In this document: positions 1 through 64,000 of the stretch, piece by piece
Numbering within the stretch: the first letter of the stretch is position 1
Layout of the letters: every line of letters begins with the position of its first letter
Assembly: GCA_903835385.1 (NCBI GenBank)
Contig: CAILMQ010000046.1
Span: forward strand, 4,861-68,860
Reading direction: 5' to 3'
DNA: 64,000 nt
From: an uncultured Candidatus Micrarchaeota archaeon
GTDB lineage: Archaea; Micrarchaeota; Micrarchaeia; Anstonellales; Bilamarchaeaceae
The notes under the pieces: model-generated
Database searches by the model: none
Told to the model about the DNA's origin: nothing
What the model saw: only the letters and a program-made list of their open reading frames with translations
Translations under genes and position numbers: made by a program

Positions 1-3000
1 CCCCTCTCCGACCAGGGTGGCTGACGTGGACGACGTCATCTGCCATACGTCGTTGCTCGTGGCTCCGGATTTCTGCCTTTCCCATGCCGTGGCTGCGAGC
101 TCGCTCGCCTGCACGCCGTACCATTCGCCGACCTCAGGTATGTAACTCGGCGCGAGCAGGTACGCCTTGTTCATGGCAAGCAGCGGCAAAACCGCGGGAA
201 TGGGCAGCATGAGCCTGCCCTCTATGGCCTTTTCCACGAAGAAGCGCCTCTCCGTGCGGAGTATGTCCGGGACCGCCTGCGACGAATCCGTGACCGGAGC
301 CGCCTGGCGCATTTCCAGGATGAGCTGTGCGGACACCACGGTCTCGTAAACATGCTTCGGTATCTGGACCACGATGCGGGCGGCCGGTATGAAAAGCTCG
401 GCGTACTGGCTCTGCTCCGTGGGCTTGATTATGCGCACGTCGGTGTACTCCTCCTTCACCTCGTCCTTGAGCGTGAATATGTCCGTGAAGAGCTTGTTCA
501 GCTTTCCGGGAAGCGAGTTGTAATAGGAGCCTAGCTCGCGGTAGTGGCCGCCAGGATAGAACACGCTGCTGTATCCGGATATGACGCCGAGTATGGCTGC
601 TATGGAATTCGGGTCGTAGCTGAGCAGGCCCCAGGACCTGTGCTTGCCTTTGCTTGGCGCCGCCTCGTCCACAGGCACCTGTGTGTCGCCGCTTATGCGC
701 TTGAGCAGCAGCGCGGCATGCGAGCCGGGTATGTTCCTGAGCCCGAGCACGGTCGCCCCGAACCTGGCCCATGTGGTGTTGTCCCAGGCTGCGATTGCGG
801 GGTTTATCTGCCTGAACTGCCGCAGCAGCTCGTACTGCGTCTCCAGCGACAGCGAATTGAAGGCGTCGTACACCTCTCCGCCCGCGTTCATTGACACGGT
901 CGGCTGGAGCGGCTGCTGCTGGCCTGGCACCTTCTGGGAGAACTGGTACTCGATTGTCTTGGCCTTGAGCTCCGAGAGCAGGAAGCTGCGGTCAACGAGG
1001 AAAGCGGAATCCCCAGTTATCTTGAGCAGTGCTGCGGGAAACGAGGAATAGCCTTTCTTGTTGCTTTCCTCCTCGTGCCAGTCCGAATAGAGCTGTATTG
1101 CGAGGCGGTCCCTGAACTCGGGCTTGAGCTTGCCGAGCACATCGTCTATGAGGCGTATCTGCGAGGCCCAGAATTCCGCTGCGCCTTTGGCGCCCGTGAC
1201 GTTTTCCGCGCCCAGGGCGTCTATTTTGACCGCGGTCTGGCTTATTGCCTGGGACAGCGTGGCCTTGAAATCGCTGGAGACCGGCATGGTGAGGCCGTCG
1301 ATGTTCTTCTTCAGCGCGTCCATCTGGCTCTTCATCAGGTCCGTGGATGACAGGTTGAGATATACCGTCCTGACATAGGCGAGCGTGGCCTTGAGGTTCG
1401 CCACGTTCGTCCTGATTTCCTGGATGTCGAATCCGCTTGCCTGCAGCCGCGTGGTGTAGAGCCAGCCGAGGTCCCTCATGGCCTTTGTGGAGTCCATTGA
1501 GACCAGCAGCGCTTCCATCCTGGCTATCCAGCCGTCGGTTATGGAATATGCATAGCTGAGGGGATTGCCCGTCTTGGGGTCCTTGCCGTTATAGATGCGG
1601 ACCAGGGTCCGAACGTCCATGTCCGCGCTCCTGACCACGAGCTCCATGGTTTCCGCTGTCGGAATGTTCCGGAACAGTACGTCGGCCTCGGCGTAGGAGG
1701 AGCCCCTCTGCCTGAGCACCTGCAGCCTCTCGGACCATTCGTCCAGATGCACCCGCACGCGCGGGTCCATGTTCATGCCCTTGGCCTTGAAATAGCTTTC
1801 CAGCGCTTCGAGGTCCCTCTGGGCGCTGTCCAGCTTCTCGTTTGTCTGCTCCTGCGTGTAGACTTTCTTTGGCAGAACGAAGCTGATGGAAGAGCTTATG
1901 GCGTTCACGAATTCCGCGCCGTATTTCGGATGGAACCGCGCGGGTTGCGGGGAGGACGATTTCAGGTCGTCGTACACCGACTCCACGGCGCGACAGAACG
2001 CAGCCGCGGACTTCTCGTCCCTGAGCTGGCCGAACCTTTTCTCGTATTCCGAGACCATCCCGGCCAGCTTCGCGGAGGAGGAAACTTCGTCGTGGAACGC
2101 CACGGCGAATGCCGCGCCCGCCATCTGCCATGAGCGCACGAACTGGAACGTGTGGACGTTGTCCTTCGGGTCCTCGAGCACATGCTCCAGGTACGACACC
2201 GCCTTCTTCGCCCGCTCGCCTTCGAGCTTCGATGCCAGGTAGGACAGCATGGGCGCGGAATACTTGTCAGCCATCCATTTGAGCGCGTCCGGCCCCTGCT
2301 TCCGCAAATCGGCCAGGGCTCCGGCCACGGAATCGCAGAATGCGCCGTAGTCCACGTAGCGCATGCCCTGTTTTTTTGCCAGGGCGTCCGCCGCCTCCTG
2401 GAGCGCGGGCGCGCGCTTGGACAGCTCCGACTGCAGCGATGCGATGAACGCCGCCTGCCTTTCGCTGAGCTCGGCCGGCTTGAATTTCTGGATTTCCTTG
2501 TGCCATGCCTCCTTGAACGCGGTTAATCTGCTTGCATCGGCGCTATCCGCGAAGTCCGCGAGCGCCGCGGCTGCCGCTGCCGCGCTCGCGCCTTTTTTCA
2601 TGGTGCTGAACTCCTCCACGAATGCCGAACCGTATTTCCTTTTCACGCGCTCGGCGTCACCCGTGTCCAGCGCATCCCGGGTGTCGATGGACGCGTCCAT
2701 GAAGGAGGCCATGCCCACCGCCGCCTTCTGCAGCGGCTTCTCGCCTTTGGAAAGGTTCTTGTTGTAGGCGTCCACCCGGGCGTCGTCTTTCTCCTGGAAA
2801 CGGGCCGCTGCCTGGGCGAGTGCCGGGTCGGCCCTGAGCTCCTCTGCCCTGGCTTCGAACGAGCCGCTAAAGCGCTTGTCGGAACCGTATATGTCGCGGA
2901 ACTTCTTCAGGCGGCCGTAGTCGTCGCCCGCACCCGTGGCGATGTATCTCTTCGCCGCCTCGTAGGTCCGGTATGCGAGGAATTCTATGAAAAAGACGTC

Positions 3001-3342
3001 GTATTTCTTTTCCATGACCCTGAAGTTCGGCAGGCCCTTGTCAATGAATTCGTTGCACTCTGCGAAGGCAGCCACGAGCGCGTCCAGGTCCGCGGTCTTC
3101 TTTTTGGTGTAGGCGGCGAACGTGGTGAGCAATGGCGCGATTCGCGCATCGCCCTTGATGGCGGCCCTGTACTGGTCCCCGAAACGCTTGAGGAAATCCC
3201 CGTTACCGCTCCATTTGTTCCAAAGCGCCTGGAAATCGTTCCTGCTTTTGGTGTCTCCGAGCATGAACTGCTTGAGCGACTGCACCGCCGCATCCGCGGC
3301 GTCCTGCGGACTTTTGCTTTCTGCCAGAATGGATTCTGCCAT
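1..3342 (-). CDS. Large orphan protein, fifth gene of the giant-protein operon (C-terminus beyond window start; 1114 codons in window)
   Basis: Absent from the ORF track because there is no stop in the window. Manual translation of the minus strand from ATG 3342..3340 (MAESILAESKSPQDAADAAVQSLKQF...) reads stop-free to position 1 (...ATLVGEG). GGGTGA Shine-Dalgarno-like motif lies 8 nt upstream. All listed ORFs in 134..3508 are short Arg/Gly/His-rich shadow frames. No recognisable domain. Confidence 0.75.
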   Translation of the reverse strand, partial: MAESILAESKSPQDAADAAVQSLKQFMLGDTKSRNDFQALWNKWSGNGDFLKRFGDQYRAAIKGDARIAPLLTTFAAYTKKKTADLDALVAAFAECNEFIDKGLPNFRVMEKKYDVFFIEFLAYRTYEAAKRYIATGAGDDYGRLKKFRDIYGSDKRFSGSFEARAEELRADPALAQAAARFQEKDDARVDAYNKNLSKGEKPLQKAAVGMASFMDASIDTRDALDTGDAERVKRKYGSAFVEEFSTMKKGASAAAAAAALADFADSADASRLTAFKEAWHKEIQKFKPAELSERQAAFIASLQSELSKRAPALQEAADALAKKQGMRYVDYGAFCDSVAGALADLRKQGPDALKWMADKYSAPMLSYLASKLEGERAKKAVSYLEHVLEDPKDNVHTFQFVRSWQMAGAAFAVAFHDEVSSSAKLAGMVSEYEKRFGQLRDEKSAAAFCRAVESVYDDLKSSSPQPARFHPKYGAEFVNAISSSISFVLPKKVYTQEQTNEKLDSAQRDLEALESYFKAKGMNMDPRVRVHLDEWSERLQVLRQRGSSYAEADVLFRNIPTAETMELVVRSADMDVRTLVRIYNGKDPKTGNPLSYAYSITDGWIARMEALLVSMDSTKAMRDLGWLYTTRLQASGFDIQEIRTNVANLKATLAYVRTVYLNLSSTDLMKSQMDALKKNIDGLTMPVSSDFKATLSQAISQTAVKIDALGAENVTGAKGAAEFWASQIRLIDDVLGKLKPEFRDRLAIQLYSDWHEEESNKKGYSSFPAALLKITGDSAFLVDRSFLLSELKAKTIEYQFSQKVPGQQQPLQPTVSMNAGGEVYDAFNSLSLETQYELLRQFRQINPAIAAWDNTTWARFGATVLGLRNIPGSHAALLLKRISGDTQVPVDEAAPSKGKHRSWGLLSYDPNSIAAILGVISGYSSVFYPGGHYRELGSYYNSLPGKLNKLFTDIFTLKDEVKEEYTDVRIIKPTEQSQYAELFIPAARIVVQIPKHVYETVVSAQLILEMRQAAPVTDSSQAVPDILRTERRFFVEKAIEGRLMLPIPAVLPLLAMNKAYLLAPSYIPEVGEWYGVQASELAATAWERQKSGATSNDVWQMTSSTSATLVGEG

Positions 3343-3399
3343 AGCCTGTTTCACCCGTGAGTTGTCATTGCTGGCCAGGTTCGGGCCAGCGTGCCTCGG

Positions 3400-4695
3400 T
3401 CAGAGCGGGACTTCATATCTGACCGCCTTTTTTTCAGGTTCCTTTTTCCACGCGGCGGCCGGCCTGTCCCTGTTCTCCGGCTTTATGCGCCAGCAATATG
3501 CCGCGTAGGCGCAAAAAAGCGCGCGGTCCGCAATGCCGTCCGCCTTGAGCGGGGTGTACTCAACGCCCATGTCCGCCCTGAATCTGTTGCTCGTCTTGAC
3601 ATTCTGGTTCAGGTATTCCTGCAGGAGCTTCACGACCACAGATGGTTCCATGGCCGCCGGCACCTTCTTGCCCCCTTCCCGGGTCACCAGCATGAGCCCC
3701 ACCTCGCGCTCGTGCATGCGCACCGTGCGCTTGCCTGCAAGGTCCATGAGCCTGTCGTAGGCGTCGTCCCGCTCATTGCCGGTGACGCGCTTGAACTCGT
3801 CCTTCTTCATGGCTATGAATTTCTCGAACAAAGGGTCATTTTCCTTGAGGTGGTTGAACAGCGACTGGACGAGCAGGTTGAGGGTTTCCATCCGCACCTG
3901 GGACGGCAGCGCCGCAGCGAAGTCCTTTTTGCCCGGACCCTTCTCGAATTCCGCCAGGCCGCGGGGATCGCCTTTGATGAAGGCGCCCACCTTCTCCACT
4001 ATGGTGTCCGCGTATTTCCTTATCCCGGCTGCGGTCTTGAGCGGCGCATCCACGACAGGCACCTCACCTTTCTCCGCCTGCGCCTCTTTCCTGTCCAGCG
4101 GCATTTCCGGCCTGAGGTCCAGCTGGTTCTCGGGATTGCCCTTGTTCCAGCGCCAGAGGTAGGCCGCCGCAGCCACGAGCGTGTCCGCGTCAAGGGGCGC
4201 GATTGCGCCGTCACCCTCGGGTTTTTTGAGCGGCGCAATCTCGCTTGCGTAGAGCTTGTTACCCGAGGCGACATAGTCGAAGAGGAAGCCCCTCACCAGG
4301 CCCATGCGCTCCGCGTCGGATTCCGCACCCTTCATGACTGCGAGCGTCGTGTCGCGCTTTTTTTTCTCCATGGCGTTCGTTACGCCGGCGACTACGATTG
4401 CAGATACCTCCTCGCGGTTCTTTTTGGTTGCGAGCAGCTTCTCGAGCCCGGCCTTGCTTCTTGCCAGGGTGATTATTGCCTCGGGGTCGTGCGCGTTGAG
4501 CGCCTTCCTGACAGTGCCCATGCTGACTTCCATTGGCTCCGGCTCCTTTGCCCGCTTCTTCCCTGAAGCCGGCTTGTCGGCACGCTCTGCCTTCGGGACT
4601 GCTGGCACCGGCGTGGCGCCCTTGGTGGTTTTCGGCTTGGTGGTTTTCGAAGACTTGGTTCCCAGCATGCTGTCCCAGTCGAGACTGTCTGCCAT
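3400..4695 (-). CDS. Orphan protein, 431 aa, Lys/Pro/Thr-rich N-terminus; fourth gene of the giant-protein operon
   Basis: ORF track. The ATG lies 1 nt after the TGA of the upstream gene (GGAGGGAAATGAcATG at 4693-4710), so SD and coupling are present. The antisense 391-aa ORF is a shadow frame. No known motif. Confidence 0.7.
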   Translation of the reverse strand: MADSLDWDSMLGTKSSKTTKPKTTKGATPVPAVPKAERADKPASGKKRAKEPEPMEVSMGTVRKALNAHDPEAIITLARSKAGLEKLLATKKNREEVSAIVVAGVTNAMEKKKRDTTLAVMKGAESDAERMGLVRGFLFDYVASGNKLYASEIAPLKKPEGDGAIAPLDADTLVAAAAYLWRWNKGNPENQLDLRPEMPLDRKEAQAEKGEVPVVDAPLKTAAGIRKYADTIVEKVGAFIKGDPRGLAEFEKGPGKKDFAAALPSQVRMETLNLLVQSLFNHLKENDPLFEKFIAMKKDEFKRVTGNERDDAYDRLMDLAGKRTVRMHEREVGLMLVTREGGKKVPAAMEPSVVVKLLQEYLNQNVKTSNRFRADMGVEYTPLKADGIADRALFCAYAAYCWRIKPENRDRPAAAWKKEPEKKAVRYEVPL

Positions 4696-4696
4696 G

Positions 4697-7600
4697 TCAT
4701 TTCCCTCCTTGTTTCAGCCGGTCGGCCGTGTTGTTGATGAACTCCCGGAAATCTTCAGTGAGCGCCGGGACTTTCACGGCAATGCGACCCCCTTTCTTCG
4801 CCTGCGTAACCTTGATGCCCCTCTCTGACAAAGCATTCTTTCTCTCAATGCCCTCCTGCGCTATCATCACTGCCAGGTTCCTTGTGACCTTGGCTGCGTA
4901 CTGCTTGTTTTCAGCGGTCAGCGCGGCGGCCACGCTCCTGCTGAGTGCGGCTTCAACTGCCATGACGCTCGACTCCTGGTTTGCGGTATCAGTGACGAAC
5001 TTCCCGAAGGCTGCGGATTCCGCCTTGGCTGCAGGCCTGGGGGTTTCAATCACAAGCCCGGCAGGGCCCCGCTTTACCGTGATGCCCGCGCTTGCAAGGG
5101 CCTGGTTGTTGGCATCGTCGTTTGCGAGCGCCTTGTCAACTGTTGATTTGAAGACCGCGTCCCGGACCTGTTTCTCTTTCGGTTTCCACTGCGTTTCGTT
5201 CCTGCCCGGGTAGAGCGCCTCTCCGATTGCCTGCCTGAGCAATGCCTCGCTCTCCGCGGTCACCACGGGTGTCGCTTTTGCAGGGATGCCTGCTTCCCTT
5301 GGCATGACATCGCGCGCAGTCCAGCTCATGAACGGCTCTGTTGTCTGGACATACCAGCGCTCGTGCAACGGTGCCGGTTTAAATCCGACCATGGTATTGC
5401 CGGCACTCCATGCTTCATTGTACCATTTGGCGCGCGCCTCCTCTTCCGCGACATAAGATTTCTGGAGGTTGCTGACCAGGGTGTTGCATATCTCATATAC
5501 GCTGTCCTTGCCTTCGGAAACCTTTCCAATGAACATGGAGCGGTTCCTCTGGAATTCCTTCACCAGCTCAGGGCCGTTCTTTATGTGCTGCTTGTGGTCC
5601 TTGAGCCATTTCAGCATGCCATTGCCTTTTGCGTCCGAATTCAGGTAAACGAATTCTATCAGCCCCCTGTCAAATCCGGGCTTGCTTTCGTCAAGCGGAG
5701 TCAGGCGGGCGAATATCTCGTCGGCGACCGTGTGCTGCGCCCTGGCCTTGTCCAATGAGAGCGTGCCTTCGGCAACGCGCCTCACTATCGTGGGCACGTT
5801 ACCGTAGATTGCCTCTTCCGGCCCGAGCCTGAAGTCATTGAGCCTCTTCGCGGCTTCCGGGTCGGATGCGTATTGCACGAGCATGGCCTGGAAACCAGCC
5901 TTGATTTTCTCGTCATCACGCGAAGTCGCGTACTGGTCATAGAAGTCCATGAGCGAGCCGGCCGGTATCGGCGTTTTAAGCAGGTAGATGGAAGTTATGC
6001 CTGCTTCGGCAAGCGAGTCGCGCACCGAGGGAAGGGTTTCATAGTTCAAAGTCTTCCGCTTCGCCAATTGCCCCTGTATCGCTTCGAGAGTCAGCTGCCC
6101 ATTGGTCTTGCCGGCGCTGGCGCTTCCGGTTTCATCGCTGATTGCCGCGTATATCTGCGATGCGACATCCGCGGCAAAGGTGCGCGGCAGGGAGCCGTCA
6201 CGAATCCCCACCCAGAGCAGCGTGAATAGTTCGGTGTGGTTGGCGCCCAGCACGGTTGCTTTCAGGTAGTTAATCATATCGCGCGTGAGATTGAGCTCCT
6301 TTCCGAAGCGTTCCATGAAGAGTTCGCCCGGAGTGAGGAAGTACCCCTTTTTCCTCCAGTCCCCGGTTACCCTATCATCGAGCGCTTCCTTGATTTCATC
6401 GTCGCTTTTTCCCTGCTGCCTCATGGTTTTTATCAGGCCGTCGACTTCGGCTGCAAGTTCGTTTATGTTGGCCGGGTGTATGAAAAGCCCCGGCCTTTTC
6501 AGCAGCGCATTGAGCTGCGCCTCGTTCTTGGGCGACAGGTCGTCGGCAAGCTTGGAAGAATTGCTGTAGAGGAGCTTGTTGGTAAAGAAGTCTTCCGCCA
6601 CCTGCGAACCCTTCATTTTGTTGGCTGTCTCAATCTTGATGCCCACGTTCCAGGTTTTCGCGAGTATTTCCCTGGCTGCCTCGCGCTCGCGCGCGGTCTT
6701 GCCCCAGGTGAAGTATTTTATGGCCTGGTAGCTCAGGGCCAGGCCGCCCGCGGCCAATATCGTGAAGATCGCGCCCCTGGCAATCCTTCTCGCCCTGACG
6801 CCAGAGACCCTGGCCTCCGCGAATTCGTCGAGCGCCATGCCCGAGGGCACGGCGACCGGAGACGCCCCGAACTTGCCGAGCCTGTACGCTCCCCTGGCAC
6901 CTGCCTCGACGTTCTCGCCTATGGCCGGGAGTATGCCCCTTGCGAATTTTGCCCTTCCCAGACTGGCGGCGCGTATCGCGTTGGCAATCTCCGTGGTGCT
7001 CTGGTCCAGCACGCGCCTGGCTTCGAGCGTGGCGACAAGATCATGATGTTGCCCCATGGCGCCCAGAAGCGTTACAAGATCGGATGCAGTGCTGGGAGCC
7101 GTGAAGGCGGTGCCGATTCCTGAGAGCGCTGTTTCCATTTCCTTAATGGTGTTTGCCTTGGAAAGCTCGGTGAGCAGGGCATTGGAACCAGGACCCAGAG
7201 CCCTGCGCAGGTCCTCCCTGAGAGCCTCGTTCTTGAATATTCCGACTATGGTTTCATCCGCACTGGCCACCGCGCCCGAGGCGAGGCCCTTATCGATTTC
7301 CTGGAGTACGCGCACGCATGCGGGGTCATTTGATTGAAACGACGCACGAAGGAATGTTCTCGCATCACGCGCAAGATTGTTGTAAGCCTGGACCACGGCG
7401 CTCCTTGGCACGATGTTCTTGGAATTGAGCTCAAGCATGAGCGCCGCGTGCTCCTGCCGCGTGATCAGGCCGGCGCCGAATCTCGCGTTGATGACGGCAA
7501 TTGGGTCTGCCTCGCCTTTTCCGATTATCCTTGCCATCCTGACTATCTGGTCGTCCTCAAGCTTCAGCATATCGGGCTTGCGCCTCGCGAGCTGGATGTA

Positions 7601-8155
7601 ATCCGCCGGCTGGACGCGTGCTTCCTTGGCAGACGCGGCAATCACATCCTGCATGAACGGGCGCAAACCCCTGGCGATAACCGGGTCGTTTGATTGGCTG
7701 ATACGGGCAAGCACGTCTTTCCTGAGGTAAAGCCGCTCCAGTATGTCGTAGAGCGAAGCCGTGGTGTCCTTGTCCAGCCTGCCGGTCTTCAGGTGGAGAT
7801 AGACTTTCTTCATTATCTCGAGCGTATCGTCGGCGCTCAGCGCCTTTATCCCTTCCCTGTATTTCTGGCAAAGCGATTTCATTTCCTCGAGGTCGGCGTA
7901 TAAGGAGCGGCCTGCGAGGTTCTTGGCCTCCTTCGCAGCCTGCTTTGAGCGCTTAGCAATGGCTTTATCCATAGCTTTCTGAGCCGCCTTCGCAGGATCG
8001 TAACCGAACACTTTTCTCCCGGCCCGGGTCCAGACTGGAGGCACTGCTTGTGGCGCTGCCTGCGCCTGTGTAGTTGCCTGTGTCGCTGCCTGTGCCGTTG
8101 CATTAGCCGCCGCCTGCTGAGCCTGGTTCGCCATAGCATCACGTCTTTGTTTCAT
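4697..8155 (-). CDS. Giant orphan protein, 1152 aa, Q/A/T low-complexity N-terminus, one central hydrophobic helix
   Basis: ORF track. ATGA overlap with the upstream gene at 8152-8155. Hydrophobic segment RGAIFTILAAGGLALSYQAIKYF is encoded near 6715-6790. No Walker, protease, nuclease or signal-peptide motif seen. Confidence 0.75.
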   Translation of the reverse strand: MKQRRDAMANQAQQAAANATAQAATQATTQAQAAPQAVPPVWTRAGRKVFGYDPAKAAQKAMDKAIAKRSKQAAKEAKNLAGRSLYADLEEMKSLCQKYREGIKALSADDTLEIMKKVYLHLKTGRLDKDTTASLYDILERLYLRKDVLARISQSNDPVIARGLRPFMQDVIAASAKEARVQPADYIQLARRKPDMLKLEDDQIVRMARIIGKGEADPIAVINARFGAGLITRQEHAALMLELNSKNIVPRSAVVQAYNNLARDARTFLRASFQSNDPACVRVLQEIDKGLASGAVASADETIVGIFKNEALREDLRRALGPGSNALLTELSKANTIKEMETALSGIGTAFTAPSTASDLVTLLGAMGQHHDLVATLEARRVLDQSTTEIANAIRAASLGRAKFARGILPAIGENVEAGARGAYRLGKFGASPVAVPSGMALDEFAEARVSGVRARRIARGAIFTILAAGGLALSYQAIKYFTWGKTAREREAAREILAKTWNVGIKIETANKMKGSQVAEDFFTNKLLYSNSSKLADDLSPKNEAQLNALLKRPGLFIHPANINELAAEVDGLIKTMRQQGKSDDEIKEALDDRVTGDWRKKGYFLTPGELFMERFGKELNLTRDMINYLKATVLGANHTELFTLLWVGIRDGSLPRTFAADVASQIYAAISDETGSASAGKTNGQLTLEAIQGQLAKRKTLNYETLPSVRDSLAEAGITSIYLLKTPIPAGSLMDFYDQYATSRDDEKIKAGFQAMLVQYASDPEAAKRLNDFRLGPEEAIYGNVPTIVRRVAEGTLSLDKARAQHTVADEIFARLTPLDESKPGFDRGLIEFVYLNSDAKGNGMLKWLKDHKQHIKNGPELVKEFQRNRSMFIGKVSEGKDSVYEICNTLVSNLQKSYVAEEEARAKWYNEAWSAGNTMVGFKPAPLHERWYVQTTEPFMSWTARDVMPREAGIPAKATPVVTAESEALLRQAIGEALYPGRNETQWKPKEKQVRDAVFKSTVDKALANDDANNQALASAGITVKRGPAGLVIETPRPAAKAESAAFGKFVTDTANQESSVMAVEAALSRSVAAALTAENKQYAAKVTRNLAVMIAQEGIERKNALSERGIKVTQAKKGGRIAVKVPALTEDFREFINNTADRLKQGGK

Positions 8156-9888
8156 TCTTTATCGAATCTGTCCATCATTTCGAAGTATCTTCTGCGCATG
8201 TCCTCTTCCGTCCTTATTGCCACCGGATGCTGCGCCTCGTTTGCGCGCGCGTTGGCTATCACGCCATACACAGCGTCCACCGCAAGCGGGAACGTCGCGC
8301 GCATCACGCCGTACTCAAGGAGCCTGTGCATCGGCGCGTAGCGGAACGCCGACGCGTATTCGGGCAGCATCCTCGCAAGGCCTTCCTGCACGCCGTCCCT
8401 GCGCAGCTGCGCGACGATTCTTGGCCAGCCGTCCGTTTCCACGAGCCTGAGCAGGGCGCGCTGCGGTGCGCGGCTGAACGAGGTGACCGTATAGAACATT
8501 GCATCGGACGCGAGGCGCCGGGAAGCAAGGGGCATTCCCGAAGATACAAGCGATTCCGCGAGTTTTTTTGCGGCCTTGTGGTCTATGTTCATCCGCAGCT
8601 CGTTGAACAGCTCTGCCGCCACTTTTTTCCTGAACCTCAGTGTTCCGGGCATGCTCAGCCCGTTCTCCAGGAAATCGACTGTTCCGGCCTTGAGCCTCCA
8701 GGCAGCGCGGCCGAGTTTCGTCGTTCCGGCCTGCTCGCGCAGATAGCTGCGGATGACATCGCCCGTTATCTCGCTGTCTCCTGCCGTGAGCGCCAGGTCC
8801 CCGAACACCCGCGTCCAGCCAAGGCCCTCGCCCTGCGCAGGCCTTGCCAGCCTGAAGAGGTCGTTGAGCTCGCCGCTTTTCAGCTCGCGGACCGCGGTCT
8901 CGAACACGTCCCGCTCCATGGGGGACATTGCGAGCCTGCCTTCGCCTTTCGCGAATGAATCTATCAATTCCCTGCCGGTTACGCGCGCGACTGTTCTCGT
9001 TGCGAGCTGGCCAACGAGAACGACATCCATGCCTGCCATGGTGAGGTTCAGCGTGATGCTGCCCGCGCCTTTCCAGCTCGCGCCCTTGTCCCACATCACC
9101 CTGACATCGGTTACGGCCGCCTCCAGGGAAGGAATCACAGGCACGAACATGTCATAAAACTCCTTGAACGACATCTCAACCCTCACGCCTTTGGGAGTGG
9201 CTACGCCCCTGCGCTCTATTTCGCGCTCCAATGTGAGGACGGATTCCGGAACCGCCCTTCCGCCCTCGCCAACGAAAACCCTCTCTCCGTGAAGAAGGTC
9301 AATCCCGGCCCTGGGCAGTTCCATTGCAGGCCTTTTCCAGCGCGGCATCGCCTCGCCTTCCTGCGCCCCGATTGTGGCATAGGGCTTTGGCTCCATGTCC
9401 TTCATGGCCTGCTTCTGCCGCTTGTCCCACGAGGCGTGCATGTCTGTCGCCACTTCCACGACAGCCTGCCAGCGCAGCTCGCTGCCGATGTAAACATTCC
9501 TGTAGGAAGGGTCGTCCATGAAATTGTTTATTCCAGCTGCCGCGAGTTTCTTGTACAGCTCGGAACACTGGGCGGACAGTTTCTCAAGCTGGCTTATTAT
9601 TGGCTTCTCCCTTCCCAATCCCTGGTTCATGAGCATTGCGAGGAATTCGTCGTCGTATGGCGGCCTTCCGAGGAGCCGCGATTCCCAACCGCCCATTTCG
9701 ATGTTTGCGGCCTTGGCTGTTTCCAGCCTCTGCTTGAGGTATTCGAACTGGCGCTCCAGCGCCCTGAGCTGGCCGCGCAGCTCCTCCACTTCCTTCTTCC
9801 TGGGCACCACTCCGAGTGAGGTCTTCAGTGGTAATGTCTGTTCCGCCTCAGGTTGTTTCTTTTCCCGGGCGAAAGTGGGTCCCGCCAT
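8152..9888 (-). CDS. Orphan protein, 578 aa, N-terminal coiled-coil-like segment; second gene of the operon
   Basis: ORF track. Heptad-like EELRGQLRALERQFEYLKQRLETAK near 9700-9800. TATA-like box 27 nt upstream of the ATG. No known domain. Confidence 0.7.
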   Translation of the reverse strand: MAGPTFAREKKQPEAEQTLPLKTSLGVVPRKKEVEELRGQLRALERQFEYLKQRLETAKAANIEMGGWESRLLGRPPYDDEFLAMLMNQGLGREKPIISQLEKLSAQCSELYKKLAAAGINNFMDDPSYRNVYIGSELRWQAVVEVATDMHASWDKRQKQAMKDMEPKPYATIGAQEGEAMPRWKRPAMELPRAGIDLLHGERVFVGEGGRAVPESVLTLEREIERRGVATPKGVRVEMSFKEFYDMFVPVIPSLEAAVTDVRVMWDKGASWKGAGSITLNLTMAGMDVVLVGQLATRTVARVTGRELIDSFAKGEGRLAMSPMERDVFETAVRELKSGELNDLFRLARPAQGEGLGWTRVFGDLALTAGDSEITGDVIRSYLREQAGTTKLGRAAWRLKAGTVDFLENGLSMPGTLRFRKKVAAELFNELRMNIDHKAAKKLAESLVSSGMPLASRRLASDAMFYTVTSFSRAPQRALLRLVETDGWPRIVAQLRRDGVQEGLARMLPEYASAFRYAPMHRLLEYGVMRATFPLAVDAVYGVIANARANEAQHPVAIRTEEDMRRRYFEMMDRFDKE

Positions 9889-9910
9889 GGTATAATATGG
9901 AGGGCAAAAG

Positions 9911-9920
9911 AATATAAATA
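9911..9920 (-). promoter_or_regulatory. TATA-like box (TATTTATATT on minus strand) inside the giant operon
   Basis: Only A/T-rich block in the 65-nt gap 9889-9953. Its centre is 27-28 nt from ATG 9888, the spacing seen at many genes in this window. No SD precedes this ATG. Confidence 0.45.
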
Positions 9921-9953
9921 CGGGAGAAAATTGGAAAAAAGAAGGAAATGCCG

Positions 9954-12900
9954 CTACTTCTGCGGCATGAGCTGCTGGAGCTTGGCGACAAGCGCTTTCC
10001 TCAGGCCGTCTTCGCCTTTGTCGAACTTCACGGCCGGAGCCGCGCCCTTGGCGCCGGCAGTCACGGCCATGCCGAAGGACTTGCGCTGCGCGGCCTTGTC
10101 CGCGTCCGTGCCTGTCGCAAGCTCATAGACGTGGTCGAGCAGGTGCTGCTCCAGGTCGGTGATGCCGGCCCTCTTCATGGCCGCCTGCACCGCAGCTATC
10201 TTCGCCAGGTTCGCGGCCATGGTGTGGACGCTTGCCTGGACCTTGTCGTTCGCCTTCCAGAAGGCGGCCCTGGCCCCTGCGTCGTTCACTGCGTATTTCG
10301 CCTTGATGGCCGCCTGGGAGCCGGCCTCGCCGGCAGAGGGCTTGCCCTTGAGCGCGTCGATTTCCCTGTCGACCTGCTCGATGTTTCCCTTGAGGTCATT
10401 GACCTGGGATTCCAGCAGCGCCTTTTGGTCCCATTTGCCGTCTTTCTTGTTCAGGGCGTCGAGCTGCGCCTTCTTTTCCTTCATCTTCGCGTCAAAGGTG
10501 ATGCGGCTTTTCTTCAGCTCTTCTATCTTAGCCTCTTTCTCGGCTTCGGCCTTCTTGAGCTCCTGTAGCTTATCTTCCTTCTCCTGGTAGGTTGCCTTGG
10601 CCGTCTGCTCGGCCTGCCGCGTGCCCCAGTCGACTATGAAGCCCATCCTGACGGCCCGTGCGGACAGGCGGCCCGGCTTCTCGAGCGTGGGGTCGAAGTC
10701 CCATGCCGAAATGCCCGGGCTCTTCTCCTTGTGCATCCTGAGATCCTGCACGAACTGCGGGAGCGCCTCGGTCCTTATCACGTAGTCCGTCCTCGGCTGG
10801 GTGAGCTTTTCAAGCAGCGCTTTGACATCCTCATTGCCTTTCTTGGCCACGAATGTCGCATCCTCGGCGCCGAGGCCGAATGTTTCGCCGGCCCTTGCGC
10901 TCGCCGCGGTCGCCTTGTGCGCCTCGTGATCCGCCAGCTTTTCCTCGAGCAATCCCTTGGCCTGCGCCTCTTCGGCGATTTGCGCATACACGACATCGTG
11001 CAGCAGCCGCACCCGCTCTTCGCTTCCGACTGCGTTCCACAGCGTGGAAAGGTCTGCCGGATTTTTCGGGCCTTCCAGGTAGGCCTTCACGGAAATGAAG
11101 AAATCCGCCCGCTTCTCATCCTGTTTCGCGTCATTCTGCTTCCTCGCCTCGGCAAGGTGGCTGTCCACGTCGAACCGCCTGAGCACCGTGATTGCGGTGT
11201 CCCCGGTTTCCACGCATACCTCGGACATGTTGCCTTCGCCTGTGGCTGCCTGTATTCTCGCAATGGCATAGCCGACAAGGCGGTCCGCGTTGGTCGCATT
11301 TTCGCCCGGCTTGCAGGGCGCTATGTGCAGGGGCTCAGCGCCGAGCGAAGCCCATGCCGCCACCTGCCTGGACAGGACCGGATTGACGAAGAGGAAGTCC
11401 GCGTTGCCCTTCTCATGCACTCCTAACTGCGCATATTGCGCGTCCATGCGCCTCTGGACAAATCCCCTCCTCGCCCACTCGGGCTCGTTCTGCCTGAGCC
11501 AGGCGAGGGTCACGTGCGCGCCCCTGTTGTCGCGTTCCCACTTGTATTCGGCGGATTCCGGCTGGCTGGGCGCCGCCCTGGCGGCGCCTTCGGAAAGGCT
11601 CTTCACAAGCCCCACGAACGCGTCCGTGTGCGACGGGTCCAGGATGTTCGTTCCTGCGGAGACTTCGTCGGCCACTGTTGCGCGAGTCACGCCCATGACC
11701 GGCATGCCCGCGCTCTTCTTGTCATGCGCTATGGATGTTATCCTCCTGTTGCCGCGGCGGAGCTCGTCGAAATAGGTGAGCGCGGATGGAACCCTCTCGC
11801 CCTGCTGCCATGGGGACGGTTCGAGGTTTTCCTCCTGGAGCCATTCCACGGCGCGCGCCCTCTCTTTCGGAGTCATCGTCCTGCCGATTCCTAAAAGCGC
11901 GCCCAGCTCGTCTGAGCCGAACCTGTGCGGGTCTGCAAGGTCCTGCGGCAGGTCCTGCCTCATGGTTCCCTGGGCAACCTGTTCGCCGCCCTCGTTGCTG
12001 AAGTTGTAGCCCCAGTTCCTTGGGTTGATGACCTGCCTTTTCCAGCCGCTAAAAACCTCTCCGTGTATAGGATTGCACCACCTCGGGGCTATTATCATCT
12101 CATCCCTGCCCCGGGCAAGGTCGACTCCGGCAACAGCGGCCCAGACCGAAGCCCCGACCGCGATTTCACCGAAAAGCACGCCGGTCAGGCCCTGCCTCCT
12201 GTGGCTGAGCCACTCTCCCTTGGTTCTCATGAGTTCCCTGTCCGCTTCCATGGCTTCGTTCCTGAGCCTGCGGTAGGAATTCCAGCGCTTGACTTCTCTC
12301 GTGAGCGGGTTGCAGGGCCTTATGGCCGCCACTGCAGCGGCCCATTTGGCCGCGAGTTCGGCTTTCGTATCATTGCTGCCATAGTGCGCCACGAAATCAC
12401 GTGCGCACGCCACGCGCGCAGGCTTGTCCGTTGCCGCGTCGTATGCCCTGAGGAAAGCCAGCCTGTCCCTGAGGGAAAGCGAATATTCCGCGGCGAGCTT
12501 CCCGTAGTTTCCGAAGAGAAGGCCTTCTCTCCAGGCGTCCTGGAAATGCTTAAGCCTGCTCAAAACAGGATTCGCGACATACTTCAGGTACAGCCCGACA
12601 GGCCAGGTGACAACCGCGTGCCAGCCGTTTTCCGTGCCCCATTTGATGAACCGCAGCATCCTGAGCCACGCTTTTTTCAAAGATATCGGCTTTGCATTGC
12701 ATCTGCCTTCATAGACATTAAGCGCTATTATCCTCTCGTAAAGCGGAAGTTCGCCACGCGCCTGCCGTGCCGGGCTTTTCTCAAGCAGGTCGAGCATTTG
12801 CTCGGCAATGGCCCTGAGCGGATAGCGTATTTTATGCTCGAACCGGTCAATCGCCTTTGCCGCCCGGTCCTGGGCGTCGGTGCTTTCATCGGCATGCAGC

Positions 12901-14240
12901 GCCCTGACCCTCTGGACCAGTGCGCAGAGCTCGGTCTTCACTGCGCCGGTGACTGGGATTGCATCCAGTTCGTCGAGCAATCTCCCTATGACTGCAGCGT
13001 GCGCCTGTTTCATCTCGCTTCTTTCATTGGCGTCAGGAGCAGGGCCCAGCAGCGTTTCCCTGATTTTGAGCTCGCTCCTTATCCTGCTCATCAGGTCCGA
13101 AGCGCCCTGCGGCAGGACCGAGGATTGCACTCTCTCCAGGCGCTTGAGCATGACATCGAATTTCTCCCGGTCCGTGGCCTTAAGCATGTCACGCCGTATC
13201 CCATCCGAAAGTCTCTGTACGATGGGTTCTGCTTCTGCCGGACCCAGGCCAAGGCCGGGCACTCTGGAACTCGTATGCAACTGGTCTGCAGCTCCTGAAA
13301 GCGTTTCCCGCGCTGAATCCGAAAACACACGGACGAACCTGCCGACCGCCACGCGCCTCGTAAGGTAATCCTTTGCAATGTCCGGATTGAGCAGCATTGG
13401 AATTTCTTCCTTTTCTGTGCCGTACAGCCTGCGCCTTATCTCGTCAACGTCTGGATCGAATGAGCATTTCCCCGCGAGTTCCCTGAATACTGTGCCTATG
13501 TATTTGCCGGGCTCGGTTACATCGGGATCTTGGGCTTCCATCTCGAGGAAATTGAAGAACGCGTCCCTGGGGTTCGGAACACTGCCATGGGACCAGCCCT
13601 CCCACACCGAGGTCCTGGTATCCGGCACCACGTCCCTGCCAACGCATGCGAAATAGATTATTTCAAGATCAAGCATGTCAGGATTCTCAACCCTGCCGCC
13701 CTGCCTGAGGGCTGCGGCGAGTTTCTGCCTCCTTGCCGCTATCTGGACTCCATATGCCGTGTCAGGCCCTTCAACCGGAGTCCTAAAACTGACCGTTTCC
13801 TGCCTGAGGGTGCCGATTGCATCAGTTACCTGCACCCCCCGCCCGCCATTTTCTATGGCATCTATGAACTCCGGGGTGCTGAGCACCTGCAGGAGCTGCA
13901 TTCCCCCGTCGCCCGGCTCCCTGGACTGGCCGGTCCTGAGCGTGTCCAGGAACTCGTCATTGAACTTTGAAAAGTATCCGGAAGTCGCGGTCTCGTCGTG
14001 CCCGGGCTGTGCGATCTGCTTTCGCGGGCTGATTGGAGCCGGGGGCTGGCCCGTCTGTGTAGACTGGAGCACCTGCTGCACTGCGGCTCCGACAGCGGGG
14101 CCCATGGCTTCCGCGGTGAATTGCGCCTGCTTTCTTTTTGAAGCGTCGGTCAGGGGAACGTGCGACCAAACTGCCTTTGCCGCCATCGCTGCTCCATGCC
14201 CCAAGCGCTTCATGCCATGCCCTGTCTTGCCCGCCATCAT
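9954..14240 (-). CDS. Giant orphan protein, 1428 aa, first gene of the operon; one weak hydrophobic helix, long C-terminal Lys/Glu coiled coil
   Basis: ORF track. Hydrophobic GLTGVLFGEIAVGASVWAAVAGV near 12112-12195. Coiled-coil-like QEKEDKLQELKKAEAEKEAKIEELKK...NDLKGNIEQVDREIDALKG near 10340-10600. The 457-aa antisense ORF 11925..13298 is a shadow frame. Confidence 0.75.
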   Translation of the reverse strand: MMAGKTGHGMKRLGHGAAMAAKAVWSHVPLTDASKRKQAQFTAEAMGPAVGAAVQQVLQSTQTGQPPAPISPRKQIAQPGHDETATSGYFSKFNDEFLDTLRTGQSREPGDGGMQLLQVLSTPEFIDAIENGGRGVQVTDAIGTLRQETVSFRTPVEGPDTAYGVQIAARRQKLAAALRQGGRVENPDMLDLEIIYFACVGRDVVPDTRTSVWEGWSHGSVPNPRDAFFNFLEMEAQDPDVTEPGKYIGTVFRELAGKCSFDPDVDEIRRRLYGTEKEEIPMLLNPDIAKDYLTRRVAVGRFVRVFSDSARETLSGAADQLHTSSRVPGLGLGPAEAEPIVQRLSDGIRRDMLKATDREKFDVMLKRLERVQSSVLPQGASDLMSRIRSELKIRETLLGPAPDANERSEMKQAHAAVIGRLLDELDAIPVTGAVKTELCALVQRVRALHADESTDAQDRAAKAIDRFEHKIRYPLRAIAEQMLDLLEKSPARQARGELPLYERIIALNVYEGRCNAKPISLKKAWLRMLRFIKWGTENGWHAVVTWPVGLYLKYVANPVLSRLKHFQDAWREGLLFGNYGKLAAEYSLSLRDRLAFLRAYDAATDKPARVACARDFVAHYGSNDTKAELAAKWAAAVAAIRPCNPLTREVKRWNSYRRLRNEAMEADRELMRTKGEWLSHRRQGLTGVLFGEIAVGASVWAAVAGVDLARGRDEMIIAPRWCNPIHGEVFSGWKRQVINPRNWGYNFSNEGGEQVAQGTMRQDLPQDLADPHRFGSDELGALLGIGRTMTPKERARAVEWLQEENLEPSPWQQGERVPSALTYFDELRRGNRRITSIAHDKKSAGMPVMGVTRATVADEVSAGTNILDPSHTDAFVGLVKSLSEGAARAAPSQPESAEYKWERDNRGAHVTLAWLRQNEPEWARRGFVQRRMDAQYAQLGVHEKGNADFLFVNPVLSRQVAAWASLGAEPLHIAPCKPGENATNADRLVGYAIARIQAATGEGNMSEVCVETGDTAITVLRRFDVDSHLAEARKQNDAKQDEKRADFFISVKAYLEGPKNPADLSTLWNAVGSEERVRLLHDVVYAQIAEEAQAKGLLEEKLADHEAHKATAASARAGETFGLGAEDATFVAKKGNEDVKALLEKLTQPRTDYVIRTEALPQFVQDLRMHKEKSPGISAWDFDPTLEKPGRLSARAVRMGFIVDWGTRQAEQTAKATYQEKEDKLQELKKAEAEKEAKIEELKKSRITFDAKMKEKKAQLDALNKKDGKWDQKALLESQVNDLKGNIEQVDREIDALKGKPSAGEAGSQAAIKAKYAVNDAGARAAFWKANDKVQASVHTMAANLAKIAAVQAAMKRAGITDLEQHLLDHVYELATGTDADKAAQRKSFGMAVTAGAKGAAPAVKFDKGEDGLRKALVAKLQQLMPQK

Positions 14241-14264
14241 AATATGCCCACCTCTAGTAATCGT

Positions 14265-14272
14265 ATTTTATA
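14265..14272 (-). promoter_or_regulatory. TATA box (TATAAAAT on minus strand) upstream of the giant-protein operon
   Basis: Centre is about 28 nt from ATG 14240. A second TTTAAAAA lies at 14297-14305, and a GAGGTGGG SD-like motif at 14247-14254. It is unclear which box is used. Confidence 0.5.
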
Positions 14273-14359
14273 GCAAAAGATGTTTTATCGTAAACGCTTT
14301 TTAAATGTATCTGTATGTGGAAAGAACAGTAAATAGGGCATGTGGCCCGCGATGACGGT

Positions 14360-15763
14360 TCAGGACAGTATCCTTTCGGCCATCTTCTTCGCGTCGAAGC
14401 GCTCGATGTCCTCGTATTTCTGGCCCGTCCCTATGTAGATTATGGGGATGCCCGTGGCCTTGGACACGGAAAGCACCGCGCCGCCCTTGGGGTCGCAGTC
14501 CAGCTTCGTGAGTATCACGCCGTCCACGCCGATTTCGCGGTTGAACGAGGACACCTGGCCGATTATGGACGAGCCCGCTATGGACTCCCCGACATATATC
14601 TTCAGGTCCGGCTTTATGACGCGGTCCATTTTTTTCAATTCGTTGATGAGGTTCACGTTCGTGTCCTGCCTGCCGGCGGTGTCGATGAGCACCGCGTCCA
14701 TGCCATGGGCCCTGGCGTAGTTCACGGCGTCGTAGGCCACGGACGTGGGATCCGAGCCGTATTCCCTTTTTATGAGCCTGACGCCGAGCTTCGTGGCGTG
14801 GATTTCCATCTGTTCTATGGCCGCTGCGCGGAACGTGTCAGCCGCGGCGAACACGACCTTGCAATCGTTCTGCATGAGCATGTGCGCCACCTTGGCGATG
14901 GTCGTTGTTTTTCCTGCCCCGTTTATGCCCAGGAAAATTATTTTCACCGGCTTCTCCTTGGTTCTCACCTGCTCAAGGATGTCCAATGGCTCGCCCACCG
15001 ACATCGTGTCCAGCAGGGTGCTGGCCATGGCGTCCTTCACGAACTGGCTGAGCTGGCCCTTGCCCACCTTCGCGCCAACGAGCTTCTGCGCCAGTTCCTG
15101 CCTTATGGACTCGGCGACGCCCAGCTCCACGTCGCTTTCCAGAAGCTCCAGCTCGAAGTTCTCCAGAAGCGATTTCACGTCGTCCTCGGATATCTCGACC
15201 TCTCGCGTGACGAATGATTTTATCGCCTTCAGGGGGTTGAGCGAGACCTGGGATTTCTTTTCGCGCTCCTTCTCGTCATGGAATTGCGGGAGCGAGACGG
15301 CTGGTTCGGGTTTTTGCGTTTCGGTTTCGGGCTTGGGTTTCGTTTCTGTTTTTATTTCCGGCTGGGGTTGCGGTCTTGGCTTCGCCGCGGCCGCGATTTC
15401 GGGTTTTGGCTTTTGTTTTTCTATTTTCGGCTGTGGTTTTTTTTCGAACGCGATTGCGGGTTTTGGTTTTTCTTTTTCCATTGCGGGCTCTGGCGTTGTT
15501 TCTGTTTTCGGTTCCGGCTTTTGCTTTTCGATTTCCGGCTCCCGCTTCTTTTCGAACGCGATTTCGGATTTTATTTTTTCTTTTTTGATTTCAGGTTTTG
15601 GTTTTATTTCTGGTTCTGGTTCCGGTTTCGTTTCTACTTCCAGTTCTGCCTTAGTTTCAATTTCCGGCCCCGGCTGCGCCTCGGCCTGCTCGGCTTTCGC
15701 CTCCCCCTTGCCACTGAGGCCGTCGATGAACCCGCTTATCTTTTTCTTTAGGAAATCAAACAT
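14360..15763 (-). CDS. ftsY: Signal recognition particle receptor FtsY with about 170-aa Lys/Pro/Glu-rich N-terminal extension
   Basis: SRP54-type GTPase motifs (FLGINGAGKTTTIAKVA, DTAGRQ, TKLD). Sits at the end of the conserved pfdA-ftsY string. Confidence 0.95.
   Translation of the reverse strand: MFDFLKKKISGFIDGLSGKGEAKAEQAEAQPGPEIETKAELEVETKPEPEPEIKPKPEIKKEKIKSEIAFEKKREPEIEKQKPEPKTETTPEPAMEKEKPKPAIAFEKKPQPKIEKQKPKPEIAAAAKPRPQPQPEIKTETKPKPETETQKPEPAVSLPQFHDEKEREKKSQVSLNPLKAIKSFVTREVEISEDDVKSLLENFELELLESDVELGVAESIRQELAQKLVGAKVGKGQLSQFVKDAMASTLLDTMSVGEPLDILEQVRTKEKPVKIIFLGINGAGKTTTIAKVAHMLMQNDCKVVFAAADTFRAAAIEQMEIHATKLGVRLIKREYGSDPTSVAYDAVNYARAHGMDAVLIDTAGRQDTNVNLINELKKMDRVIKPDLKIYVGESIAGSSIIGQVSSFNREIGVDGVILTKLDCDPKGGAVLSVSKATGIPIIYIGTGQKYEDIERFDAKKMAERILS
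15415..15630 (-). repeat. In-frame 108-nt tandem duplication within the FtsY low-complexity N-domain
   Basis: TTTTCGAACGCGATT recurs at 15441 and 15549. The protein units are KSEIAFEKKREPEIEKQKPEPK and KPAIAFEKKPQPKIEKQKPKPE. Confidence 0.7.
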
Positions 15764-15835
15764 GCGCTACACTTCGTAACAGAAGCCAGATACCACACGG
15801 CTTGCGGAGCATCGGCCAGACCTAAGACGACCACA

Positions 15836-16013
15836 TGCCCGCTTCTTTGCGGGCACAATCATGTTGCCGAGCAACATGGTGCAATCGCATTCGTCGCAAC
15901 GAATGCGGTGCGCAATGAACGAAACGTCGTTCATTGCCGCCCCATTGTTCGAATCGTCGAACAATAGGGTGGGTCCCATTGTCCGAATCGTCGGACAATG
16001 CGGACGCACCCGT
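15836..16013. other. Array of six consecutive perfect hairpins / palindromes in the pfdA-ftsY spacer
   Basis: Stems read directly from the sequence. 15836-15855: 7 bp. 15860-15878: 7 bp. 15884-15909: 8 perfect bp, up to 11 with extension and wobble. 15912-15937: 11 bp. 15944-15965: 9 bp. 15977-16000: 10 bp, extendable to 15967-16011 with one C.C mismatch and an unpaired c16001. Loops are 4-6 nt. Confidence 0.8.
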
Positions 16014-16066
16014 AGAAAACAGAAAGAAAACAGCGGATCACCGGCTAATGAGAAGACAGAAATCAG
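16006..16066 (-). repeat. Dispersed 3'-flank element, copy 1 (immediately after the pfdA stop)
   Basis: Shares the core ACAGAAAGAAAACAGCG...ACCGGCTAATGAGAA...GAAATCAG with copies at 29821, 40688 and 57857 (reverse). The pyrimidine-rich strand is the gene-sense strand. Confidence 0.65.
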
Positions 16067-16509
16067 ATATAGTCTTCCTTGACCCCGGCTTCCACCTGGT
16101 TGTTGAGCCTGAGCTGCTGCTCGACATCCTGGAGATTGAGCATTACCTCGCGGAGCTTCCTGTTTATCTTCTCGAACTCCTCGTTGAGCCTTGTCACGGC
16201 CTGGCGCGTGGCGTCCACCCTGCGCTGGAGCTCGACGGCAGCTTCGCCCTTTTCCATGTCAATGGCGAACTCGGCGCCTATGGGCATTATCACGCGGGTG
16301 TCCTTTATCTCGGACCTCACGAAAACCCCGCCGCCGATGGGGGCGAGTATCTGCTCGGCCTTGAGCCCGTTGACGGACTGCACCGCGCTGGTGAGGTCCA
16401 TGGTGGTCAGCGAGACCCTTTCCATCTCCCTGCGGAGCATGGTGAGCTGCTCGCGGTAGACCGCGACCTCGTAATTCATCCTTACCCTGTTTTCCTCGAG
16501 CGAGGCCAT
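16063..16509 (-). CDS. pfdA: Prefoldin alpha subunit
   Basis: Length 148 aa and a coiled coil / beta-hairpin / coiled coil layout. Conserved position between LX and ftsY. TGA-ATG abutment with the upstream gene. Confidence 0.85.
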   Translation of the reverse strand: MASLEENRVRMNYEVAVYREQLTMLRREMERVSLTTMDLTSAVQSVNGLKAEQILAPIGGGVFVRSEIKDTRVIMPIGAEFAIDMEKGEAAVELQRRVDATRQAVTRLNEEFEKINRKLREVMLNLQDVEQQLRLNNQVEAGVKEDYI

Positions 16510-16692
16510 TCATCCACCTGATTTCTCGACGCGCTCTATTTCCATGCGGGAGCGCTTCACGCCGTTATTGGAACCGAAAAGCGCATAAGCCTTTTCCCGC
16601 GCCGCGTTCTCGGTCTCTGCGTCCAGGACCTTGGAGAACTTCCGCTCGCCGCGGCCGAGTTTTATTTTTCCGGAAACGTTCCATTTCATCAA
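16510..16692 (-). CDS. rplX: Ribosomal protein LX / L18Ae (eL20 family)
   Basis: 60 aa, ...KFSKVLDAETENAAREKAYALFGSNNGVKRSRMEI. Conserved position between aIF6 and pfdA. Confidence 0.8.
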   Translation of the reverse strand: MMKWNVSGKIKLGRGERKFSKVLDAETENAAREKAYALFGSNNGVKRSRMEIERVEKSGG

Positions 16693-16707
16693 ATCACCCC
16701 GAATGTT

Positions 16708-17370
16708 TCAAACATAACCCAATGCCGATTCCACGCGCCCAAGCTCGTGGGCGCTCGTCGCCTCGCCGGCGGCATAGCCGTGGCTGTTCGCGACCACTCC
16801 GAAGGAAACGAAGCCCGTTCCCATGTTCACGGTCCCGCGCTCGCCCTTCACCTTGAACGCGGACTCCAGCGTTTTCATGTCATCGTCGCTGGCCGCATAG
16901 TGCGCCAGGAACCCCCTGTTGCCCGCGAGGCAGGACGAGCCGACGGTGGCATAGTCGCCTATGCGCATGGGAACGAGCTCTATTCCCAGCGCGTCCTCCA
17001 TCTTCCTGCGCTCCGTGGCGTGTATGTGCGGGTTTACCACCCCGCCCTTGTCATTTATGGCAAGGTTGTTGCCGTGGGCGTTCTGCCTCTCCGGCGAATG
17101 ATAGACGTTCAGGCCGAAGGACTTGAACACCGCGGCCTCCTGGGGCGAGGCGATGTTCGGCATTATGACGCCGTTGTTGTTCATCGCGAGATAGACGCCA
17201 ACGAGGTTCGAGTCCCCCACCGAAACCCTGCGCACTTCCGCCTTGAGGCTTCCATGAAGGCCCGCGAGGAGCTTGTCCGGGCAGTCCAGCGGGGCAAGCA
17301 CCATGCTGTCGCTCGCCTTGACGAACATGCCTATCCACGGATTCCCGTAATATGAGCACCTCTCGCGCAT
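16708..17370 (-). CDS. eif6: Translation initiation factor 6 (aIF6)
   Basis: Pentein-repeat sequence (YYGNPWIGMF..., NLVGVY..., NAHGNN...). Start moved to Met35 of the ORF-track call, 7 nt after the L31e stop. Confidence 0.9.
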   Translation of the reverse strand: MRERCSYYGNPWIGMFVKASDSMVLAPLDCPDKLLAGLHGSLKAEVRRVSVGDSNLVGVYLAMNNNGVIMPNIASPQEAAVFKSFGLNVYHSPERQNAHGNNLAINDKGGVVNPHIHATERRKMEDALGIELVPMRIGDYATVGSSCLAGNRGFLAHYAASDDDMKTLESAFKVKGERGTVNMGTGFVSFGVVANSHGYAAGEATSAHELGRVESALGYV

Positions 17371-17377
17371 CTTGGAT

Positions 17378-17869
17378 TCACTTCTGCTTTTTCGCTTCTG
17401 TTGCAAGAGACGGGACGACAGCGGGTTTCGCCGCCGGCGCCTGGGGCCTCGCCGCAGGGGCCGTGCTGGCAACCGGTTTGGCTGCCGCGGGCGTTGCGGG
17501 CTTTGCCGCGGTGGCCGCAGTGGCTGCCGGCTTGGCTGCAGGAGCAGTTGCCGTCTTCGCCTTTTCTTCGGCTTCTTTCTTCACTTTTTTCTCGTCCTCT
17601 GTCGCCTCGTCCGGCAGATAGACGTGGGTGACGCCCTCCTTCCTTATGGCGCGGACCTTCACCCTGCGCGGCGGCTTCTGGATGCTGCGCTCCCACAGCT
17701 TGCTGTTGAGCGCGTTGCTCAGGAGCACGCTGTCGATTTCGGTTTTCATGTGCCTTGATATGAACTGCCTCAGCACCTTCACCGCGCGCGGAACCCTGTT
17801 CGTGCGCTTGTATTCGAAAGCCGCTGCCAGCGGCACCATGTATATCCTCTCGAGTTTTTCCTCTGCCAT
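17378..17869 (-). CDS. rpl31e: Ribosomal protein L31e with about 75-aa Ala/Lys/Pro-rich C-terminal extension
   Basis: The N-terminal 88 aa match eL31 (ERIYMVPL...PRAVKVLRQFISRHMK...WERSIQKPPRRVKV). The tail is KTATAPAAKPAATAATAAKPATPAAAKP... Confidence 0.9.
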   Translation of the reverse strand: MAEEKLERIYMVPLAAAFEYKRTNRVPRAVKVLRQFISRHMKTEIDSVLLSNALNSKLWERSIQKPPRRVKVRAIRKEGVTHVYLPDEATEDEKKVKKEAEEKAKTATAPAAKPAATAATAAKPATPAAAKPVASTAPAARPQAPAAKPAVVPSLATEAKKQK

Positions 17870-17873
17870 GGAA

Positions 17874-18038
17874 TCATCCCTCGTCCTTTATCCTGAGCTT
17901 GTCAGTGCGCCAGGCCCGCTTGCTGCGGTTCTGGGTGACCTTCCGTTTGGTCCGTATCATCACGAATGCGGGGAGCCTCCTGCTCTTCCTGCATGCCTTC
18001 GCGAGCCTTATCTTCTTCGCAAGCGATTTCTTTCCCAT
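17874..18038 (-). CDS. rpl39e: Ribosomal protein L39e (54 aa; below the ORF-track size cutoff)
   Basis: Manual translation gives MGKKSLAKKIRLAKACRKSRRLPAFVMIRTKRKVTQNRSKRAWRTDKLRIKDEG. Expected position between PDCD5-like and L31e, 4 nt from the L31e start. Confidence 0.9.
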   Translation of the reverse strand: MGKKSLAKKIRLAKACRKSRRLPAFVMIRTKRKVTQNRSKRAWRTDKLRIKDEG

Positions 18039-18059
18039 AGGACATCCACCTTCGTTTCC

Positions 18060-18368
18060 TCATTTCTTATGGAACGTTATTGACGTCTCCTTCTCCGTCC
18101 GCGCCTTGAGCGCCCGCAGCACCGTGAGGAGCTCCGCCTCCCTTATGGGGCGGCCGATGCGCTTGCACGCCATGAGCACCTGCTGCGCGGCCATGACGTA
18201 GAGCTCCTTGTTGGCCATCGCGACGTTGGTCATGCGGTCATAGGCGGCCGGGTCCAGCGCCCCGCGGAGCGCCTCCCTGAGCTGCTCCTCCGCGGCCTTG
18301 GACTCTGCGGCCTTGTGCCTTTCGGCCTGCCTCCGCTTCCTCGCCCCCTCCAGTTCGTCCTCTTCCAT
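18060..18368 (-). CDS. PDCD5/TFAR19-like DNA-binding protein
   Basis: ...ALDPAAYDRMTNVAMANKELYVMAAQQVLMACKRIGRPIREAELLTVL... Conserved position after S19e. Start moved to MEEDELEG. Confidence 0.8.
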   Translation of the reverse strand: MEEDELEGARKRRQAERHKAAESKAAEEQLREALRGALDPAAYDRMTNVAMANKELYVMAAQQVLMACKRIGRPIREAELLTVLRALKARTEKETSITFHKK

Positions 18369-18381
18369 TCTAATCCCCAGG

Positions 18382-18804
18382 TCATTCCTGGGTGCGGGCG
18401 ACTTCCTTCGCCGCCTTGTCAAGGAGCGCCTGGCCCTTGGCCGTTAGCTTCCTGCCGCCAGTCTTCTGCTTCGCGAGCAGGCCCGCCTTCTCCAGCTGCT
18501 GCATGGCCTTGCGTATGGTCGAGCCTCCGGAGGGCCTGTGGTGCTCTGGCCGCACGCCCCGGATTTTCCTGCCGCCGTAGTGGCGCCTGAGCCTGTTGGT
18601 GCCGACCGCGCCCCGCACATAGGCGTGGCGCATTATGGAAGCGCACCTCACGTACCAGAAGTCCGCCTGCTCCGGAGGCCTGTCCTTCTGGCTGCCGGTC
18701 TTGACGAGCCCGACGAACGCGGGCTTCTCGAGCTTCATGGCCTTGAGCTTGTTGGCCACGCTCTCCATGAGCCGGTTTGTGTCCACATCTAATGCTGTAA
18801 CCAT
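18382..18804 (-). CDS. rps19e: Ribosomal protein S19e
   Basis: Typical eS19 sequence (FWYVRCASIMRHAY..., RRHYGG...). GAGGTGA SD upstream. Confidence 0.9.
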   Translation of the reverse strand: MVTALDVDTNRLMESVANKLKAMKLEKPAFVGLVKTGSQKDRPPEQADFWYVRCASIMRHAYVRGAVGTNRLRRHYGGRKIRGVRPEHHRPSGGSTIRKAMQQLEKAGLLAKQKTGGRKLTAKGQALLDKAAKEVARTQE

Positions 18805-18867
18805 TGGTTCACCTCATAAGCATAAGCCAGATTACGTTGCACCGTAATTAGCTGTAACAAACAACGA

Positions 18868-18921
18868 GCACAAAATTTTGCGAAATTTTGTGCGACAACA
18901 TGGTAAATCGAATTTACCATG
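18868..18921 (-). terminator. Two consecutive perfect hairpins downstream of the transporter gene
   Basis: GCACAAAATTT-tgcg-AAATTTTGTGC (18868-18893) and CATGGTAAAT-cga-ATTTACCATG (18899-18921). They begin 36 nt after the stop at 18957. Confidence 0.5.
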
Positions 18922-18956
18922 CAGAAAATTAATGCGGATAATGGTATTTAAATGTA

Positions 18957-20111
18957 TCATTCGACGCGGATGCGGCGCTTCTTCAGCTCTATGACCAGCG
19001 GATAGGCTGCCATGGCGAGGGCGAGGAACGCGAGCGAGAGGTGGATGCTGCCCAGCAGCACCGTGGAAAGGAGCACGAGCGCGACTCCCAGGACCCTGCC
19101 GTGGTTGAGCAGCCACTCCCTGCCTATGAACACGCCTTCCAGGGACTCCTGCCTGTTGTCCATGAGGATGGCGGTCGTGAACGGATAGAAGAGCGTGGAC
19201 AGGAAGTTGCGGAGCGATGCCGCCGCGGACCAGAGGAACGCGGTGCCGGCGAAAGACGCCAGGGCCGTTGTTATGGCGAGACCGCTTCCGAAGAGGGACA
19301 CGTACTTCTTCCTTTTGCGCGATTCGTCCGAAAGCCTGCTGACGACGAAGGACGCGAGCACCGAGAACAGCGTGGTGACCGACAGGTAGGCGCCCAGGTC
19401 CCCGGGTTTTGTGAAATAAAGCAGCGGTATCACCAGGATGAGCGAGGTTATGCCTCCGCCGTATATGCCTTCCAGGAACATCAGCGTCCTGAAGCCCTTG
19501 AGGCCGGCGAGGCAGTCCTTGAGCCCGAAACAGAACTCCCGCTTCCCGAGCGCAAGGAGCGCGAGCGGGATTATCAGCGCGTACACAATGGCTGCGAGAG
19601 CGAATACCAGGGGAAATCCGTAAGCCGATGCAAGCATGCCCCCGATTACTGGAAGGAAAACCCCGAATAGGGGATTGACGGCGAAATACAGCGAGCCGTG
19701 CGTCGCCTCCCTTCCTTTGCCGAACTCGAAGTACATGACGTTGAACGGCACCCAGAACAGGAAGCTGCACATTCCCATGAGGAACGAGGCGAGGTAGAGG
19801 ATCGATTCCGAAGGCGCGGCCAGCGCGAGCAGGGCGTAGGCCGATGCCTGGACAACGACTCCGGATAAGAGCACTGCCCGCATGTCCAGCTTCCTTTTGT
19901 CCAGGAGGTGGATGACGAACACCGGCGCCGCGGCCCAGAAGAGGTAGGATATCACGAGCGCGGGGAACGCGACGCCCGATTTGAAATAGAACAGGTTGAC
20001 GAAGCTTCCGCCGAGCACGCCCGCCGCGTTCCAGAGCGCATAGGCTGCGAGCAGCCGCAGCAGTGCGCCTCTTCCTTTGCCCTGGTCGTCGTGCATGGGG
20101 AATGGTTTCAT
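18957..20111 (-). CDS. Polytopic membrane transporter (MFS-like)
   Basis: About 12 hydrophobic segments. Family assignment is tentative. Start moved from the TTG at 20156 to ATG 20111, 25 nt from an A/T box. Confidence 0.55.
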   Translation of the reverse strand: MKPFPMHDDQGKGRGALLRLLAAYALWNAAGVLGGSFVNLFYFKSGVAFPALVISYLFWAAAPVFVIHLLDKRKLDMRAVLLSGVVVQASAYALLALAAPSESILYLASFLMGMCSFLFWVPFNVMYFEFGKGREATHGSLYFAVNPLFGVFLPVIGGMLASAYGFPLVFALAAIVYALIIPLALLALGKREFCFGLKDCLAGLKGFRTLMFLEGIYGGGITSLILVIPLLYFTKPGDLGAYLSVTTLFSVLASFVVSRLSDESRKRKKYVSLFGSGLAITTALASFAGTAFLWSAAASLRNFLSTLFYPFTTAILMDNRQESLEGVFIGREWLLNHGRVLGVALVLLSTVLLGSIHLSLAFLALAMAAYPLVIELKKRRIRVE

Positions 20112-20120
20112 CCTTGGATT

Positions 20121-20140
20121 ATTTAAAGCGTTTATTACAT
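20121..20140. promoter_or_regulatory. Divergent A/T-rich promoter block (ATTTAAAGCGTTTATTACAT)
   Basis: TTTAAAG is centred about 25 nt from ATG 20150 (plus strand). TAATAAA on the minus strand is centred about 25 nt from ATG 20111. Confidence 0.45.
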
Positions 20141-20149
20141 CAGATGGGC

Positions 20150-20467
20150 ATGGCAACCAGTGCGCCGGGGCAGGAAAAGAGGGCAGCCGTTTCCGAAGGG
20201 AAGCTGGACGAGATAGAATCGGACACTCTCAGGAACGCGGCCAGGACGGTCTCGATCATAGAGAATGCCATTTCAGCATGGAACGCAGCGAAGGTGAAGC
20301 CCAGGAACATGGCAAGCGCCCTTGAGAGGCTGAAGAGATTCCGCACCGCGCTCGTGAGATGGGGCGCGGAATGCGCCGTGCTCCGCGCCGGGCGCGCTGA
20401 CATGGAACACCGCGTGGGCATGCTACGCGAGTTCGTTGAAATCTGCTACGCCTACGAGAACGCATGA
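20150..20467 (+). CDS. Small helical orphan protein (about 105 aa), coupled to the 1613-aa gene
   Basis: In-frame ATGs at 20144 and 20150. The stop overlaps the next ATG (GCATGA at 20462-20467). The first 27 codons of the ORF-track call overlap the divergent gene and are rejected. Confidence 0.55.
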   Translation: MATSAPGQEKRAAVSEGKLDEIESDTLRNAARTVSIIENAISAWNAAKVKPRNMASALERLKRFRTALVRWGAECAVLRAGRADMEHRVGMLREFVEICYAYENA

Positions 20468-23400
20468 AGGGTGTGCATTTGGCCGAAGCCGAGAAACAGA
20501 AACCCAAGGCAACGAAGGAGGCGGAGCGCGCGCTCCAGAGGGCCGAGATGCAGGCAAAAATGCTGAGGGCGGTCCAGCCGGCGAGGATAGCGGCAGGCGT
20601 CCCGACCGTGGCAGAGGCTGCGGCAAAGCGTGCCGTGAACGCGGCCATGGGGACCGTGCGCCAGGCGGAGCGCGTTGACGAATCCCTCGGCCTCGGGATA
20701 TTCCATCCTGAAACCGCGCGCGTGACGCTCCCGTCCGGGCTTGTGGAGGAGCGGATACAGCTTGAGAAGGTGCGCGTGCAGGCCGTGCACGGTGACGTGC
20801 CGAAGCAGGAGTTCGAGAAATTGAGACGGCACTATGCGCACGGGCTTGCGGTTTTTCTCGCCGGAGAGGCTGAACGGCGCATTTCCGACCCCGTGGAGAA
20901 CCTCAGGCGCGAACTCGGCTCCATACGCGAGGTCGCGGTCGGGTTCAGGAGGGAGATGCGCGATGGCGGCCTGGTGGACATGCACGCCCCGGAAAGGTCC
21001 GACGGCAACTGGCTTTACCGGAAACTCGGCGCCATCGTCCATGATATAGACGCGCTGCGCGACGAAACCGGGAAGGCAAAGCCCGGGAGCCTGCCGGATG
21101 AACTGGCCGCACGGTTGCAAAAACTTTATGTTGAGTACCGGCAGGCCGTGAACGTGATTTACCATCCGGCGAAGCTGCTGCTTGCCGAGCTGAAGAAGAA
21201 CGGGGGCCTCGTGGCCTACCTCAGGGAATCCGAAGGCTCGGACCATTCCCTGAGCAAGGTTTCCGCGCTGGAGGACCTGGAACGCGCAAGAGGCCACCTT
21301 ATGGAGGCGCTCCGCATAATGCAGTACGCGCCGGAAAGGATGGCGGACGCGAGGAAGGAGTTCAGGGCCGCGGCCGAAGACAGGACACAGGCGCTCACCC
21401 GGCTTTATATCAACGAGAACAGCATCGCGGACAACGTGAGGCTCGCGGCAGGCATGACCTACGACCCCACGGCGCGGTTCGCGTTTTACAGGGACGCGCT
21501 CGTGGCGTTATACGACGCCTCGGCGCACGGAAAGGGGTTTGACAAGAATTTCGCGGCACTGGGCGCGGCATTGCTGCATCTCGAGACCTGCATGGTCACT
21601 TCTGACAAAAAGCTTTTCGCATCGGGCGAGGCAAAACTCCAGCAGGGCGTAATCGCGAATTCGGAAAAGCTGGTCGCGGACTACTCTTCGCTCCTCTCGG
21701 GAGGGAAGGCGGCGCTTACGGAAAAGGACGCCGCGGCGATTTCGGCGGCGGTGAAAAGCGACAGCAGCATCCTCTATGCGCGCATAAGGCGCGCCAGGAG
21801 GATTGACCAGCTGGCGGAGCTTGGAATGAGCCTGATTCCGGTCATCGGCTCGGCGTTCATCACTGCGTCTGTGATAAAGGGCGCGGCGCGGGATTACGCG
21901 ACAACCGGCGAGATTTCGCCAATGACCGGAGTAATGGCGGCAACCGCGGTGCTCGGGCTGCGGGGCGGACTTGCGAAAGAAGCCTTTGCCGCGATTGAAC
22001 AGTCCCTCCTACTCAGGCTTTCGGAATTCGGCGCCGCGGGCGCGCTCACCGTGCCGCAGGCAAGGCATGTGGCTGAATCCTGGGCAGCCTACCGTGTGGC
22101 GCCGAAGCAGGAACGGCGGGAGCGCCAGGACGCGCTCGAGGAGGCTATCTTCAGCTCGCTTTCCCTTGCGGTTCCGGTTTTGGGGGGCGCGGTGCATGCA
22201 AAGGCAGCGAAATTCATGGAATCGCGCGGGGAGATCGCCATGCCTGTGAAAGCCAGGCCTAAAAATCCGGCGAAAAGCGGGCCTAAGATGCCGCCGCAGA
22301 GCGAGGCGCTGAGGCTGCGCATTGCCATGGCAGACATGGCGCGCGCGGTGGTGAAGGGTGCGGAGGGCCTGCCCTTCGGAATCACCGCGGAAAAGGTCGC
22401 GGCCGTCAACAGGCTGCGCGCGCAAATCACGCCCCTGGCAGAGGCGAAATTCGCCCGCGGCCAGCAACTGACCCAGGTGGAGATGGCCGCCCTGATTGCA
22501 AAGGAAAGCGAGACTTTAGGGCTGCCGAAAAAAGGGCAGTGGAGAAACGAGGACTTGGGCGCGATAAAGGTCCTTATGGCTGAAACAGAAAGGCTCGAGG
22601 CAAAGGATGCGGCGCGGCGCCAGCGCTCTGTCCCCATGGCCGAGGCTCCGGTGGCTGCGGAAAGGACGCGCGCGGCGCCTGCCGAAGCCTCGGCGCTTGT
22701 GGCAGGCAGCCTTAGCGGCGACGGCAGCGCGCTCGCGATGAACGTCGCGGTGCTCACTGCGCAACCCACTGTGGCCGGAAAGACGCTTCACGAGACCGTG
22801 CTGGCCAACGGCGAGGCGCTGCATTCCGCGGTGGAGCGCATGCGCGGCAACATCGAAACCGCGGCGCCGGTCTTGAGGTCCCTGGACAACGCGGCCAGGG
22901 CCGCTGAAAGCTGGGCTTTCCGCACTTTCAGGAGGGCGAATCCGCTGGCGAGGGAGGACTATGCCCGCATAGTGGTTTCCATTGACAAGGGCAAGACATG
23001 GCTGCTCAACTCCCTCAGCGACCGCGGGGAGTACGGCGACCTGGGGCTCGTCGTGTTTTTCAGGGGCGCGTCAAAGGCAGTGAAGGACCTCGGCATCGAG
23101 GGCGTCAGCATAGTGCGCACCGGGGCGGACGACGCCACCATAGTGATTTCCGAGCTCGGCTTCCGGCGGCTCGGGGAGAGATTCGGGGCCAAAACCGAAA
23201 ATGATGCCATCGGCATCGTAATCGGGCGCGTCAGGGCCGAGGCCCGCACGGCCGCAGCGCAGATGGGAATAACCTCGCCGCAGCTCATTGGCGCGCTGGC
23301 TGATTTCACCGGCATCGGGGACGCGCTCTCGCGGGACAGAACGAACGGAGAGTGGATGCTGGCAAGCAGCGGCAGGAGATACAGGACCATGGAGGCCGCG

Positions 23401-25305
23401 GTGGGCGCAATAGAGTCCAGGTCCCTGGTGGAAAAGGTGCGCGCGACCGACCCTGTTGCGGCAGTGCGCCTTGAGCAGGCGGCCACTGCCTTTGACAGGA
23501 ATCAGGTTCCGAAAACCAAGGGCGTGAACCGCCTTAACGAGGCTGAAGGCAAGCCCGTTGATTCTTCGGGCGCGCCGGTCCGGATAGACGAGGCGGTCAA
23601 TTTCCGCGTCGCATTCCAGGAGGGCATGAGAACCGCGTTCATGCGCGGGGCCGAGGCAAAGGGGAAGGGGGTCACCGCGGTGGAGAAAAACCTGATAGGC
23701 CCGAGCGTAACGAACAGCGTGGCGGGAAGCGCGTTCACGGACGGGCTTTCCGCGCATTACGCCGCCGCGTTCGCGAGGGCGGCTGCAGAGGCGAAGCTTT
23801 CCGGCAAAATGGCCATTTATGAAACCGGGCCCATGGCGTTCGGCTTCAGCTTCAACGGCCCGGTGGGCAGCGACACAATGGCACGCGTTCTCGGCAGGAG
23901 CGAGCAGCTGTTCCTGCAAAGCGTGCCCGGGGAGCTCGGGATAAAGGATGTCAGGACGTTCAGGACCGCGACCGTGAGGGAGGGCCGCTACCGCGTGGCG
24001 GACGCGCTTTTCGGCGAGCCGGCCGAGGCTGTCAGCCCCCAGGCTGACATGAATGCGAAGAGGCTCGTATCCGCCATACATGTTGCGGACGAGGGAGCGC
24101 TCCGCGATTATCTTTCAACGAACGGGGTTGACCGGCAGACTGCGGACGCGGTGATAAAGGCAAGGGGGGAAAAATGGCTGCGTGGCATAGAGGATTTGCG
24201 GCCCGCGCTGCTCAAGAACGGCGCGACCGGTCCCGGGCTGGACAGGCTTTTCAGGATTTACGCGCTGCCCCACAGGATACTGGCACGTGCCGCGGAACCA
24301 GGGCCCGCGCCCGCTGTCACCCCAAGGAAAGCAACTGCCCCCGGCACTCGGGAAACTTACAGGCAGGCGTTCGTGCGGGGATACGGACAGAGGCGGGGGA
24401 TTGGCGGCGGGATAGGGATGCTTGGCGCCGGAGATGCTGACGCGCTCTACCATGGGATAGAGGGCGGAGTGGCTGCCGTGAGGGAACTGCGCATCAAGAG
24501 AAGCGCGATGAAAAAGGCCGGGGGCGACCGCGAACCCGCCGTCAGGCAAGCCCAGGCGAAGAAAAGCGAAAGCGCGGGAGAGGCACGGGCAGTGAAGGCA
24601 GATGCCGAAACCGTGTTTGGACAGATTGCCGAAGCAGAAGGCGCGTCATCCAGGGAAGACCTTCTCACAGAGTATGGCCCGGATTTCGTGAGAAAACGCC
24701 TCACCGAGCTGGGGTATGGCAATGAGGACATAAGGAAAGCCCTTTCGCAGCATTCCGAAGCGGCATACGAGCATTTCGCCCGGCATGTGAAAGGCAGGGA
24801 GGACGCCGGGCTCAAAGCGGCTATTGGAAGCGGCGGGCGCCGCTCGGGCAAAGAGTACCTGGCCGGGCAGTACTATCCGGAATCGGTGGCTGAGGCGATT
24901 GTGGAGGGATACCCTGCTGAACTGGAACTCCACAGGCAGAGCGTTACGAGGATTCCGGCAAGGCCGCAGAGGGACCTCCCCCGGGCTGCTTTGCCACTTA
25001 TCAGCAGCGATGAGACCGCGCAGATTTTAACGAATGGCTTTGGTTTCAAAGACATCGGAAGCAGCAAGGAACACGACCTCCAGCGGCCCAAAAGAGATGA
25101 AAAGGGCAAAATCATCCCCGGCCAGTACACCGGTAAAATACCCATCCCAAGAAACCGGGATGCGGTGGCCCTGGGGACGCTGGATGCCATCTTGAAAGAG
25201 TCGGGGATAACACGCAGGGATTTCCTCCAGAAGGCGCTTGACCTAGGCATTTTGACGAGAAAACAGGCAAGGGAATGGGGGCTTGAGAAGTCAGCGGCGC
25301 CTTAG
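20464..25305 (+). CDS. Giant orphan protein, 1613 aa, with hydrophobic segments, a possible degenerate palm (GGDEF-like) motif and an HhH motif
   Basis: ORF track. Hydrophobic segments near 21826-21885, 21913-21975 and 22144-22200. Motif details are given in the findings. Antisense ORFs are shadow frames. Confidence 0.75.
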   Translation: MKGVHLAEAEKQKPKATKEAERALQRAEMQAKMLRAVQPARIAAGVPTVAEAAAKRAVNAAMGTVRQAERVDESLGLGIFHPETARVTLPSGLVEERIQLEKVRVQAVHGDVPKQEFEKLRRHYAHGLAVFLAGEAERRISDPVENLRRELGSIREVAVGFRREMRDGGLVDMHAPERSDGNWLYRKLGAIVHDIDALRDETGKAKPGSLPDELAARLQKLYVEYRQAVNVIYHPAKLLLAELKKNGGLVAYLRESEGSDHSLSKVSALEDLERARGHLMEALRIMQYAPERMADARKEFRAAAEDRTQALTRLYINENSIADNVRLAAGMTYDPTARFAFYRDALVALYDASAHGKGFDKNFAALGAALLHLETCMVTSDKKLFASGEAKLQQGVIANSEKLVADYSSLLSGGKAALTEKDAAAISAAVKSDSSILYARIRRARRIDQLAELGMSLIPVIGSAFITASVIKGAARDYATTGEISPMTGVMAATAVLGLRGGLAKEAFAAIEQSLLLRLSEFGAAGALTVPQARHVAESWAAYRVAPKQERRERQDALEEAIFSSLSLAVPVLGGAVHAKAAKFMESRGEIAMPVKARPKNPAKSGPKMPPQSEALRLRIAMADMARAVVKGAEGLPFGITAEKVAAVNRLRAQITPLAEAKFARGQQLTQVEMAALIAKESETLGLPKKGQWRNEDLGAIKVLMAETERLEAKDAARRQRSVPMAEAPVAAERTRAAPAEASALVAGSLSGDGSALAMNVAVLTAQPTVAGKTLHETVLANGEALHSAVERMRGNIETAAPVLRSLDNAARAAESWAFRTFRRANPLAREDYARIVVSIDKGKTWLLNSLSDRGEYGDLGLVVFFRGASKAVKDLGIEGVSIVRTGADDATIVISELGFRRLGERFGAKTENDAIGIVIGRVRAEARTAAAQMGITSPQLIGALADFTGIGDALSRDRTNGEWMLASSGRRYRTMEAAVGAIESRSLVEKVRATDPVAAVRLEQAATAFDRNQVPKTKGVNRLNEAEGKPVDSSGAPVRIDEAVNFRVAFQEGMRTAFMRGAEAKGKGVTAVEKNLIGPSVTNSVAGSAFTDGLSAHYAAAFARAAAEAKLSGKMAIYETGPMAFGFSFNGPVGSDTMARVLGRSEQLFLQSVPGELGIKDVRTFRTATVREGRYRVADALFGEPAEAVSPQADMNAKRLVSAIHVADEGALRDYLSTNGVDRQTADAVIKARGEKWLRGIEDLRPALLKNGATGPGLDRLFRIYALPHRILARAAEPGPAPAVTPRKATAPGTRETYRQAFVRGYGQRRGIGGGIGMLGAGDADALYHGIEGGVAAVRELRIKRSAMKKAGGDREPAVRQAQAKKSESAGEARAVKADAETVFGQIAEAEGASSREDLLTEYGPDFVRKRLTELGYGNEDIRKALSQHSEAAYEHFARHVKGREDAGLKAAIGSGGRRSGKEYLAGQYYPESVAEAIVEGYPAELELHRQSVTRIPARPQRDLPRAALPLISSDETAQILTNGFGFKDIGSSKEHDLQRPKRDEKGKIIPGQYTGKIPIPRNRDAVALGTLDAILKESGITRRDFLQKALDLGILTRKQAREWGLEKSAAP

Positions 25306-25758
25306 GCCCATCGCGCGTATTTCTTTTTCCCACAGCCGCAATGACTGCATGTCCCTTTTCGTTTCCCTGTTTTTCTCAGAAAGCCCCCGGTCGAATTCCG
25401 AAAAAAGAGAGCCGATATCATTGGATTTTAGCTGGCCGGATGAATCGAAAAAAGAGAGCTTGAGAACGGCCATGTAATCCCTGCTGTCCATCCGGGCCCA
25501 CATTTCGAGGCAGCGGATTGCGATTCTCCTGGTTTTCGGAGGGCACAGGCGCATGTGATCGATAATCTTCTGGTAATCTGCCGGCACTGCGAGAGAGCGA
25601 AGCACTTGTTCCGCGCTTGCTGGAAGCGAGTCCGCGGCGAGCTGTGCCACCAGGGTAAGCCTGCGGAGGTCCTTTTGTATCAGGAATCTATCATCCGCTG
25701 TCCTTCCGGCGTGGTAATGACGCACACCCTGCCGTATCGCTTGATGGGTAGGTTTCAT
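25291..25758 (-). CDS. Orphan protein, 155 aa, convergent with the giant gene and overlapping its 3' end by 15 nt
   Basis: Protein-like composition. TATA-like CTTAAACTTT (25781-25790) is centred about 27 nt upstream of the ATG. Confidence 0.5.
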   Translation of the reverse strand: MKPTHQAIRQGVRHYHAGRTADDRFLIQKDLRRLTLVAQLAADSLPASAEQVLRSLAVPADYQKIIDHMRLCPPKTRRIAIRCLEMWARMDSRDYMAVLKLSFFDSSGQLKSNDIGSLFSEFDRGLSEKNRETKRDMQSLRLWEKEIRAMGLRRR

Positions 25759-25834
25759 AGCAATTGTGATTATGTGTAGTAAAGTTTAAGAATATGGGCT
25801 TGTCTGCGAGAACCGGCTTGGGCGGACCGCGCGG

Positions 25835-26491
25835 CTATTTGTACCTGAGCACCACGAAAAGATGGTCCTTGTCAAAGGGTTCCAGCCCGTACTTTTCCAG
25901 CACGTCGAATTTTTTTTCAAGTATGGCAAGCACGCCCTCGAAAACCTCCTTCGGCTTTTTCGTGACGTCTATGCTCTGGCTTTTTATGGCAATCATGGCG
26001 ATTCCGCCTTTTTTCAGGAACATCTCAGCGTTCATGACGAGTATGTCAGCCTGGTCCGGCTGCGCAACGTCCTGGTAGAGCGAGTCCACCTCGCCCACGT
26101 CCTTGTACTGCCCCGGCTGCCGCGCGTCCGCATGTATCGGGATGATGTTTTTCCTGATGTCGCAGAGCGCAAGCAGGGACTTCATGCACTGTGGGGCGAT
26201 TTCCACCGCGAACAGCTCGCCCTTTTCGCCGATGATGTCCGAGAGGTGGGAGACCGTCGTCCCTGTGGATGCGCCCAGATAGAGGATTTTGCTCCCCTCC
26301 GCGAACGGGAAGTTCTTCAGGCCTTTTCGTATCGCGGCAGCGAGCTTGGAGCGGAACGGGTCCCAGGTGCGGAGTTCGCCCTCGCCTGATTTCAGGAGCC
26401 GCTCGTCGTACACCCTTTTTCCCGGAACCGCGTTGCGCGTGGCGAGCGTGCGCCAGTCCGGCCTGAATACGCCTTCAAAGATTTTTTCCAT
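25835..26491 (-). CDS. flpA: Fibrillarin (C/D-box RNP 2'-O-methyltransferase)
   Basis: SAM-binding motif ILYLGASTGTTVSHLSDI, plus FRSKLAAAI and PDQADIL. Confidence 0.95.
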   Translation of the reverse strand: MEKIFEGVFRPDWRTLATRNAVPGKRVYDERLLKSGEGELRTWDPFRSKLAAAIRKGLKNFPFAEGSKILYLGASTGTTVSHLSDIIGEKGELFAVEIAPQCMKSLLALCDIRKNIIPIHADARQPGQYKDVGEVDSLYQDVAQPDQADILVMNAEMFLKKGGIAMIAIKSQSIDVTKKPKEVFEGVLAILEKKFDVLEKYGLEPFDKDHLFVVLRYK

Positions 26492-26675
26492 TTTGAACCG
26501 GGATTATTTCCTTGCGCCTGTTTTTTAAACTGTTTGGTTTTAATTAATAGTAATGTATGTAGGACATCCGGAACTCGCGTATTTGGCAGCCTGTCGCCAG
26601 ACAGGACAGAAGCGCGGGAAAGGCCCCAGGCGCATTGGGGTTGCAATTAAAGCTTTTTGCAGGAAAGTAGGATGC

Positions 26676-27257
26676 ATGCAAGAGCCGAAGGCGCCCCGCG
26701 CTGCGGGAGACAAAACCGGTCCTTTTGGAAACATAAGCACTCCGAACCTTGAGCTTGCGTCTCGGGCAATGCTCGTGGCGGAAGTTTACGGAATTGCACC
26801 GAAGGAAGGAACAATCGGAAAGTTCAGGGCCGCGGGGAGGGCTGTGGCCGAATCGCGGCTGCCTGAGCCGAAAAAAGCGCTGTTTGCCGGATATGTTGAA
26901 CTTGCTGGCAAGAATGCGAAAACCAGCTTCGCAATGCTCCAGGCAGTGGAAGCAATCACATCCTACCTGGCCGGCGAGGTATATGAAAAGGAGCTTGACT
27001 TTGAATTCAGGCTCATGAAAGCCTGGTGCTCTGGAAACATTACCGGCTTCCTGAAGGACGAGGCTGAAAAAGCGAAGTCAAAACCAGCAAGCGAGATGGC
27101 GGATGCCGCGCTCACCAAAAGCGAAATAATGCAGGCGTTCGCGGCTGCCCAGTTCAGGCGCTTTTACACCAGAAGCATAGTGGAAATCGCAAAAAGGAAC
27201 AGGGACCTGCGCAGCTGCACGGAAACCATACGCGCGGCGCCTGATGTCCAAGGATAA
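26676..27257 (+). CDS. Orphan protein (about 193 aa)
   Basis: ORF-track frame, start moved to Met42, which has an AGGAAAG purine tract and an A/T box about 29 nt upstream. No known motif. Confidence 0.45.
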   Translation: MQEPKAPRAAGDKTGPFGNISTPNLELASRAMLVAEVYGIAPKEGTIGKFRAAGRAVAESRLPEPKKALFAGYVELAGKNAKTSFAMLQAVEAITSYLAGEVYEKELDFEFRLMKAWCSGNITGFLKDEAEKAKSKPASEMADAALTKSEIMQAFAAAQFRRFYTRSIVEIAKRNRDLRSCTETIRAAPDVQG

Positions 27258-27337
27258 ACCCCGGAATTCATGGAATTTGACTAACACAAACAAACATTTT
27301 TAAATACTTTTATGCATTATATTGACAGGGCGATAAT

Positions 27338-27700
27338 ATGGATGCGACTCAGCAGCGCTCAACGGTAACTAATGGGGCCGGAACTGTGTCCAGGCAAAAA
27401 AAGAAGGATTTGAGATACTTAGCAACGGCACTGGTGCTTTCCAAGGAATGTGAAATGCTGGATGCGTTCAGGAGAAGGGCGGAGGATAACGCACTTCACT
27501 ACCCGATTCCAAAAGTGATTATGCCATTTTCCGCGAGCTCGGCTGCACATGCGCTTTCAGGCAATTGCAGGAATCGGGACGAGCGCGAGATACTTGCAAC
27601 CGCATTTGACGAAGTTGCGGGATTCTATAGCAGGGGCTCACGCGAAAATGAATTCCTTCAGGACGTTGCAGCAGGAATAAGAGGCAATGGAACGCGCTAG
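27338..27700 (+). CDS. Orphan protein, 120 aa
   Basis: ORF track. TTTTAT box is centred about 27 nt upstream. No known motif. Confidence 0.45.
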   Translation: MDATQQRSTVTNGAGTVSRQKKKDLRYLATALVLSKECEMLDAFRRRAEDNALHYPIPKVIMPFSASSAAHALSGNCRNRDEREILATAFDEVAGFYSRGSRENEFLQDVAAGIRGNGTR

Positions 27701-27737
27701 AACCTTTTTTTTTCAGCGCGCCTCCACAAGGGCTGTC

Positions 27738-28169
27738 CTAAACCAGCTCTTCCGCGCCAACCAGCCGCTCGCAGTAATGGCAGCGGAACCTTTCCCCTTC
27801 CTTTGTAAATTCCCTCACGCACTCCTCCCTGTTCGTTATGCAGTTCGGGTTCGGGCACGTTCCCGCGCCCCTGAGCCTTTCAGGAACCGAGACCACGTAT
27901 TTCTTCGCCACTTTCGAGTTCTCTATTATGTTTATGGACGCGCCAGGGGACAGGAGCGCAATCATGCTGGCCGCGTCCTCGGACACGGTTTTCCCCTCTA
28001 TCTTGACTATGTCCTTCTTGCCGAGCCGCTTGCTCGGCACGTTCATCACAAGCGCCGCGCGCTCGGAATAGCCGCCGGCCACGCCGAGCATCACGAACAC
28101 CTTCAGGCCACTGCCGGCTTTTATGTGGTCCACGACAGTCCCATTTTCTATGACGTCAACCTTCAACAT
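27738..28169 (-). CDS. pyrI: Aspartate carbamoyltransferase regulatory subunit
   Basis: N-terminal IENGTVVDHI and C-terminal Zn domain CPNPNCIT...FRCHYC. Adjacent to pyrB. Confidence 0.95.
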   Translation of the reverse strand: MLKVDVIENGTVVDHIKAGSGLKVFVMLGVAGGYSERAALVMNVPSKRLGKKDIVKIEGKTVSEDAASMIALLSPGASINIIENSKVAKKYVVSVPERLRGAGTCPNPNCITNREECVREFTKEGERFRCHYCERLVGAEELV

Positions 28170-28179
28170 TGCAAAAACC

Positions 28180-29070
28180 TCACTTTGAAAGCGCCCAGTC
28201 CAGTATCGCCTGCCTCACGGGCACGCCGTAGTGCGCCTGCTCGAAATATTTAGCCTGGGGCATGGAGTCTATGGAGCTCTCTATCTCGTTTATCTTGGGA
28301 AGCGGGTGCAGTATGACAAGGCCATGTTTCGCGTTTTTCAGGTCGTCCTTCCGTATCATGAACTTCTCCTTCATGCGCTTGGCCTCCATCGGGTCCGCGA
28401 ACCTCTCCTCCTGTATCCTGCAAACATAAAGCACGTCCGCGTCCCTGGGGTCCAGGGTGTCCCTCACTGCGATTGAGCAGCCGAACTTCGCCTTTATCTC
28501 GTCCACGTCCGCCTTGGGCAGTTCCAGGCCCTTGGGCGAGACCGCGGTGATTTTCGCGTTGAACATTGCAAGGCCGTATGCCAGGGAGCGCATGGCCCGC
28601 GCGTGCTTGAGGTCGCCAACCAGGTGGACGTTCATGCCCTCTATTTTCCCCTTGGTCTTCCGGATTGAAAATAAATCTATGAGCGTCTGCGTCGGGTGCT
28701 GGTTCGCGCCGTCGCCGCCGTTTATCACCGGCCGCTCGCAAACGTCCGCAGCAAGGCGCACAGAGCCTTCCACAGGATGCCGCACCACGAGCACGTCCGC
28801 GTATCCCTCCAGTATGCGGACCGTGTCAGTGAACGACTCGCCCTTTTTCAGGGAGCTGGTCTCGGGCAGGAAATCCACCACGCCCATCTTGTTCCTCTGG
28901 GCCGCGCTCTGGAACGAGAGCTTGGTGCGCGTGGATGGCTCGAAAAAGAGCGTGGCCAGTATTTTGCCGCTATGGTCCGGCTTCTTCTTGCCCGAATGTA
29001 TCTTTTCCGCGCTGTCCAGTATGAGCTCCACTTCCTTTTTCTCCAGGTCACGGATTGAAATCAGGTCCAT
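28180..29070 (-). CDS. pyrB: Aspartate carbamoyltransferase catalytic subunit
   Basis: Motifs FFEPSTRT, HPTQ and HPLP. Confidence 0.95.
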   Translation of the reverse strand: MDLISIRDLEKKEVELILDSAEKIHSGKKKPDHSGKILATLFFEPSTRTKLSFQSAAQRNKMGVVDFLPETSSLKKGESFTDTVRILEGYADVLVVRHPVEGSVRLAADVCERPVINGGDGANQHPTQTLIDLFSIRKTKGKIEGMNVHLVGDLKHARAMRSLAYGLAMFNAKITAVSPKGLELPKADVDEIKAKFGCSIAVRDTLDPRDADVLYVCRIQEERFADPMEAKRMKEKFMIRKDDLKNAKHGLVILHPLPKINEIESSIDSMPQAKYFEQAHYGVPVRQAILDWALSK

Positions 29071-29151
29071 AAATACGCCCCCTCCATACGAGAATCAGGA
29101 TTATATATCGGTCTCAAGGTTTATATTAGTATATACGAAATTAACAGTTTC

Positions 29152-29727
29152 ATGTTACTAGTTATCGAGGGGTTGGATGGTTCTGGAAAGGGCGCACAGA
29201 TAGAACTCCTCAAAAAAGAATTGCCCGACGCCGTGGTCTTCAAATATCCCACGCGCACGTTCCAGATGCTCAACGACTATCTTGAGAAGAAGGTTGAGCT
29301 TGCGCCCAAGTCCCTTTTCCTGCTATTCCTTTCGGACATCGCAAACGAGCAGCGCAGGGTTAAGGCCGCGCTGGAGGAGGGAAAGACCGTAATCCTGGAC
29401 CGCTACGTGTTCTCCACCATAGCATACGAGGTCAATGAATTCCTCTATCCGCAGGCTAAGAAAATCGTGGAGGGAATAGGCTTCCTCAAGCCGGACATGG
29501 TGCTGCTGCTGGACATCACGCCCGAGGTCTCACAGGAGCGCAAGGCGAAGCAGAAGGCCCTTGATCGCTACGAGGAGAACGTGGAATACCTGCGCAGGGT
29601 GCGTGAGAACTTCCTCAGGCTGCATGAGGAGAAATTCCTCTGCGAGGACTGGAGGAAAATAGACGGCACGAAATCCATCGAGGAAGTGCACGGCGAAATA
29701 GTGAAGGCGCTGGGAAAGCAAATATAA
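29152..29727 (+). CDS. tmk: Thymidylate kinase
   Basis: P-loop IEGLDGSGKG and DRY motif (ILDRYVFS). TATA TTTATATT is centred 28 nt upstream. Confidence 0.85.
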   Translation: MLLVIEGLDGSGKGAQIELLKKELPDAVVFKYPTRTFQMLNDYLEKKVELAPKSLFLLFLSDIANEQRRVKAALEEGKTVILDRYVFSTIAYEVNEFLYPQAKKIVEGIGFLKPDMVLLLDITPEVSQERKAKQKALDRYEENVEYLRRVRENFLRLHEEKFLCEDWRKIDGTKSIEEVHGEIVKALGKQI

Positions 29728-29820
29728 AAAACGATTGTCCCAAGAGAGTAACGAATCGTTGTGTGTGGCCGTAGAAGAACACCACACTGCCTGCGAGGCG
29801 CAAATCAAACCTGAGACCTC

Positions 29821-29887
29821 GCACCCCTAGTACACAGGAGGAAAACAACGAAAAACCGTATAATGAGAATACGTAAGTCAAACACAG
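29821..29887 (-). repeat. Dispersed element, copy 4 (abuts the 5' end of tRNA-Glu)
   Basis: GCACCCCTAGTACACAGGAGGAAAACAACGAAAAACCGTATAATGAGAATACG... aligns with copy 1 (GCACCCGTAGAAAACAGAAAGAAAACAGCGGATCACCGGCTAATGAGAAGAC...). Confidence 0.55.
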
Positions 29888-29889
29888 TT

Positions 29890-29964
29890 GCTCCGTTCGT
29901 CTAGACCGGTCAAGGATAGTGGACTTTCACTCCATCGACCAGGGTTCAAATCCCTGACGGAGCA
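29890..29964 (+). tRNA. tRNA-Glu (anticodon UUC at 29926-29928)
   Basis: Manual cloverleaf. Acceptor GCTCCGT/ACGGAGC, D-loop AGACCGGTCAA, anticodon loop CTTTCAC, T-arm CAGGG-TTCAAAT-CCCTG, discriminator A. No CCA is encoded. Confidence 0.9.
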
Positions 29965-29987
29965 TTTTACTTTTTCCAGGTGGAAGG

Positions 29988-30467
29988 ATGAGATTCATAA
30001 GGCCCGGTTGGGGCAAAATCGCGAAAATGTGCGAGGCGCTCGCGAAAAAAGTCAGGGGTTACAAGCCGGACGTGCTAATCGGGATATCGCGCGGAGGGCT
30101 GGTCCCAGTTCGCCTGCTCTCCGACATCCTGGACAACGGCAATGTGGCAATCATGAGAATCGAGTTCTATAAGGGGATTGGCAAGACCAGCAAATCCCCG
30201 AAAATAACCCAGCCCCTCACCGTGAGCCTGAAGGGAAAACGGGTGCTCATCGTGGATGACGTGGCAGACACGGGCAACTCGCTCATGGCGGCTGCGGATT
30301 ATGTCAGGAAGCTGGGGGCGAAACAAAGCAAAATAGCAACATTGCACTTCAAGCCCACTTCGGCGTTCAGGCCGGATTTTTTCCTGGAAAGCACGGATGC
30401 CTGGATAATCTATCCGTGGGAACTGCACGAGGCGGAAAGGGAATTGAGGAAAAAACGGACTGCTTAG
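29988..30467 (+). CDS. Purine (hypoxanthine/guanine-type) phosphoribosyltransferase
   Basis: PRPP-binding motif VLIVDDVADTGNS. Archaeal Hpt-like length of 159 aa. Confidence 0.75.
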   Translation: MRFIRPGWGKIAKMCEALAKKVRGYKPDVLIGISRGGLVPVRLLSDILDNGNVAIMRIEFYKGIGKTSKSPKITQPLTVSLKGKRVLIVDDVADTGNSLMAAADYVRKLGAKQSKIATLHFKPTSAFRPDFFLESTDAWIIYPWELHEAERELRKKRTA

Positions 30468-31195
30468 CGCAACGGCGCGAGCCTCTCGGACGTTTTAGCG
30501 GTTTCTTTGTTTGGAAGCCGCATTGGAGGCTGCGTGGAGAACCTCAGGCTTTTTCCGATAAGCGGTTCAGGGTCCAGGTAGCCTGCTGCCAGAAGGCCTT
30601 TCCTGCCCCTTATGCCCCTGGCGGCCGGAGGCATTATGGAAGCGACACCGCTCTTCACGTCAGGATTCAGGGATTTCAGGAATGCCGGGCTGATTGTTTT
30701 GGCCTCGTATATCTCCATGAAATCACGGGCTGACCAGAGGTTTCCGCCAATCTGGAAGCGGGTGCTTGCGGTCACATGCAGGTGTGGGTAGGCTACGGCC
30801 GGAGAATTCCCGGTGTATGCCACGACCCTGCTCACGCCTGGCTCTGAAAGAAGCTCTGTGCCGAGGTGCTTCTCGTTGAGGACCTTGAATGTCCTCCGGT
30901 CAAGATGCAGCAGTGCGAGGAAATAGGGCTGCTGCTTGTCCGGCACGAAGAACAGCAGCGCGTTCCCCATGGATTCGCCGGGCTTTGAACCATGCCGCGT
31001 GACTCCGATGAGAACCATTCTTTCCGCAGGCATTTGCAGCGGCGTGCCGATTGGGACGAAAAGGTCCATTCCGTTGTGGGCGCTGGGGCGGTTCGCACCG
31101 GTGGCTCCGAAAAACCTGGTTCCCAGGTGCACGGCCTGAATGGCATCCTCGAAAGGGTCCTGCTTCACGGGCACGATGTCTTTTACGCCTGCCAT
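30464..31195 (-). CDS. Peptidase M23 (LytM/lysostaphin-type) family protein, no signal peptide
   Basis: HNGMD (HxxxD) followed by PIGTPLQMPAERMVL, then GN-x-LLFF...LLHL and YPHLHV (HxH), in the canonical order. Confidence 0.7.
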   Translation of the reverse strand: MAGVKDIVPVKQDPFEDAIQAVHLGTRFFGATGANRPSAHNGMDLFVPIGTPLQMPAERMVLIGVTRHGSKPGESMGNALLFFVPDKQQPYFLALLHLDRRTFKVLNEKHLGTELLSEPGVSRVVAYTGNSPAVAYPHLHVTASTRFQIGGNLWSARDFMEIYEAKTISPAFLKSLNPDVKSGVASIMPPAARGIRGRKGLLAAGYLDPEPLIGKSLRFSTQPPMRLPNKETAKTSERLAPLR

Positions 31196-31231
31196 GGGCT
31201 GGACATACTTAAAAGAAATTAAAAACCAGAC

Positions 31232-33127
31232 TCACCTGAGCCGCACGGCTTCCAGGTTCGCCATTGCGCGCGACTCCTTGCGCAGCATCATGCCCGCCGA
31301 GCGCGCGAAATCCTCGGTCTTGCCCCAGTCGCCGTGCATCGTGATTATGCGCTCGGGCGTGGGCCGCAGGTTCTTCAGGTATGCCATGAGCTGCGCCCTG
31401 TCGCTGTGGCCCGAGAACCCTTCCGCGGTCGCGATTTGCATCTTGACCTCGAGCATCTTGGTCTTGCCGTCGTCGCCGATGGTGGGTATCTCCTTCTGGC
31501 CGGACTGTATCTTCGCACCCAGGGACAGCGCGCTCTGGTAGCCGACGAACACCAGCGTGTTCTTCTCATCGCCGCACATCATCTTTAGGTAATCCAGCGA
31601 CGGGCCTCCTGCGAGCATTCCGGAGGGGGCGACTATGATGCACGGCTCCCCGTTCGCTATGGCTTCCCGGTCCGCGGCCTTCGCCACCTTTATCATGGGC
31701 GATTCGAACGGGCTCCTGTCCGAGAGTATGCGCCTCTGCAGCTGCTCCCTCAGGTACTCCGGATAGGCGGTGTGTATCGCCGATGCCTCCAGCACCATGC
31801 CGTCTATGTAGACCGGGATGTTGAGGTCCGGGTTGCGCCTGTAGAATTCCTCCAGCACGAGCAGTATCTCCTGGCTTCTTCCGACCGCGAACACCGGGAT
31901 GAGCACCTTGCCCCTCCGGTTAACGGTGGCGGTTATGAGGTCCCACAGGTTTTTCTCGCTGTCGAAGCGGGCTATGGAGTGGTCGTTCTTGCCCCCGTAG
32001 GTGGACTCTATGAGCAGCGTCTCGAGCCGCGGGAAGCGGGTGTTCGCGGGGTCGAAAAGCCGCGTGAAGCCGAACTTCATGTCCGCGGAGTAGACCAGGT
32101 TGTGCGCGCCCTCGCCCACGTGGAGGTGGACCGAGGCCGAGCCGAGTATGTGGCCGGCGTTGTAGAGCGTCATCTTTATCTCCGGAGTGATGTCCACCAC
32201 TTCGCCGTAGTCCACGGTTATGATGTGGCGCAGCTCGTTGTAGATGTCCTTCTTGGAGTATATGGGCTCGACGTTGAACGCCTTCTTGGCCAGGTTGATG
32301 TAGTCCTGCTGCAGCAGCACCATCAGGTCCCTGGTCGGCGGGGTGCAGTACACCGGGCCGTCGTAGCCGTAGGCGAACAAATAGGGCAGGAAGCCCATGT
32401 GGTCCATATGGCCGTGGGATATCACCACCGCGTCTATCTCGCTTATGGAGAATCCGGTCATGTTGAGGTATGGGTACGCCTTGGTCGGGTCGCCGGTGGC
32501 GGTGTTCACCCCCACGTCTATGAGCACCTTGGAGTTGGGCGACTGCACCAGCAGGCACGACCTGCCGACTTCGCGGAAGCCCCCCAGCGCCACCACCCGT
32601 ATCCAGTCGGAGGTGGCAACGGGCTGGCATATCTTCTTGCCGATATTAACCAGGAACTTCTTCCTCTCGGCGGCCTCGGCCACCACTATCTTGCGCACTC
32701 CCTCCAGCGTCACGGAAGGCATGGTGGGCGCCCTTATGGCTATTGGGGCCCATCCCGTCCTGAGCATGATTTCCTTTAGCACGGAACCGCCCTTGCCTAT
32801 GACAAGGCCGGGCTTGAGGGCCTCTATGTGCACCTCGCACATTTCGGGCACGAACCGCAGCGAACGGATGGATGCCTCTGCCGGGATTGTCTGCTCTATG
32901 AACTTCTTGGCGTCCTCCACGTTCATGAGCGCGGACGGGTCCACCCGTATGGTGACTTTCTTCTTGAGCGCGCCCGCCAGCTGCCTGATGAGCTGGTCGT
33001 TCTGGTAGAATGCCCCGATGTTCTTTATGTAGATGACCGTGGACAGCCCTTCCGGCTCGCTCCGCGTCACCTCGCATTCCTTGGGCATGGTCTCATTGAT
33101 TATTTTCTCTATGTCTTTGTAGTGCAA
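31232..33127 (-). CDS. aCPSF1 / FttA-type KH, metallo-beta-lactamase, beta-CASP ribonuclease
   Basis: Two N-terminal KH-like domains (VIGKGGSVLKEI), VISHGHMDHMG, and a beta-CASP region. TTG start with a GGGGGTG SD. Confidence 0.9.
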   Translation of the reverse strand: MHYKDIEKIINETMPKECEVTRSEPEGLSTVIYIKNIGAFYQNDQLIRQLAGALKKKVTIRVDPSALMNVEDAKKFIEQTIPAEASIRSLRFVPEMCEVHIEALKPGLVIGKGGSVLKEIMLRTGWAPIAIRAPTMPSVTLEGVRKIVVAEAAERKKFLVNIGKKICQPVATSDWIRVVALGGFREVGRSCLLVQSPNSKVLIDVGVNTATGDPTKAYPYLNMTGFSISEIDAVVISHGHMDHMGFLPYLFAYGYDGPVYCTPPTRDLMVLLQQDYINLAKKAFNVEPIYSKKDIYNELRHIITVDYGEVVDITPEIKMTLYNAGHILGSASVHLHVGEGAHNLVYSADMKFGFTRLFDPANTRFPRLETLLIESTYGGKNDHSIARFDSEKNLWDLITATVNRRGKVLIPVFAVGRSQEILLVLEEFYRRNPDLNIPVYIDGMVLEASAIHTAYPEYLREQLQRRILSDRSPFESPMIKVAKAADREAIANGEPCIIVAPSGMLAGGPSLDYLKMMCGDEKNTLVFVGYQSALSLGAKIQSGQKEIPTIGDDGKTKMLEVKMQIATAEGFSGHSDRAQLMAYLKNLRPTPERIITMHGDWGKTEDFARSAGMMLRKESRAMANLEAVRLR

Positions 33128-33244
33128 TGCAACACCCCCTGTTGTTAATGGTTTTTTCGGTTCCGGGATTTTGCCCGGGTTTTTAGAATAAAAAGGACGT
33201 ATGGAAAGGAAAAAGAACCTATAAATCGCGACCCTGCATACCCC

Positions 33245-33901
33245 TCAGAGCAGTTTCTTCACATCTTCGCGGTCCATTCTCTTGAACCCCTGCCTGGTGA
33301 TAGAGGTAAGGTCGATGTTCTCGCCGGAGCCTGCGTCGCGCCTCATGGCCGCGCGCACGGCCTTGGCAGCTATTGGCAGGTTGGCCTCCACGGGCTTGTC
33401 CTCCTGGAATAATTCCTCAAGCACACCATACGCTATGGGAGAGCCGCTGCCGGTGGATGTCATCTTCTCCTCTGTGACGCCGCCCAGCATGTCCACGCTG
33501 AACAGCCTCGGCTTCTCGTCAATGCCGCCAAGGAGCAGCTGGACGTAGAATGGGAAGTACTTGTACTGCGCGAGTATGTTGGCCAGCAGCGTCGCCGCGG
33601 CCTCCACGCTTATCTTCTTCTCCTGCTTGAGCTCGTAGAGCTTGGCCTCGGCCTTCATCCAGCGCACCAGCATCTGGGCATCGCCCACGCCGCCCGCAAT
33701 CGTCATGGCTATATGGTCGTTTATCGCGTATATCTTGTCTATGTCCTTGGAAGCGATGAAATACCCCATCGTCGCGCGGCGGTCCGACGCCATCACTATG
33801 CCATCCTTACAGACAAGGCCGACGGTGGTCGTGCCGGTCTTCTTCACGGTTTCCCTATTGGATTCGCTGTCCATAAAACTTACCTCGGGAGAATACGTCA
33901 C
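33245..33901 (-). CDS. psmB: Proteasome beta subunit
   Basis: Propeptide followed by the TTTVGLVCKDGIVMASDRR active-site Thr. TATA (33923-33930) is centred 25-26 nt upstream. Confidence 0.95.
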   Translation of the reverse strand: MTYSPEVSFMDSESNRETVKKTGTTTVGLVCKDGIVMASDRRATMGYFIASKDIDKIYAINDHIAMTIAGGVGDAQMLVRWMKAEAKLYELKQEKKISVEAAATLLANILAQYKYFPFYVQLLLGGIDEKPRLFSVDMLGGVTEEKMTSTGSGSPIAYGVLEELFQEDKPVEANLPIAAKAVRAAMRRDAGSGENIDLTSITRQGFKRMDREDVKKLL

Positions 33902-34023
33902 AGGTTATACTATGGCGTAATGTTTATATACGTTTTGAAGCCGGCGGCGCTGTTTCGTGACTGTCCGGAAACCAGGGTGCCTCCCGTAATCGCTCCGGCC
34001 GTCGGTCCTGCAATCAGGCGCGC

Positions 34024-35673
34024 TTATTCGGTTTTGAATGCCAGGTCGGCCTTGGCATGCAGCTGGAAGCAGCCCTCTTCGGCTTCGATTTCCATCCCTG
34101 GCAGGCTTTCCAGCCGCGGCTTTATGAGCAGGAATTCCGAAACCGTTGAATACAGCGCACCCAGCGCGTTCTTGAGCGCGGCGATTTTCATCTTCGCCCT
34201 GTCCTCGGGCGCCGGCGTTTCTTCGCCGGCTTTCTCGTAGCTGAATCCGGCAGTGACTTCCGCCTCGATGCCATGAATCTCGCCTGTGGCCTTCACGGCT
34301 ATCTGCTCCAGCCCCGGCCCCTTGGTTATGGCCGCGGACACGAATTCAAATGTCTTCTCGAGCGCCGCCTTGAACGCGGATGCCCTGCACTCGGCTTCGG
34401 CGGCCATCATCTTTGTGAATGATTTCCTTGCAGCTTTGCTTTCACGCTTTGCCGCCCTCATCAGGCGCCTGTCCGTCTCGATAACCGTAGTATATGTGGC
34501 CACCGCTTCCTGGAGCTGCATGGACGGAGCCTTGAGCATGCCCGCGGCCCTGAAGAAATAATCCCTGGTCTCGCGCCTATTGGACCATGCCTCGAGGATA
34601 TGCTGGATTTTCGGTTCGCCCTGCCTTGCCAGGATTCTCAGCATCTCGTTCTCCTGGCCGCTATCTTCCACAGCCTGCATCACCAGCGCGTTTCCCTTTT
34701 CAGAGCCCACCAGGCAACGGATTGCCATTGCCCTGGTTCCAGGGTAGTGCAGCGCCCTTTCAAGGCTTGCGTCGCCGCCTTTTTCCAGCAGCCTTGAGAC
34801 AAGCGCCAACTCGTCAGCCAGAGTGACCGCCGAGCTGACCGCCGCGCACTCGAGCACGTCAAGGGCCATTTTCGGGTCTTCCACCAGCTTCGTGAACAGG
34901 AGCATGACTGCGGGACCGCCCGCATCTGAGACGGATTTGAGCATCGCCGCCCTCTCGCCGTTTTCTGCGGCTGAAATCGCGCCCAGCATGATTGCCCTGC
35001 CTTTCTCCTGCCCGATAATCGCGGGCACGAGGCGTTCCTTGTGGCAGCATTGTTCCATGACGCCCGCATAATCATTCTTCATGGCGACATCCAGCGCCCA
35101 AACCTGCAGCTGGTCGTCCCTAACGGAATGGGAAAGCATTTCCATGCGCGCCTCCGTGTCCGTGTCCCCGAGCAGCGCAAATGCCGCCCTGGCGCATGAG
35201 AGCCGCAGCCCGGGGTGATTATGGTATACGTTGCATTCGGTCTCGTCTTCAATAATCACGGATATTTGTGCGGACATTTTTTGGATTGCCGCATCAATGT
35301 CGGGGTTCCTGGCCTCGAGCGCGCAGCTTATGGCGAGCGTCCTCAGGGCATCCGCGAGGTTCGCGCCTGCGGCTGCACGGTTCTCGTCAATGCACATTTC
35401 CATGGTCTGCTCGTTGAATTCCCTTGCCATCTGGGCGAGCGCCCTGGCCTTGTCCTTGAGGTCCATGGATGGGGACATGTAAAGGCCGGTGAGCTTTTCA
35501 GCCGCGCCCTCCTCGCCCCTGCAGACCCCCTTGATGGCCTCGCTGATTTCCCTGCGCTGTTCTCCGCCGAACAGATTGCCGAATATCGGCCTACGTGCCG
35601 GGGTGCGGGCGCACTGGGAAACCGGACCGCTTGCTTTAGCCATAGCCTGGTCTGCTGTGGTAGTATCGGACAT
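34024..35673 (-). CDS. Orphan alpha-helical (possibly ARM/HEAT-like) protein, 549 aa
   Basis: ORF track. Ala/Leu/Glu-rich helical composition with no catalytic motif. The antisense ORFs are short. Confidence 0.6.
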   Translation of the reverse strand: MSDTTTADQAMAKASGPVSQCARTPARRPIFGNLFGGEQRREISEAIKGVCRGEEGAAEKLTGLYMSPSMDLKDKARALAQMAREFNEQTMEMCIDENRAAAGANLADALRTLAISCALEARNPDIDAAIQKMSAQISVIIEDETECNVYHNHPGLRLSCARAAFALLGDTDTEARMEMLSHSVRDDQLQVWALDVAMKNDYAGVMEQCCHKERLVPAIIGQEKGRAIMLGAISAAENGERAAMLKSVSDAGGPAVMLLFTKLVEDPKMALDVLECAAVSSAVTLADELALVSRLLEKGGDASLERALHYPGTRAMAIRCLVGSEKGNALVMQAVEDSGQENEMLRILARQGEPKIQHILEAWSNRRETRDYFFRAAGMLKAPSMQLQEAVATYTTVIETDRRLMRAAKRESKAARKSFTKMMAAEAECRASAFKAALEKTFEFVSAAITKGPGLEQIAVKATGEIHGIEAEVTAGFSYEKAGEETPAPEDRAKMKIAALKNALGALYSTVSEFLLIKPRLESLPGMEIEAEEGCFQLHAKADLAFKTE

Positions 35674-35712
35674 ATGATGTATTATGCAGCTGAAGTTTAT
35701 AAATGTTGTGTT

Positions 35713-38325
35713 TTATGGATTTTTTTGTCCAATTTGCCATTTCCGCGCCTCCAGGTAGGCGAAGACCAGGAACGAGAGGCCGATGGCGGCCGCCCATTCG
35801 CGCACGCCGAGGGGCTCGACGTGGAACAGCGCGTTCATAGCAGGATTGTAAAGTATGAAAACCTGGAGCGCCAGCGAGATTACGGTGACATAGACGAGCC
35901 AGCGGTTGCTGAGAATGCCTGCCAGCCCGGGCCTGCCAAGGCTGCGGGCGGAGAACGCCTCTGCCGCCTCGGAAAGCACCACCATGGTGAACACGAGGCT
36001 TTGGGCGAGCGCGATGTCGCCTTGCCTCACCAGGAGCGCGAACGCCCCGATGCTTGCAATGGTCACGATTGCTGGCGCCTCCAATATGAAAGCCCGCGTG
36101 CCCTTCCATATGCTCTCGCCCTTCTGCCTTGGCTTCCTTTTCATCACGCCGCGCTCCACCGGGTCCAGGGCGAGCGCGACGGCAGGCAGCCCGTCTGTCA
36201 CGAGGTTTATCCAGAGTATCTGTATGGCAACCAGCGGCAGCGGCAGGCCGAGCATCACGGCGAAGAACACAATACCCACCTCGGCGATGTTCCCGGAAAG
36301 CAGGTAGGCGAGAGTCTTCTTTATGTTGTCGTACACGCCCCTGCCCTCCTCCACGGCCGCGACTATTGCAGCGAAATTGTCGTCTGCGAGCACCATGTCC
36401 GAGCTCTCCTTTGCCACCTCGGTGCCCGTGATGCCCATGGCCACGCCGATGTCCGCCCTTTTGAGGGCCGGGGCGTCATTGACCCCGTCCCCGGTCATTG
36501 CGACCACGTGGCCTTTCCGGTTCAGCGCCTCCACTATGCGGAGCTTGTGGCCCGGTGAAACGCGCGCATACACTGAAACCTTTTCCACGCAGGACTCGAG
36601 CTTTTCCTGGTCCATGGCGTCGAGTTCATCTCCGGTGAGCACCTCGCCGTTTCCTATTGTAAGCTCCTGCGCTATTGCTTTGGCGGTGAGCGGGTGGTCT
36701 CCGGTTATCATTATCACGCGGATGCCCGCGCTCCTGCAGAGCTCCAGCGCACCGCGCACCTCTTCCCGCGGGCTGTCCATCATCCCGGCTATGCCGACGA
36801 ATATGAGAGTTTTCTCCGCGGACGCCTGCTGGAGTTTTCCGGTTCCGGATTCCTTGTATGCGAGCGCGAGCGTGCGGTATCCCCTGGAGGCGAGCGAGTC
36901 GTTTTCCTTGTGGATTCTTTCCCTGTCCAAGGCGGTGAGATTTCTCGCCTTCCCGTTTTCCAGGACCAGCGAAGATGCCGCGAGCACGGACTCCGGCGCG
37001 CCCTTCACGTACGTCATGCGCCCGGCGCCGGCTTTCCGCACCACTGCCATCATTTTCCTTTCCGAGTCGAACGGGAATTCCATCACCGCGGGCCGCTCCC
37101 TGTCCATGGGCTCCTTCCAAATGCCCGCCTTGGCACCGAGCGCGAGCAGCGCGCCTTCCGTGGGGTCGCCTATCACGTGCCATGCTTCGCGCTCCTTGCG
37201 CAGGTACGCGCTGTTGCAGAGCACGCCTATTTCCATGAGCATGCGCAGGCTAGGGGACGGCTTTGCCAGCTCCGTGCCCCGGGCGGAGAACCCGCCCCTG
37301 GGCGCATAGCCTGAGCCGGAGACGTCCACCCACTCGCCGGCCAGGAGCACTTTCCGGACAGTCATCTCGTTCCTGGTGAGGGTGCCGGTCTTGTCCGTGC
37401 AGATGACGTCCGCGCAGCCCAGGGTCTCCACGGACTTGAGCTTCTTCACTATGGCGTTCCTCGCAGACATGCGCTGCACGCCGATTGCCAGCGTTATCAC
37501 CACCACCGCGGGAAGACCCTCGGGTATGGCGGCGACGGCGAGGCTCACGGAGGTGAGGAACATGTCGAGGGGCCCGAAGCCGCGCAGCAGGCCGGCAATG
37601 AAAATGAGCGCGCAGAGCGCCACCACACCGGTACCGAGCTGCTTTCCCATGCGCTCCAGGTCCTTTTCCACGGGCGTACGCTCCTTCTCTGCCGCCTGGG
37701 CCATCTCGGATATCCTGCCCATGCGGGTACTCATGCCTGTTTCGGCCACCACCATCCTTCCCCGGCCCGAAGCCACCACGGTGCCCATCCAGATGCCGCT
37801 CGCCCCGGCAGGCTTGCCCACAGGAACGCTTTCTCCGGTGAGCGCGGCTTCGTCGGCCGCGAGGCCGAATGACTGGACGACGATGCCGTCCGCAGGAACG
37901 CGGTCGCCGGCCTCCAGCAGGACCACGTCTCCGGGCACGAGGCTGCGCGCATCCAGGACAACCACGTGATTGTCCCTGAGGCAGAGAGCCTTGCTGGAAA
38001 CCATTCTTCTGAGCGCCTCGAAGGACTTCTCGGCCCTGTACTCCTGGGCAAAGCCGAGCGCGGCCTGCATTAGCACGATTGCGCATATCATGGCTGCGTC
38101 GAGCGTTTCCCCGAGAAAGAGGGCCACGGCCGCAGCGGCCAGAAGCAGCAGCACGAGGAAATCCGTGAAATGCATGAGGAATTGCACGATTGCCGGCCGC
38201 TTTTTCCGCTCCCTGAGCTCGTTGGAACCGTATTTGGCGAGGCGGGCGGCTGCCTCTTCGGAAGAAAGCCCTTCCGTAGCGGAATCGTCCTTTTTGTTCG
38301 CCATCGGAAAAGGATTCCCTTGCAT
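35713..38325 (-). CDS. P-type ATPase, type II (Ca2+/cation-transporting)
   Basis: Motifs DKTGTLT, TGES, MITGD and TGDGVNDAPALKRADIGVAMG, with about 10 TM segments. Start may be Met8 (38304). Confidence 0.9.
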   Translation of the reverse strand: MQGNPFPMANKKDDSATEGLSSEEAAARLAKYGSNELRERKKRPAIVQFLMHFTDFLVLLLLAAAAVALFLGETLDAAMICAIVLMQAALGFAQEYRAEKSFEALRRMVSSKALCLRDNHVVVLDARSLVPGDVVLLEAGDRVPADGIVVQSFGLAADEAALTGESVPVGKPAGASGIWMGTVVASGRGRMVVAETGMSTRMGRISEMAQAAEKERTPVEKDLERMGKQLGTGVVALCALIFIAGLLRGFGPLDMFLTSVSLAVAAIPEGLPAVVVITLAIGVQRMSARNAIVKKLKSVETLGCADVICTDKTGTLTRNEMTVRKVLLAGEWVDVSGSGYAPRGGFSARGTELAKPSPSLRMLMEIGVLCNSAYLRKEREAWHVIGDPTEGALLALGAKAGIWKEPMDRERPAVMEFPFDSERKMMAVVRKAGAGRMTYVKGAPESVLAASSLVLENGKARNLTALDRERIHKENDSLASRGYRTLALAYKESGTGKLQQASAEKTLIFVGIAGMMDSPREEVRGALELCRSAGIRVIMITGDHPLTAKAIAQELTIGNGEVLTGDELDAMDQEKLESCVEKVSVYARVSPGHKLRIVEALNRKGHVVAMTGDGVNDAPALKRADIGVAMGITGTEVAKESSDMVLADDNFAAIVAAVEEGRGVYDNIKKTLAYLLSGNIAEVGIVFFAVMLGLPLPLVAIQILWINLVTDGLPAVALALDPVERGVMKRKPRQKGESIWKGTRAFILEAPAIVTIASIGAFALLVRQGDIALAQSLVFTMVVLSEAAEAFSARSLGRPGLAGILSNRWLVYVTVISLALQVFILYNPAMNALFHVEPLGVREWAAAIGLSFLVFAYLEARKWQIGQKNP

Positions 38326-38361
38326 GGATTAAATAGATTGCTGCTGCGGGTTTGATTGCGG

Positions 38362-39138
38362 CTAATGTGTTATGGACCTGAGCGTTACCTCGAAATCCAG
38401 GTCCTTGCCTGCGAGCGGATTGTTCTCGTCCATCACCACGGTCTCGTTGTCCACATGAACAGCCCTTGAGGTAGCATTCACCCCGCTGAGATGGGTCACG
38501 GTATATGTGTGACCCTGCACGACGTCGACTCGGATTACGATGGTGTCGTTTGTGACGTTCACCACGGTCTGGGGCAGGCCGCCCACGGCGAACTGCTGCC
38601 CGGGGGAAATGAGGTATCTGATGCGGACGGTGTCATTGGTGAAATTGTCCACGGCCACGTAGCCGACCGCGCTGGGGAACACCTTGCCCTTTTCCACGCT
38701 GACGTTCTGCGAGACGAAATAATCCATGGGCACGTTCTCGTACACGGACATGTTGTAATAGCGCGACTGGTTCATTATCTTCGAGGGGTCCGAAAGGCCG
38801 TAGCCGTCAACCGCGGCCACCGTGAAGTTCTTCGTTTCACCCTGTTCCATGCCCACGATGCCGTTCACGAATCCGTTTATCTTCTGCCCGCCGAGCATGA
38901 GCCGCAGTGACATGGGCTGGTAGGTTCTTGAGGGGCTGGCTATGCCGGAGCGGCTTGCGACGTCCGGAAGCGAAGTGTCGATGACCTTGCCGTCCACGCG
39001 CAGCGTGTAATCCACGGAGACCAGGTCCCCGTACTGCGCGGCGGGCGTGGCGTTCTGCTGCGGCTGCTGCTGCCCGGTGCACCCGGCCATCAGAAGTGCC
39101 ATTGACAGGAAAAACACTGTGAGGAGTATTTTTTTCAT
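38362..39138 (-). CDS. Secreted FKBP/SlyD-type peptidyl-prolyl isomerase lipoprotein
   Basis: Signal peptide with lipobox LMAGC. FKBP ends GDLVSVDYTLRVDGKVIDTS and NPLAGKDLDFEVTLRSI. Ten N-x-S/T sequons. Confidence 0.7.
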   Translation of the reverse strand: MKKILLTVFFLSMALLMAGCTGQQQPQQNATPAAQYGDLVSVDYTLRVDGKVIDTSLPDVASRSGIASPSRTYQPMSLRLMLGGQKINGFVNGIVGMEQGETKNFTVAAVDGYGLSDPSKIMNQSRYYNMSVYENVPMDYFVSQNVSVEKGKVFPSAVGYVAVDNFTNDTVRIRYLISPGQQFAVGGLPQTVVNVTNDTIVIRVDVVQGHTYTVTHLSGVNATSRAVHVDNETVVMDENNPLAGKDLDFEVTLRSITH

Positions 39139-39203
39139 GGATGGTTTCTGCCAGTAATGCTTTTTATTGATATGGTAACATGAAAAGAACGCCCGCTTTT
39201 CAG

Positions 39204-39311
39204 GGGGTCATAGTATAACTAGGTAGTACGGCAGGCTCCAGATCCCGCCTTCTTACGAAGGCACAATGAGGCCGACACCTGCATATCGGAGTTCAAATCT
39301 CCGTGACCCCA
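39204..39311 (+). tRNA. tRNA-Trp (anticodon CCA at 39238-39240) with about 35-nt intron at the canonical 37/38 site (39242-39276)
   Basis: Manual fold. Acceptor GGGGTCA/TGACCCC, D-stem GTAT/GTAC, anticodon stem GCAGG/CCTGC interrupted after CTCCAG, T-arm CGGAG-TTCAAAT-CTCCG. T7 tract at 39324-39330. Confidence 0.8.
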
Positions 39312-39394
39312 GATTTCAACTCCTTTTTTTGCCGTACACAACCTTTTATAAACCTTTTCAGACATATTTAAACACATAAGATAAGGAAAGACCA

Positions 39395-40573
39395 GTGAGC
39401 ATCATGCAGAGTCCAACTACCAGACGTCCAGAAACAGTCCGCCTCGGCGAAATACTGCGCAGGTGCAGCCCCGCGAACCGGGATGTTCCTGTGGATGTGC
39501 TTGAGGAACGCGTACTCAGGGCATGCGGACACAAGACGCCGCGGATCAGGGTGGATGCCGTAGCGGTTGAAAGCACGATGCGCGGGCCTGAAGACGAAGT
39601 ACGCTCGGCCAGGTCCGACTTTGCAGGCATTCTGGGGCCGCGCGGCCTCGGGGAACTGGAGGTGCGCGCCGCTGCCAGAAAAATATTGGACGCCATAGGC
39701 AGGGTGGATGAAAGCCAGCGCAAGGATGCACTCGGCGAAACGATAACCGACCTGGCGAGAATAATCGGGATGATGAAGAACGGCCCGGAGAGGCAGGCGG
39801 CGGCCACGGGCCTTGTGAAGGAACTTTTGGAAGTGATGAGGGGTGCCGGACACGACACTAAAGAGCTCGTCGAGCAAAGGCTCTGGAATTCGGACCTGAG
39901 GTCCACGGTCATAGAATTAAGCGTGCAGGCCAAGGCAAGCCCTGGGAACGGGAGCTTCTCAGCTCGTGGAGAGATACATGTTTCTAATAAGAGACGAACA
40001 CCTGCCTACGGGACAGGTACTGATGACAAAACGCCACGGCTCGCGGCAGTGATAATCCGGGATGACGCTGCGCCAGCTGAAAGCGCCGAAGCCCATGCCG
40101 ACGAGGCAGAAGTTACGGCGCGGATACTCAGTTCCCAGGACGTGGAACCCCTGGAGGACAAGCCTGCGGCCGTGCCGCAAGCAGTCCCGAAGCCCATGGC
40201 GCCCATGGACCTGGCCCTGTTCAGTGCGATTGAGGCCAAAGACGTTTCAGCAACCGAGGAGGCGCTTGGCGCTGGTGCGGATGTCAATGCCAGGGACGAA
40301 TGCGGACAGACTCCGTTCATACGCGCGGCAGTCAATGGCGACAGACAGATGGCAGGGATGCTGGAAAAATGGAACGCAGACATCAACCAGCAGGATAACG
40401 AGGGATGGACCGCGCTCATGTTCGCGGCATCAAGCGGAAACCGCCAGCTGATCATAGAAATACTTTTCCTGGGTGCAAGACGCTATACCCGGAACAACCG
40501 CGGCGAAACCGCGCGCATGCTGGCAGCGGGCCACCCGGAAATAGTAAAAGTGCTTGACGACGACGTGGAGTAG
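39395..40573 (+). CDS. Ankyrin-repeat protein with orphan N-terminal two-thirds
   Basis: C-terminal ANK repeats (GADVNARDECGQTPFIRAAVNGDRQMAGMLEKWNADINQQDNEGWTALMFAASSGN...). GTG 39395 lies about 26 nt from a TATTTAAAC box. An alternative ATG is at 39404. Confidence 0.7.
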   Translation: MSIMQSPTTRRPETVRLGEILRRCSPANRDVPVDVLEERVLRACGHKTPRIRVDAVAVESTMRGPEDEVRSARSDFAGILGPRGLGELEVRAAARKILDAIGRVDESQRKDALGETITDLARIIGMMKNGPERQAAATGLVKELLEVMRGAGHDTKELVEQRLWNSDLRSTVIELSVQAKASPGNGSFSARGEIHVSNKRRTPAYGTGTDDKTPRLAAVIIRDDAAPAESAEAHADEAEVTARILSSQDVEPLEDKPAAVPQAVPKPMAPMDLALFSAIEAKDVSATEEALGAGADVNARDECGQTPFIRAAVNGDRQMAGMLEKWNADINQQDNEGWTALMFAASSGNRQLIIEILFLGARRYTRNNRGETARMLAAGHPEIVKVLDDDVE

Positions 40574-40641
40574 GGATAACCGGTCCGGAGGGGCGGGCAG
40601 GGGTTCGGCGCCATCGTGGCTCCGCATGCGGCATTAGTCAA

Positions 40642-40750
40642 GCACCGAAGGACTTTCGGAGCATTAGAAGAACTGGAGACGACGAATCCTTAGAACACAG
40701 AAAGAAAACAACGAATTACTGCACTACTGGGAAGACGTTAGAACATCTAG
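40642..40750 (-). repeat. Dispersed 3'-flank element, copy 2 (long form, immediately after the stop of 40747..42354)
   Basis: About 110 nt aligns with the reverse complement of 57857-57966 (CACCGRA.GACTTTC.GAGCA...GGAGACGA.GAAT...AGAAAGAAAAC...GAATTAC). Confidence 0.65.
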
Positions 40751-42354
40751 TCCAGCCAGCATTTCGCGTCCAGCCCCAGGTCCGTGGGCAGCCCGGTTAT
40801 GGAGAAGGTGATGTTCTTCTTGTCGTTCAGGTAGATGTCCACGCACGACCTCCTGGAAAGGTAAATGCCGGTGCCCTCGTATATCGTGGCGTTCACGCAG
40901 CGCCTTCCGGCATCGAAGCCGTCGTTGCTGAACCAGTAGTTGACCGTGAGCGTGCCGGGCAGCAGCCGGCAGTTCTGCGATATGGTAGTTATCCTGGACG
41001 AAGGGGCGTCGGTTCCGCTCATCACCTTCTTCACGCCCAGGCCCCACTGGTCCTCGGGATATACGATTACATTATCCGAGGGTGATTTTGAAAACTCAGA
41101 CGCCCCCATCGCAACCGCGGCCGCGAAATCCGAACCGTCCAGGGCCCGCAGGTCCACGGGGACGAGCGAGCCGTCCAGGCGCGCATACGCCGCGAGCACG
41201 GCATCCGGCGTTTTTATCACAGCGCTTTTCATTCCCGCGGCCTCCATGCAGGCTGCGAAAAGCACGGAAAGGCCGGCGCAGTCGCCGGAGCGCGCCTTGA
41301 GCACGTCCGCAGGGAAAGCGAGCGTTCCGGAATAGCAGGCGCCCTGGCTTTTTTCCACCTGGATGCTGCGCGCCTGGAGATGGCCGAATATCTGCCGCGC
41401 GGCGCGCTCCTTCTGGTCGTCGGTTTTCAGGTCGGCTCCAAGCGTCGCATCCAGGGCCAGGTCCTTCACGGACGGGTCGTCGGAATCCGCCCACACCGCA
41501 GCGGCCTCCGGGACGTTCCAGTTGAAATAGCCCAGTGGCTGCAGAATCACGTCGGTCGCAAACGAGCCGGTGCGGTTCGTGCTTCCGCCGGAGTATTGCA
41601 GGGCGATTTTGAGCCTTGCCGTGGAGTTTTCCGAAGGAACGAGCGCCTTTTCATTGAATGAGGGCGTGTAGTTGAACACCAGCGAGTCTCCTGGCGCGAT
41701 TGCCCCGATGTCGTATACGTTGACTCCGGTGTAACCCTGGATCTCGGGCTTGGCCCTGATGAGGGATGTCTGCGCGTTGCCCGTGTTCCTCATGATTACC
41801 CTGATGACCGGCCCCACGCCCTTCTCTATGGTTTTCGGGGGCACGGCATAGAGCACCACCGGCGACAGGGGAACCACGGACACGTTTCCGATGATGATTT
41901 CACCCACGCTTGCCGAACATGCGTTGCCCGGACCGCAGGTGTAGCCCGCGGGGCAGCCGCAGTCCGCGCAGCAGTTCGTGGAATCCTCGCCAGCCTGGCA
42001 GCCGAACTTGCCGCAGACTGCCTTTTCCACGCAGGAATTGTTCACGCAGCCGTAATCAGCGCCGCACGCCGGGTTGCCGTATGCGCAGCCGGATGCAGGC
42101 GGATTCGGGGATGGCGAAGAAATATTGGTTGTGGCGTTGGTTGTGGCTGGCGGAACGGCTGGAGCCGCGCAGGTGTTGTTGATGCATTGCTGGCCCTGGC
42201 CGCAGGCCGGGTTCTGGTATGCGCAGCCGGATGAGGGCTGGGGCGCGACGGTGGCGTTGGCGTCGTTTCCTCCTGAAAGCGGCTTCATGAGGCAGCCGTA
42301 GAGCAGGAGAACACAAAGGAAGAGCACTGCGAAAATTGATGGATGTCTGCCCAT
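40747..42354 (-). CDS. Secreted Cys-rich lipoprotein with a transglutaminase-like core motif (tentative)
   Basis: Lipobox LLYGC. Duplicated module GCAY(Q/G)NPACG...C(I/V)NN(T/S)C. Motif SGDCAGLSVLFAACMEAAGMKSAVI resembles the TGase-core Cys motif, but no downstream His was recognised. Many N-x-S/T sequons. Confidence 0.45.
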   Translation of the reverse strand: MGRHPSIFAVLFLCVLLLYGCLMKPLSGGNDANATVAPQPSSGCAYQNPACGQGQQCINNTCAAPAVPPATTNATTNISSPSPNPPASGCAYGNPACGADYGCVNNSCVEKAVCGKFGCQAGEDSTNCCADCGCPAGYTCGPGNACSASVGEIIIGNVSVVPLSPVVLYAVPPKTIEKGVGPVIRVIMRNTGNAQTSLIRAKPEIQGYTGVNVYDIGAIAPGDSLVFNYTPSFNEKALVPSENSTARLKIALQYSGGSTNRTGSFATDVILQPLGYFNWNVPEAAAVWADSDDPSVKDLALDATLGADLKTDDQKERAARQIFGHLQARSIQVEKSQGACYSGTLAFPADVLKARSGDCAGLSVLFAACMEAAGMKSAVIKTPDAVLAAYARLDGSLVPVDLRALDGSDFAAAVAMGASEFSKSPSDNVIVYPEDQWGLGVKKVMSGTDAPSSRITTISQNCRLLPGTLTVNYWFSNDGFDAGRRCVNATIYEGTGIYLSRRSCVDIYLNDKKNITFSITGLPTDLGLDAKCWLD

Positions 42355-42415
42355 GGCAACCGTTAACGAATAAGATAGAAACGTCTTTTAGCTTTTCCCA
42401 TTCTATTCTTTCCGT

Positions 42416-43240
42416 ATGCCAGGCACGATGGAGTTTCTCAGGAGGAGCGCGGAAGAGAGAAAAACCGTGCTGTGCTTCGGCATGGACCCGGTCCTTGAGA
42501 GGATAAACGCCGGCTCCGCCACCGGCGCGATTGAGGAGCGCATCGAGCCTTTTTTCCACGGCATCACGGACAGGCTGCTGGAGGAAAACGAAATCGCGGC
42601 CATAAAGCCGAATTACGCCTATTTCGCGAAATACGGGTTCGACGGCCTGTACGTGCTCGAGGGCATCATGCAGCGCTACAAAAACAAGATTCCCATAATC
42701 CTGGACGGGAAGCGCGGCGACATCGGAAAGTCCAGCGAGGCGTATGCCGCCGAGGCCTTCGATTTCTGGGGCGCGGACGCGCTCACCGTAAGCCCTTACA
42801 TGGGCGAGGATTCGGTGAGGCCCTTTGCCCGCGAAGGGAAGCTCGCCTACGTGCTCTGCAGGACGTCCAACGAGGGGGCGCGGGATTTCCAGGAGCTCAG
42901 ATGCGGCAGGAAATTCCTCTATGAAATAGTCGCCGAGAAGGCCGTGTCCTGGGGCTGCGGGCTGGTTGTCGGAGCCACGAGCGATTCCATAAAGAGGCTC
43001 GTGAAGGCGGCCGGAAACGAGGTCCCGTTCCTGATTCCTGGAATCGGGGCGCAGGGCGGGGACCTGGAGATGGTGATGGAGGCGCTGAAACCCAACCCCC
43101 ACATCCACCGCATAAGCGCGAGCGCGTCCATCGCCTATGCATACGAGAAAGCAGGCGGCAATCCGGTTGAGGCCGCACTGAAGGAAGCGCAGAAGCTGAA
43201 TGCCGTGATACGGGAATACGTCCCCAGATTTTCCAAATAA
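42416..43240 (+). CDS. pyrF: Orotidine 5'-phosphate decarboxylase (type 2)
   Basis: Motifs IKPNYAYF, ILDGKRGDIG and PGIGAQGG. Confidence 0.9.
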   Translation: MPGTMEFLRRSAEERKTVLCFGMDPVLERINAGSATGAIEERIEPFFHGITDRLLEENEIAAIKPNYAYFAKYGFDGLYVLEGIMQRYKNKIPIILDGKRGDIGKSSEAYAAEAFDFWGADALTVSPYMGEDSVRPFAREGKLAYVLCRTSNEGARDFQELRCGRKFLYEIVAEKAVSWGCGLVVGATSDSIKRLVKAAGNEVPFLIPGIGAQGGDLEMVMEALKPNPHIHRISASASIAYAYEKAGGNPVEAALKEAQKLNAVIREYVPRFSK

Positions 43241-43339
43241 CAGCCCCTGATCGCCCTACTTCGTCATTCGCCATATCCCGATACGATAAATTAAAAGCGC
43301 TATTCTTCCTATCAGGAGACGACTCCCGAATGAACAACA

Positions 43340-45163
43340 ATGAAAACAGGTGATATGTTGGCTTTCAGCATAAAAATCGGCGCCCAGGCCGGGGCGGGCG
43401 TTATGGTGACCGGCCGCTCGCTGGCCAAATGCTTCACGCGCGGCGGGCTCAATGTGGTGGCTTACCCGGAATACCCGTCCATAATACGCGGCGGCCACAA
43501 TTCCTACCAGGTGGTGGTATCGGACAAGCCGGTGCACTCGCCCCTGATGCACAGCGACATCGTGGTCGCTCTCAACCAGGATGCGGTGCTTTTCCACAAG
43601 GACTCGCTTTCCAAGGGAGGCGCCCTGATATACGATTCCAGAATAGACGCGCAAAAGTTCAAGCCAAGGAAGGACATACTGCTGTTCCGGCTTCCGATAG
43701 AGGACCTGCTGGCCAAATCAGGAGCCACGGCGAAGATGGCGAACACGGTCGCGCTCGGCGCCGCGCTAGCGGTTTCCGGCTATCCGTTCGGCTTGCTCGA
43801 AACCGTGCTGCGCGACGAGTTCACGCGCAAGGGCGAGAACATTGTCAGGGAAAACATCTCCGCGGCCAGGGCGGGCTACGACCATGCGAAAGCTGATTTC
43901 AAGGGGTTCGGCAAAAGCCTGAAGCCGGCCTCTGACAAAAGGAAGATATTCTTGGAGGGCAACGAGGCGGTGGCGCTCGGAGCGGTGAAGGCGGGCATGA
44001 AGTTCTACGTCGCCTACCCAATGACCCCGGCATCCACCCTGCTCCACTACTTCTGCGAGAACGACCGCAAACTCGACATAGTGGTGAAGCAGACCGAGGA
44101 CGAGATAGCTGCCATGAATTACGCCGTGGGCGCGAACTTCGCGGGCGTGCGCGCCATGACCGGCACGTCTGGCGGAGGGTTCTCGCTCATGGTCGAGGCC
44201 CTTGGCATGGCTGCGGAATCCGAGACGCCGGTGGTCGTGACGCTGGTCTCCAGGCCAGGGCCCGGCACCTGCATGCCCACCTGGACCGAGCAGGCGGAAC
44301 TGAGGTTCGCGCTCCACGCATCACAGGGCGAATTCCTGCGCGTGATACTCGCGCCCGGGGACGTGGACGAATGCTTCAATCTCGCATGGCGGGCATTCAA
44401 CTTCGCGGACAAGTACCAGATGCCCGTAATCATACTGCTGGACAAGTTCCTCGGTGAAAGCACGTTCTCCACTGAACGGTTCGATGAAAGCAAAGTGAAA
44501 ATAGAGCGCGGGAAGATAGCGAAGGACCTTCCCGAACTCCCCCCTAACACGCGCTTCAGGCGCTATGCCCTGTCTGCGGACGGCGTGTCGGCGCGGCCGC
44601 TTCCGGGTGAGCCCGAAGGCATGCACGTGGCCACGAGCTACGAGCACGACGAGACCGGCTACAGCTCCGAGGATTTCTCAGTGCGCAAGGCACAGGTGGA
44701 CAAGAGGATGGCGAAGCTGGATGCGCTGGTGAAGGAGATTCCTGGCCCGGCGCTTTATGGCAGGAAAACCGCGGATGTCACGCTCGTGTGCTGGGGCAGC
44801 CAGAAGCTTCCCTGCCTGGACAGCCTGGAGATGCTCGCGGAAAAGGGCGTGACTGCGAACCTGCTCCACTTCTCCTACTTGTTCCCGGTGAATGTGAAAG
44901 AAGTGCAAAAGGCGCTCGCGAAATGCAAAAAGACCGTGCTCGTGGAAAACAACGCCACTGCGCAGCTCGCGGGCCTGCTCAAGGAATACGCGGACGCGGG
45001 GTTCGATTTCCATCTGCTGAAGTACGACGGCAGGCAGTTCTTCCCTGAGCAGATAGCCGGCGAGGTGGCAAAGCTCGCGGAAAAGGGATTCAAAGGCAGG
45101 AAGGAAATCCGAATCGGGGATGCGGACTACGAGTATTACAATACCCAAAGGTACGGGCTCTAG
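43340..45163 (+). CDS. 2-oxoacid:ferredoxin oxidoreductase alpha subunit (gamma-alpha fusion type)
   Basis: N-terminal gamma-like domain (EYPSIIRGGHNSYQV) followed by an alpha domain (GNEAVALGAVKAGMKFYVAYPMTPAS). Confidence 0.85.
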   Translation: MKTGDMLAFSIKIGAQAGAGVMVTGRSLAKCFTRGGLNVVAYPEYPSIIRGGHNSYQVVVSDKPVHSPLMHSDIVVALNQDAVLFHKDSLSKGGALIYDSRIDAQKFKPRKDILLFRLPIEDLLAKSGATAKMANTVALGAALAVSGYPFGLLETVLRDEFTRKGENIVRENISAARAGYDHAKADFKGFGKSLKPASDKRKIFLEGNEAVALGAVKAGMKFYVAYPMTPASTLLHYFCENDRKLDIVVKQTEDEIAAMNYAVGANFAGVRAMTGTSGGGFSLMVEALGMAAESETPVVVTLVSRPGPGTCMPTWTEQAELRFALHASQGEFLRVILAPGDVDECFNLAWRAFNFADKYQMPVIILLDKFLGESTFSTERFDESKVKIERGKIAKDLPELPPNTRFRRYALSADGVSARPLPGEPEGMHVATSYEHDETGYSSEDFSVRKAQVDKRMAKLDALVKEIPGPALYGRKTADVTLVCWGSQKLPCLDSLEMLAEKGVTANLLHFSYLFPVNVKEVQKALAKCKKTVLVENNATAQLAGLLKEYADAGFDFHLLKYDGRQFFPEQIAGEVAKLAEKGFKGRKEIRIGDADYEYYNTQRYGL

Positions 45164-46042
45164 GTGGTCATGATGGCGACTGTCGAGGAATTGGGCGTGA
45201 AGCAGAGGGTGCAGTGGTGCCCCGGCTGCGGGAACATGGGCGTCCTTGCCGCCCTCAAGGGGGCGCTGGCCGAACTGGGCCTGAACAGGCATGAGACCGT
45301 CATCGTGTCAGGGATAGGCTGTTCGGGAAAGATGCCGCACTACCTGGGCACTTATGGCTTTGAGTCCCTGCACGGCAGGTCCCTGCCCGTTGCATCCGCC
45401 ATAAAGCTCGCGAACACCGGCCTCACCGTGATAGCCGAGGGCGGGGACGGCGACGGCTATGGCATAGGGGTGCAGCACTTCGTACATATCATGAGGAGGA
45501 ATTACGACCTGACATACATCGTGCATGACAACCAGGTGTACGGCCTCACGACAGGCCAGGCGGCCCCTACTGCGCTGCTGGGCATGAAAACAAAGACCAC
45601 GCCCTGGGGCGTGGTCGAAACGCCCTTCAATCCGATTTCAACCGCAATAAACGGAGGCGCGACCTATGTGGCGCGCGGCTTCGCAGGCGACATCCCGCAT
45701 CTCAAGGAACTCATCAAAGGTGCGATTACGCACAAGGGGTTCGCACTGGTGGACGTGCTCCAGCCGTGCGTGACGTTCAATTACCTGAACACCTACCAGT
45801 GGTTCCAGGAGCGGGTGTACAAGCTGGAGGCCGCGGGCCATGACCCCAAAGACAGGGCCGCGGCCATGGAAAAGGCGATGGAGGATTCGAAAAGCGATTA
45901 CAAGAAGGTCCCCATCGGGCTGTTCTACAAGGAGGAGCGGCCGACCTACGAGGAGACGCTTCCCCAGATAAAGGACACGCCGCTGGTGAAGCACGACATA
46001 AGCAACGTGGACATATCAACGGCGTACGAGGATTTGGAGTAG
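45164..46042 (+). CDS. 2-oxoacid:ferredoxin oxidoreductase beta subunit (TPP-binding)
   Basis: WCPGCGNMGVL and GDGDGYGIG motifs. GTG start directly abuts the alpha-subunit stop. Confidence 0.85.
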   Translation: MVMMATVEELGVKQRVQWCPGCGNMGVLAALKGALAELGLNRHETVIVSGIGCSGKMPHYLGTYGFESLHGRSLPVASAIKLANTGLTVIAEGGDGDGYGIGVQHFVHIMRRNYDLTYIVHDNQVYGLTTGQAAPTALLGMKTKTTPWGVVETPFNPISTAINGGATYVARGFAGDIPHLKELIKGAITHKGFALVDVLQPCVTFNYLNTYQWFQERVYKLEAAGHDPKDRAAAMEKAMEDSKSDYKKVPIGLFYKEERPTYEETLPQIKDTPLVKHDISNVDISTAYEDLE

Positions 46043-46051
46043 GAATGGGTG

Positions 46052-46612
46052 CTAATTAGCCGGCGCTCGCCTGAGCGGAGCGGGAATGGGCGCCTGTGCT
46101 TTTCTCCCCTTGGGCCCGCGGCGCCTGATTTGCTTAAGTTGAATGATCAGTGCGTGCGAGTCTGCTGCCAGCGTGGCGCGTTCCGTTCCGTTCAGGCCTG
46201 CACCGGCCATCCGATATTCGGTTCTTGCCCGTGCCAGGTAGGAATCCAACCGGCTTCCCGCTTCCGTAGACCTGGTCCGGCTTTTCTCAGCGGAAATCAG
46301 CTCGACCACCTGGTCCTCTCCCACAAGGTCCCTGAGCACATGGAATGCGGTTTCGCGCACTGCCGCGGCAGCATCCTTCAGCAGGTCCACGAGCTGCGGG
46401 GCGAAGAAAGCCTCCTGCATCCTGCCTATGGAAATGGCCGACCATCTCCTGACGTTCTCGTTCCGGTCCGTCAATACCGAAAGCAGGTGCCCATATTTGG
46501 TTACCGGCAGGCTGACGAGCCTGTCTGCCGCTGCAGAGCATTCCGCCTCGCTGCCCGTTCGGAAAACGCCTATGAGGAATTGTGAGCTGTCGGAATTACG
46601 GATGCTGTCCAT
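46052..46612 (-). CDS. HEAT-repeat (PBS-lyase-like) protein
   Basis: Repeats of the type LTDRNENVRRWSAISIGRM and LLKDAAAAVRETAFHVLRDL. Confidence 0.55.
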   Translation of the reverse strand: MDSIRNSDSSQFLIGVFRTGSEAECSAAADRLVSLPVTKYGHLLSVLTDRNENVRRWSAISIGRMQEAFFAPQLVDLLKDAAAAVRETAFHVLRDLVGEDQVVELISAEKSRTRSTEAGSRLDSYLARARTEYRMAGAGLNGTERATLAADSHALIIQLKQIRRRGPKGRKAQAPIPAPLRRAPAN

Positions 46613-46731
46613 GGACAGCGCGATTTCATCAGCCAGAATATCTCCCCTTTCCTGTTACTCTTTTCTTGTTACTATTTATGTAAAAATATTTATAAAGGGA
46701 ACTGGGGAATGCGAAAGCAATTTAAGCACTT

Positions 46732-47427
46732 ATGTTTATCAATAATCACATGTTTGAAAACCTGAAACCGCGGAACCCCGGTCCGGAGATGCTCAGGGCA
46801 CTGGAAGAAAGGATGCGCGCACCGAAATGGGGAGGGGCGGTTTTCCTGGGCAGGAAAGAATGCCTTCTTGATTTCTGCGAATACGACCGCGAAACCCTGC
46901 GAAGGATAGGGAAAAGGCCGGAAGATATTTCTTCAAGGCTGGACGAACTGACGCGCTCATATAAGGGCGAGTGCATGCGGGAGGGCTCATGGAGCAAAAC
47001 GGACTATGACAAGTACGGCGGAAGGGTGCTGCGCAAGGACGGCCTTGTGATAAGCGGAGTGCGTTACCCGACCTATCCGGAGTTCTGCCCCTTTGGCCCG
47101 GAAATCAGGGTAAAAGGCTGGTCCCCTTTGCGCGGGCTGCTGGTTGGGGAGGGCTCAGGAGCGGACCTTTACCAGGCCTGCGAGGGCCAGCAGGACCTCG
47201 GAACATGGGATTTCTACGTGGAGCGGGCGGATAAGGGCGAGGTTATTTTTTTCGGCGACCTGGTGATTCATCTGATTGAAGCGCATCATTTTTCCGAAGG
47301 CCGGGTTACGAAGTACAGGCTGGACCCCCTGCGGGCCGCGTATGTGCTCGGCATGATTGACGAAGCTACGTACGGGGCAGAAAAGCCCAGGGAGAGGCTA
47401 TACGACCCGAACATGTCCGGGGATTAA
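46732..47427 (+). CDS. Orphan protein, 231 aa
   Basis: ORF track. Protein-like composition, no motif recognised. An alternative ATG is at 46750. Confidence 0.5.
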   Translation: MFINNHMFENLKPRNPGPEMLRALEERMRAPKWGGAVFLGRKECLLDFCEYDRETLRRIGKRPEDISSRLDELTRSYKGECMREGSWSKTDYDKYGGRVLRKDGLVISGVRYPTYPEFCPFGPEIRVKGWSPLRGLLVGEGSGADLYQACEGQQDLGTWDFYVERADKGEVIFFGDLVIHLIEAHHFSEGRVTKYRLDPLRAAYVLGMIDEATYGAEKPRERLYDPNMSGD

Positions 47428-47452
47428 AAATCAACAGCGGCAATATTTGTTC

Positions 47453-49039
47453 GTGCAACTCATTCCACGCGCGTACCAGCTTTCCATATTCGAATCCGCC
47501 ATGGCAAGGGGCAACACGCTGGTCGTGCTCCCCACCGGGCTCGGCAAGACACTCATCGCGCTCATGCTCATAAGGCAGAAGATGAAGGAGGGGCGCTGCC
47601 TTTTCCTCACACCCACGAAACCGCTCGCGAAACAGCACGCGGACTCCATAAGGGAAATCCTGGAGCTGGACGAGAAGAGCGTCTCGCTCGTGACAGGGGA
47701 GATGGCGCCCGCAAAAAGGAAGCTGGAGTATGAAAAGGACGTCATTGTCTCCACGCCCCAGACAATTCGCAACGATATCATGCACAACAGGTTCGGCACG
47801 AACTTCAAACTGGTGATTTTTGACGAGGCCCACCGCTCGGTGGGGAATTACGCATACACTTACATTGCGGAAAAGATGAAGGATGAGTCCCTGTTCGTCG
47901 GCCTGACCGCGTCGCCAGGCGGAAGGCGTGAGCGGATAACGGGGGTGCTGGACGCGCTCTTCATAAAGAACATAGAGATACGGACCTCCATTGACCCGGA
48001 CGTGGCGCCATATATCCAGAAAAGCTCCATGAAATGGGTGCCGGTCCGGCTCTCGCCCACGCTCCTGCTCATGAAGCGCGAGCTTGAAACCATGGCCGGG
48101 AAATACGCGAAAAGGCTTTCAGGCATGGGATTCCCAGCCCCGATGAAGCACAAGGGACAGTTCATGATGCTCGGGGAGCGGCTGCGGAACCTGAAGCACA
48201 ACATAAAATACCCGGCCATGCTCTGTTATTATTCCCTGATGCATTTGCTCCACATGTCCGAGCTGCTCGAGACGCAGGGCGTGTTCGCGCTCCAGAGCTA
48301 CCTGGACAAGGTCAAGGAAAAGGACAGCAAGTCTGCCATCGGAATCCTGAAGGAGCCAGGCATGGCCAGGGTGAAGGAGCTTGCCGCTTCCGGCGAGGAG
48401 CATCCTAAGCTGAAGAAGCTCGTGGAGCTGCTCAAAGGCATGAAAGGCAAGAAGACAATAGTGTTCGCGCAATACAGGGACCAGCTGAGGAAGATAGAGC
48501 AGACGCTTAACGCAGAGGGCATCTCCGCGCACATGTTCGTGGGCAAGAAGGACGGCGTCACGCGGAAGATGCAGGAGCAGGCGATAGCGGACTTCAGGAT
48601 TGGAAAATTCGACGTGCTCTGCTCAAGCTCCATAGGCGAGGAGGGGCTGGACATACCGAAAGTCGATTCCGTGATATTCTACGAGCCCATACCTTCCGAG
48701 ATACGCTCCATCCAGCGCAGGGGCAGGGCTGCGAGGCTGCAGGAGGGCGAGGTGATAATCCTCATGACAGAAGGCACGCGGGATGAATATTATCATTGGG
48801 CGTCCACAAGGAAGGAGCAGATGATGAAGACCATACTTGCCGGCATGCAGAGGAAGATGAGGGGCGAAGGCGCCGGGCATGGCGGAACGCAGGGCAAGGA
48901 GCAGGCTGCTGAAAAGAAGGCAACGGCACCGCGAGCAGAAGCCCGGATTGAAAAGCCGAAAACCGGGCCGGAAATTGAAAAACCCAAACCAGTCGCGCAG
49001 CCGGTTCCTGGCCAGAAAAAGATGAGCGATTTCTTCTGA
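47453..49039 (+). CDS. hef: Hef/FANCM-type SF2 helicase (helicase module only) with Lys/Pro/Glu-rich tail
   Basis: LIPRAYQ..., VLPTGLGKT, DEAH (IFDEAHRSVG), and C-terminal SIQRRGRAAR. Start moved to GTG 47453 (or TTG 47447), after the upstream stop at 47427. Confidence 0.8.
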   Translation: MQLIPRAYQLSIFESAMARGNTLVVLPTGLGKTLIALMLIRQKMKEGRCLFLTPTKPLAKQHADSIREILELDEKSVSLVTGEMAPAKRKLEYEKDVIVSTPQTIRNDIMHNRFGTNFKLVIFDEAHRSVGNYAYTYIAEKMKDESLFVGLTASPGGRRERITGVLDALFIKNIEIRTSIDPDVAPYIQKSSMKWVPVRLSPTLLLMKRELETMAGKYAKRLSGMGFPAPMKHKGQFMMLGERLRNLKHNIKYPAMLCYYSLMHLLHMSELLETQGVFALQSYLDKVKEKDSKSAIGILKEPGMARVKELAASGEEHPKLKKLVELLKGMKGKKTIVFAQYRDQLRKIEQTLNAEGISAHMFVGKKDGVTRKMQEQAIADFRIGKFDVLCSSSIGEEGLDIPKVDSVIFYEPIPSEIRSIQRRGRAARLQEGEVIILMTEGTRDEYYHWASTRKEQMMKTILAGMQRKMRGEGAGHGGTQGKEQAAEKKATAPRAEARIEKPKTGPEIEKPKPVAQPVPGQKKMSDFF

Positions 49040-49053
49040 GCATTCCCGTAGAT

Positions 49054-50238
49054 TCATTTCGCCTTCGAGCGCACCTTTCCAGGGCTGGTCTCCATTATGA
49101 ACGCGGTTTCCTCCTCATCAAAACCATAATGCACTGCCACCGCGTCCTGTGATTTCCTGCCCATCTCCCGTATGAGCGGCAGGTATTCCAAAGCGTCGCG
49201 CCGATTCGCGTGCACATGGCTGCCGATTTTCAGGCCTATGGCCTTGAGCATCGCCCTTCTCGCGACAGAGCGGGACATCTCGCGCAGATAATTGGGGAAC
49301 GCGTATTTCGTGAAAACCCGGTAAGGCTCGTCCTTTGACATGGAAACCCCGATTGTGCCCATGTCTATGGCATACCTGAGGTATTCCCAGTTGGATTTCC
49401 TTATCCTGCCGTCGAATATGTCAGAGCGCGAGAGGTAATGGTATGCTAGGGCGAGGTCCGCGGGCTTCGTGAACTCCACCGGTATGTTCTCGTCTATCCA
49501 GAGCTTTATGGATTCGTAGTCAAGGTCCCCGCGTGTCGCCTCCTGGACCTCTTTGATGTCTTTGGCCTTGAATATCAGGCGTATGCGGTTGAACACGTCC
49601 TTTTCCCGGTCGCGCACTCCTATGTTCAGCGCCTGGAGGTCGTTGAGCGCAGAGCGCACATCCCCTGCGCAGTTGTCCACGATTTTTTCCAGCAGCTCCG
49701 CGCCTGCGGGAAGCTTCTCCGCGTCCGCGATTCTTTCCAGCATCCTCCTGATGGCCGGTCTGCTGACCTTTTTCATCTCCAGCAGCTCGCACTCCGAGCG
49801 TATGGAGGAGAAGTTTTTGTCCCATACGCCGGTCGCGGTCACGATTATGGGGCATGCGCATTCGGCGAGTATCCTCGCCACGGCGCCCGCGCCGCCGAAA
49901 TCCTTCCTGCCCTGGAACGCGTCCGCGTCGTCTATGAGAAGAAGCTTGTTGTTCCCGGTGAGGGAGCCTGCCATGGTCGCGCCGTGAAGCACTTTCTCAA
50001 TGCGGGTTTTGTTGCGCAGCTCGGACGCGTTCATCTCGATGAGGTCGAGCTCGAACTCCTTTGCGAGCGCGCACGCGGTCCCTGTCTTGCCGACTCCGGC
50101 CGGACCGTGCAGCAGCAGGGGCCGCTGTTTTCTTCCTGCTATCCAGTTCAAAACCCACTGCCGCACCCTGGCTCGCGCCTCGTCGTTGCCGAGCAGGTCG
50201 TCGAGCTTTTTGGGCGCGTATTTGTCGGTCAGAAGCAT
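49054..50238 (-). CDS. rfcL: Replication factor C large subunit
   Basis: DKYAPKKLDDLLGN, LLLHGPAGVGKT and EMNASELR. The Walker B is DDAD. Confidence 0.85.
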   Translation of the reverse strand: MLLTDKYAPKKLDDLLGNDEARARVRQWVLNWIAGRKQRPLLLHGPAGVGKTGTACALAKEFELDLIEMNASELRNKTRIEKVLHGATMAGSLTGNNKLLLIDDADAFQGRKDFGGAGAVARILAECACPIIVTATGVWDKNFSSIRSECELLEMKKVSRPAIRRMLERIADAEKLPAGAELLEKIVDNCAGDVRSALNDLQALNIGVRDREKDVFNRIRLIFKAKDIKEVQEATRGDLDYESIKLWIDENIPVEFTKPADLALAYHYLSRSDIFDGRIRKSNWEYLRYAIDMGTIGVSMSKDEPYRVFTKYAFPNYLREMSRSVARRAMLKAIGLKIGSHVHANRRDALEYLPLIREMGRKSQDAVAVHYGFDEEETAFIMETSPGKVRSKAK

Positions 50239-50292
50239 GAGCCATGTTTGGAGGGAAGAAAATAAATACTCTTTCGGGTGCTTCTATTTGAC

Positions 50293-50778
50293 ATGGAATC
50301 CGAAGCACGGAAAAGAAGGCCAAAATTCTCACTCGCATACAAAGATGAGTCACTTGCAAGGCTCGTGGGAAAAACCGGCCATAAAACCCTGGCCGCCTGG
50401 GCAATTGACTGCGTTGAGCGCGTACTGCCATATTTTGAGGAAAAATACCCGGAAGACAACCGGCCCCGGAAAGCCATTGAAGCGCTCAGGAAATGGGTAC
50501 GCACCGGCATATTCAGGATGGCGGACGTGCGCAAGGCCGCGCTTGACGCCCATGTGGCAGCCCGCGAGGTCGGAGGGGACGATGCGGCCCGCTCTGCTGC
50601 CCGTGCCGCAGGCCAGGCAATGGCAACCGCACACGTGCCCACCCATTCCATCGGCGCTGCGAATTACGCCCTGCAGGCCGTCCGTAGGGCCTCGGACCCC
50701 TCGGATGCCGATGCTGCCGTAGCCAAAGAACGAAAGTGGCAATACCAGCACTTACTCAGCCTTTCCAGAACTCCTTGA
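50293..50778 (+). CDS. All-alpha orphan protein resembling Imm-5-like putative immunity proteins (tentative)
   Basis: Pattern AAWAIDCVERVLPYFE...DNRPRKAIEALRKWVRTG...AAREVGGDDAARSAARAAGQAMATAH, recalled from that family and not verified. Start moved to Met6. Confidence 0.4.
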   Translation: MESEARKRRPKFSLAYKDESLARLVGKTGHKTLAAWAIDCVERVLPYFEEKYPEDNRPRKAIEALRKWVRTGIFRMADVRKAALDAHVAAREVGGDDAARSAARAAGQAMATAHVPTHSIGAANYALQAVRRASDPSDADAAVAKERKWQYQHLLSLSRTP

Positions 50779-52591
50779 CGTATTTTTCCGGCTCGCCAGT
50801 CATGATGAACTGCGTGCCGGAATCGAACACGGACCTGTAGTTCTTCCAGGCGAAGCGCTCGTCCATGTAGACCACGGCGCAGCGGTCCGTCTCCTTCCTT
50901 ATGCCTCTTCCGGCGGCCTGCATGGCCTTGACTACCGCCGGCCACATGTAGCCGTATTCCCAGCCCCTGCCGAATTTCTCCTGGTAGTAGTCTATGAGCG
51001 CCTGGATTTCCAGGCTCATCTCCTCCAGCGCGACGCCCACTATGACCGCGGTCCTGATTTCCCCGTTGCAATAATCTATGCCCTCGGACATGCTCCCGCC
51101 CTGCACGCCGACAAGCACTCCCCCGTTCCCGAACCTCCGCAGCAGCTCCGCGACCTCGTCCGGGCTCGCGCTCTCGCGCTGGATGTGGAGGTTGCCTGAC
51201 TTGATGAAGGGAAGCACCGCGTTCTGCACTGCGTAAGAGGGGAAGAAAACCGCGGTGCCGCCCGGAGTGTTGCCTATTATGCGGTCTATCTGCCCTGCCA
51301 TTGAGGCATAGTTTTCGGTTTTGCGTTCCGTGTACCGTGTCGTGTGGCCCTGGGCCAGGAGGTGCATGGTGTTGTTCCGGTCAAAGGGCGAGGGATAGCT
51401 TTTCATGACGGTGTTTTCCGCGTCCAGGCCGAGCGTGTCCCTGTGCATCTCAAGGGGCAGGAGCGTGCCGGACATCAGGATTGCGGAATGGCACCGGTTG
51501 AGCACCGAGGTGGCCACGGACGGGTCCAGGAAGCGCTTGGAGAGCGCGAACCATCCGTCCTTTCCCTTGAGTATCCTCACCACACCCTCCTCCTCGGTTT
51601 TCCAGCCTGCAATGAACCTGGATATGCGCAGGCAGGCGGACTTCCTGTTGGTGCGCTCCACCAGCTCCAGCCCGAGTTCCTCGAAATGCTTCGCGAGCAG
51701 GTCCTGTTCCTTTCCGAAATCCGTTAGCAGGTTGTCGAACCCGAGCCTGGACACGAGCTTTTCCTTTGTTTTCCCGAGGCGCTCCTGCGCCCATTTGTTG
51801 AACTCCTTTTCCAGCGGAATCTGCTCAGCGCCCAGGAACCGCATCTCCTTTTCCGCCCTTGCGAACACGAAACTCGAGACCGAGGACGACAAATGCTCGC
51901 GCACGCGCCTTGCCAGGTTGTGTGCCTCGTCCACAATCACGATTGAGTTCTCGATCTTCTTTTTCGTCTTGAGAAGCAATATGTCGCGTATCTCGGGTAT
52001 CATGAAATGGTAATAGTCCGCGATTATCACGTTCGACGCCCCTGCGAGCTTTATCAGCCATTCATAGGGGCAGCAGCCGGTCTGCTCACCGAGCTTGACA
52101 ACATCCTGGTGCGGCCGGGCCGCGCCGTAGTTGTCGAGCATTTTTTTGAAAAGCATGTTCGCCTTCGCTTCCTGCACCCTGTTGAATCCCTTGGCGTTCG
52201 CGTAGAACGCGCATGCCTCCTTCTTGCGCTTCTTTTCGCAGGACTGGTAGAAGCCGTCGTGGTCCAAATCATGGAGCACCGGGTCTATGCATGCGTGCCT
52301 GCGGCCGATCAGGTCCACGGCCCGGATGCCCAGCCTGTGCTTGGCGGCGATTCCGTTCACCACGTCAACCGCGATTTTGTGCTGCGAGATTTTCGGGGTC
52401 AGGAAGAATATCGCCATGTCGGTCTCGTGGGCGTAGGATATCGCCGCTGACAGCACGGCATCGGTTTTCCCGCATCCCGTGGCCGCGTTGGCGAGAAGGA
52501 CCTTTCCCGAGCTGAGCGCGTCGAATGCATCCTCCATCAGCTCCTGCTGATGGGGCCTGGGGGCATGGTGCCTGAAAAAGAATTCGGCCAC
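50756..52591 (-). CDS. xpd: XPD/Rad3-type Fe-S DNA helicase
   Basis: ANAATGCGKT and DEAHNL motifs, plus Cys residues in the Fe-S region (ACIDP..., C-x-KKRKKEAC). Start moved from ATG 52681 to GTG 52591 (see finding), which removes the overlap with purD. Confidence 0.85.
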   Translation of the reverse strand: MAEFFFRHHAPRPHQQELMEDAFDALSSGKVLLANAATGCGKTDAVLSAAISYAHETDMAIFFLTPKISQHKIAVDVVNGIAAKHRLGIRAVDLIGRRHACIDPVLHDLDHDGFYQSCEKKRKKEACAFYANAKGFNRVQEAKANMLFKKMLDNYGAARPHQDVVKLGEQTGCCPYEWLIKLAGASNVIIADYYHFMIPEIRDILLLKTKKKIENSIVIVDEAHNLARRVREHLSSSVSSFVFARAEKEMRFLGAEQIPLEKEFNKWAQERLGKTKEKLVSRLGFDNLLTDFGKEQDLLAKHFEELGLELVERTNRKSACLRISRFIAGWKTEEEGVVRILKGKDGWFALSKRFLDPSVATSVLNRCHSAILMSGTLLPLEMHRDTLGLDAENTVMKSYPSPFDRNNTMHLLAQGHTTRYTERKTENYASMAGQIDRIIGNTPGGTAVFFPSYAVQNAVLPFIKSGNLHIQRESASPDEVAELLRRFGNGGVLVGVQGGSMSEGIDYCNGEIRTAVIVGVALEEMSLEIQALIDYYQEKFGRGWEYGYMWPAVVKAMQAAGRGIRKETDRCAVVYMDERFAWKNYRSVFDSGTQFIMTGEPEKYVKEFWKG

Positions 52592-52613
52592 GGATGAATT
52601 TGCGTGTGAAACG

Positions 52614-52619
52614 TTATAA
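52614..52619. promoter_or_regulatory. Palindromic TATA box TTATAA shared by divergent xpd and purD
   Basis: Centre 52616.5 lies 26.5 nt from purD ATG 52643 and 25.5 nt from GTG 52591 on the opposite strand. Confidence 0.5.
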
Positions 52620-52642
52620 GTCTTGCCTGTTTTATCCCACCC

Positions 52643-53905
52643 ATGCGCATACTCCTTGTCGGGGACGGAGCGCGGGAGCACGCCATCGCGAAACGGCTCG
52701 CGCGCGGGGCGACATTGTTTTCCGTCATGGGGAGGAAGAATCCCGGCATCGCGTCAGTGTCCCACTCGTCCTTCGTGTGCCCTGCCATTGCTGTGGAGGC
52801 TATCGGCGCATGGGCGATACGGAACCGGGTGGAGCTCGCCTTCGTGGCGAGCGAGGCCGCGCTCCAGTGCGGGCTCACGGACGCGCTCGCGGACGCGGGC
52901 ATCTTGCTCGCATGCCCGACCTCGGCCGGAGCCGCCCTTGGCAACAACACGCTTTATGCAAGCGGGCTCATGGAAGCGGCGAAAATAAAGACGGCCGAGC
53001 GCAGGGTGTGCAGGAACGAGACCGACATCCGCAAGGCGCTGCGCAGCCTCGGCCCGGCGGTGGTGAAGCCGGCCATACGCACCGAGGCCAGGGGCGCGAT
53101 GTTCAGCGAGATGGATTTCAGGAGCGCGGGCGAGCTGGCCGCCCACTGCAAAAAACTGATAAAGCGCCATGGCGCGGTGGTGCTGGAGCGGGCCGCGACC
53201 GGGAACGTCTTTTCGCTGCAGGCGTTCACAGACGGCAGGAATCTCTCCGCCATGCCACCGGTCCATGTCGCGTTCCGCAGGAACGAAGATGACAAAGGGG
53301 CGCTGACCGAAGGCATGGGCGGCTTTTCCACCGGCGCGCTCCTGCCTTTCATGAGCCAGAATCACTGCGATGCGGCGCGGGGGGCGCTCGCTGCCATCGT
53401 GGGCCAGCTGCGCAGGCGCGGAATAATTTACCGCGGCGCGCTGTGCGGCAGGTTCCTGGTGTCCGGAAAGGAAGCCAGGATGCTTGACATCAATTCCACG
53501 CTCGGCACCGTGGAGGCCATCTGCAACATGGGCTCGCTTTGGGGCGACCTGTCCGAGGTCCTGTTTTCCGTGGCCCAGGACAACCTCAGGCATGCGGCCT
53601 TCGACAACATGGCGAGCGTGGCGCGGTTCGCCGTGCATGCGGGCTACCCGCAGGGAAGGCAGAAGGCGGAAACAATAGAAATCGACGAGCGCGCGGTGTG
53701 GGACAGCGGCGCCAGCACGTTTTTCGAATCCGTGGAGCGCGTTGAAGGGAGCTACGTGGCGCGCGGGGGCAGGGCGCTGGCCGTAGCAGCGAAAGGCGCT
53801 GATTTGGGCGAGGCCGGGCAGAGGGTGGAGTCAGCCATGGCCGCCATAAATGGAAACCTGCGCTCCAGGAACGACATAGGCGTTTGGAGGAAGGGGCGCG
53901 GATGA
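52643..53905 (+). CDS. purD: Phosphoribosylamine-glycine ligase
   Basis: MRILLVGDGAREHAIA N-terminus followed by an ATP-grasp body. Confidence 0.85.
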   Translation: MRILLVGDGAREHAIAKRLARGATLFSVMGRKNPGIASVSHSSFVCPAIAVEAIGAWAIRNRVELAFVASEAALQCGLTDALADAGILLACPTSAGAALGNNTLYASGLMEAAKIKTAERRVCRNETDIRKALRSLGPAVVKPAIRTEARGAMFSEMDFRSAGELAAHCKKLIKRHGAVVLERAATGNVFSLQAFTDGRNLSAMPPVHVAFRRNEDDKGALTEGMGGFSTGALLPFMSQNHCDAARGALAAIVGQLRRRGIIYRGALCGRFLVSGKEARMLDINSTLGTVEAICNMGSLWGDLSEVLFSVAQDNLRHAAFDNMASVARFAVHAGYPQGRQKAETIEIDERAVWDSGASTFFESVERVEGSYVARGGRALAVAAKGADLGEAGQRVESAMAAINGNLRSRNDIGVWRKGRG

Positions 53906-54615
53906 GATTCCTCTACAACGCGCCCGCCATTTTACACAATAAGGCGCTTATCATCGGCGACACCCACTTCGGCATGGAGGACCGGCTGAGGCAAGAGGGC
54001 ATTTTTGACGAGGAGTTCAGCGAAAGGATTTTCATCAGGATAAAGGAACTGCTCGCGGAAACCAGGGCGGAGAAACTCATAATCCTGGGCGACGTCAAGG
54101 AGAGGATAACCGCGCTGGACCCCAGAACCGCGGACATCCTTGCGAAGCTCAGCCTGCTCTGCGAGCTTATCATCGTGCGCGGCAACCACGACGGCGGAAT
54201 AGAGGGGTGCGCGGCGAAAATCGTGCCTTCGGACGGTTTCGTGCATGGCAGGCTCGGGCTCGTGCACGGCCATGGCTGGCCCTCTAAGGAATGCATGGCC
54301 GCGGAATACCTCGTGAGCGCGCACCAGCACCCGCAGCTCTCGCTGGTGGACAGGTCGGGGAGGCGGCACGGCGAACCGGTGTGGATGCTCGCAACTCCTG
54401 ACGCAAAGAACATCGCGGCGCACTACAAGGAGTTCAACAAAAAAATCAGGCTCGTGCTCATGCCCGCGTTCAATCCGCTGGTTGGAGCGTCGTTCACGGC
54501 CGCCGGAGCGCGCATGGGACCCCTGCTGAGCAATAACCTATTTAAAATGGACGCCGCATCGGTATATCGTCTTGATGGAACATTGCTGGGCGAACTGAAA
54601 AATATCAAAGGTTGA
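53902..54615 (+). CDS. Calcineurin-like metallophosphoesterase
   Basis: Motifs GDTHFG, LGDV, GNHD and HGH. ATGA overlap with the purD stop, GGAGGAAGGGG SD. Confidence 0.8.
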   Translation: MRFLYNAPAILHNKALIIGDTHFGMEDRLRQEGIFDEEFSERIFIRIKELLAETRAEKLIILGDVKERITALDPRTADILAKLSLLCELIIVRGNHDGGIEGCAAKIVPSDGFVHGRLGLVHGHGWPSKECMAAEYLVSAHQHPQLSLVDRSGRRHGEPVWMLATPDAKNIAAHYKEFNKKIRLVLMPAFNPLVGASFTAAGARMGPLLSNNLFKMDAASVYRLDGTLLGELKNIKG

Positions 54616-54620
54616 TTCCC

Positions 54621-54869
54621 ATGGGAAAGCGAAGGGGGCGAGAGCGCCTTGAATCGTGCTGCTCGTGCGGCAGGACCATACCGCGCGACAAGGCTATATC
54701 CTACACTATGAGGAGCAGGTTCTCGACGGACCTGCCTACCGGAGACAACGTGACCGCATTTTCTGAAAACGATGTCTACTATTGCATAAGCTGCGCCAAG
54801 CACAAGGGAATCTTCGAAAAGAAGCGTGAACAGGCTCAGCGCAGGAGGGAGCGCGCAGAGGGATTCTGA
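54621..54869 (+). CDS. rps26e: Ribosomal protein S26e
   Basis: MGKRRGRE...CSCGRTIPRDKAI...YYCISCAKHKG zinc-ribbon pattern typical of eS26. Confidence 0.8.
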   Translation: MGKRRGRERLESCCSCGRTIPRDKAISYTMRSRFSTDLPTGDNVTAFSENDVYYCISCAKHKGIFEKKREQAQRRRERAEGF

Positions 54870-55171
54870 TGGAGCAGAGCGTCGTGGAATGCGACGGTCG
54901 GAAATACAGCGCTCTCAGGCAGACACTCGGCAACCTCCCGCTCATCGTTGTGAAAGCAAAGAAAGGCTATGTCGCCTGCTCATACATTGACAAGGAGACC
55001 GCGGAAAAGGTCGGGGACGTGGCCGCCTTCGTGTCCGGCGTGAAGTGCATGGACGACTTCCTGAAGGCGAAGATAAGGACCACCACCACCTGGGCCGAGG
55101 ACCTTGGCATCCGCGAAGGGATGTCCGTGAAGAAGGCGCTTGAGATAATGGACATAGCCGCGGGCGAATAG
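54869..55171 (+). CDS. DUF1805 (YunC-like) protein
   Basis: LPLIVVKAKKGYVACSYI...AEKVGDVAAFVSGV... TGATG overlap with the S26e stop. Confidence 0.7.
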   Translation: MEQSVVECDGRKYSALRQTLGNLPLIVVKAKKGYVACSYIDKETAEKVGDVAAFVSGVKCMDDFLKAKIRTTTTWAEDLGIREGMSVKKALEIMDIAAGE

Positions 55172-55332
55172 CGGCCTGTCTTGCTTTTTTTTATAAAATT
55201 TCAAAGGCCCCACCCCTAATGCTTAATAAAAAAACGCTAATCGAAACTCGCGAAAGGACTCGGTCCGCTCGAACGACACGGCATGCTCGGGCGCTGCCGC
55301 TCGCGTTGTTTTTTTTGTTTCGTGCCTTGTTT

Positions 55333-55917
55333 TTATTTCATTTTTCGCGATTTCGTGGTTTCGAACAATGCGAACCCCAAAATGAGCGGCAGCGCCAGCG
55401 CGAGGCTGCATATGTTGTTCTGGCTCCCGTAATACTGCTGCATGCTTACGGCCGACAGCTTCTGCACCTCGTTCACGCAGGTGTCCTTCGTGACCTGGGC
55501 CCCGGTGAGCGAGTGGCTGTAGGGGTTGCTGTCCACTATGTTGCTGCAGACGTTGAGCGCGAACTGCTCCCCGTCGTTGTCCGTGCTGTTCTGCCTGGCG
55601 ATTATCTTCGCGATGTCGAAGTAGCAGAGGTTGCGCTCGGTCTCGGCCTGGACGCCGAGGTCGTCATTCTTGTGGTTGCTGCCGATTTCCCCCACGATGT
55701 CGGTGCATGTGCCAAGCGCGGTGTCATCGTCCTCCATGTAGGCCGCGGTGATCGCCGCCAGGTGGTAGCAGGAAATCTTCTCCGAGTCCCGCAGCGGCAG
55801 CTTCGGCGGCTGGGGGCTGTCGCAGTCCCCCTTGGTGGTGAGGCCGAGCCTTGTGTTGCTGGACGTGCAGCCGAAAAGCAGCAGAATGGTTAGCCCGAGC
55901 GCGAACAGACCCCTCAC
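55333..55917 (-). CDS. Cys-rich surface protein with N-terminal lipobox and C-terminal TM anchor
   Basis: Lipobox LLFGC. C-terminal LALALPLILGFALFE followed by a basic tail, TTKSRKMK. GTG start with an AGGTGGG SD, 15 nt after the tbp stop. Confidence 0.55.
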   Translation of the reverse strand: MRGLFALGLTILLLFGCTSSNTRLGLTTKGDCDSPQPPKLPLRDSEKISCYHLAAITAAYMEDDDTALGTCTDIVGEIGSNHKNDDLGVQAETERNLCYFDIAKIIARQNSTDNDGEQFALNVCSNIVDSNPYSHSLTGAQVTKDTCVNEVQKLSAVSMQQYYGSQNNICSLALALPLILGFALFETTKSRKMK

Positions 55918-55932
55918 ATGCCCACCTGGGGA

Positions 55933-56502
55933 TTATCTCTTCTTCTCGCTGTATTTCCCAAGAAGGGCCTTGGCCTTGCGGAGCACGGTGCGTATGTCGG
56001 CCTCGTTCTTGGCTCCGGCGCATATGACCTTCCCGTTCTTGAAAAGGAGCAATGACGCCTTGGGTTCCTTGAATTTAAGTATCGCACCGGGGAACTGCTC
56101 CGGCTCGTATTCCACGTCCTTGACCTTGTAGGCTATCTTGTAGAGGTCGAGGTCCATGCCTAGCGCGGCAGAGGCGACGATGTTGGTTATCTCTATCTTG
56201 GGCTTCTTGGTCTTGGTTATCCTCTTGGCGTAGGGCGTGAGCAGCTTTATGGTCTTTTCTATGGTCCTCTCTATGAGAATGCGCTTCTTGCAGCCGACGC
56301 ACACGACCTTGCCGTTCTTGAAAAGGAGCAGCGATGCCTTCGGATCCTTGAATTTCAGTATCGCCCCTGGGAACTGCTCTGGCTCGTACTCTATTTCCTT
56401 TATCTTCTGCGCAAGCGAATAGAGGTCGAGCTCAAGGCCCAGCGACGCAGAAGCCACCATATTCGTGACTACGAATTCCGGTTTCTTAGACAAAAAGACC
56501 AC
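55933..56502 (-). CDS. tbp: TATA-box binding protein
   Basis: Two direct repeats (NMVASASLGLELDLYSLA...FPGAILKFKDPKASLLLFKNGKVVCVG and NIVASAALGMDLDLYKIA...FPGAILKFKEPKASLLLFKNGKVICAG). Confidence 0.95.
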   Translation of the reverse strand: MVFLSKKPEFVVTNMVASASLGLELDLYSLAQKIKEIEYEPEQFPGAILKFKDPKASLLLFKNGKVVCVGCKKRILIERTIEKTIKLLTPYAKRITKTKKPKIEITNIVASAALGMDLDLYKIAYKVKDVEYEPEQFPGAILKFKEPKASLLLFKNGKVICAGAKNEADIRTVLRKAKALLGKYSEKKR

Positions 56503-56510
56503 CTTACCTA

Positions 56511-56573
56511 TTTTTAAATGGAAGGAATCGTTTTTAAAGGAACCTTTTTAAAGGGTCGGCTCTCTTTTTAAAA
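56511..56573. promoter_or_regulatory. Four TTTTTAAA boxes in the tbp / L21e divergent intergenic region
   Basis: Copies at 56511-18, 56531-38, 56545-52 and 56565-73, each in the context TTTTTAAA(T/G/A)G. Spacings are 20, 14 and 20 nt. Confidence 0.6.
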
Positions 56574-56671
56574 CATTCCGTCATGATAATGGATAGTGCA
56601 GGGCACGTGCGCAGGAGCCAAAGGCTTCCATGGGCATCCGTTGCCATAACACAGACGACAGGGTGGGACAA

Positions 56672-56947
56672 ATGGTCAAAAACTCCAAAGGAACATTAAG
56701 CGGCAATACCAGGAAGCTCAAGGGCAGGATGAACCTGACGGTCTGCGACCAGGTCAAGACGTTCCAGGTCGGCGCCAAGGTGGTCATCCGCCAGAGGGCG
56801 GCGCCCGCGGGCCAGCCGCACATGAGGTACAAGGGCAGGCACGGCACCATCGTGGAGAAGAGGGGCGGCTGCTACGTGATAAAGATAAGGGACGGCGGCA
56901 TGGAAAAAAAGCTCATCGCGAGCCCCATACATCTCATAGCCGCATAG
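56672..56947 (+). CDS. rpl21e: Ribosomal protein L21e
   Basis: MVKNSKGTLSGNTRKL...GQPHMRYKGRHGTIV... Start moved to Met15, which has an AGGGTGGG SD. Confidence 0.9.
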   Translation: MVKNSKGTLSGNTRKLKGRMNLTVCDQVKTFQVGAKVVIRQRAAPAGQPHMRYKGRHGTIVEKRGGCYVIKIRDGGMEKKLIASPIHLIAA

Positions 56948-56958
56948 GGTGTTGCAAC

Positions 56959-57279
56959 ATGAAGATCGTGAAAACAAGGCCGGCTTCAATCGCCGAGGTC
57001 AAGGAACTGCTCGAAGAGCGGAAAAAGGACAGAGAGCTCGAATACGAGCAGGCACAGGCGGCCGAGCATGCGGAGAAGTTCTCCCGCTGGACGCCATCCG
57101 AGGCCGAGAAGACGGCCGACGGGCTGGTCAAGAAGGGAACCGTGGACAGGGAGACCGCGGTGAAGCTCGTGGATGTCAGCCCGAAATACCCTGAAACGCT
57201 CAAGGCCATAATCGCCAAGAACAAGATTGAGATGAAAGAGGAGGATGCGACGGAAGTCCTCAAGCTGCTGCAGAAATGA
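56959..57279 (+). CDS. rpoF: RNA polymerase subunit Rpo4 (F)
   Basis: Sequence and size typical of the family. Conserved position between L21e and DUF655. Confidence 0.8.
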   Translation: MKIVKTRPASIAEVKELLEERKKDRELEYEQAQAAEHAEKFSRWTPSEAEKTADGLVKKGTVDRETAVKLVDVSPKYPETLKAIIAKNKIEMKEEDATEVLKLLQK

Positions 57280-57280
57280 G

Positions 57281-57856
57281 ATGTTTGCCATGGAAGACTT
57301 TGCCTGGGTCGTAGAGTACCTGCCACTTGGCCATGCGGCCGCCATAAAGCGCGAGCCCATGGTCCAGCTGCTTGGCACCAGGTTTTTCACCCTGCTCGAG
57401 GCCTCGGTAAAGCCAGAGGCGACCATAGTGATAGGCCAGCGGGTGTGCGTGGGCAAGGAAGGCAGGCTGGAAGTGGAGCACATAAAGGGCAGGATAAAAT
57501 ACGAGGAGCTCACCAACGGCGCGAGGGAATTCATGCCGAACATAGTGAAGAAGGCGATTACGGAGAGGGAGAAGGAGTTCGTGGACTTCCTCAACAGGGC
57601 GAAACCCATATCCATAAGGGTGCACACCCTGGACTTGCTGCCCGGCATAGGCAAGAAGACCATGGAGGCCCTGCTTAGCGAGCGGGAGAAGACGCCGTTC
57701 GAGAGCTTCGCTGACCTCCACAAGCGTGTGCCGAGCCTGTCGGACCCGGTCGCGGTGCTCAGCCACAGGGTACTGAGCGAGCTGGAGGGCCACGAGAAAT
57801 ACTACTTGTTCACCAAGCCGCCGGCGGAACTGCTGGAAAGAAGGTACGGGAGATAG
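57281..57856 (+). CDS. DUF655 protein (HhH-containing, conserved partner of L21e-Rpo4)
   Basis: MEDFAWVVEYLPLGH...HTLDLLPGIGKKTMEALL... Start is 2 nt after the rpoF stop. Confidence 0.8.
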   Translation: MFAMEDFAWVVEYLPLGHAAAIKREPMVQLLGTRFFTLLEASVKPEATIVIGQRVCVGKEGRLEVEHIKGRIKYEELTNGAREFMPNIVKKAITEREKEFVDFLNRAKPISIRVHTLDLLPGIGKKTMEALLSEREKTPFESFADLHKRVPSLSDPVAVLSHRVLSELEGHEKYYLFTKPPAELLERRYGR

Positions 57857-57966
57857 CTGGATTTCTTCTTTATTCTCATTAGTCCGGTAATTCATCGTTT
57901 TCTTTCTGTTCTCTTATCATTCATCGTCTCCTATTTGACTGGTGCTCTGAAAGTCGTCCGGTGTTT
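57857..57966 (+). repeat. Dispersed 3'-flank element, copy 3 (long form, immediately after the DUF655 stop)
   Basis: CTGGATTTCTTCTTTATTCTCATTAGTCCGGTAATTCATCGTTTTCTTTCTGTTCTC..., matching the reverse complement of copies 1, 2 and 4. Confidence 0.65.
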
Positions 57967-58088
57967 GGCTTGTGCATTTTTCCGTAGCGGACGCGAACCG
58001 GAAGGAAAAGCCCCGAAAAAAGCAACATATTTAAACCCCTACTTCGTAATATTTATAAAACTTATTATGCGATTTGGGAGGTTTTGAC

Positions 58089-59015
58089 ATGGCAACACAA
58101 GCAGCTACGACTGTATCCAAATGCCCCGAGTGCAAGGGGAGCAGGCTGATTCGGGACTACGAGAAGGGGGAAGTCCTCTGCGCCCAGTGCGGGCTCATCA
58201 TCGCGGAGAACATCCAGGACCTGGGCCCCGAGTGGCGCGCCTTCGACGCCGAGCAGAAGGGCAAGAGGGCCAGGGGCGGCGCTCCGATAAAGTACATGAG
58301 GCCGAACAAGGGCCTTGTCACGGAGATAGACCAGTACAACAGGGACATTCGGGGCGGAAAGATATCGCCCAGGAAGCAGGCCCAGCTTTATCGGATGAGG
58401 AAATGGCACAAGCGGGTGTCCATCGCCACGTCCATGGAGAGGAACCTGGTCATCGCACTCGCAGAGCTGGACCGCGTGGCCTCGTCCCTCGGACTTCCGG
58501 AGAATATCAAGGAGTCGGCCGCGCTCCTTTATCGGAGGGCTGTGAAGGAGGAGCTCATCCGTGGAAGGCTTATTGAATCCGTGGTCGCCGCGGTCATCTA
58601 CGCCATCTGCAGGATACAGGGCATACCCAGGACGCTGGACGAGATATCCAGGGCGTCGGGCATAGAGAAGAAGGAAATCGGCAGGGCCTATCGGTTCCTG
58701 AAAACCGAGCTGGACGTGGATGTCCCGCTCACGGACCCGGCGCAGTACGTGCCGAAGTTCGCCACGGCGCTCAGGCTTGGGGGCAAGGTGCAGGAGGAGG
58801 CCACCCGGCTCATAAAGAAGGCGCTCAAGAAGGGCCTGATTTCCGGAAGGGGGCCGACCGGAGTCGCCGCCGCGGCGCTCTACATCGCGAGCGCGATGTT
58901 CGGCGAGAAGAAGACCCAGAAGGAGGTCGCGGACGTCGCCGGAGTCACCGAGGTAACAATCAGGAACCGCTACCGCGAGCTCAAGAAGGAGCTCGGGCTC
59001 AAGGTCAACCTTTGA
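58089..59015 (+). CDS. tfb: Transcription factor B (TFIIB homologue)
   Basis: N-terminal Zn ribbon CPECKGS...CAQCG and two cyclin-fold repeats. GGGAGG SD lies 8 nt upstream, with TATA-like boxes at 58027-34 and 58052-60. Confidence 0.95.
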   Translation: MATQAATTVSKCPECKGSRLIRDYEKGEVLCAQCGLIIAENIQDLGPEWRAFDAEQKGKRARGGAPIKYMRPNKGLVTEIDQYNRDIRGGKISPRKQAQLYRMRKWHKRVSIATSMERNLVIALAELDRVASSLGLPENIKESAALLYRRAVKEELIRGRLIESVVAAVIYAICRIQGIPRTLDEISRASGIEKKEIGRAYRFLKTELDVDVPLTDPAQYVPKFATALRLGGKVQEEATRLIKKALKKGLISGRGPTGVAAAALYIASAMFGEKKTQKEVADVAGVTEVTIRNRYRELKKELGLKVNL

Positions 59016-59057
59016 CGCGTTCGACGCGTCAAAATTTGCCAACTTTTTGTTGGCAAA
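59012..59057 (+). terminator. Two consecutive perfect hairpins overlapping or following the tfb stop, then a T/C-rich tract
   Basis: TTGACGCG-ttcga-CGCGTCAA (59012-59032, includes TGA 59013-15) and TTTGCCAAC-ttttt-GTTGGCAAA (59035-59057). These are followed by AATTTTTTCTTTTCTTCCTTTC. Confidence 0.55.
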
Positions 59058-59126
59058 CCTCTGAATTTTTTCTTTTCTTCCTTTCTACTTCTCTTTATAT
59101 TCTCTTTCTGCCTTATTCCATGTTAC

Positions 59127-59183
59127 ATGATGACAGTTCGACAGGCCGAGGACTCAGTCCGATGAGGAAAACATCACATCTGA
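59127..59183 (+). ncRNA. Candidate C/D-box sRNA 1
   Basis: ATGATGA (C), 12 nt, CCGA (D'), GGACtcaGTCC, GATGAGG (C'), 12 nt, CTGA (D). Total 57 nt, lying in a 480-nt gene-free region. Confidence 0.5.
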
Positions 59184-59250
59184 ACCGTCCATCATTGCGC
59201 GCCAGGTTTCTCGGCGGGTTTATTTATCCCTTGCTTCCTAATGATGATCA

Positions 59251-59308
59251 ATGATGAGAATGCAATACCTCCGAGGGGCAACCCTGTGACGAAGATCTTG
59301 AGATCTGA
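59251..59308 (+). ncRNA. Candidate C/D-box sRNA 2
   Basis: ATGATGA (C), 13 nt, CCGA (D'), 11-nt loop, GTGACGA (C'), 12 nt, CTGA (D). Same architecture as candidate 1, 124 nt downstream. An extra ATGATGA sits at 59241. Confidence 0.5.
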
Positions 59309-59494
59309 ATCGTTTCACTCATCAGCTCTGCCAGCCGAGCTGGCGGTTGAGAGCTGACATCATTTTCTAAAGTAAATCTGCCGCGCAGCCGGACGGAACC
59401 CCAGGCGCATCGCTGCGAATCACAGCCGCGTATTCGGAAAGGGTTTTATATCTTTCCTCTAAAATCTACTCTTTATAACTCACATTAAACCGGG

Positions 59495-60772
59495 ATGAAG
59501 CGTATGCGGATGCAGAAAAATGTGCTCATACTGAATGGAGACGGCGTCGGGCCCGAATTGATGAGGGAGGGAAAGAAGACGCTACGCGCCATTGCCCAGA
59601 AGTATGGCCATAAATTTGAATTGACCTATCGCCCTTTCGGGGCCGACGCATATTTTAAAAATGGGAATTGCTATCCTGCGGAAACAAAACGGCTTGTTAC
59701 GAGCGGTGAGTTTGACGGGATACTCAAGGGCCCGGTCGGGCTGGACCAGGCCGGCTCGGCAAGATTAAGGGCCGCTGGAGTCAGGCTTGAGAACGAGACC
59801 ATAATCGCCATCAGGGGAGACCTTGACGCCTATTGCTGCTACAGGCCGGTCGTCCTGCCGAAGGGGCTGGCTTTCTTCTCGCCGCTGCGGCCCGAGATAA
59901 TCGGAGACGGGATAGACATCCTCATGCTTAGGGAACTTGTCGGAGGAATCTATTTCGGGCCGAAGGTGGAAGGCGTAACGGAAGATGGCGGAATTTTGGA
60001 TGTGTCCAGGGACGACTGCACCTACACCCGGGCGCAGATTGAAAGGTTCGCGCACGCATGCTTCAGGGAGGCCATGCGGCGGGGAGACAGATTGACGAAT
60101 GTCCATAAGAGCAACATAACCGCTACCGGAAGGCACTGGAGGGCCGTCTTTGCCGAGGTTGCCGGGCATTATCCCGCAGTGAGGATGGAGGAGTGCCTTG
60201 TTGATTCCTTTGCCATGTATCTTACCACGAAACCCGCATCGTTCAACGGCATCGTAGCATTTGAGAACATGCAGGGTGACATCGAAACCGACCAGGCCGG
60301 CGGGGTCATAGGAAGCCTGGGATTGATGCCTTCAGCCTGCATAAATCCGGAAACCGGAAAAGGCTATTACGAGCCCGCCCATGGTTCTGCGCCGGATATC
60401 GCGGGAATGGACATTGCAAACCCCTATTCCATGATAGGGAGCGTCGCATTCATGCTTGCCAACTGTTTCGGGATGGCCGAGGAGGCGAAGGACGTATGGG
60501 ACGCGCTCTCCAACGTGTTCGCCCGGGGGCATATGACCAGCGAACTGCTCAGAAAGCTGAGCACCGCGCAGAAGGAAGCGAGGACGAACGCTGCGTTCGT
60601 GGATTTGTCATATGCATTCAAAATGGCCAATCCCGCCTTAGGCCCGGATGAAGTAAGGGGGCTCATAGAACAATCCTATGCCAGAAGGGACATGGAACTG
60701 GAAGCAAGAGTCGTGTCCACATCGCAATTCGGGGACCTGGTTTCCAGGTACATACTCGACAAGGGGGACTGA
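59495..60772 (+). CDS. Isopropylmalate/isocitrate dehydrogenase-family enzyme (LeuB-like) with about 70-aa C-terminal extension
   Basis: Motifs LNGDGVGPE, RELVGGIYFG, NMQGDIETDQAGGVIGSLGLMPSA and HGSAPDIAG. Start could be Met4 or Met6 (59504 or 59510). Confidence 0.8.
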   Translation: MKRMRMQKNVLILNGDGVGPELMREGKKTLRAIAQKYGHKFELTYRPFGADAYFKNGNCYPAETKRLVTSGEFDGILKGPVGLDQAGSARLRAAGVRLENETIIAIRGDLDAYCCYRPVVLPKGLAFFSPLRPEIIGDGIDILMLRELVGGIYFGPKVEGVTEDGGILDVSRDDCTYTRAQIERFAHACFREAMRRGDRLTNVHKSNITATGRHWRAVFAEVAGHYPAVRMEECLVDSFAMYLTTKPASFNGIVAFENMQGDIETDQAGGVIGSLGLMPSACINPETGKGYYEPAHGSAPDIAGMDIANPYSMIGSVAFMLANCFGMAEEAKDVWDALSNVFARGHMTSELLRKLSTAQKEARTNAAFVDLSYAFKMANPALGPDEVRGLIEQSYARRDMELEARVVSTSQFGDLVSRYILDKGD

Positions 60773-60876
60773 GCGCCGGCAGGCAAAATAAACCGTGGGC
60801 ACCGGGCTGGAAACGCGCCGCGGAACCGCACTACTTATTAAATTTATCTTCGAATGGCTCTCAGAGGTGATATTTA

Positions 60877-61155
60877 ATGGACACGGTAAAGGTGGATGTC
60901 AAAAGCGCGGACCAGGCTTCGCGTGTCGAATTGTTCATAAGGTGGGTGTGGGCGGTCATCACGTACATCGTCATGATATTCCTCTCAATAATAACCTACG
61001 TCTGCTTCATACTCCAGTGGCTGCTCATCCTGGTCACAGGCAAGAGAAACGCGACCCTCACCAGCTGGCTGAAGAAATATCACACCTACATGACGCAGGT
61101 CATGGCATACCAGCTGCTGATTACCGACGAAAGGAGCCCGATAATACCGGAGTGA
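60877..61155 (+). CDS. DUF4389-like small membrane protein
   Basis: SRVELFIRWVWAVITYIVMIFL...ILQWLLILVTGKRN... pattern with two TM segments. Confidence 0.6.
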   Translation: MDTVKVDVKSADQASRVELFIRWVWAVITYIVMIFLSIITYVCFILQWLLILVTGKRNATLTSWLKKYHTYMTQVMAYQLLITDERSPIIPE

Positions 61156-61210
61156 ACCGCGCTTCCGCTTTTTTTTCCTTATTTTTAATGATTTTTCCCA
61201 GTGATGCCCC

Positions 61211-61567
61211 ATGGTAGAGCAAAGACTGTGCCCCAAGTGCGGCGCGGAGATGGACCTCAGCAACGTGTTCATCAGCGGCAAGGCCGACTGCCCCAGGTGC
61301 GGCTATCAGGGCCTGCCGACGGACCGGCCCCAGTTCGCCCAGAAAGCTAAGGAAATCCCGACAAAAGAAGTGCCGCAGGAAGCGATTGAACCGACCGAAA
61401 GCATTGACGTGCTTGACATGAGGAACCTGAGCGGCAAGCTGGCAATAGTGTCCGGGGGGGTTCTGGTGATATCCATCATATCGCCGGTGTTCAGGGGCTA
61501 TGCGCCGGTGGCTGCGCTGGGAATGCTTGTTTTTGGCGGAGCCTACTGGCTCACGGGAAGGAAATAA
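61211..61567 (+). CDS. Zinc-ribbon membrane protein
   Basis: CPKCG...CPRCG at the N-terminus, two C-terminal hydrophobic helices. Confidence 0.55.
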   Translation: MVEQRLCPKCGAEMDLSNVFISGKADCPRCGYQGLPTDRPQFAQKAKEIPTKEVPQEAIEPTESIDVLDMRNLSGKLAIVSGGVLVISIISPVFRGYAPVAALGMLVFGGAYWLTGRK

Positions 61568-61573
61568 AACTAA

Positions 61574-62758
61574 TCAGTCGTTCAGGAACGTTACTTTGGC
61601 GGTATCCCTGTCGTAGTGCATGAGCATTATCCGCTTGCCGTTCTCAGTCAGGTCGCGTATCAGCGGGTAGTTCTCCAGCAGATATCTCTTGACATTGTGA
61701 AGCGTTTTTGCGCAAACGTCCATGATGCCGAGTATGTGAGTGCCCTCACGCCCCCCGACTCCGGCCACATGGCCAAAATGGCCGTTGGCTGGGTCATAGC
61801 CGGCATACATCACAGAGCCCATGGCAGTGTTTGATATGCGCTCGGGCTCGGGACGCGATGCCGGGTCAAAGCTGCGGAAGTCGGCGCTCACGCAGAACAT
61901 CTCGTTGCCGAGCAGCGCGCCGCACCCTACGCGCGGGTCGTTAACGCGGCCAAAACGATAGGTGTCATAGAGCATGGTGAAGGCGGCGTACTGGGTGCTA
62001 AAATCCCTGCCCTCTGCCATGGCATACCTGGTCATTTTCCTGGCAGTCCTCTTCAAAAGATTGGCAGGGGCTGCGGCAGGCTGGAACCTGAGCCAGTCAA
62101 GGGGCTCGGGACTGGTCCAGTCGTAAAACGACGGATAGACGTAGACGTCTTCCCTGCCGGCGAACTTGAGCAGCCTTCTCGCATAGTAGGCTTGTACCTT
62201 CGCGTTTTCACGGTCGCGCTTGGCATGGTCTCCCATGGCCCGCACATAATACGGAATAGTGGTTAGTATAGCGAGAATGTTCTCGTTTATGTCCGGCTTC
62301 TCCTGGTTCACCAGGGAATGGGCCGCAGCGCATGCGCCGCAGGTGCGGTGGCCATTGACAATCGCGAGCCCGCCTTTGGCAAGCGTCTTGAACATGGCAC
62401 CGTTACGTATTACATTGCCGGCAGTCCTCGCATGGACCATCCGATATTTGAGCAGGAGCGGAAGGTCGATAGCCGCCACCCTGGCATCCGTACATTCCTT
62501 TACTGCAACTTCATAGCCGCTCGACGGGCGCGGATGCTGTAGCGGGCCGTGCTTGCGAACGTACTGGGCCACCTCGCGCACGATTGCGGCATTGCCCTGT
62601 GCGAGATATTCTCTGAGCGGCTCCACCTGGAACGGCTGTTGCCGTGCGATCTGCAGGAGGAACTTCTCGGGCAGGCCCCTTCTCAAGGGCGCAAAGCCGC
62701 TGCGGTCCAGCGCCATGTCGCTCCGTTTCAATACAATCTGCCTGTTCGGATTCTCCAT
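61574..62758 (-). CDS. Protein with a beta-carbonic-anhydrase-like motif set plus about 250 aa of orphan sequence
   Basis: CTDARV (CxDxR), RTAGNVI and IVNGHRTCGAC (HxxC), in beta-CA order and spacing. Confidence 0.5.
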   Translation of the reverse strand: MENPNRQIVLKRSDMALDRSGFAPLRRGLPEKFLLQIARQQPFQVEPLREYLAQGNAAIVREVAQYVRKHGPLQHPRPSSGYEVAVKECTDARVAAIDLPLLLKYRMVHARTAGNVIRNGAMFKTLAKGGLAIVNGHRTCGACAAAHSLVNQEKPDINENILAILTTIPYYVRAMGDHAKRDRENAKVQAYYARRLLKFAGREDVYVYPSFYDWTSPEPLDWLRFQPAAAPANLLKRTARKMTRYAMAEGRDFSTQYAAFTMLYDTYRFGRVNDPRVGCGALLGNEMFCVSADFRSFDPASRPEPERISNTAMGSVMYAGYDPANGHFGHVAGVGGREGTHILGIMDVCAKTLHNVKRYLLENYPLIRDLTENGKRIMLMHYDRDTAKVTFLND

Positions 62759-62848
62759 GCTCTCGCCTTCGGTATGTTTGGGAGTTTTGTTGTGTATGTA
62801 TATGTGCTCAAAAGAATATTAAAATGTGCGTATTTCAGCCCAAAATGC

Positions 62849-64000
62849 TCAATCCAAGGCCAGCTTGCCCTTTAGCAGCTTTTCTATATCCTTGGGGTTG
62901 TGCCCGAGCCGTATCAGCGTGGTATGGCCGCGTATGCCCTTGGATGAGGGCGTCGTGGTTATGAGGCCGAGCATCTCCAGGTCGTTGAGGTACTCCTTGT
63001 ACCAGCGCAGCGAGCGCGGCCTCTTGCGGAGCTTCTTGCAGAGCGCGTCGTATTCGTCGTATATCTCGCCGGAGAACAGGAACGAGCCGTCCATGCCCTC
63101 CAGGCGGGAGTATTTCGAGCCGCTCAGGGAGAGCTTGGCTATGGCATAGAGCACGACCTGGTGGTTCTCGGGCAGGGTGGATACGGTCTCCGCGGCCAGG
63201 TCCAGTTCCACCTTGCGCCTCGCGGCCTCCACGTCGTCGTCCGTGAGCTTCCTCCTGTTGCCCTGCTCAGCCATCTCGCCCGCCTTGAGCAGGAGCTTGA
63301 GCGCGTATCTCGCGTCCCCGGATTCCTGCGCGGTTATGGCTGCGGCCAGGTTCACGGCTGACTGCTCCACCACGTTGTCCTGGAAGCCGTCCTTTACCCT
63401 CTGGGAAAGGATTTTCTGCAGCTGTTCGGATGAATAGGGCGGGAACATGAGCTCGGTCTCATAGAGGCTCGAGAGGCTCCTCGGGTCGAGCTTCTCCTTG
63501 AAGGAAATCTTGTTGGATATGCCCACTATGGATATGCCGCCGCCTTTGAGCTCGTCATTGGCGCGGGTTAGCGTATAGACCAGGTCGTCCAGGTCCTTCA
63601 CCATGTCTATTTCGTCGAGCACTATCACAAGCTGCCTGCCCTGGTTCGCCAGTTCGAGCAGTTTCTCGTAAAGGAAAGGCAGGCCGAAGCCGGATTTCTC
63701 TATCTCGGGCACGTGCTCCTTGAGCACCTTTTGGAATATGCGGTAGCGGGAATTGTATACCCTGCAGTTGAGGTAGAACATGGGTATGCCGTCTTTTTGC
63801 GCCTGGAAATCCTCCATCACCCGCTTCATGCTCACGGTCTTGCCGGTTCCGGTGGCTCCGTAGAGTATGAGGTTCCTGGGCTTCTTGCCTTTGAGCGCCG
63901 GTGACACGGCGGTCATTATCTCGGAAATCAGCAGGTCCCGGAACGGCAGCACCCTGGGGACGAAGTGCGGCGAGAGCACGGCCTGGTCCCTGAAGATGGA
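62849..64000 (-). CDS. cdc6: Orc1/Cdc6 replication initiator (N-terminus beyond window end)
   Basis: LILYGATGTGKT, VLDEID and a C-terminal winged helix. The frame stays open upstream of the listed Met to position 64000 (SIFRDQAVLSPHF...). Confidence 0.9.
   Translation of the reverse strand, partial: SIFRDQAVLSPHFVPRVLPFRDLLISEIMTAVSPALKGKKPRNLILYGATGTGKTVSMKRVMEDFQAQKDGIPMFYLNCRVYNSRYRIFQKVLKEHVPEIEKSGFGLPFLYEKLLELANQGRQLVIVLDEIDMVKDLDDLVYTLTRANDELKGGGISIVGISNKISFKEKLDPRSLSSLYETELMFPPYSSEQLQKILSQRVKDGFQDNVVEQSAVNLAAAITAQESGDARYALKLLLKAGEMAEQGNRRKLTDDDVEAARRKVELDLAAETVSTLPENHQVVLYAIAKLSLSGSKYSRLEGMDGSFLFSGEIYDEYDALCKKLRKRPRSLRWYKEYLNDLEMLGLITTTPSSKGIRGHTTLIRLGHNPKDIEKLLKGKLALD

Follow-up and report, generated by a model that had tools for sequence, protein, structure and literature searches.

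A conserved cluster of giant proteins without a described family follows ftsY in Micrarchaeota

We analyzed a 64,000-nt stretch of Micrarchaeota DNA (hereafter, the window), in which ORF calls and translation place five co-directional minus-strand genes, named A to E, across positions 1-14240. The block encodes more than 5,000 residues of no described family, and it is a chromosomal, vertically conserved, Micrarchaeota-specific cluster located right after ftsY. Our tentatively preferred reading is that the cluster encodes a multi-protein assembly that is specific to the lineage, evolves fast and is anchored in the membrane, plausibly where symbiont and host meet. The families are new; giant proteins without a known family are an already known phenomenon in genome-reduced symbionts.

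The upstream neighbor of the cluster is the SRP receptor gene ftsY (14360-15763; PF00448 at 1e-70), followed by A (9954-14240, 1428 aa), B (8152-9888, 578 aa), C (4697-8155, 1152 aa), D (3400-4695, 431 aa) and the first 1114 codons of E (1-3342), which is open at the window edge; these genes and all features described below lie on the minus strand. Based on the lengths of the related E' proteins (1611-1697 aa), full-length E would be expected to comprise ~1,600-1,700 aa. The ORFs and their lengths agree with a first-pass annotation of the window, as do the junctions it had read as signs of co-expression, namely the 65-nt A-B spacer (9889-9953), the ATGA overlap of B and C (8152-8155), the TGAcATG junction of C and D with GGAGGG ahead, and a 57-nt D-E spacer with GGGTGA. 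A single operon, as that annotation had proposed, is not what these features describe. The ftsY-A spacer (14241-14359) carries a TATA-like box (TATAAAATA, 14264-14272) and GAGGTG (14249-14254) before the ATG and is probably A's own promoter, and the A-B spacer, with a TATA-like box (TATTTATATT, 9911-9920) and a terminator-like T6 run (9935-9940), is probably the start of a B-C-D-E unit, as judged from sequence. Because A has its own TATA-like box and a T-run past its stop, and B has its own box, the block would form at least two transcription units. In agreement with the annotated lack of a mobile element, no integrase, transposase, flanking tRNA or GC break was seen in or beside the block. 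An ftsY-anchored scan assigns the window to Micrarchaeota (DPANN), and an intron-bearing tRNA is present.

The proteins had also been described as orphans, which is accurate in that they belong to no described family, but homologues are present in other Micrarchaeota. Gene A is directly downstream of ftsY on the same strand in 21 of 21 contexts seen, comprising the window, 15 ftsY-anchored loci and five loci found independently of ftsY (L087-L091). B, C and D occur in the same order in at least seven further contigs at 23-77% identity, and the A-B-C-D(-E) order beside ftsY recurs in lineages of 42-62% GC, with position and order kept across lineages ~20 GC points apart; this recurrence supports the view that the genes belong together. 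The arrangements range from ftsY-A-B-C (L001) and ftsY-A-B-C-D (L088) to ftsY-A-B-C-D-E' (L090), the last with an SGNH domain in D. In L089, A is followed by two proteins (1261 and 798 aa) with no detectable relation to B or C, and then by an SGNH-containing D and E'. Three loci (L083, L084 and L086) have ftsY-B-C-D-E' without A, and nine genome loci have ftsY-A-G2, in which a ~2,700-aa protein, G2, replaces B and C in other Micrarchaeota lineages; in L091, ftsY-A-G2 is followed by a protein that also carries an SGNH domain. The cluster evolves in modules, with A present or absent, B and C exchanged for G2, D with or without SGNH, and of E the N-terminus alone kept. When compared for synteny and dN/dS, as the first-pass annotation had proposed, the homologues proved intact and collinear, with dN/dS of 0.19-0.64 for A-D versus 0.14-0.15 for FtsY (dS ~0.8), and the block is under purifying but relaxed selection.

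Profile and structure searches, likewise proposed in advance, returned neither a known family for A-E nor a fold match for the model of A. The window's copies, as annotated, contain no catalytic or known structural motif: A-E had no significant match in Pfam, PHROGs, NCBIfam or PADLOC and no PDB match, and the family searches yielded coiled-coil noise only (e.g., ASRP at 18 bits versus a cut-off of 300). Searches of A-E and their homologues gave no toxin, protease or nuclease domain, and the PADLOC matches (LmuB and JetC, with E of 0.01 or weaker) are coiled-coil noise that does not place the proteins in a defence system. A resembles SMC and Rad50 proteins in its ~90-residue Lys/Glu coiled coil, with weak matches to SMC, ASRP, Rad50 and LmuB, but we rejected membership of the SMC, Rad50 or archaea-specific SMC-related families; aa 1210-1346 alone match, at 10.6-18 bits versus cut-offs of 300-729, and no model matched outside the coiled-coil segment, so that the Walker A/B ATPase heads that flank a long antiparallel coiled coil in those families, and the hinge, were not detected in A. 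Archaeal S-layer proteins begin with a signal peptide and have beta-rich (Ig-like) domains outside the cell. This assignment was rejected as well, given that A-E lack signal peptides (their N-termini are polar or low-complexity, without a hydrophobic core) and S-layer Pfam matches, and that the model of A is largely helical. Phage tail tape-measure or other viral structural proteins were rejected on the basis of the best PHROG match (E, at E 0.02), BFVD TM-scores of at most 0.09 and the ribosomal and SRP genes nearby; a viral-contig scan with C as query found nothing. Finally, a SPEARE-type giant surface protein was rejected, because A-E and their homologues contain no protease, adhesion or restriction-endonuclease Pfam domains.

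Protein A represents a Micrarchaeota-specific family that is defined in this analysis and is not published. The family is rare (17 matches among 1.84 billion representative proteins), includes a syntenic homologue that is 62% identical (P0002), and shows a dN/dS of 0.31. An AlphaFold (AF2) model based on 18 sequences (pLDDT 72.8) is largely alpha-helical and has two confident domains, an N-terminal folded domain (aa 88-510; 12711-13979; pLDDT mostly 75-93) and a C-terminal alpha+beta domain (aa 762-1200; 10641-11957; pLDDT mostly 79-95). In alignments, the best-conserved stretch of the family is the first ~240 residues of the N-terminal domain (aa ~88-330), which is present in the window with a local HMM E of 2e-279; residues P155, E157, R171, L174 and Y292 are invariant in the family. 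The C-terminal domain is matched by the P0009, L089 and L090 homologues. Foldseek found no PDB or BFVD fold match for the A domains (best PDB E 0.97, viral TM-scores 0.04-0.09), and, as modeled, both are without a known fold. A Lys/Glu-rich coiled coil follows (aa 1209-1300; 10341-10616; weak APG6_N, ASRP, SMC and LmuB matches), and the coiled coils previously annotated in A and B (aa 30-63) are consistent with weak APG6/SMC/SlyX matches.

Hydrophobic helices were assessed by Kyte-Doolittle hydropathy and flank charge. The central helix of A (aa 685-706; 12123-12188) scores 1.83 and contains a Glu; 7 of 15 family members have a hydrophobic peak of at least 1.5 in these alignment columns, and several members fall below a usual transmembrane threshold. 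The 15 residues on its N-side hold more Lys+Arg in 13/15 members, in which the aromatic and polar C-flank is conserved along with this positive-inside pattern. With a hydrophobic helix at one alignment position and this N-side excess, A is very probably a single-pass membrane protein; the helix is a probable signal anchor, for which the charge bias suggests an N-in/C-out (type-II) orientation. The putative outer domains show no enrichment of N-glycosylation sequons.

Protein B has the N-terminal coiled coil, a conserved core (aa 168-530) and a conserved hydrophobic helix with an invariant Asp (aa 278-296; 9001-9057). Aligned homologues are 77, 74, 66, 46 and 41% identical to the window's B, the L088 and L090 copies are 41% and 32% identical over the conserved core, and dN/dS is 0.19-0.35. 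C (dN/dS 0.35-0.44) likewise has a conserved hydrophobic helix (aa 458-479; 6719-6784). Its residues 218-1019 share homology with the C-terminal third of G2 (E 3e-15), a protein with 2-3 conserved hydrophobic segments of its own. The C-terminal module of C (aa 961-1150; 4706-5275) recurs as the C-terminal end of an A-like protein in L088 (aa 1976-2139; HMM E 2e-28). The hydrophobic helices annotated in A and C are real features, but weak ones (Kyte-Doolittle 1.5-1.8); over the hydrophobic helices of the cluster the range is 1.4-1.8, and they contain Glu or Asp. Since basic residues flank the B and C helices on either side, these could be buried or monotopic, and the earlier description of the set as partly membrane-tethered finds support in the probable single-pass anchor of A but less in B and C.

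Protein D has a Lys/Pro/Thr-rich N-terminus and two related flanks, each with a terminal AAYxWR motif. Between these flanks, the D proteins of L089 and L090 hold an SGNH/GDSL esterase domain with GAST, GGIND and LHP motifs (PF13472, 44.5 and 43.4 bits; cut-off 32.9). The window's D has no such domain, with no Pfam match and a short linker in its place in the alignment; compared with SGNH/GDSL hydrolases, it keeps just the two non-catalytic flanks and lacks the Ser (GDS-type block I), Gly, Asn (GxND) and His (DxxH) blocks. Its dN/dS is 0.64. It is 35-40% identical to D of L083 and L086, which themselves share 80% and 85.5% identity in the same distal genes (D and E'), with E' as conserved between them as FtsY. 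E is detectably related to the E' family only over its first ~130 aa (2953-3342), which match E' of L089 by BLAST (2e-9); hhalign gives a probability of 64% (E 7e-5).

In the membrane-anchored assembly that we tentatively prefer, A would be a type-II single-pass protein, with ~650 aa folded into a cytoplasmic domain and, outside, a folded domain of ~700 aa plus the coiled coil. B and C would attach via one conserved hydrophobic helix each, D would be a non-enzymatic remnant of an esterase-carrying subunit, and E would dock through its conserved N-terminal module. Together, A-E would build a large assembly, anchored in the membrane, at the envelope of a host-dependent archaeon, with contact or exchange with the host cell as its most likely role. 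Gene-order conservation and module sharing indicate that A-E may be a multi-subunit complex. Arguing against this assembly, A-E lack signal peptides and sequon enrichment, the hydrophobic helices are weak, the proteins are basic, Ala/Lys/Glu-rich and helical, like many cytoplasmic proteins, the window's cluster is without an enzymatic domain, and related genomes lack A. The cell-surface location suggested by the first-pass annotation is not supported: signal peptides are missing, the model of A is largely alpha-helical, and sequons are unenriched.

As an alternative, the proteins would form a cytoplasmic alpha-helical scaffold, soluble or peripheral (cytoskeleton-like, or bound to nucleoid or ribosome), that takes no direct part in contacting the host and has the hydrophobic helices buried in its core. 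We consider such a scaffold unlikely, although it deserves to be taken seriously: besides the lack of signal peptides and sequon enrichment and the helical model of A, the net charge is positive (C +25, D +13, with a Lys/Pro-rich tail in D), the hydrophobic helices are weak and charged, with basic residues on either side in B and C, and the cluster is linked to a translation and SRP gene string. It accounts less well for the positive-inside pattern and conserved C-flank of the A helix in 13/15 members, the 2-3 conserved hydrophobic segments of G2, the SGNH esterase in D of other lineages (more usual in envelope or secreted proteins), and a fast modular evolution of a kind seldom seen in housekeeping scaffolds. 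Some members of the set, D and E above all, might instead be exported effectors that pass along cytoplasmic bridges or nanotubes to the host or into it, as cargo and not as components of a fixed machine. Evolution is fastest in the distal genes, which look exchanged, as seen for the window's D and for E, alike over ~130 aa only; the conserved N-terminal module and variable body of E resemble polymorphic effectors, and D carries an esterase in some lineages. Nonetheless, the lack of toxin, protease or nuclease domains, of immunity-like small genes and of a secretion system encoded nearby, together with the FtsY-like conservation of E' between L083 and L086, makes this improbable.

A remnant of an integrated virus, plasmid or mobile element, with large (e.g., tape-measure-like) structural genes placed beside ftsY by chance, could draw on the weak PHROG match of E, on the long helical phage proteins that are the top BFVD Foldseek matches, and on gene content that differs among lineages. 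We regard it as very improbable in view of the TM-scores of 0.04-0.09, the empty viral-contig scan, the absence of integrase, transposase, capsid, terminase, flanking tRNA and GC break, and the same ftsY-adjacent chromosomal site in lineages of 40-62% GC. Likewise, long spurious ORFs do occur at ~60% GC, and many opposite-strand ORFs of 100-450 aa overlap the genes; yet that A-E are chance open frames in GC-rich DNA is refuted, to the point of being negligible, by homologues that are collinear over their full length (23-77% protein identity), dN/dS clearly below 1 at dS ~0.8, conserved gene order and the confident AF2 domains of A.

DPANN archaea account for a large part of archaeal diversity and are host-dependent, and to our knowledge the proteins that build the DPANN-host contact are almost unknown. 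The genome, probably 1-1.6 Mb, devotes ~16 kb, roughly 1%, to this cluster. Searchable families (A, B, C/G2, D and E) and a fixed landmark, ftsY, make the cluster usable in cultured Micrarchaeota, proteomics and cryo-ET, and they remain large, conserved and new families of a poorly known phylum whether or not the host-interface idea holds.

Among known systems, SPEARE of Nanohaloarchaeota is reportedly a single protein of >5,000 aa with protease, adhesion and restriction-endonuclease domains. In contrast, A-E are five separate genes, none with a recognisable domain. The SPEARE giant surface proteins, encoded in a DPANN genome of ~1 Mb, are regarded as mediators of host interaction (Hamm et al. 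2019, PMC6642349), which is the likeness to A-E. Giant, clustered, alpha-helical proteins of unknown function are also found in genome-reduced archaeal symbionts, where a role at the host interface is assumed for them; those of Candidatus Sukunaarchaeum mirabile are adjacent, with at least four predicted transmembrane helices each (10.1101/2025.05.02.651781). The likeness lies in adjacent co-directional genes of a genome-reduced archaeal symbiont, proteins of >1,000 aa (several here), alpha-helix-rich sequences with predicted membrane segments, and uninformative structure predictions. The Sukunaarchaeum proteins, for which a host-interface role is proposed, have no sequence homologues, and we liken them by description, with no sequence relationship expected. 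Unlike them, the proteins described here have at most one or two weak helices each, and their cluster, fixed beside ftsY, is shared by a sizeable part of the phylum.

The envelope of Micrarchaeota ARM-1 contains a 21-nm barrel of unknown composition that is the docking site of host nanotubes (10.1101/2024.05.20.594898). This is a large Micrarchaeota envelope assembly, and our cluster, as a lineage-specific and putatively membrane-anchored set of giant proteins, would be the kind of candidate sought for it, a link made by inference. It is a doubtful but specific proposal that the cluster is the Micrarchaeota side of the host connection, an envelope-spanning docking or bridging complex seen by cryo-ET as the barrel. 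A would then be the transmembrane spine and B/C (or G2) the body next to the membrane; the variable, host-facing parts would be D, in origin an esterase, and E. If true, A-E would be the first proteins to be listed as molecular parts of a cytoplasmic bridge between DPANN archaea and their hosts.

The A-E cluster is a conserved, chromosomal and lineage-specific set of undescribed protein families that evolves fast and by modules. Its five co-directional minus-strand ORFs, A (9954-14240, 1428 aa), B (8152-9888, 578 aa), C (4697-8155, 1152 aa), D (3400-4695, 431 aa) and E (1-3342, 1114 codons, open at the window edge), have the lengths and coordinates claimed in the first-pass annotation, and the junctions it described could all be read from the minus strand: a 65-nt A/B spacer carrying a TATA-like TATTTATATT at 9911-9920, an ATGA overlap between B and C, TGAcATG with GGAGGG ahead between C and D, and a 57-nt D/E spacer carrying GGGTGA. 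Its proposal of one co-expressed operon stood as far as these junctions go, but not as a single unit. The ftsY/A spacer carries a TATA-like box (TATAAAATA at 14264-14272, minus strand) plus GAGGTG, and a T6 run lies downstream of the A stop codon; with its own TATA-like box and this T6 run, A would more likely be transcribed alone, and B-C-D-E as a second unit, than all five together.

The same annotation regarded the genes as orphans, a label that no longer applies: homologues of A-D exist at 23-77% identity, and E is related to a counterpart over its first ~130 residues. A homologue of A on a JGI contig (P0002, locus L001) is 62% identical, full-length and syntenic, in the order ftsY-A-B-C up to the contig end. 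Local iterative HMM searches of 80 ftsY-anchored loci, one genome per GTDB species, yielded 15 members of the A family, 1250-1560 aa long (some truncated at contig ends), whose genes immediately follow ftsY in the same orientation in 15/15 cases. All 15 fall within the first-listed 19 loci, in MAGs labelled Micrarchaeota or archaeon only, and no A-family protein was found in the other 65 ftsY loci, which include further Micrarchaeota, Iainarchaeum, Nanoarchaeota, Woesearchaeota and Bathyarchaeia. The best ftsY-anchored matches were almost only Micrarchaeota, the top FtsY match being OY970229.1, a complete 1.57-Mb chromosome (72% FtsY identity), and the window is thus assigned to a Micrarchaeota (DPANN) archaeon; the taxonomy of metagenomic contigs was inferred from synteny. 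An exhaustive HMMER search with A(1-1200) returned only 17 matches among 1.84 billion representative proteins, and five A matches scanned for Pfam domains (P0007-P0010, P0017) contained none. When five A matches were looked up independently of ftsY (L087-L091), ftsY was immediately upstream in 5/5, as it is in 21/21 A contexts with the window included. Word-indexed protein searches with A or the 15-member alignment recovered A and one homologue, low-complexity words probably having swamped the prefilter, and a genome-contig scan with the A alignment gave no match; synteny came from the ftsY-anchored scan instead.

Across relatives, the five-gene block keeps its gene order but not a fixed content: A is absent in some lineages and B+C is replaced in others. 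The close relatives L083, L084 and L086/L026 read ftsY, B, C, D and E' (the E-position family, here 1665-1697 aa), with B directly after ftsY and no A between. In OY970229.1 (L086 8030-9889 = L026 9548-11407), the prefoldin and ftsY frames are annotated as a single 619-aa protein with Prefoldin and SRP54 domains, which reflects a gene fusion or else an overlooked stop or start. The full order recurs in L090, with ftsY, A (1707 aa), B (906), C (1069), D (673) and E' (1662), and, as far as D, in L088, with ftsY, A (2166 aa), B (693), C (1327) and D (at least 563), where B is 41% identical to that of the window over the conserved core and C 25-33% in segments. L089 has ftsY, A (1904 aa), proteins of 1261 and 798 aa, D (672) and E' (1611). 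A metagenomic contig of 47% GC (L082 1-6932) shows a duplication of B, with one B-like gene on each side of a C-like gene; we rejected the idea that this contig and L087 (ftsY-A) are pieces of one genome, as their GC is 47.1% and 61.5%, respectively, and they do not overlap.

In nine further genome loci, ftsY and A are accompanied by G2, a second giant of ~2,700 aa that takes the place of B and C, and in L008 a G2-like protein occurs in the absence of A. In L091 the full-length G2 (2682 aa) is followed by a GDSL_2-domain protein of 767 aa; in L013 (15316-20901) G2 is a single ORF and in L014 (15313-20903) it is in three pieces, the two being 84-87% identical and the split being due to frameshifts in the assembly or to a genuine fission of the gene. 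The final ~850 residues of L091 G2 are collinear with window C aa 218-1019 (E 3e-15) and share the motifs DWRK(K/R)G, LW.G...G.(L/I)P, NDF......EA(I/V)YGN and G.G(M/I)(L/M).WL, which makes C a homologue of the C-terminal third of G2. Comparison of B, C, D and E with G2 by hhalign gave no match, a negative that is misleading for C because the G2 sequences used were cut at the 10-kb flank, whereas full-length L091 G2 has the C-like part. No counterpart of B was detected by hhalign in the N-terminal part of G2, and an eye-level likeness between the two N-termini was not confirmed. Residues 1976-2139 of the A-like protein of L088 (1628-8128) are a copy of the C-family C-terminal module (E 2e-28), a case of domain shuffling between cluster genes.

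A sixth giant ORF, F (20464-25305, plus strand, 1613 aa), lies beyond the ribosomal-protein string, has no Pfam match and shares 59-70% identity with a syntenic ORF of L026/L086. Its profile weakly resembles that of the G2 family around a common hydrophobic segment (hhalign probability 23%, E 9e-4), so F may be a relocated G2-like gene of the window lineage; apart from this link and E/E', neither BLAST nor hhalign found paralogy among A-F. Two other sizeable minus-strand ORFs, at 34024-35673 (549 aa) and 40747-42354 (535 aa), have no Pfam match. A 108-nt Rfam tRNA match at 39204-39311 (plus strand), absent from the ARAGORN output, is presumably an intron-containing archaeal tRNA, which together with the archaeal ribosomal genes marks an archaeon.

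Across the whole cluster a single domain is recognisable, an SGNH/GDSL_2 hydrolase found in the D proteins of L089 (22159-24177) and L090 (12963-14984), at 44.5 and 43.4 bits against a cut-off of 32.9. Both clearly belong to the D family and have the motifs GAST, GGIND and LHP; the D-position protein of L091 (20166-21789), in which precomputed annotation also places the domain, matches the D profile weakly (E 9.5e-6). In alignment A9 the domain is inserted exactly at the short-linker site of the window, L083, L086 and L088 D proteins, between flanks that resemble each other and with an AAYxWR motif closing both. Window D thus retains only the non-catalytic flanks, the SGNH domain having been either lost or never gained. 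Since E' proteins measure 1611-1697 aa, ~500-590 residues of E lie beyond position 1; the relation of E to E' is detectable over those first ~130 residues only (BLAST 2e-9 against L089 E'; hhalign probability 64%, E 7e-5).

Identities to the window homologues in L001, L026/L086 and L083/L084 were 66-77% for B, 47-60% for C and 35-40% for D. Nei-Gojobori dN/dS was 0.31 for A, 0.19-0.35 for B, 0.35-0.44 for C and 0.64 for D, compared to 0.14-0.15 for FtsY in the same pairs, figures that are rough because dS (~0.65-1.0) is near saturation; A-D are accordingly under purifying but relaxed selection, or evolve fast. L083 and L086 share 82% identity in FtsY, 76% in B, 57% in C, 80% in D and 85.5% in E', whereas the window and L083 share 74% in B, 54% in C and 35-40% in D, with E alike at the N-terminus only. 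Window B and C are thus about as diverged from L083/L086 as these are from each other, and the distal half (D-E, 1-4695) is far more diverged than the proximal half. The window cluster is a mosaic, which suggests that its distal half was exchanged for a distant allele.

AlphaFold2 modelling of A improved from pLDDT 37 with two sequences to 72.8 with 18 (alignment A8). The model has an N-domain (aa 88-510; block pLDDT mostly 75-93) and an alpha+beta C-domain (aa 762-1200; mostly 79-95), joined by a long helix (645-709) that contains a hydrophobic segment. This segment occupies one alignment position family-wide; in 13/15 members Lys+Arg is higher in the 15 residues on its N side than in the 15 on its C side (means ~3 vs ~1), and Trp, Tyr and Pro abound on the C side, a pattern that fits a signal-anchor helix whose N-terminus faces inward. 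A single conserved hydrophobic helix is also present in each of B and C; it is flanked by basic residues at either end and, in B, contains an invariant Asp.

Searches of Pfam, PHROGs, NCBIfam and PADLOC gave nothing above noise for any of A-E, which agrees with the earlier view that ~4700 residues hold no known motif, and no HMM search assigned them confidently to a known family. The sole recurrent signal was the Lys/Glu coiled coil of A (aa 1209-1300), which scored 10-18 bits against SMC, ASRP, APG6 and LmuB models with cut-offs of 45-730. When PDB sequences were searched with profiles of A, G2, B and C, no match emerged; a Csm2 hit to B aa 77-144 (E 0.006) is treated as helical noise. For A, the one protein taken through structure prediction and Foldseek, no fold relative emerged in PDB (best E 0.97, probability <=0.12) or BFVD (TM-scores <=0.09), and viral contigs scanned with C gave no match. 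None of A-E shows the defining features of S-layer, SMC/Rad50, SPEARE, tape-measure or defence systems, nor does window D show those of SGNH proteins.

We tentatively favor a reading in which the A-E products would form a membrane-anchored assembly, with A as its transmembrane element, that would act at the envelope, plausibly in contact or exchange with a host. The host interface is suggested indirectly: the cluster occurs only in a host-dependent phylum, takes up a large share of the genome, changes quickly and in modules, and in some lineages includes an esterase domain; there is also precedent in other reduced archaeal symbionts (10.1101/2025.05.02.651781), and Micrarchaeota have an uncharacterised 21-nm envelope complex (10.1101/2024.05.20.594898). 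The proteins could instead lie inside the cell as a cytoplasmic scaffold, which we consider unlikely, or leave it as exported effectors, which seems improbable. No signal peptide was found in any of A-E, and a sequon count found no enrichment of N-glycosylation sites in the putative extracellular domains.

Descent of the block from a mobile element is a very improbable origin: GC over A-E (0.58-0.63) stays inside the range for the remaining window (~59% overall), and tRNA searches found none within or adjoining the block, in line with the first-pass annotation, which had seen neither a flanking tRNA nor a composition break. That the ORFs arose by chance is refuted; homologues of A-D were found, that of A full-length and syntenic, at dN/dS of 0.19-0.64.

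A full-text literature search, of incomplete coverage, found no paper on this ftsY-linked cluster, and an earlier description is possible. New here are the protein families, the modelled structure of A and the striking fixed linkage to ftsY; the function of A-E is predicted only, and giant unknown proteins are a familiar theme in reduced symbionts. Sukunaarchaeum has clusters of giant unknown helical proteins (10.1101/2025.05.02.651781), to which the likeness of A-E is phenomenological only, and the same holds of the likeness to the SPEARE proteins of Nanohaloarchaeota (PMC6642349).

Follow-up and report, generated by a model that had tools for sequence, protein, structure and literature searches.

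Six tandem hairpins between pfdA and ftsY of a Micrarchaeota archaeon very likely belong to a recently inserted, dispersed and non-autonomous palindromic element

What are six perfect hairpins doing back to back in the spacer between the genes for prefoldin alpha (pfdA) and the SRP receptor (ftsY) of an uncultured Candidatus Micrarchaeota archaeon? The locus lies in a stretch of 64,000 nucleotides, hereafter the window, from contig CAILMQ010000046.1 (positions 4,861 to 68,860 of the forward strand; assembly GCA_903835385.1). The original prediction, made from the letters of the window, had offered three roles for the array at this locus: an intercistronic processing or stability element, a structured ncRNA, or operator sites for a dimeric DNA-binding protein. 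An inverted-repeat search over 15836-16000 recovered six inverted repeats with arms that are 100% complementary, all of them where they had been predicted; the predicted loops of 4-6 nt were found in five, the sole deviation being the 3-nt loop of H2. Hairpins with a 9-bp stem and a 4-nt loop were oriented by their loop, and a covariance model, R1, was built for this unit. The array and its flanking genes are as follows.

14360-15763, minus strand: ftsY (SRP receptor), the downstream flank (Pfam PF00448, E = 1.2e-70).
15836..15855, no strand: H1, arms 15836-15842/15849-15855, TGCCCGC-6 nt-GCGGGCA, 7 bp; outside the R1 unit family.
15860..15878, no strand: H2, arms 15860-15867/15871-15878, CATGTTGC-3 nt-GCAACATG, 8 bp; unmatched by R1.
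15877..15915, minus strand: H3 unit, core 15886-15907, stem 15886-15894/15899-15907, 9 bp, 4-nt loop; R1 34.5 bits, E = 2e-8.
15906..15944, plus strand: H4 unit, core 15912-15937, stem 15912-15922/15927-15937, 11 bp, 4-nt loop; R1 37.1 bits, E = 3e-9.
15936..15974, plus strand: H5 unit, core 15944-15965, stem 15944-15952/15957-15965, 9 bp, 4-nt loop, CCCCATTGTTCGA-atcg-TCGAACAATAGGG; matched by R1 in the genome search (G000:C46:20796-20834).
15970..16008, plus strand: H6 unit, core 15977-16000, stem 15977-15986/15991-16000, 10 bp, 4-nt loop, with a 1-nt 3' bulge and an outer helix; R1 44.3 bits, E = 2e-11.
16063-16509, minus strand: pfdA (prefoldin alpha), the upstream flank (Pfam PF02996, E = 5.6e-16).

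Much of what had been said about the structure of the array stood. The last two hairpins are paralogous as proposed, since the 25-mers of H5 and H6 share 92% identity, the T>C and A>G substitutions that separate them being paired. The H5 stem can be extended to 16 positions at 88%, and both of the pairings foreseen for GGGTGGG, leftwards and rightwards, appear in the folds. The fold of the 299-nt spacer as RNA is very stable (z = -6.98 on the minus strand and -7.49 on the plus strand, none of 200 shuffles being as stable), with an energy of -136 kcal/mol on the transcribed strand. Spurious ORFs are indeed present on both strands. The suggestion that structure is maintained was also borne out by the paralogous copies described below, in which compensatory changes are abundant, the outer helix covaries and the stems ATTGTTCGA, ATTGTCCGA, ATTGCCCGA and AATGTCCGA are each perfectly paired. 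A search of Rfam 15 with positions 15000-17000, both strands, up to E = 10, gave no match.

The array is not an ancestral feature of the two genes. Just 9 nt lie between pfdA and ftsY (..KEDYI-CGA-TTTCCC-ATG..) in the closest relative, a member of the same genus whose 1.57-Mb chromosome is complete and whose FtsY is 88-90% identical. Among the 28 Micrarchaeota loci with both genes the spacer is no longer than 87 nt in 20, by an automatic estimate in which some longer values stem from the script's choice of ftsY start codon, and a stray hairpin of at least 7 bp was found in three of the 28, never more than one per locus. Because the spacer is 9 nt in the closest relative and short elsewhere, with at most one stray hairpin, we conclude that the array is a lineage-specific insertion. 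The 126-nt core was essentially absent from 40 relatives, including those of the same genus, with one partial match (79%, in G022). The original prediction had itself named a spacer absent or unstructured in close relatives, or a lineage-specific insertion free of transcript ends and covariation, as what would speak against it, and the 9-nt spacer largely bears this out. In the closest relative the pfdA stop TGA reads CGA, so that pfdA and ftsY make a single frame of 619 codons (L048:1795-3654), which is either a prefoldin-FtsY fusion or else a sequencing error.

A self-search of the window's own 1.29-Mb assembly (89% complete) located five copies of the element, at C32:27277-27401, C47:27381-27504, C11:33963-34044, C22:5098-5192 and C22:9370-9464, all of which are without H3 and H4; the C11 copy has H1, H2 and a variant H5 and is without H6. 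A sixth copy, at C15:1301-1470, is a base element without the hairpin cassette. Alignment of the long copies with that on C15 resolves three layers, namely a base element of about 110 nt, a cassette of about 115 nt with H1, H2, H5 and H6, and a 58-nt insert with H3 and H4, which are placed in the window as follows.

15764..16062, no strand: the pfdA-ftsY spacer in full, a 299-nt inserted repeat element of composite build with homologous copies on C32, C47, C11, C15 and C22.
15764..15831, plus strand: left module of the base element (about 110 nt), ..CAGAAGCC..CACGGCT..CGGAGCA..GACGAC; aligned in four long copies and found at C15:1301-1470 without the cassette.
15832..16002, plus strand: the hairpin cassette (H1, H2, H5, H6) with the nested H3/H4; the same cassette minus H3/H4 is on C32, C47 and C22 (two copies).
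15881..15938, no strand: the nested 58-nt (-)(+) doublet of H3 and H4; peculiar to the window copy, every other aligned copy having a gap.
16003..16062, plus strand: right module of the base element, GACG..AGAAAGAAAACA.CGG.TC..TAATGAGA..; conserved in C32, C47, C11 and C15.

The cassette enters the base element at GACGTC|GTC: the empty site on C15 reads GACGTC|GTCTCC and the filled one GACGTC|CAC...GTGGTC|GTCTTC, and the cassette also stands free in two ribosomal protein genes. Nesting is not confined to this point. Another two-hairpin insert, of 51 nt, lies in the left module of both C11 and C15, and in a sister genus a tnpA element is split at its left end by a comparable insert, about 60 nt long. 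A stretch of 67 nt with a hairpin doublet is 100% identical between C11:34084-34140 and C15:1376-1442, and this identity points to a very recent copy event. In the few junctions that were resolved, two nested insertions are preceded by ..CGTC and terminate in ..GGTC. GTC is directly repeated at two nested junctions and CATGA at one (rpS10), while one inserted doublet starts with the reverse complement of its flank (GCTCCG-TC-CGGAGC). Neither a repeat search nor the alignment of the long copies gave convincing long terminal inverted repeats at the ends of the element.

Other sites can likewise be compared with their empty counterparts. The rpS10 stop codon of the closest relative overlaps the start of the next gene (ATGA), whereas the window's genome has a 257-nt copy there, flanked by the duplicated CATGA. 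The two free-standing cassettes, in the genes for uL24 and eL19 (both on C22), lie in frame within the tails of the proteins and encode about 40 residues, including ANMPAEKSGH(D/N)HVAGQHGAPLFESSNNRVGSPLPESSGN, with the reading frame staying open; the relative's orthologues keep the tails and the C-termini without the cassette. These tails (C22:4656-5312 and C22:8865-9668) are of about 100 residues, rich in lysine, glutamate, alanine and proline, and reach the start of the next gene; the N-terminal region of FtsY, 170 residues long, resembles them. Removal of the in-frame copies as bulge-helix-bulge introns was considered and found no support: the one fold inspected, the minimum-energy fold of the uL24 copy, has a plain 5-bp closing helix and no bulge-helix-bulge, and splicing is unnecessary as the uL24 frame is open.

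The hairpins H3-H6, which are all that R1 matches in the 64-kb window, belong to a much larger family. Its unit consists of an outer helix of 3-4 bp, a 9-bp stem ending in CGR, an NNCG loop, the complementary arm, a 1-nt 3' bulge and the partner of the outer helix. Three CpGs are invariant. The unit has a direction, since 49 of 54 perfect units have the NNCG loop on one strand and the bulge is on the 3' side of that same strand, and the oriented unit (bulge side and NNCG loop) is conserved across many genera. Units were selected without regard to the outer helix, which can therefore serve as an independent check: its pairing reaches 74.5% in the bulge register, compared with 55.8% in shuffled units (reached in none of 500) and 23-50% in slid registers, and compensatory changes were found at all four of its pairs. 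Stems were perfect in 49 cases and had one mismatch in 11, two-mismatch candidates being at background level. The single mismatches include four G.T and no A.C (p = 0.125), a weak hint that wobble is tolerated on the NNCG strand, as in RNA.

We counted 54 R1 units in the window's genome, 19 and 1 in two genomes of the same genus, the latter being the closest relative; genomes from the family's other genera have as many as 43. Of the family's 37 genomes 26 have units, as do 2 of 24 that represent other families in the order. Of 19 adjacent pairs, nine are (-)(+) doublets with linkers of 5-8 nt and none is (+)(-), and pairs offset by 28-29 nt likewise occur in G016, G044, G053 and G005. Within the window's array, H3 is inverted relative to H4-H6. 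The H5 unit was also found in four metagenome contigs, each time with a different second hairpin beside it. With respect to transcription the units have no bias, nine being sense and 14 antisense (p = 0.40). Viral contigs gave 48 isolated matches to the pattern, one weak match to the full model and no arrays, with no sign of a viral reservoir. One further two-hairpin element occurs at C15:68972-69021 and C63:16561-16610 with an identical stem and one loop inverted (agcg against cgct), which suggests that loops can flip through the palindrome.

A census that used our own crude gene calls places the family in a genome rich in palindromes. There are 109 perfect hairpins of at least 9 bp genome-wide, against about 30 in an order-3 Markov simulation, and four of them fall within 115 nt in the pfdA-ftsY spacer. 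Some 60 clusters have at least two hairpins, the largest having six. Intergenic DNA makes up 12% of the genome and holds 86 of the 109, distributed among tandem (51), convergent (16) and divergent (12) spacers in numbers that roughly follow spacer length. A second two-hairpin palindrome family, GCACAAAATTT-N3-5-AAATTTTGTGC beside CxTCGTAAAT..ATTTACGAxG, is represented in the window at 18868-18921; the pattern of its first hairpin has 13 sites in the genome, mostly in short spacers between same-strand genes. This family could represent promoters, terminators or a further repeat.

An insertion with dispersed copies, modular nesting and a strand-asymmetric unit, restricted to one Micrarchaeota family and very uneven in copy number, is very likely a recently inserted, dispersed and non-autonomous palindromic element. 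Strand asymmetry, inverted doublets, nesting, indifference to transcription and uneven copy number fit elements that are REP/BIME/REPIN-like or derived from IS200/IS605, and some units are found beside enzymes of that superfamily. In three genomes (G016, G050 and G021) the distance between tnpA genes and arrays of R1 units is 25-250 nt, with the units on one side, an adjacency expected by chance in about 1% of cases per genome. Units with stems of the H5 and H4 type are located 5' of tnpA; the stems beside tnpA match H5 and H4, with the H4 stem next to the gene in G016. The tnpA genes score above the cut-off of NF033573 (93-114 bits for three full-length copies and 38 bits for the truncated G050 copy), and those adjoining units score as IS200 and fall below the RAYT cut-off. 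The window's genome has a decayed tnpB element of the IS1341/IS605 type (C10:9830-11040, in three frame fragments) with an R1 unit on its 5' side and a 3' hairpin, GAAGCCCATGGCTTTAGCCATGGGTAGTTCAC, that is 91% identical to the hairpin beside and downstream of tnpA in G016 (genus g15). There is a weak likeness, of 11 exactly matching nt (E = 0.035), between GAAGCC+CACGGCT of the left module and the hairpin that closely follows tnpA in L098.

Other comparisons did not extend the association. The window's genome (89% complete) has no PF01797 match to indicate a Y1 gene, and tblastn with three TnpA proteins found no remnant of one, though a missing transposase gene in incomplete MAGs is weak evidence. 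Across 37 genomes of the family, the presence of Y1 (PF01797) did not correlate with hairpin load (8/21 against 4/16, p = 0.49), and ten further Y1 loci have no adjacent units. TnpB (PF07282), with two copies here and eight in the relative with a single unit, did not correlate with the units either.

Based on these observations, we think it reasonably probable that the six hairpins represent non-autonomous palindrome repeats nested into a composite, which entered an ancestrally tiny spacer after the split from the closest sequenced relative, and that they act in cis as the structure for copying as single-stranded DNA, with an IS200/IS605-type enzyme in trans as the likeliest agent. The nesting runs from the base element through the four-hairpin cassette, set within it, to the H3/H4 doublet within the cassette. 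Copying as single-stranded DNA would proceed through the hairpins, probably by an IS200/IS605-type (HUH/Y1) transposase provided in trans, as for REP/REPIN-RAYT and PATE; mobilisation by a Y1 transposase is no more than our best available guess. Perfect stems may persist because intact hairpins alone propagate, or through correction of one arm against the other, rather than for a function of host RNA. At pfdA-ftsY the element would be a tolerated passenger, expression of ftsY now presumably having to take place across the very stable structure of the spacer or behind it. Only tentatively, and with more doubt than conviction, would we go further and see in the family an archaeal counterpart of REPIN-RAYT, in which an IS200-type Y1 enzyme replicates oriented doublets via single-stranded DNA and the repeats persist and expand vertically, nest and add peptides to ribosomal proteins.

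The elements could also have been moved or copied without an IS200/IS605 enzyme, either as MITEs mobilised by a target-duplicating DDE transposase or by host replication and repair, through fold-back or template-switch synthesis or microhomology-mediated insertion. The short junction repeats (GTC twice and CATGA once) are atypical of classical IS200/IS605 and could reflect a DDE-type enzyme or microhomology-mediated events. The doublet that starts with its flank's reverse complement, the flipped loops on identical stems and the window's genome without a Y1 gene lean the same way. However, conservation of an oriented unit across many genera argues for a specific recognition factor and not for random fold-back, terminal inverted repeats of the MITE type were not found at the element's ends, and tnpA adjoins units in three genomes. 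We consider this explanation unlikely.

Given that the pfdA-ftsY array is a dispersed repeat, that its spacer is absent in the closest relative, that its units lack orientation bias and that Rfam holds no match, none of the locus-specific roles first proposed finds support here; the array may still have acquired an effect on the pfdA-ftsY mRNA. The foremost of them was an RNA element of benefit to the host, which as a stabiliser, processing site or attenuator would uncouple the two genes of the operon. Such secondary effects are known for bacterial REPs (PMC3733652), the fold on the transcribed strand is very stable (z = -7), single mismatches include four G.T and no A.C, and read-through into ftsY seems needed, there being no evident TATA-like box before it. 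Against this, the spacer is missing in relatives, units occur in both gene orientations, 12 hairpins lie in divergent spacers, some copies sit within coding tails, H3 is inverted with respect to H4-H6 and no Rfam family is matched, so a host RNA element is improbable. The specific form of intercistronic stabiliser or terminator hairpins was rejected on three of these counts, namely orientation (9 against 14), divergent spacers and the relatives' missing spacer.

It is very improbable that the array serves as dyad operators on double-stranded DNA for a dimeric protein: TGTYCGR-N4-YCGRACA occurs 21 times here against none for the reversed control, recurs in sister genera and is mostly intergenic, but stem sequences vary widely among units while each stays perfectly self-complementary, the one-sided bulge and covarying outer helix have meaning in single strands only, some copies are intragenic and arrays comprise as many as six, and copy number falls from 54 to 1 within one genus. 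We give equally little credence to a free-standing, multi-copy gene for a structured ncRNA between pfdA and ftsY, for which one may cite the flanking modules of about 110 nt common to five copies, the BRE/TATA-like stretch of the right module and, on C47, a TATAAA 25-30 nt before the ATG of the next gene, but which matches no Rfam family, gains and loses whole modules among copies, varies in orientation relative to neighbouring genes and is absent from a same-genus relative.

These results remove a tempting false lead, that the hairpins are a regulatory RNA of the SRP-receptor operon, and describe a clearly defined hairpin-repeat family of DPANN archaea together with a covariance model by which its members can be detected. 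Selfish palindromes evidently expand even in symbiont genomes of 1.3 Mb, where they split tightly coupled genes and enter ribosomal protein genes in frame. For the annotation of such genomes it is relevant that the repeats give rise to spurious ORFs and are a probable cause of broken assemblies. Should the link to IS200/IS605 prove true, biology of the REP/REPIN type would extend to Archaea; if the family is truly a counterpart of REPIN-RAYT, Archaea would have their first system of this kind, and it would be in a symbiont with a reduced genome.

Our literature search found no paper on this hairpin family, nor on any MITE or REP in Micrarchaeota. REPINs have been stated to be undetected in archaea (bioRxiv 10.1101/2021.07.10.451892), whereas loosely defined 'REPs' were reported there in a 2025 survey (PMC12306157). 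Like the REP/BIME/REPIN-RAYT systems of bacteria, the Micrarchaeota family has short strand-asymmetric hairpins in tens of copies, mainly extragenic, with inverted doublets, mosaic clusters, patchy copy number between close relatives and, in some genomes, a physical link to Y1 genes of the IS200/IS605 superfamily. In contrast to these systems, its host is an archaeon (DPANN), its units carry no GTAG tag, and its unit combines a 9-bp stem and NNCG loop with a 1-nt 3' bulge and three CpGs that do not vary; the window's genome has no RAYT gene, and the transposases that adjoin units elsewhere score as IS200. 

A second likeness, drawn by description, is to the CGTC-tagged REPs, which include RPE-4 and RPE-6 of Rickettsia and which have stems of 8-9 bp, loops of 4-5 nt, stems that often start with AT and a predominance of dimers; some lie in frame in protein genes, and a dedicated transposase is not evident (Di Nocera et al., 2013, PMC3733652). 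Stem and loop sizes, AT stem starts, dimers, in-frame intragenic copies and the lack of a dedicated transposase are common to both. However, a CGTC-like 5' flank is found in about 5 of 49 Micrarchaeota units and is base-paired there rather than an unpaired tag, and clusters are common in the Micrarchaeota family whereas they are rare in the CGTC families.

The PATEs and MITE-like derivatives of IS200/IS605 and IS1341 are similarly non-autonomous and rich in palindromes, and in our case end-like hairpins appear to be common to the repeats and the lineage's tnpA/tnpB elements. Unlike PATEs, the Micrarchaeota elements have homology to the ends of full-length elements that is short and partly ambiguous, as well as short junction duplications, and their small two-hairpin doublets appear to insert alone, the left end of one tnpA element being among their sites. 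The BOX elements of pneumococci are also modular, their end modules being conserved and their internal hairpin modules varying in number; their host and sequences are unrelated to ours, and this likeness is one of architecture only. For these reasons, our best reading of the pfdA-ftsY element is that its closest fit lies with the REP/BIME- or PATE-like non-autonomous elements.

Follow-up and report, generated by a model that had tools for sequence, protein, structure and literature searches.

HicA toxins cleave mRNA and belong to HicAB, a type II toxin-antitoxin system; their fold is double-stranded-RNA-binding-like (alpha-beta-beta-beta-alpha), with the catalytic histidine on the first strand. 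The LXG toxins of the type VII secretion system (T7SS) have small helical Lap/WXG-like partners, and type VI secretion system (T6SS) effectors with N-terminal transmembrane helices have Eag chaperones. The T7SS is not known from archaea. Predictions of polymorphic toxin systems in archaea have been reviewed (PMC6393860). Lineage-specific giant or hypervariable archaeal proteins proposed for cell-cell interaction or conflict include SPEARE, giant membrane-anchored proteins of Nanohaloarchaeota (DPANN) with enzymatic domains (PMC6642349), and the hypervariable Ig-domain module of Thermococcales (PMC8416519).

The locus described here lies in a window (the whole stretch of DNA that was analysed) of 64,000 nucleotides from an uncultured Candidatus Micrarchaeota archaeon, a tiny symbiont of the DPANN group. 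Like the CDI/CdiA, Rhs and LXG systems of bacteria and archaea, it joins a conserved N-terminal region at a sharp junction to exchangeable C-terminal domains, putatively enzymatic, and the presumed toxin end is followed at once by a small cognate gene that varies with it. The replacement of the cassette between near-identical strains is also shared with polymorphic toxins, and additional paralogues in some loci may correspond to their “immunity-like” genes. Unlike those systems, the cassette comes without a recognised trafficking domain, a signal peptide or a secretion system, and has so far been seen in Micrarchaeota only; its N-terminal module, partner, middle module and downstream families match nothing in Pfam, NCBIfam or PDB sequences; and in most cases the cognate gene runs towards the giant gene and overlaps it instead of sharing its direction. 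SPEARE and the Thermococcales module share the lineage-specific, giant or hypervariable character of the locus but not its layout of small partner, giant and convergent cognate gene, and no protease, adhesin, restriction-enzyme or Ig domains were found in the window proteins with Pfam. With moderate confidence, we interpret the locus as a polymorphic effector cassette with a cognate antidote.

Gene organization and start region

The locus contained three genes and an A/T block:

20150–20467, plus strand: small partner gene, a 105-aa ORF ending in GCATGA, whose stop overlaps the giant start (ATGA)
20464–25305, plus strand: giant gene, a modular 1613-aa ORF with its stop TAG at 25303–25305
25291–25758, minus strand: convergent gene of family D0, a 155-aa ORF with its stop TCA at 25291–25293 (TGA on the minus strand)
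20121–20140, unstranded: A/T block ATTATTTAAAGCGTTTATTA, read in the sequence, with candidate archaeal TATA element(s)

The preliminary description had proposed that the 105-aa and 1613-aa genes are coupled, and the stop of the former indeed overlaps the ATG of the latter at 20464; the two genes were coupled in every locus examined. The 15-nt overlap between the end of the giant gene and the 155-aa ORF on the opposite strand was borne out by the coordinates. The A/T block ATTATTTAAAGCGTTTATTA was located in the 53-nt spacer between the small partner gene and the divergent MFS gene, the transporter with which it had been said to be shared. A TTTAAA in the block was centred ~26 nt before the ATG at 20150, and the block may serve as a promoter with candidate TATA element(s). 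The 4.8-kb ORF of the giant is far too long to have occurred by chance, and the ORF status of all three genes was conserved in other loci; the ORFs are real, with positions exactly as first given, and uninterrupted in relatives. In the syntenic relative the giant was uninterrupted, at 1603 aa. All three genes were also rightly described as orphans with nothing recognisable, since no characterised family was matched by any window protein in Pfam, NCBIfam, PADLOC, PHROGs or PDB sequences.

N-terminal module and small partner

The first part of the giant and its hydrophobic helices were assigned as follows:

20464–22263, plus strand: conserved N-terminal module, aa 1 to ~600, helical and then with hydrophobic helices
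21802–21891, plus strand: hydrophobic helix 1, aa 447–476, Kyte-Doolittle peak 1.94, a hydrophobic segment in the family mean
21910–21978, plus strand: hydrophobic helix 2, aa 483–505, the weakest of the three, family-mean hydropathy peak 1.2–1.3
22141–22206, plus strand: hydrophobic helix 3, aa 560–581, Kyte-Doolittle peak 1.61, a hydrophobic segment in the family mean

The orthologue P0002 (1603 aa) had 59% identity over 98% of the giant query. Identity in the N-terminal module was 57–59% for each of the three close proteins, including those with a different remainder, and the module was present in P0012, P0013, P0015, P0016, P0018, P0021, P0023 and others. It contained the family motif SDKKLFASGEAKLQQ at aa 380–394 (nt 21601–21645) and had no match in Pfam, NCBIfam or PADLOC. 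The three hydrophobic stretches that had been reported for this region were found again at the same places, and their positions were conserved in 13 family members. Because the helices are conserved family-wide, association of the giant with the membrane is plausible.

In every locus examined, the small partner gene directly preceded the giant gene; the two overlapped by up to 4 nt or lay up to 55 nt apart. Its homologues formed 43 clusters (~14 loci), with lengths of 86–113 aa and identities of 63–82% in close loci and 22–36% in distant ones. Residue Trp71 was invariant and Cys99 nearly invariant. Similar to LXG/Lap and T6SS/Eag, a small helical protein (86–113 aa) is encoded directly upstream of, and translationally coupled to, a large putative effector with conserved N-terminal hydrophobic helices and the presumed toxin at the C-terminus. 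Unlike in those pairs, no sequence or profile similarity was found for the Micrarchaeota partner, and neither Pfam nor PDB gave a match. The partner is predicted to bind the N-terminal module and would probably be its adaptor or chaperone. Together, the partner and this module with its three hydrophobic helices would form the constant “chassis” that anchors or inserts the giant in the membrane.

No hydrophobic signal or signal peptide was found at the giant N-terminus and no known trafficking domain in the protein; secretion-system genes were absent from the flanks of the locus, and T6SS or contractile-injection genes from its vicinity. These absences count against the effector reading. The lack of a signal peptide and of secretion genes speaks for an intracellular, membrane-anchored protein of abortive-infection or toxin-antitoxin-like defence, from which nothing leaves the cell. 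The N-terminal module would then sense a membrane event (e.g. virus entry), the middle module and tail would be self-directed, and the convergent gene would encode an antitoxin; should there be a weak fourth helix, the two large domains would lie in the cytoplasm. A dedicated partner of the membrane module, together with the extra D1 paralogues described below, fits secreted polymorphic toxins better. We regard the defence protein as possible but on the unlikely side.

Predicted palm-like middle module

A middle module of ~500 aa followed in the giant:

22786–24318, plus strand: middle module, aa ~775–1285, two tandem palm-like units and then a helical part
22963–23337, plus strand: palm-like unit 1, aa 834–958, from the secondary-structure order of the model
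23590–23967, plus strand: palm-like unit 2, aa 1043–1168, from the alignment and the AlphaFold2 model

An exhaustive search recovered homologues of the module in 11 other proteins; it occurred in many family members and was absent from many others. The AlphaFold2 model (pLDDT 78, pTM 0.71) consisted of two tandem beta-alpha-beta-beta-alpha-beta units. In unit 1, the invariant Asp841-Lys842 was located at the end of strand 1 (nt 22984–22989; columns D72 and K73 of alignment A4), and the invariant Gly887 and Asp889 of “GADD” in the strand 2-3 hairpin (nt 23122–23133; A4 columns G118 and D120). Unit 2 had no canonical acidic residues: strand 1 contained Arg instead, and the hairpin Gly-Pro. This unit is probably non-catalytic.

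All Foldseek matches of the module were weak (E >= 0.013, TM <= 0.4), and the top ones were nearly all palm-domain enzymes; the best probabilities (0.94–0.96) belonged to GGDEF and Thg1-like proteins, again with TM <= 0.40 and E >= 0.013. Tandem palm cyclases and polymerases (Cas10/Cmr2, soluble adenylyl cyclase, GGDEF, Thg1-like) headed the lists, weakly, and the predicted succession of two units, with invariant acidic residues in unit 1 and a degenerate unit 2, is similar to theirs. Unlike GGDEF, class III cyclase and Cas10 proteins, the module had no sequence similarity to Pfam (10 members, E <= 10) or to PDB sequences, and hhalign against three approximate GGDEF domain sequences gave a non-significant probability of 0.5%. 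The module may have nucleotidyltransferase or cyclase activity. That the palm assignment comes from an AlphaFold2 model and weak Foldseek matches, with a non-significant GGDEF profile comparison, counts against the effector reading. The absence of the module from many members counts against the defence protein, as it rules out a palm-to-tail signalling relay as a general mechanism.

Variable tail and its similarity to HicA

Two features marked the C-terminal part of the giant:

24391–24441, plus strand: Gly-rich patch RRGIGGGIGMLGAGDAD, aa 1310–1326, at the junction of the conserved body and the variable tail
24982–25218, plus strand: HicA-like C-terminal domain, aa ~1507–1585, by homology to the orthologue's tail

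The Gly-rich patch had been noted previously, and its position was confirmed. Protein identity between the giant and its orthologue dropped at ~aa 1300 from 78% to 25–34%. The C-terminal ~80 aa of the orthologue P0002 matched HicA_toxin (PF07927) with an E value of 6.5e-6 and 26.6 bits, just below the cut-off of 27, and its tail also matched a PHROG “toxin” family (E 1.4e-5). The window tail alone had no Pfam match even at E <= 10 and no detectable toxin domain. The two tails were homologous (E 8e-15), and their joint profile had the HicA structure 1WHZ as its best PDB match (E 9.4e-4); the window tail can be called HicA-like only through its orthologue. The HicA catalytic His was present in P0002 (“TSHS”) and aligned with a Lys in the window protein (MAFFT). 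An alternative His was found in “GSSKEHDLQRP”; a 13-aa insertion follows it at the catalytic strand, and the catalytic His of the window protein is ambiguous. The AlphaFold2 model of the window tail had a pLDDT of 49, and its Foldseek matches were meaningless. Unlike the HicA toxins of type II HicAB systems, the domain makes up the final ~5% of a putative membrane protein of 1613 aa, and the gene next to the window tail is not HicB-like. A similarity borrowed from the orthologue at a sub-cut-off score, with a Lys aligned to the catalytic His, counts against the effector reading.

The tails of 20 family proteins fell into nine unrelated clusters, one of them RelA_SpoT (Pfam, 1.6e-15) and one HicA-like, and P0007 and P0014 had no tail at all. 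HicA and RelA_SpoT are classical toxins of toxin-antitoxin and abortive-infection systems, which speaks for a defence protein. The tailless members speak for the giant as a lineage-specific membrane scaffold or signalling enzyme without a role in conflict, perhaps a nucleotide cyclase or kinase hub for cell contact, division or metabolite exchange, with the tail and its neighbour as an enzyme-regulator pair. Nine unrelated tail types with toxin-type domains among them argue against such a scaffold, which we consider improbable.

Joint exchange of the tail and the convergent gene

The variable region extended beyond the giant gene:

24283–25762, unstranded: hypervariable cassette, the giant tail (aa ~1274–1613) and the whole 155-aa gene

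Comparison with the syntenic L005 by blastn showed colinear DNA of ~80% identity as far as 24282 and from 25763 onward; the interval had no DNA homology. Protein identity between the window and the syntenic relative was 25–34% in the tail and 39% in the 155-aa protein, compared with 57–80% in the remaining giant and 76–91% in the flanking genes; GC3 was 0.65 and 0.62 in the cassette vs 0.75–0.78 in the flanking genes. The window giant was 57% identical to P0003 over aa 1 to ~640 and unrelated beyond, and in L007 the N-terminal module was 65–69% identical and the tail different. Between L021 and L014, DNA identity was 98.6% across the small partner gene and the initial ~783 giant codons, and 99.6% from the D2 gene onward. 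Between these blocks the C-terminal part of the giant and the convergent gene were unrelated; the two had been replaced together. Such replacement between strains whose flanks are 98.6–99.6% identical does not sit easily with a non-conflict scaffold. Defence systems, too, typically swap effectors together with a small cognate gene.

The tail type matched the downstream family: T1 (HicA-like) with D0 in two loci, T2 with D1 in six and T6 with D4 in two. Unique tails were paired with unique downstream genes, and no exception was found in testable loci. The 155-aa gene had a counterpart in L001, an ORF of 159 aa likewise placed tail to tail with the giant gene, with 39% identity. In seven loci the two genes abutted in this way, overlapping by up to 24 nt or separated by at most 1 nt, and the abutting layout with the adjacent small partner persisted down to ~25% identity. 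The downstream candidate gene was convergent in most loci and co-directional only in L011. These comparisons support the 155-aa gene as the cognate neighbour of the giant and the three genes as one unit. The 155-aa protein had no match in Pfam, NCBIfam or PADLOC, and no similarity to HicB or known immunity families, and it was unrelated to the genes found downstream of other tail types; it is a candidate cognate antidote, immunity protein or regulator of the HicA-like tail. A candidate immunity gene that is convergent in most loci and matches no immunity family counts against the effector reading. D1 paralogues were found twice in L002, three times in L017 and not in the window.

We favour the polymorphic effector because the N-terminus is constant and the C-terminus exchangeable among close relatives, because the C-terminal part swaps with the convergent gene between near-identical strains, and because, wherever testable, the downstream family follows from the tail type. 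Additionally, the window cassette is bracketed by DNA homology and has a lower GC3, the D1 paralogue groups may be orphan immunity arrays, and the layout is conserved, with all named members from Micrarchaeota or Bilamarchaeaceae.

Family range and genomic neighbourhood

All named family members were “hypothetical proteins” of Candidatus Micrarchaeota or Bilamarchaeaceae, and on sequence grounds the family is undescribed and so far seen only in Micrarchaeota. The window locus is one copy of this four-part family, which consists of the partner, the giant with its N-terminal module, often the middle module, and the exchangeable tail with the convergent gene. Two genes followed downstream:

25835–26491, minus strand: fibrillarin gene, which separates the 155-aa gene from the D2 gene
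26553–27257, plus strand: family D2 gene, a 234-aa ORF with no Pfam match

The D2 gene recurred one or two genes downstream of the giant and was not variable; homologues were found in L001, L009 (with three internal repeats), L010, L012, L014 and L017. This recurrent gene at 26553–27257, the exchangeable tail, the palm-like middle module and the HicA-like end had been overlooked in the first reading.

The cassette was apparently present once per locus and widespread in the phylum, mostly among housekeeping genes; its neighbours included ribosomal, fibrillarin, FtsY, FEN1, CDC48 and H+-PPase genes. An apparently single-copy cassette in such surroundings also fits a lineage-specific cellular function and to that extent counts against the effector reading; this setting and the invariable D2 gene speak for the non-conflict scaffold. 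ParE-type and MNT/HEPN pairs adjoined the cassette in several loci, in keeping with a defence protein. Against the latter, no component had a PADLOC match, and the cassette was mostly amid housekeeping genes and not in defence islands.

The gene pair had also been proposed to form one large membrane-associated assembly with the five-gene 14-kb operon at 3400–15763. Both loci are orphan and fast-evolving, and 5 kb separate them in the window as well as in the syntenic L001/L005. However, the operon proteins had no domains in common with the giant (no homology to its N-terminal or middle module), ribosomal-protein genes lie between the loci, and transcription is divergent. Operon homologues near the giant were found only in the closely syntenic sister genome (L001/L005); none was within the 8–10 kb flanks of the giant in the other loci among L002–L020 or near the cassette in the gene tables of these loci and of L021–L024. 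The shared biology suggested for the two loci found no support in the loci compared, and a joint assembly is very improbable.

Proposed function

For the polymorphic effector, the C-terminal part of the giant would be the exchangeable payload, which in the window comprises the tandem palm-like module and then a tail with the putative fold of HicA mRNA-cleaving toxins. If the tail is toxic, the 155-aa protein would most likely neutralise it in the producing cell as an antidote or immunity protein, and payload and cognate partner gene would be inherited and exchanged jointly by recombination. The target could be a competing Micrarchaeota cell, an archaeal host reached via cell contact, or the producer itself.

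A bolder version, which we put forward tentatively and hold to be rather doubtful, is a previously unknown Micrarchaeota effector system. A polymorphic enzyme payload fused to a membrane-inserting chassis with its chaperone would be delivered to the host archaeon or rival symbionts via DPANN membrane contact or fusion sites without a classical secretion machine, the neighbour gene would protect the producer, and the tandem palm module would be a new nucleotide-signal synthase or polymerase family. If true, it would make the means by which DPANN symbionts manipulate their hosts, or fight for them, directly accessible at the molecular level.

Organization of the locus

The genes of the locus, as obtained by ORF reading, and a further orphan gene of the recurrent D2 family just past the fibrillarin gene were located as follows:

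20150-20467, + strand: small partner ORF, 105 aa
20464-25305, + strand: giant ORF, 1613 aa
25291-25758, - strand: convergent ORF, 155 aa
26553-27257, + strand: D2-family ORF, 234 aa

The first three ORFs were as given in the preliminary description, including both overlaps: the TGA of the small ORF was overlapped by the ATG of the giant ORF, and the last 15 nt of the giant gene were overlapped by the convergent ORF. The sequence ATTATTTAAAGCGTTTATTA was found within the 53-nt spacer between the small ORF and the divergent MFS transporter gene. Its TTTAAA, about 26 nt upstream of the ATG of the small ORF, fits an archaeal TATA box and may serve as one. A scan of the window for bacterial promoters and terminators was uninformative because the source is an archaeon; the neighbors of the locus were archaeal (fibrillarin, L31e, eIF6 and FtsY). 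Hydropathy analysis confirmed the three hydrophobic stretches noticed earlier in the giant protein, at residues 447-476, 483-505 and 560-581, and the Gly-rich patch was located at residues 1310-1326. The statement that nothing else was recognisable also held, since Pfam, NCBIfam, PADLOC, PHROGs and the PDB sequences gave no match to any of the three proteins, and the first four libraries gave none to segments of them.

The preliminary description had further suggested that the locus and the five-gene 14-kb operon elsewhere in the window may share one biology, as large membrane-associated assemblies. No support for a common assembly was found: the operon proteins and the giant family shared no module. 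Among the loci up to L020, homologues of the operon lay close to the giant gene in the syntenic sister genome alone, and the 8-10 kb flanks of the other loci contained none. Between the window (4697-9888, - strand) and the sister locus L001 (9-4200), the operon proteins of 1152 aa and 578 aa were 52% and 66% identical, whereas the housekeeping genes nearby were 76-91% identical, so the operon is fast-evolving too. FtsY was a 619-aa protein with an N-terminal prefoldin-like match in L001 (4312-6171, - strand) and a 467-aa protein in the window (14360-15763, - strand); DNA homology was interrupted at 15328-15684 in this region, and the N-terminal extension of FtsY differed between the two genomes.

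A modular family of giant proteins

Besides the window protein, a word-indexed search with the full-length giant protein returned only P0002 (1603 aa), 59% identical across 98% of the query, and P0003 (1247 aa), 57% identical across no more than the first 38%. This search missed relatives that were recovered by an exhaustive phmmer search with residues 1-1200, which yielded 22 proteins. Genome scans placed the P0002 gene in an uncultured Candidatus Micrarchaeota MAG, on its 1.57-Mb chromosome (OY970229.1), and the P0003 gene in a second Micrarchaeota MAG. The P0002 locus was syntenic with the window, running from the MFS gene through the small ORF and the giant gene to a convergent ORF of 159 aa and fibrillarin, apart from an extra 542-aa gene. 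The gene context of P0003 differed. All family members with a named source were annotated as hypothetical proteins of Candidatus Micrarchaeota or Bilamarchaeaceae. The short proteins P0004 (387 aa), P0006 and P0010, which matched the giant protein partially, were fragments from short contigs, and P0004 contained a stretch of about 60 aa resembling frameshifted P0002; they are not evidence for interrupted giant genes.

Local domain mapping revealed two separable conserved modules in the giant proteins. The N-terminal module (window residues 1 to ~600) contained the motif SDKKLFASGEAKLQQ and the hydrophobic helices, and the middle module spanned residues ~775-1285. Both modules were present in P0007, P0008, P0009, P0011, P0014 and the giant proteins of loci L009 and L010. 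The N-terminal module occurred without the middle module in P0003, P0012, P0013, P0015, P0016, P0018, P0021, P0023 and the L013 giant, and the middle module was found behind a different N-terminus in P0005, P0017 and P0019. No paralogue of either module was found elsewhere in the window. Nothing meaningful came from searching the PDB sequences with the giant protein, with P0003 and P0015, or with the profiles A4, A8 and A13, and Pfam searches of the relatives' giant proteins and downstream genes gave nothing except RelA_SpoT in P0016.

The small partner gene lay directly upstream of the giant gene in every inspectable locus (window, L001/5, L002/3/4/6, L009-L014, L017, L019 and L021-L024), with a spacing from a 4-nt overlap to a 55-nt gap. 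The partner was 63-82% identical in close loci and 22-36% identical in distant loci, with Trp71 invariant and Cys99 nearly invariant. A profile search with it recovered 43 clusters, and no relatives were found in Pfam or the PDB.

In locus L017 (921-4365, - strand, and 4785-13730, + strand), the giant protein exceeded 3316 aa and carried about 1800 aa of helical N-terminus ahead of the hydrophobic helices. Its N-terminal part was too divergent for the N-module profile, although the hydrophobic helices and a tail of type T2 were kept. It was preceded by six ORFs of 170-200 aa, comprising three paralogues of the downstream family D1, one D2 gene and two genes of a further family, D3; this array resembles orphan immunity arrays.

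Structure of the middle module

The AlphaFold2 model of the middle module, built from an alignment of 10 sequences (pLDDT 78, pTM 0.71), showed two consecutive β-α-β-β-α-β units followed by helices. In the model and alignment of unit 1, strand 1 ended in the invariant residues D841 and K842, and the hairpin of strands 2 and 3 carried the invariant residues G887 and D889 (“GADD”, or “GDE” in relatives). The metal ligands of palm-domain cyclases and polymerases are located at the end of strand 1 and on the hairpin of strands 2 and 3, and the invariant Asp residues of unit 1 occupied these positions. Unit 2 had Arg and Gly-Pro at the equivalent positions and therefore looks degenerate. Palm-domain enzymes made up most of the top matches when the model was compared with the PDB and viral models using Foldseek. 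The matches included Cas10/Cmr2/Csm1, soluble adenylyl cyclase, the Abi-P2 polymerase, GGDEF and Thg1-like proteins, as well as RNA-dependent RNA polymerases and herpesvirus primase subunits; the best E-value was 0.013 and the TM-scores did not exceed 0.40. Pfam gave nothing for any of the 10 members, nor did a PDB sequence search with the module. Membership of the GGDEF family was rejected at the sequence level, as the hhalign comparison was not significant. We therefore consider the module, with moderate confidence, to be palm-like and a member of no known family. By eye, residues ~1215-1270 of the giant protein resembled a ComEA-like helix-hairpin-helix, a candidate lead.

Joint exchange of the C-terminal tail and its neighboring gene

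The identity between the window giant and P0002 was 57-80% over residues 1-1300 and 25-34% from residue 1301 on; the tails were nonetheless homologous (E 8e-15). The last ~55 residues of P0002 matched the Pfam family HicA_toxin at 26.6 bits (cut-off 27; E 6.5e-6), and its tail also matched a toxin-annotated PHROG. The best match of a joint profile of both tails was PDB 1WHZ (E 9.4e-4), a HicA-family structure. The window tail by itself was below every threshold. It contained a 13-aa insertion at the catalytic strand, and in the MAFFT alignment a Lys stood at the position of the HicA catalytic His, with an alternative His in “GSSKEHDLQRP”. The AlphaFold2 model of the tail (pLDDT 49) was unusable, and a Foldseek search with it was meaningless.

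The window DNA aligned colinearly with the syntenic locus L005, at about 80% identity, over 16059-24282 and from 25763 onward, and homology was not detectable in between. This gap corresponded exactly to the tail of the giant protein plus the whole 155-aa gene. GC3 was lower inside this cassette (0.65 for the tail, 0.62 for the 155-aa gene) than around it, where fibrillarin, the small partner and the body of the giant gene had values of 0.75-0.78. A swap of the cassette between near-identical strains was found on comparing loci L021 and L014. Their identity was 98.6% from the left flank through the small partner to about codon 783 of the giant gene, and 99.6% from the D2 gene rightward, whereas the whole interval between these blocks was unrelated. 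In L021 this interval contained the middle module and a tail of type T6, with a convergent gene of 180 aa; in L014 it contained a tail of type T2, with a convergent gene of 271 aa.

Clustering of the tails of 20 proteins and of the downstream genes at loci of known context showed that tail cluster and downstream gene family corresponded without exception.

Table. Tail clusters of the giant proteins and families of the downstream gene
T1 (HicA-like); D0; window, L001
T2; D1; L002, L007, L014, L017, L022, L023/24
T6; D4; L012, L021
RelA_SpoT tail of P0016 and tail of the L013 giant; one unique neighbor each; L011, L013

The downstream gene abutted the stop of the giant gene tail-to-tail; in seven loci, the two genes overlapped by up to 24 nt or were separated by at most 1 nt. 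It was co-directional only in L011. L002 carried two D1 genes and L017 three. A kinship of D0 and D1 suggested by eye from a shared “P-x-x-RRI” look was dropped, as hhalign gave no support; the two families are not detectably related and are treated as unrelated.

T2 was the commonest tail type (P0003, P0005, P0008, P0012, P0013, P0015, P0023, P0024 and the giants of L007 and L017). By eye, T2 tails showed a Gly-rich loop, VxxK and a DxHxxN ... IDxD pattern, which recalls the catalytic loop of PI3/4-kinases or HipA-like kinases and is a candidate lead; Pfam and PDB sequence searches with these tails gave no match.

The D2 family recurred in at least six other loci (L001, L009, L010, L012, L014 and L017), one or two genes past the giant gene; in L009 it formed three internal repeats within a 486-aa protein. 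In the L021/L014 swap, it lay outside the exchanged interval, in the conserved block to its right. D2 is a candidate fourth component of the system.

Other genes were observed around the cassettes. A 542-aa Cys-rich orphan gene with a CFGCCPRC motif (L001 15422-17050, + strand; same coordinates in L005) sat between the convergent 159-aa gene and fibrillarin, where the window has only a 77-nt spacer, which makes the right edge of the cassette an insertion point as well. In several Micrarchaeota loci, classical small toxin-antitoxin pairs, either a ParE_toxin gene with a 73-aa partner or MNT (NTP_transf_2) with HEPN, lay one or two genes from the cassette (L014 7535-8005, L021 2447-2917, L012 3779-4764, L022 3362-4334). 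Upstream of the P0003 cassette, small orphan genes surrounded a 500-aa DUF87/AAA_10 (HerA/VirB4-like) ATPase (L002 2755-9056, - strand), a run without equivalent in the window that possibly represents an integrated element or transfer apparatus. A cassette-adjacent CDC48-like AAA ATPase in L022 (15500-16931, - strand) contained an intein with a LAGLIDADG endonuclease, which was absent in L012, L014 and L021.

Discussion

By analogy, we propose that the window locus follows the logic of polymorphic toxin-immunity systems, because a constant N-terminal chassis with a small partner, exchangeable C-termini, a co-varying neighbor and replacement of the whole cassette were found together. The chassis would be paired with its dedicated small partner, possibly a chaperone or adaptor, and the exchangeable enzymatic C-termini would be the payload. 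The HicA-like tail and the 155-aa protein are proposed to be a cognate pair, in which the tail would be toxic and its cognate protein would neutralise it, and the palm-like module may be catalytic. The three clear helices would place the payload across the membrane from the N-terminus; if a weak fourth, Gly-rich segment also spans the membrane, both would be on the same side. Secretion determinants were not found at the locus, and an intracellular abortive-infection or toxin-antitoxin-like role is for this reason the main rival of the polymorphic toxin-immunity logic. A signalling role outside conflict is a weaker rival.

No description of the cassette family was found in the searchable literature. 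The families unmatched in the searched libraries were the N-module, the palm-like middle module, the small partner, D0, D1, D2 and D4. We rate the principle as already known and the components and the lineage as new. To date, descriptions of polymorphic toxin-like logic come mainly from bacteria and a few archaea; if the proposal is true, this logic would extend to DPANN archaea, which are abundant and host-dependent but at the molecular level hardly characterised. The cassette occupies about 5 kb of genomes of ~1.5 Mb (1.57 Mb in the one complete relative). Since the family is widespread in one DPANN phylum, bears the recombination signature of conflict systems and is annotated throughout as “hypothetical”, it offers concrete pairs for testing, namely the tail with its neighboring gene and the small partner with the N-terminal module.
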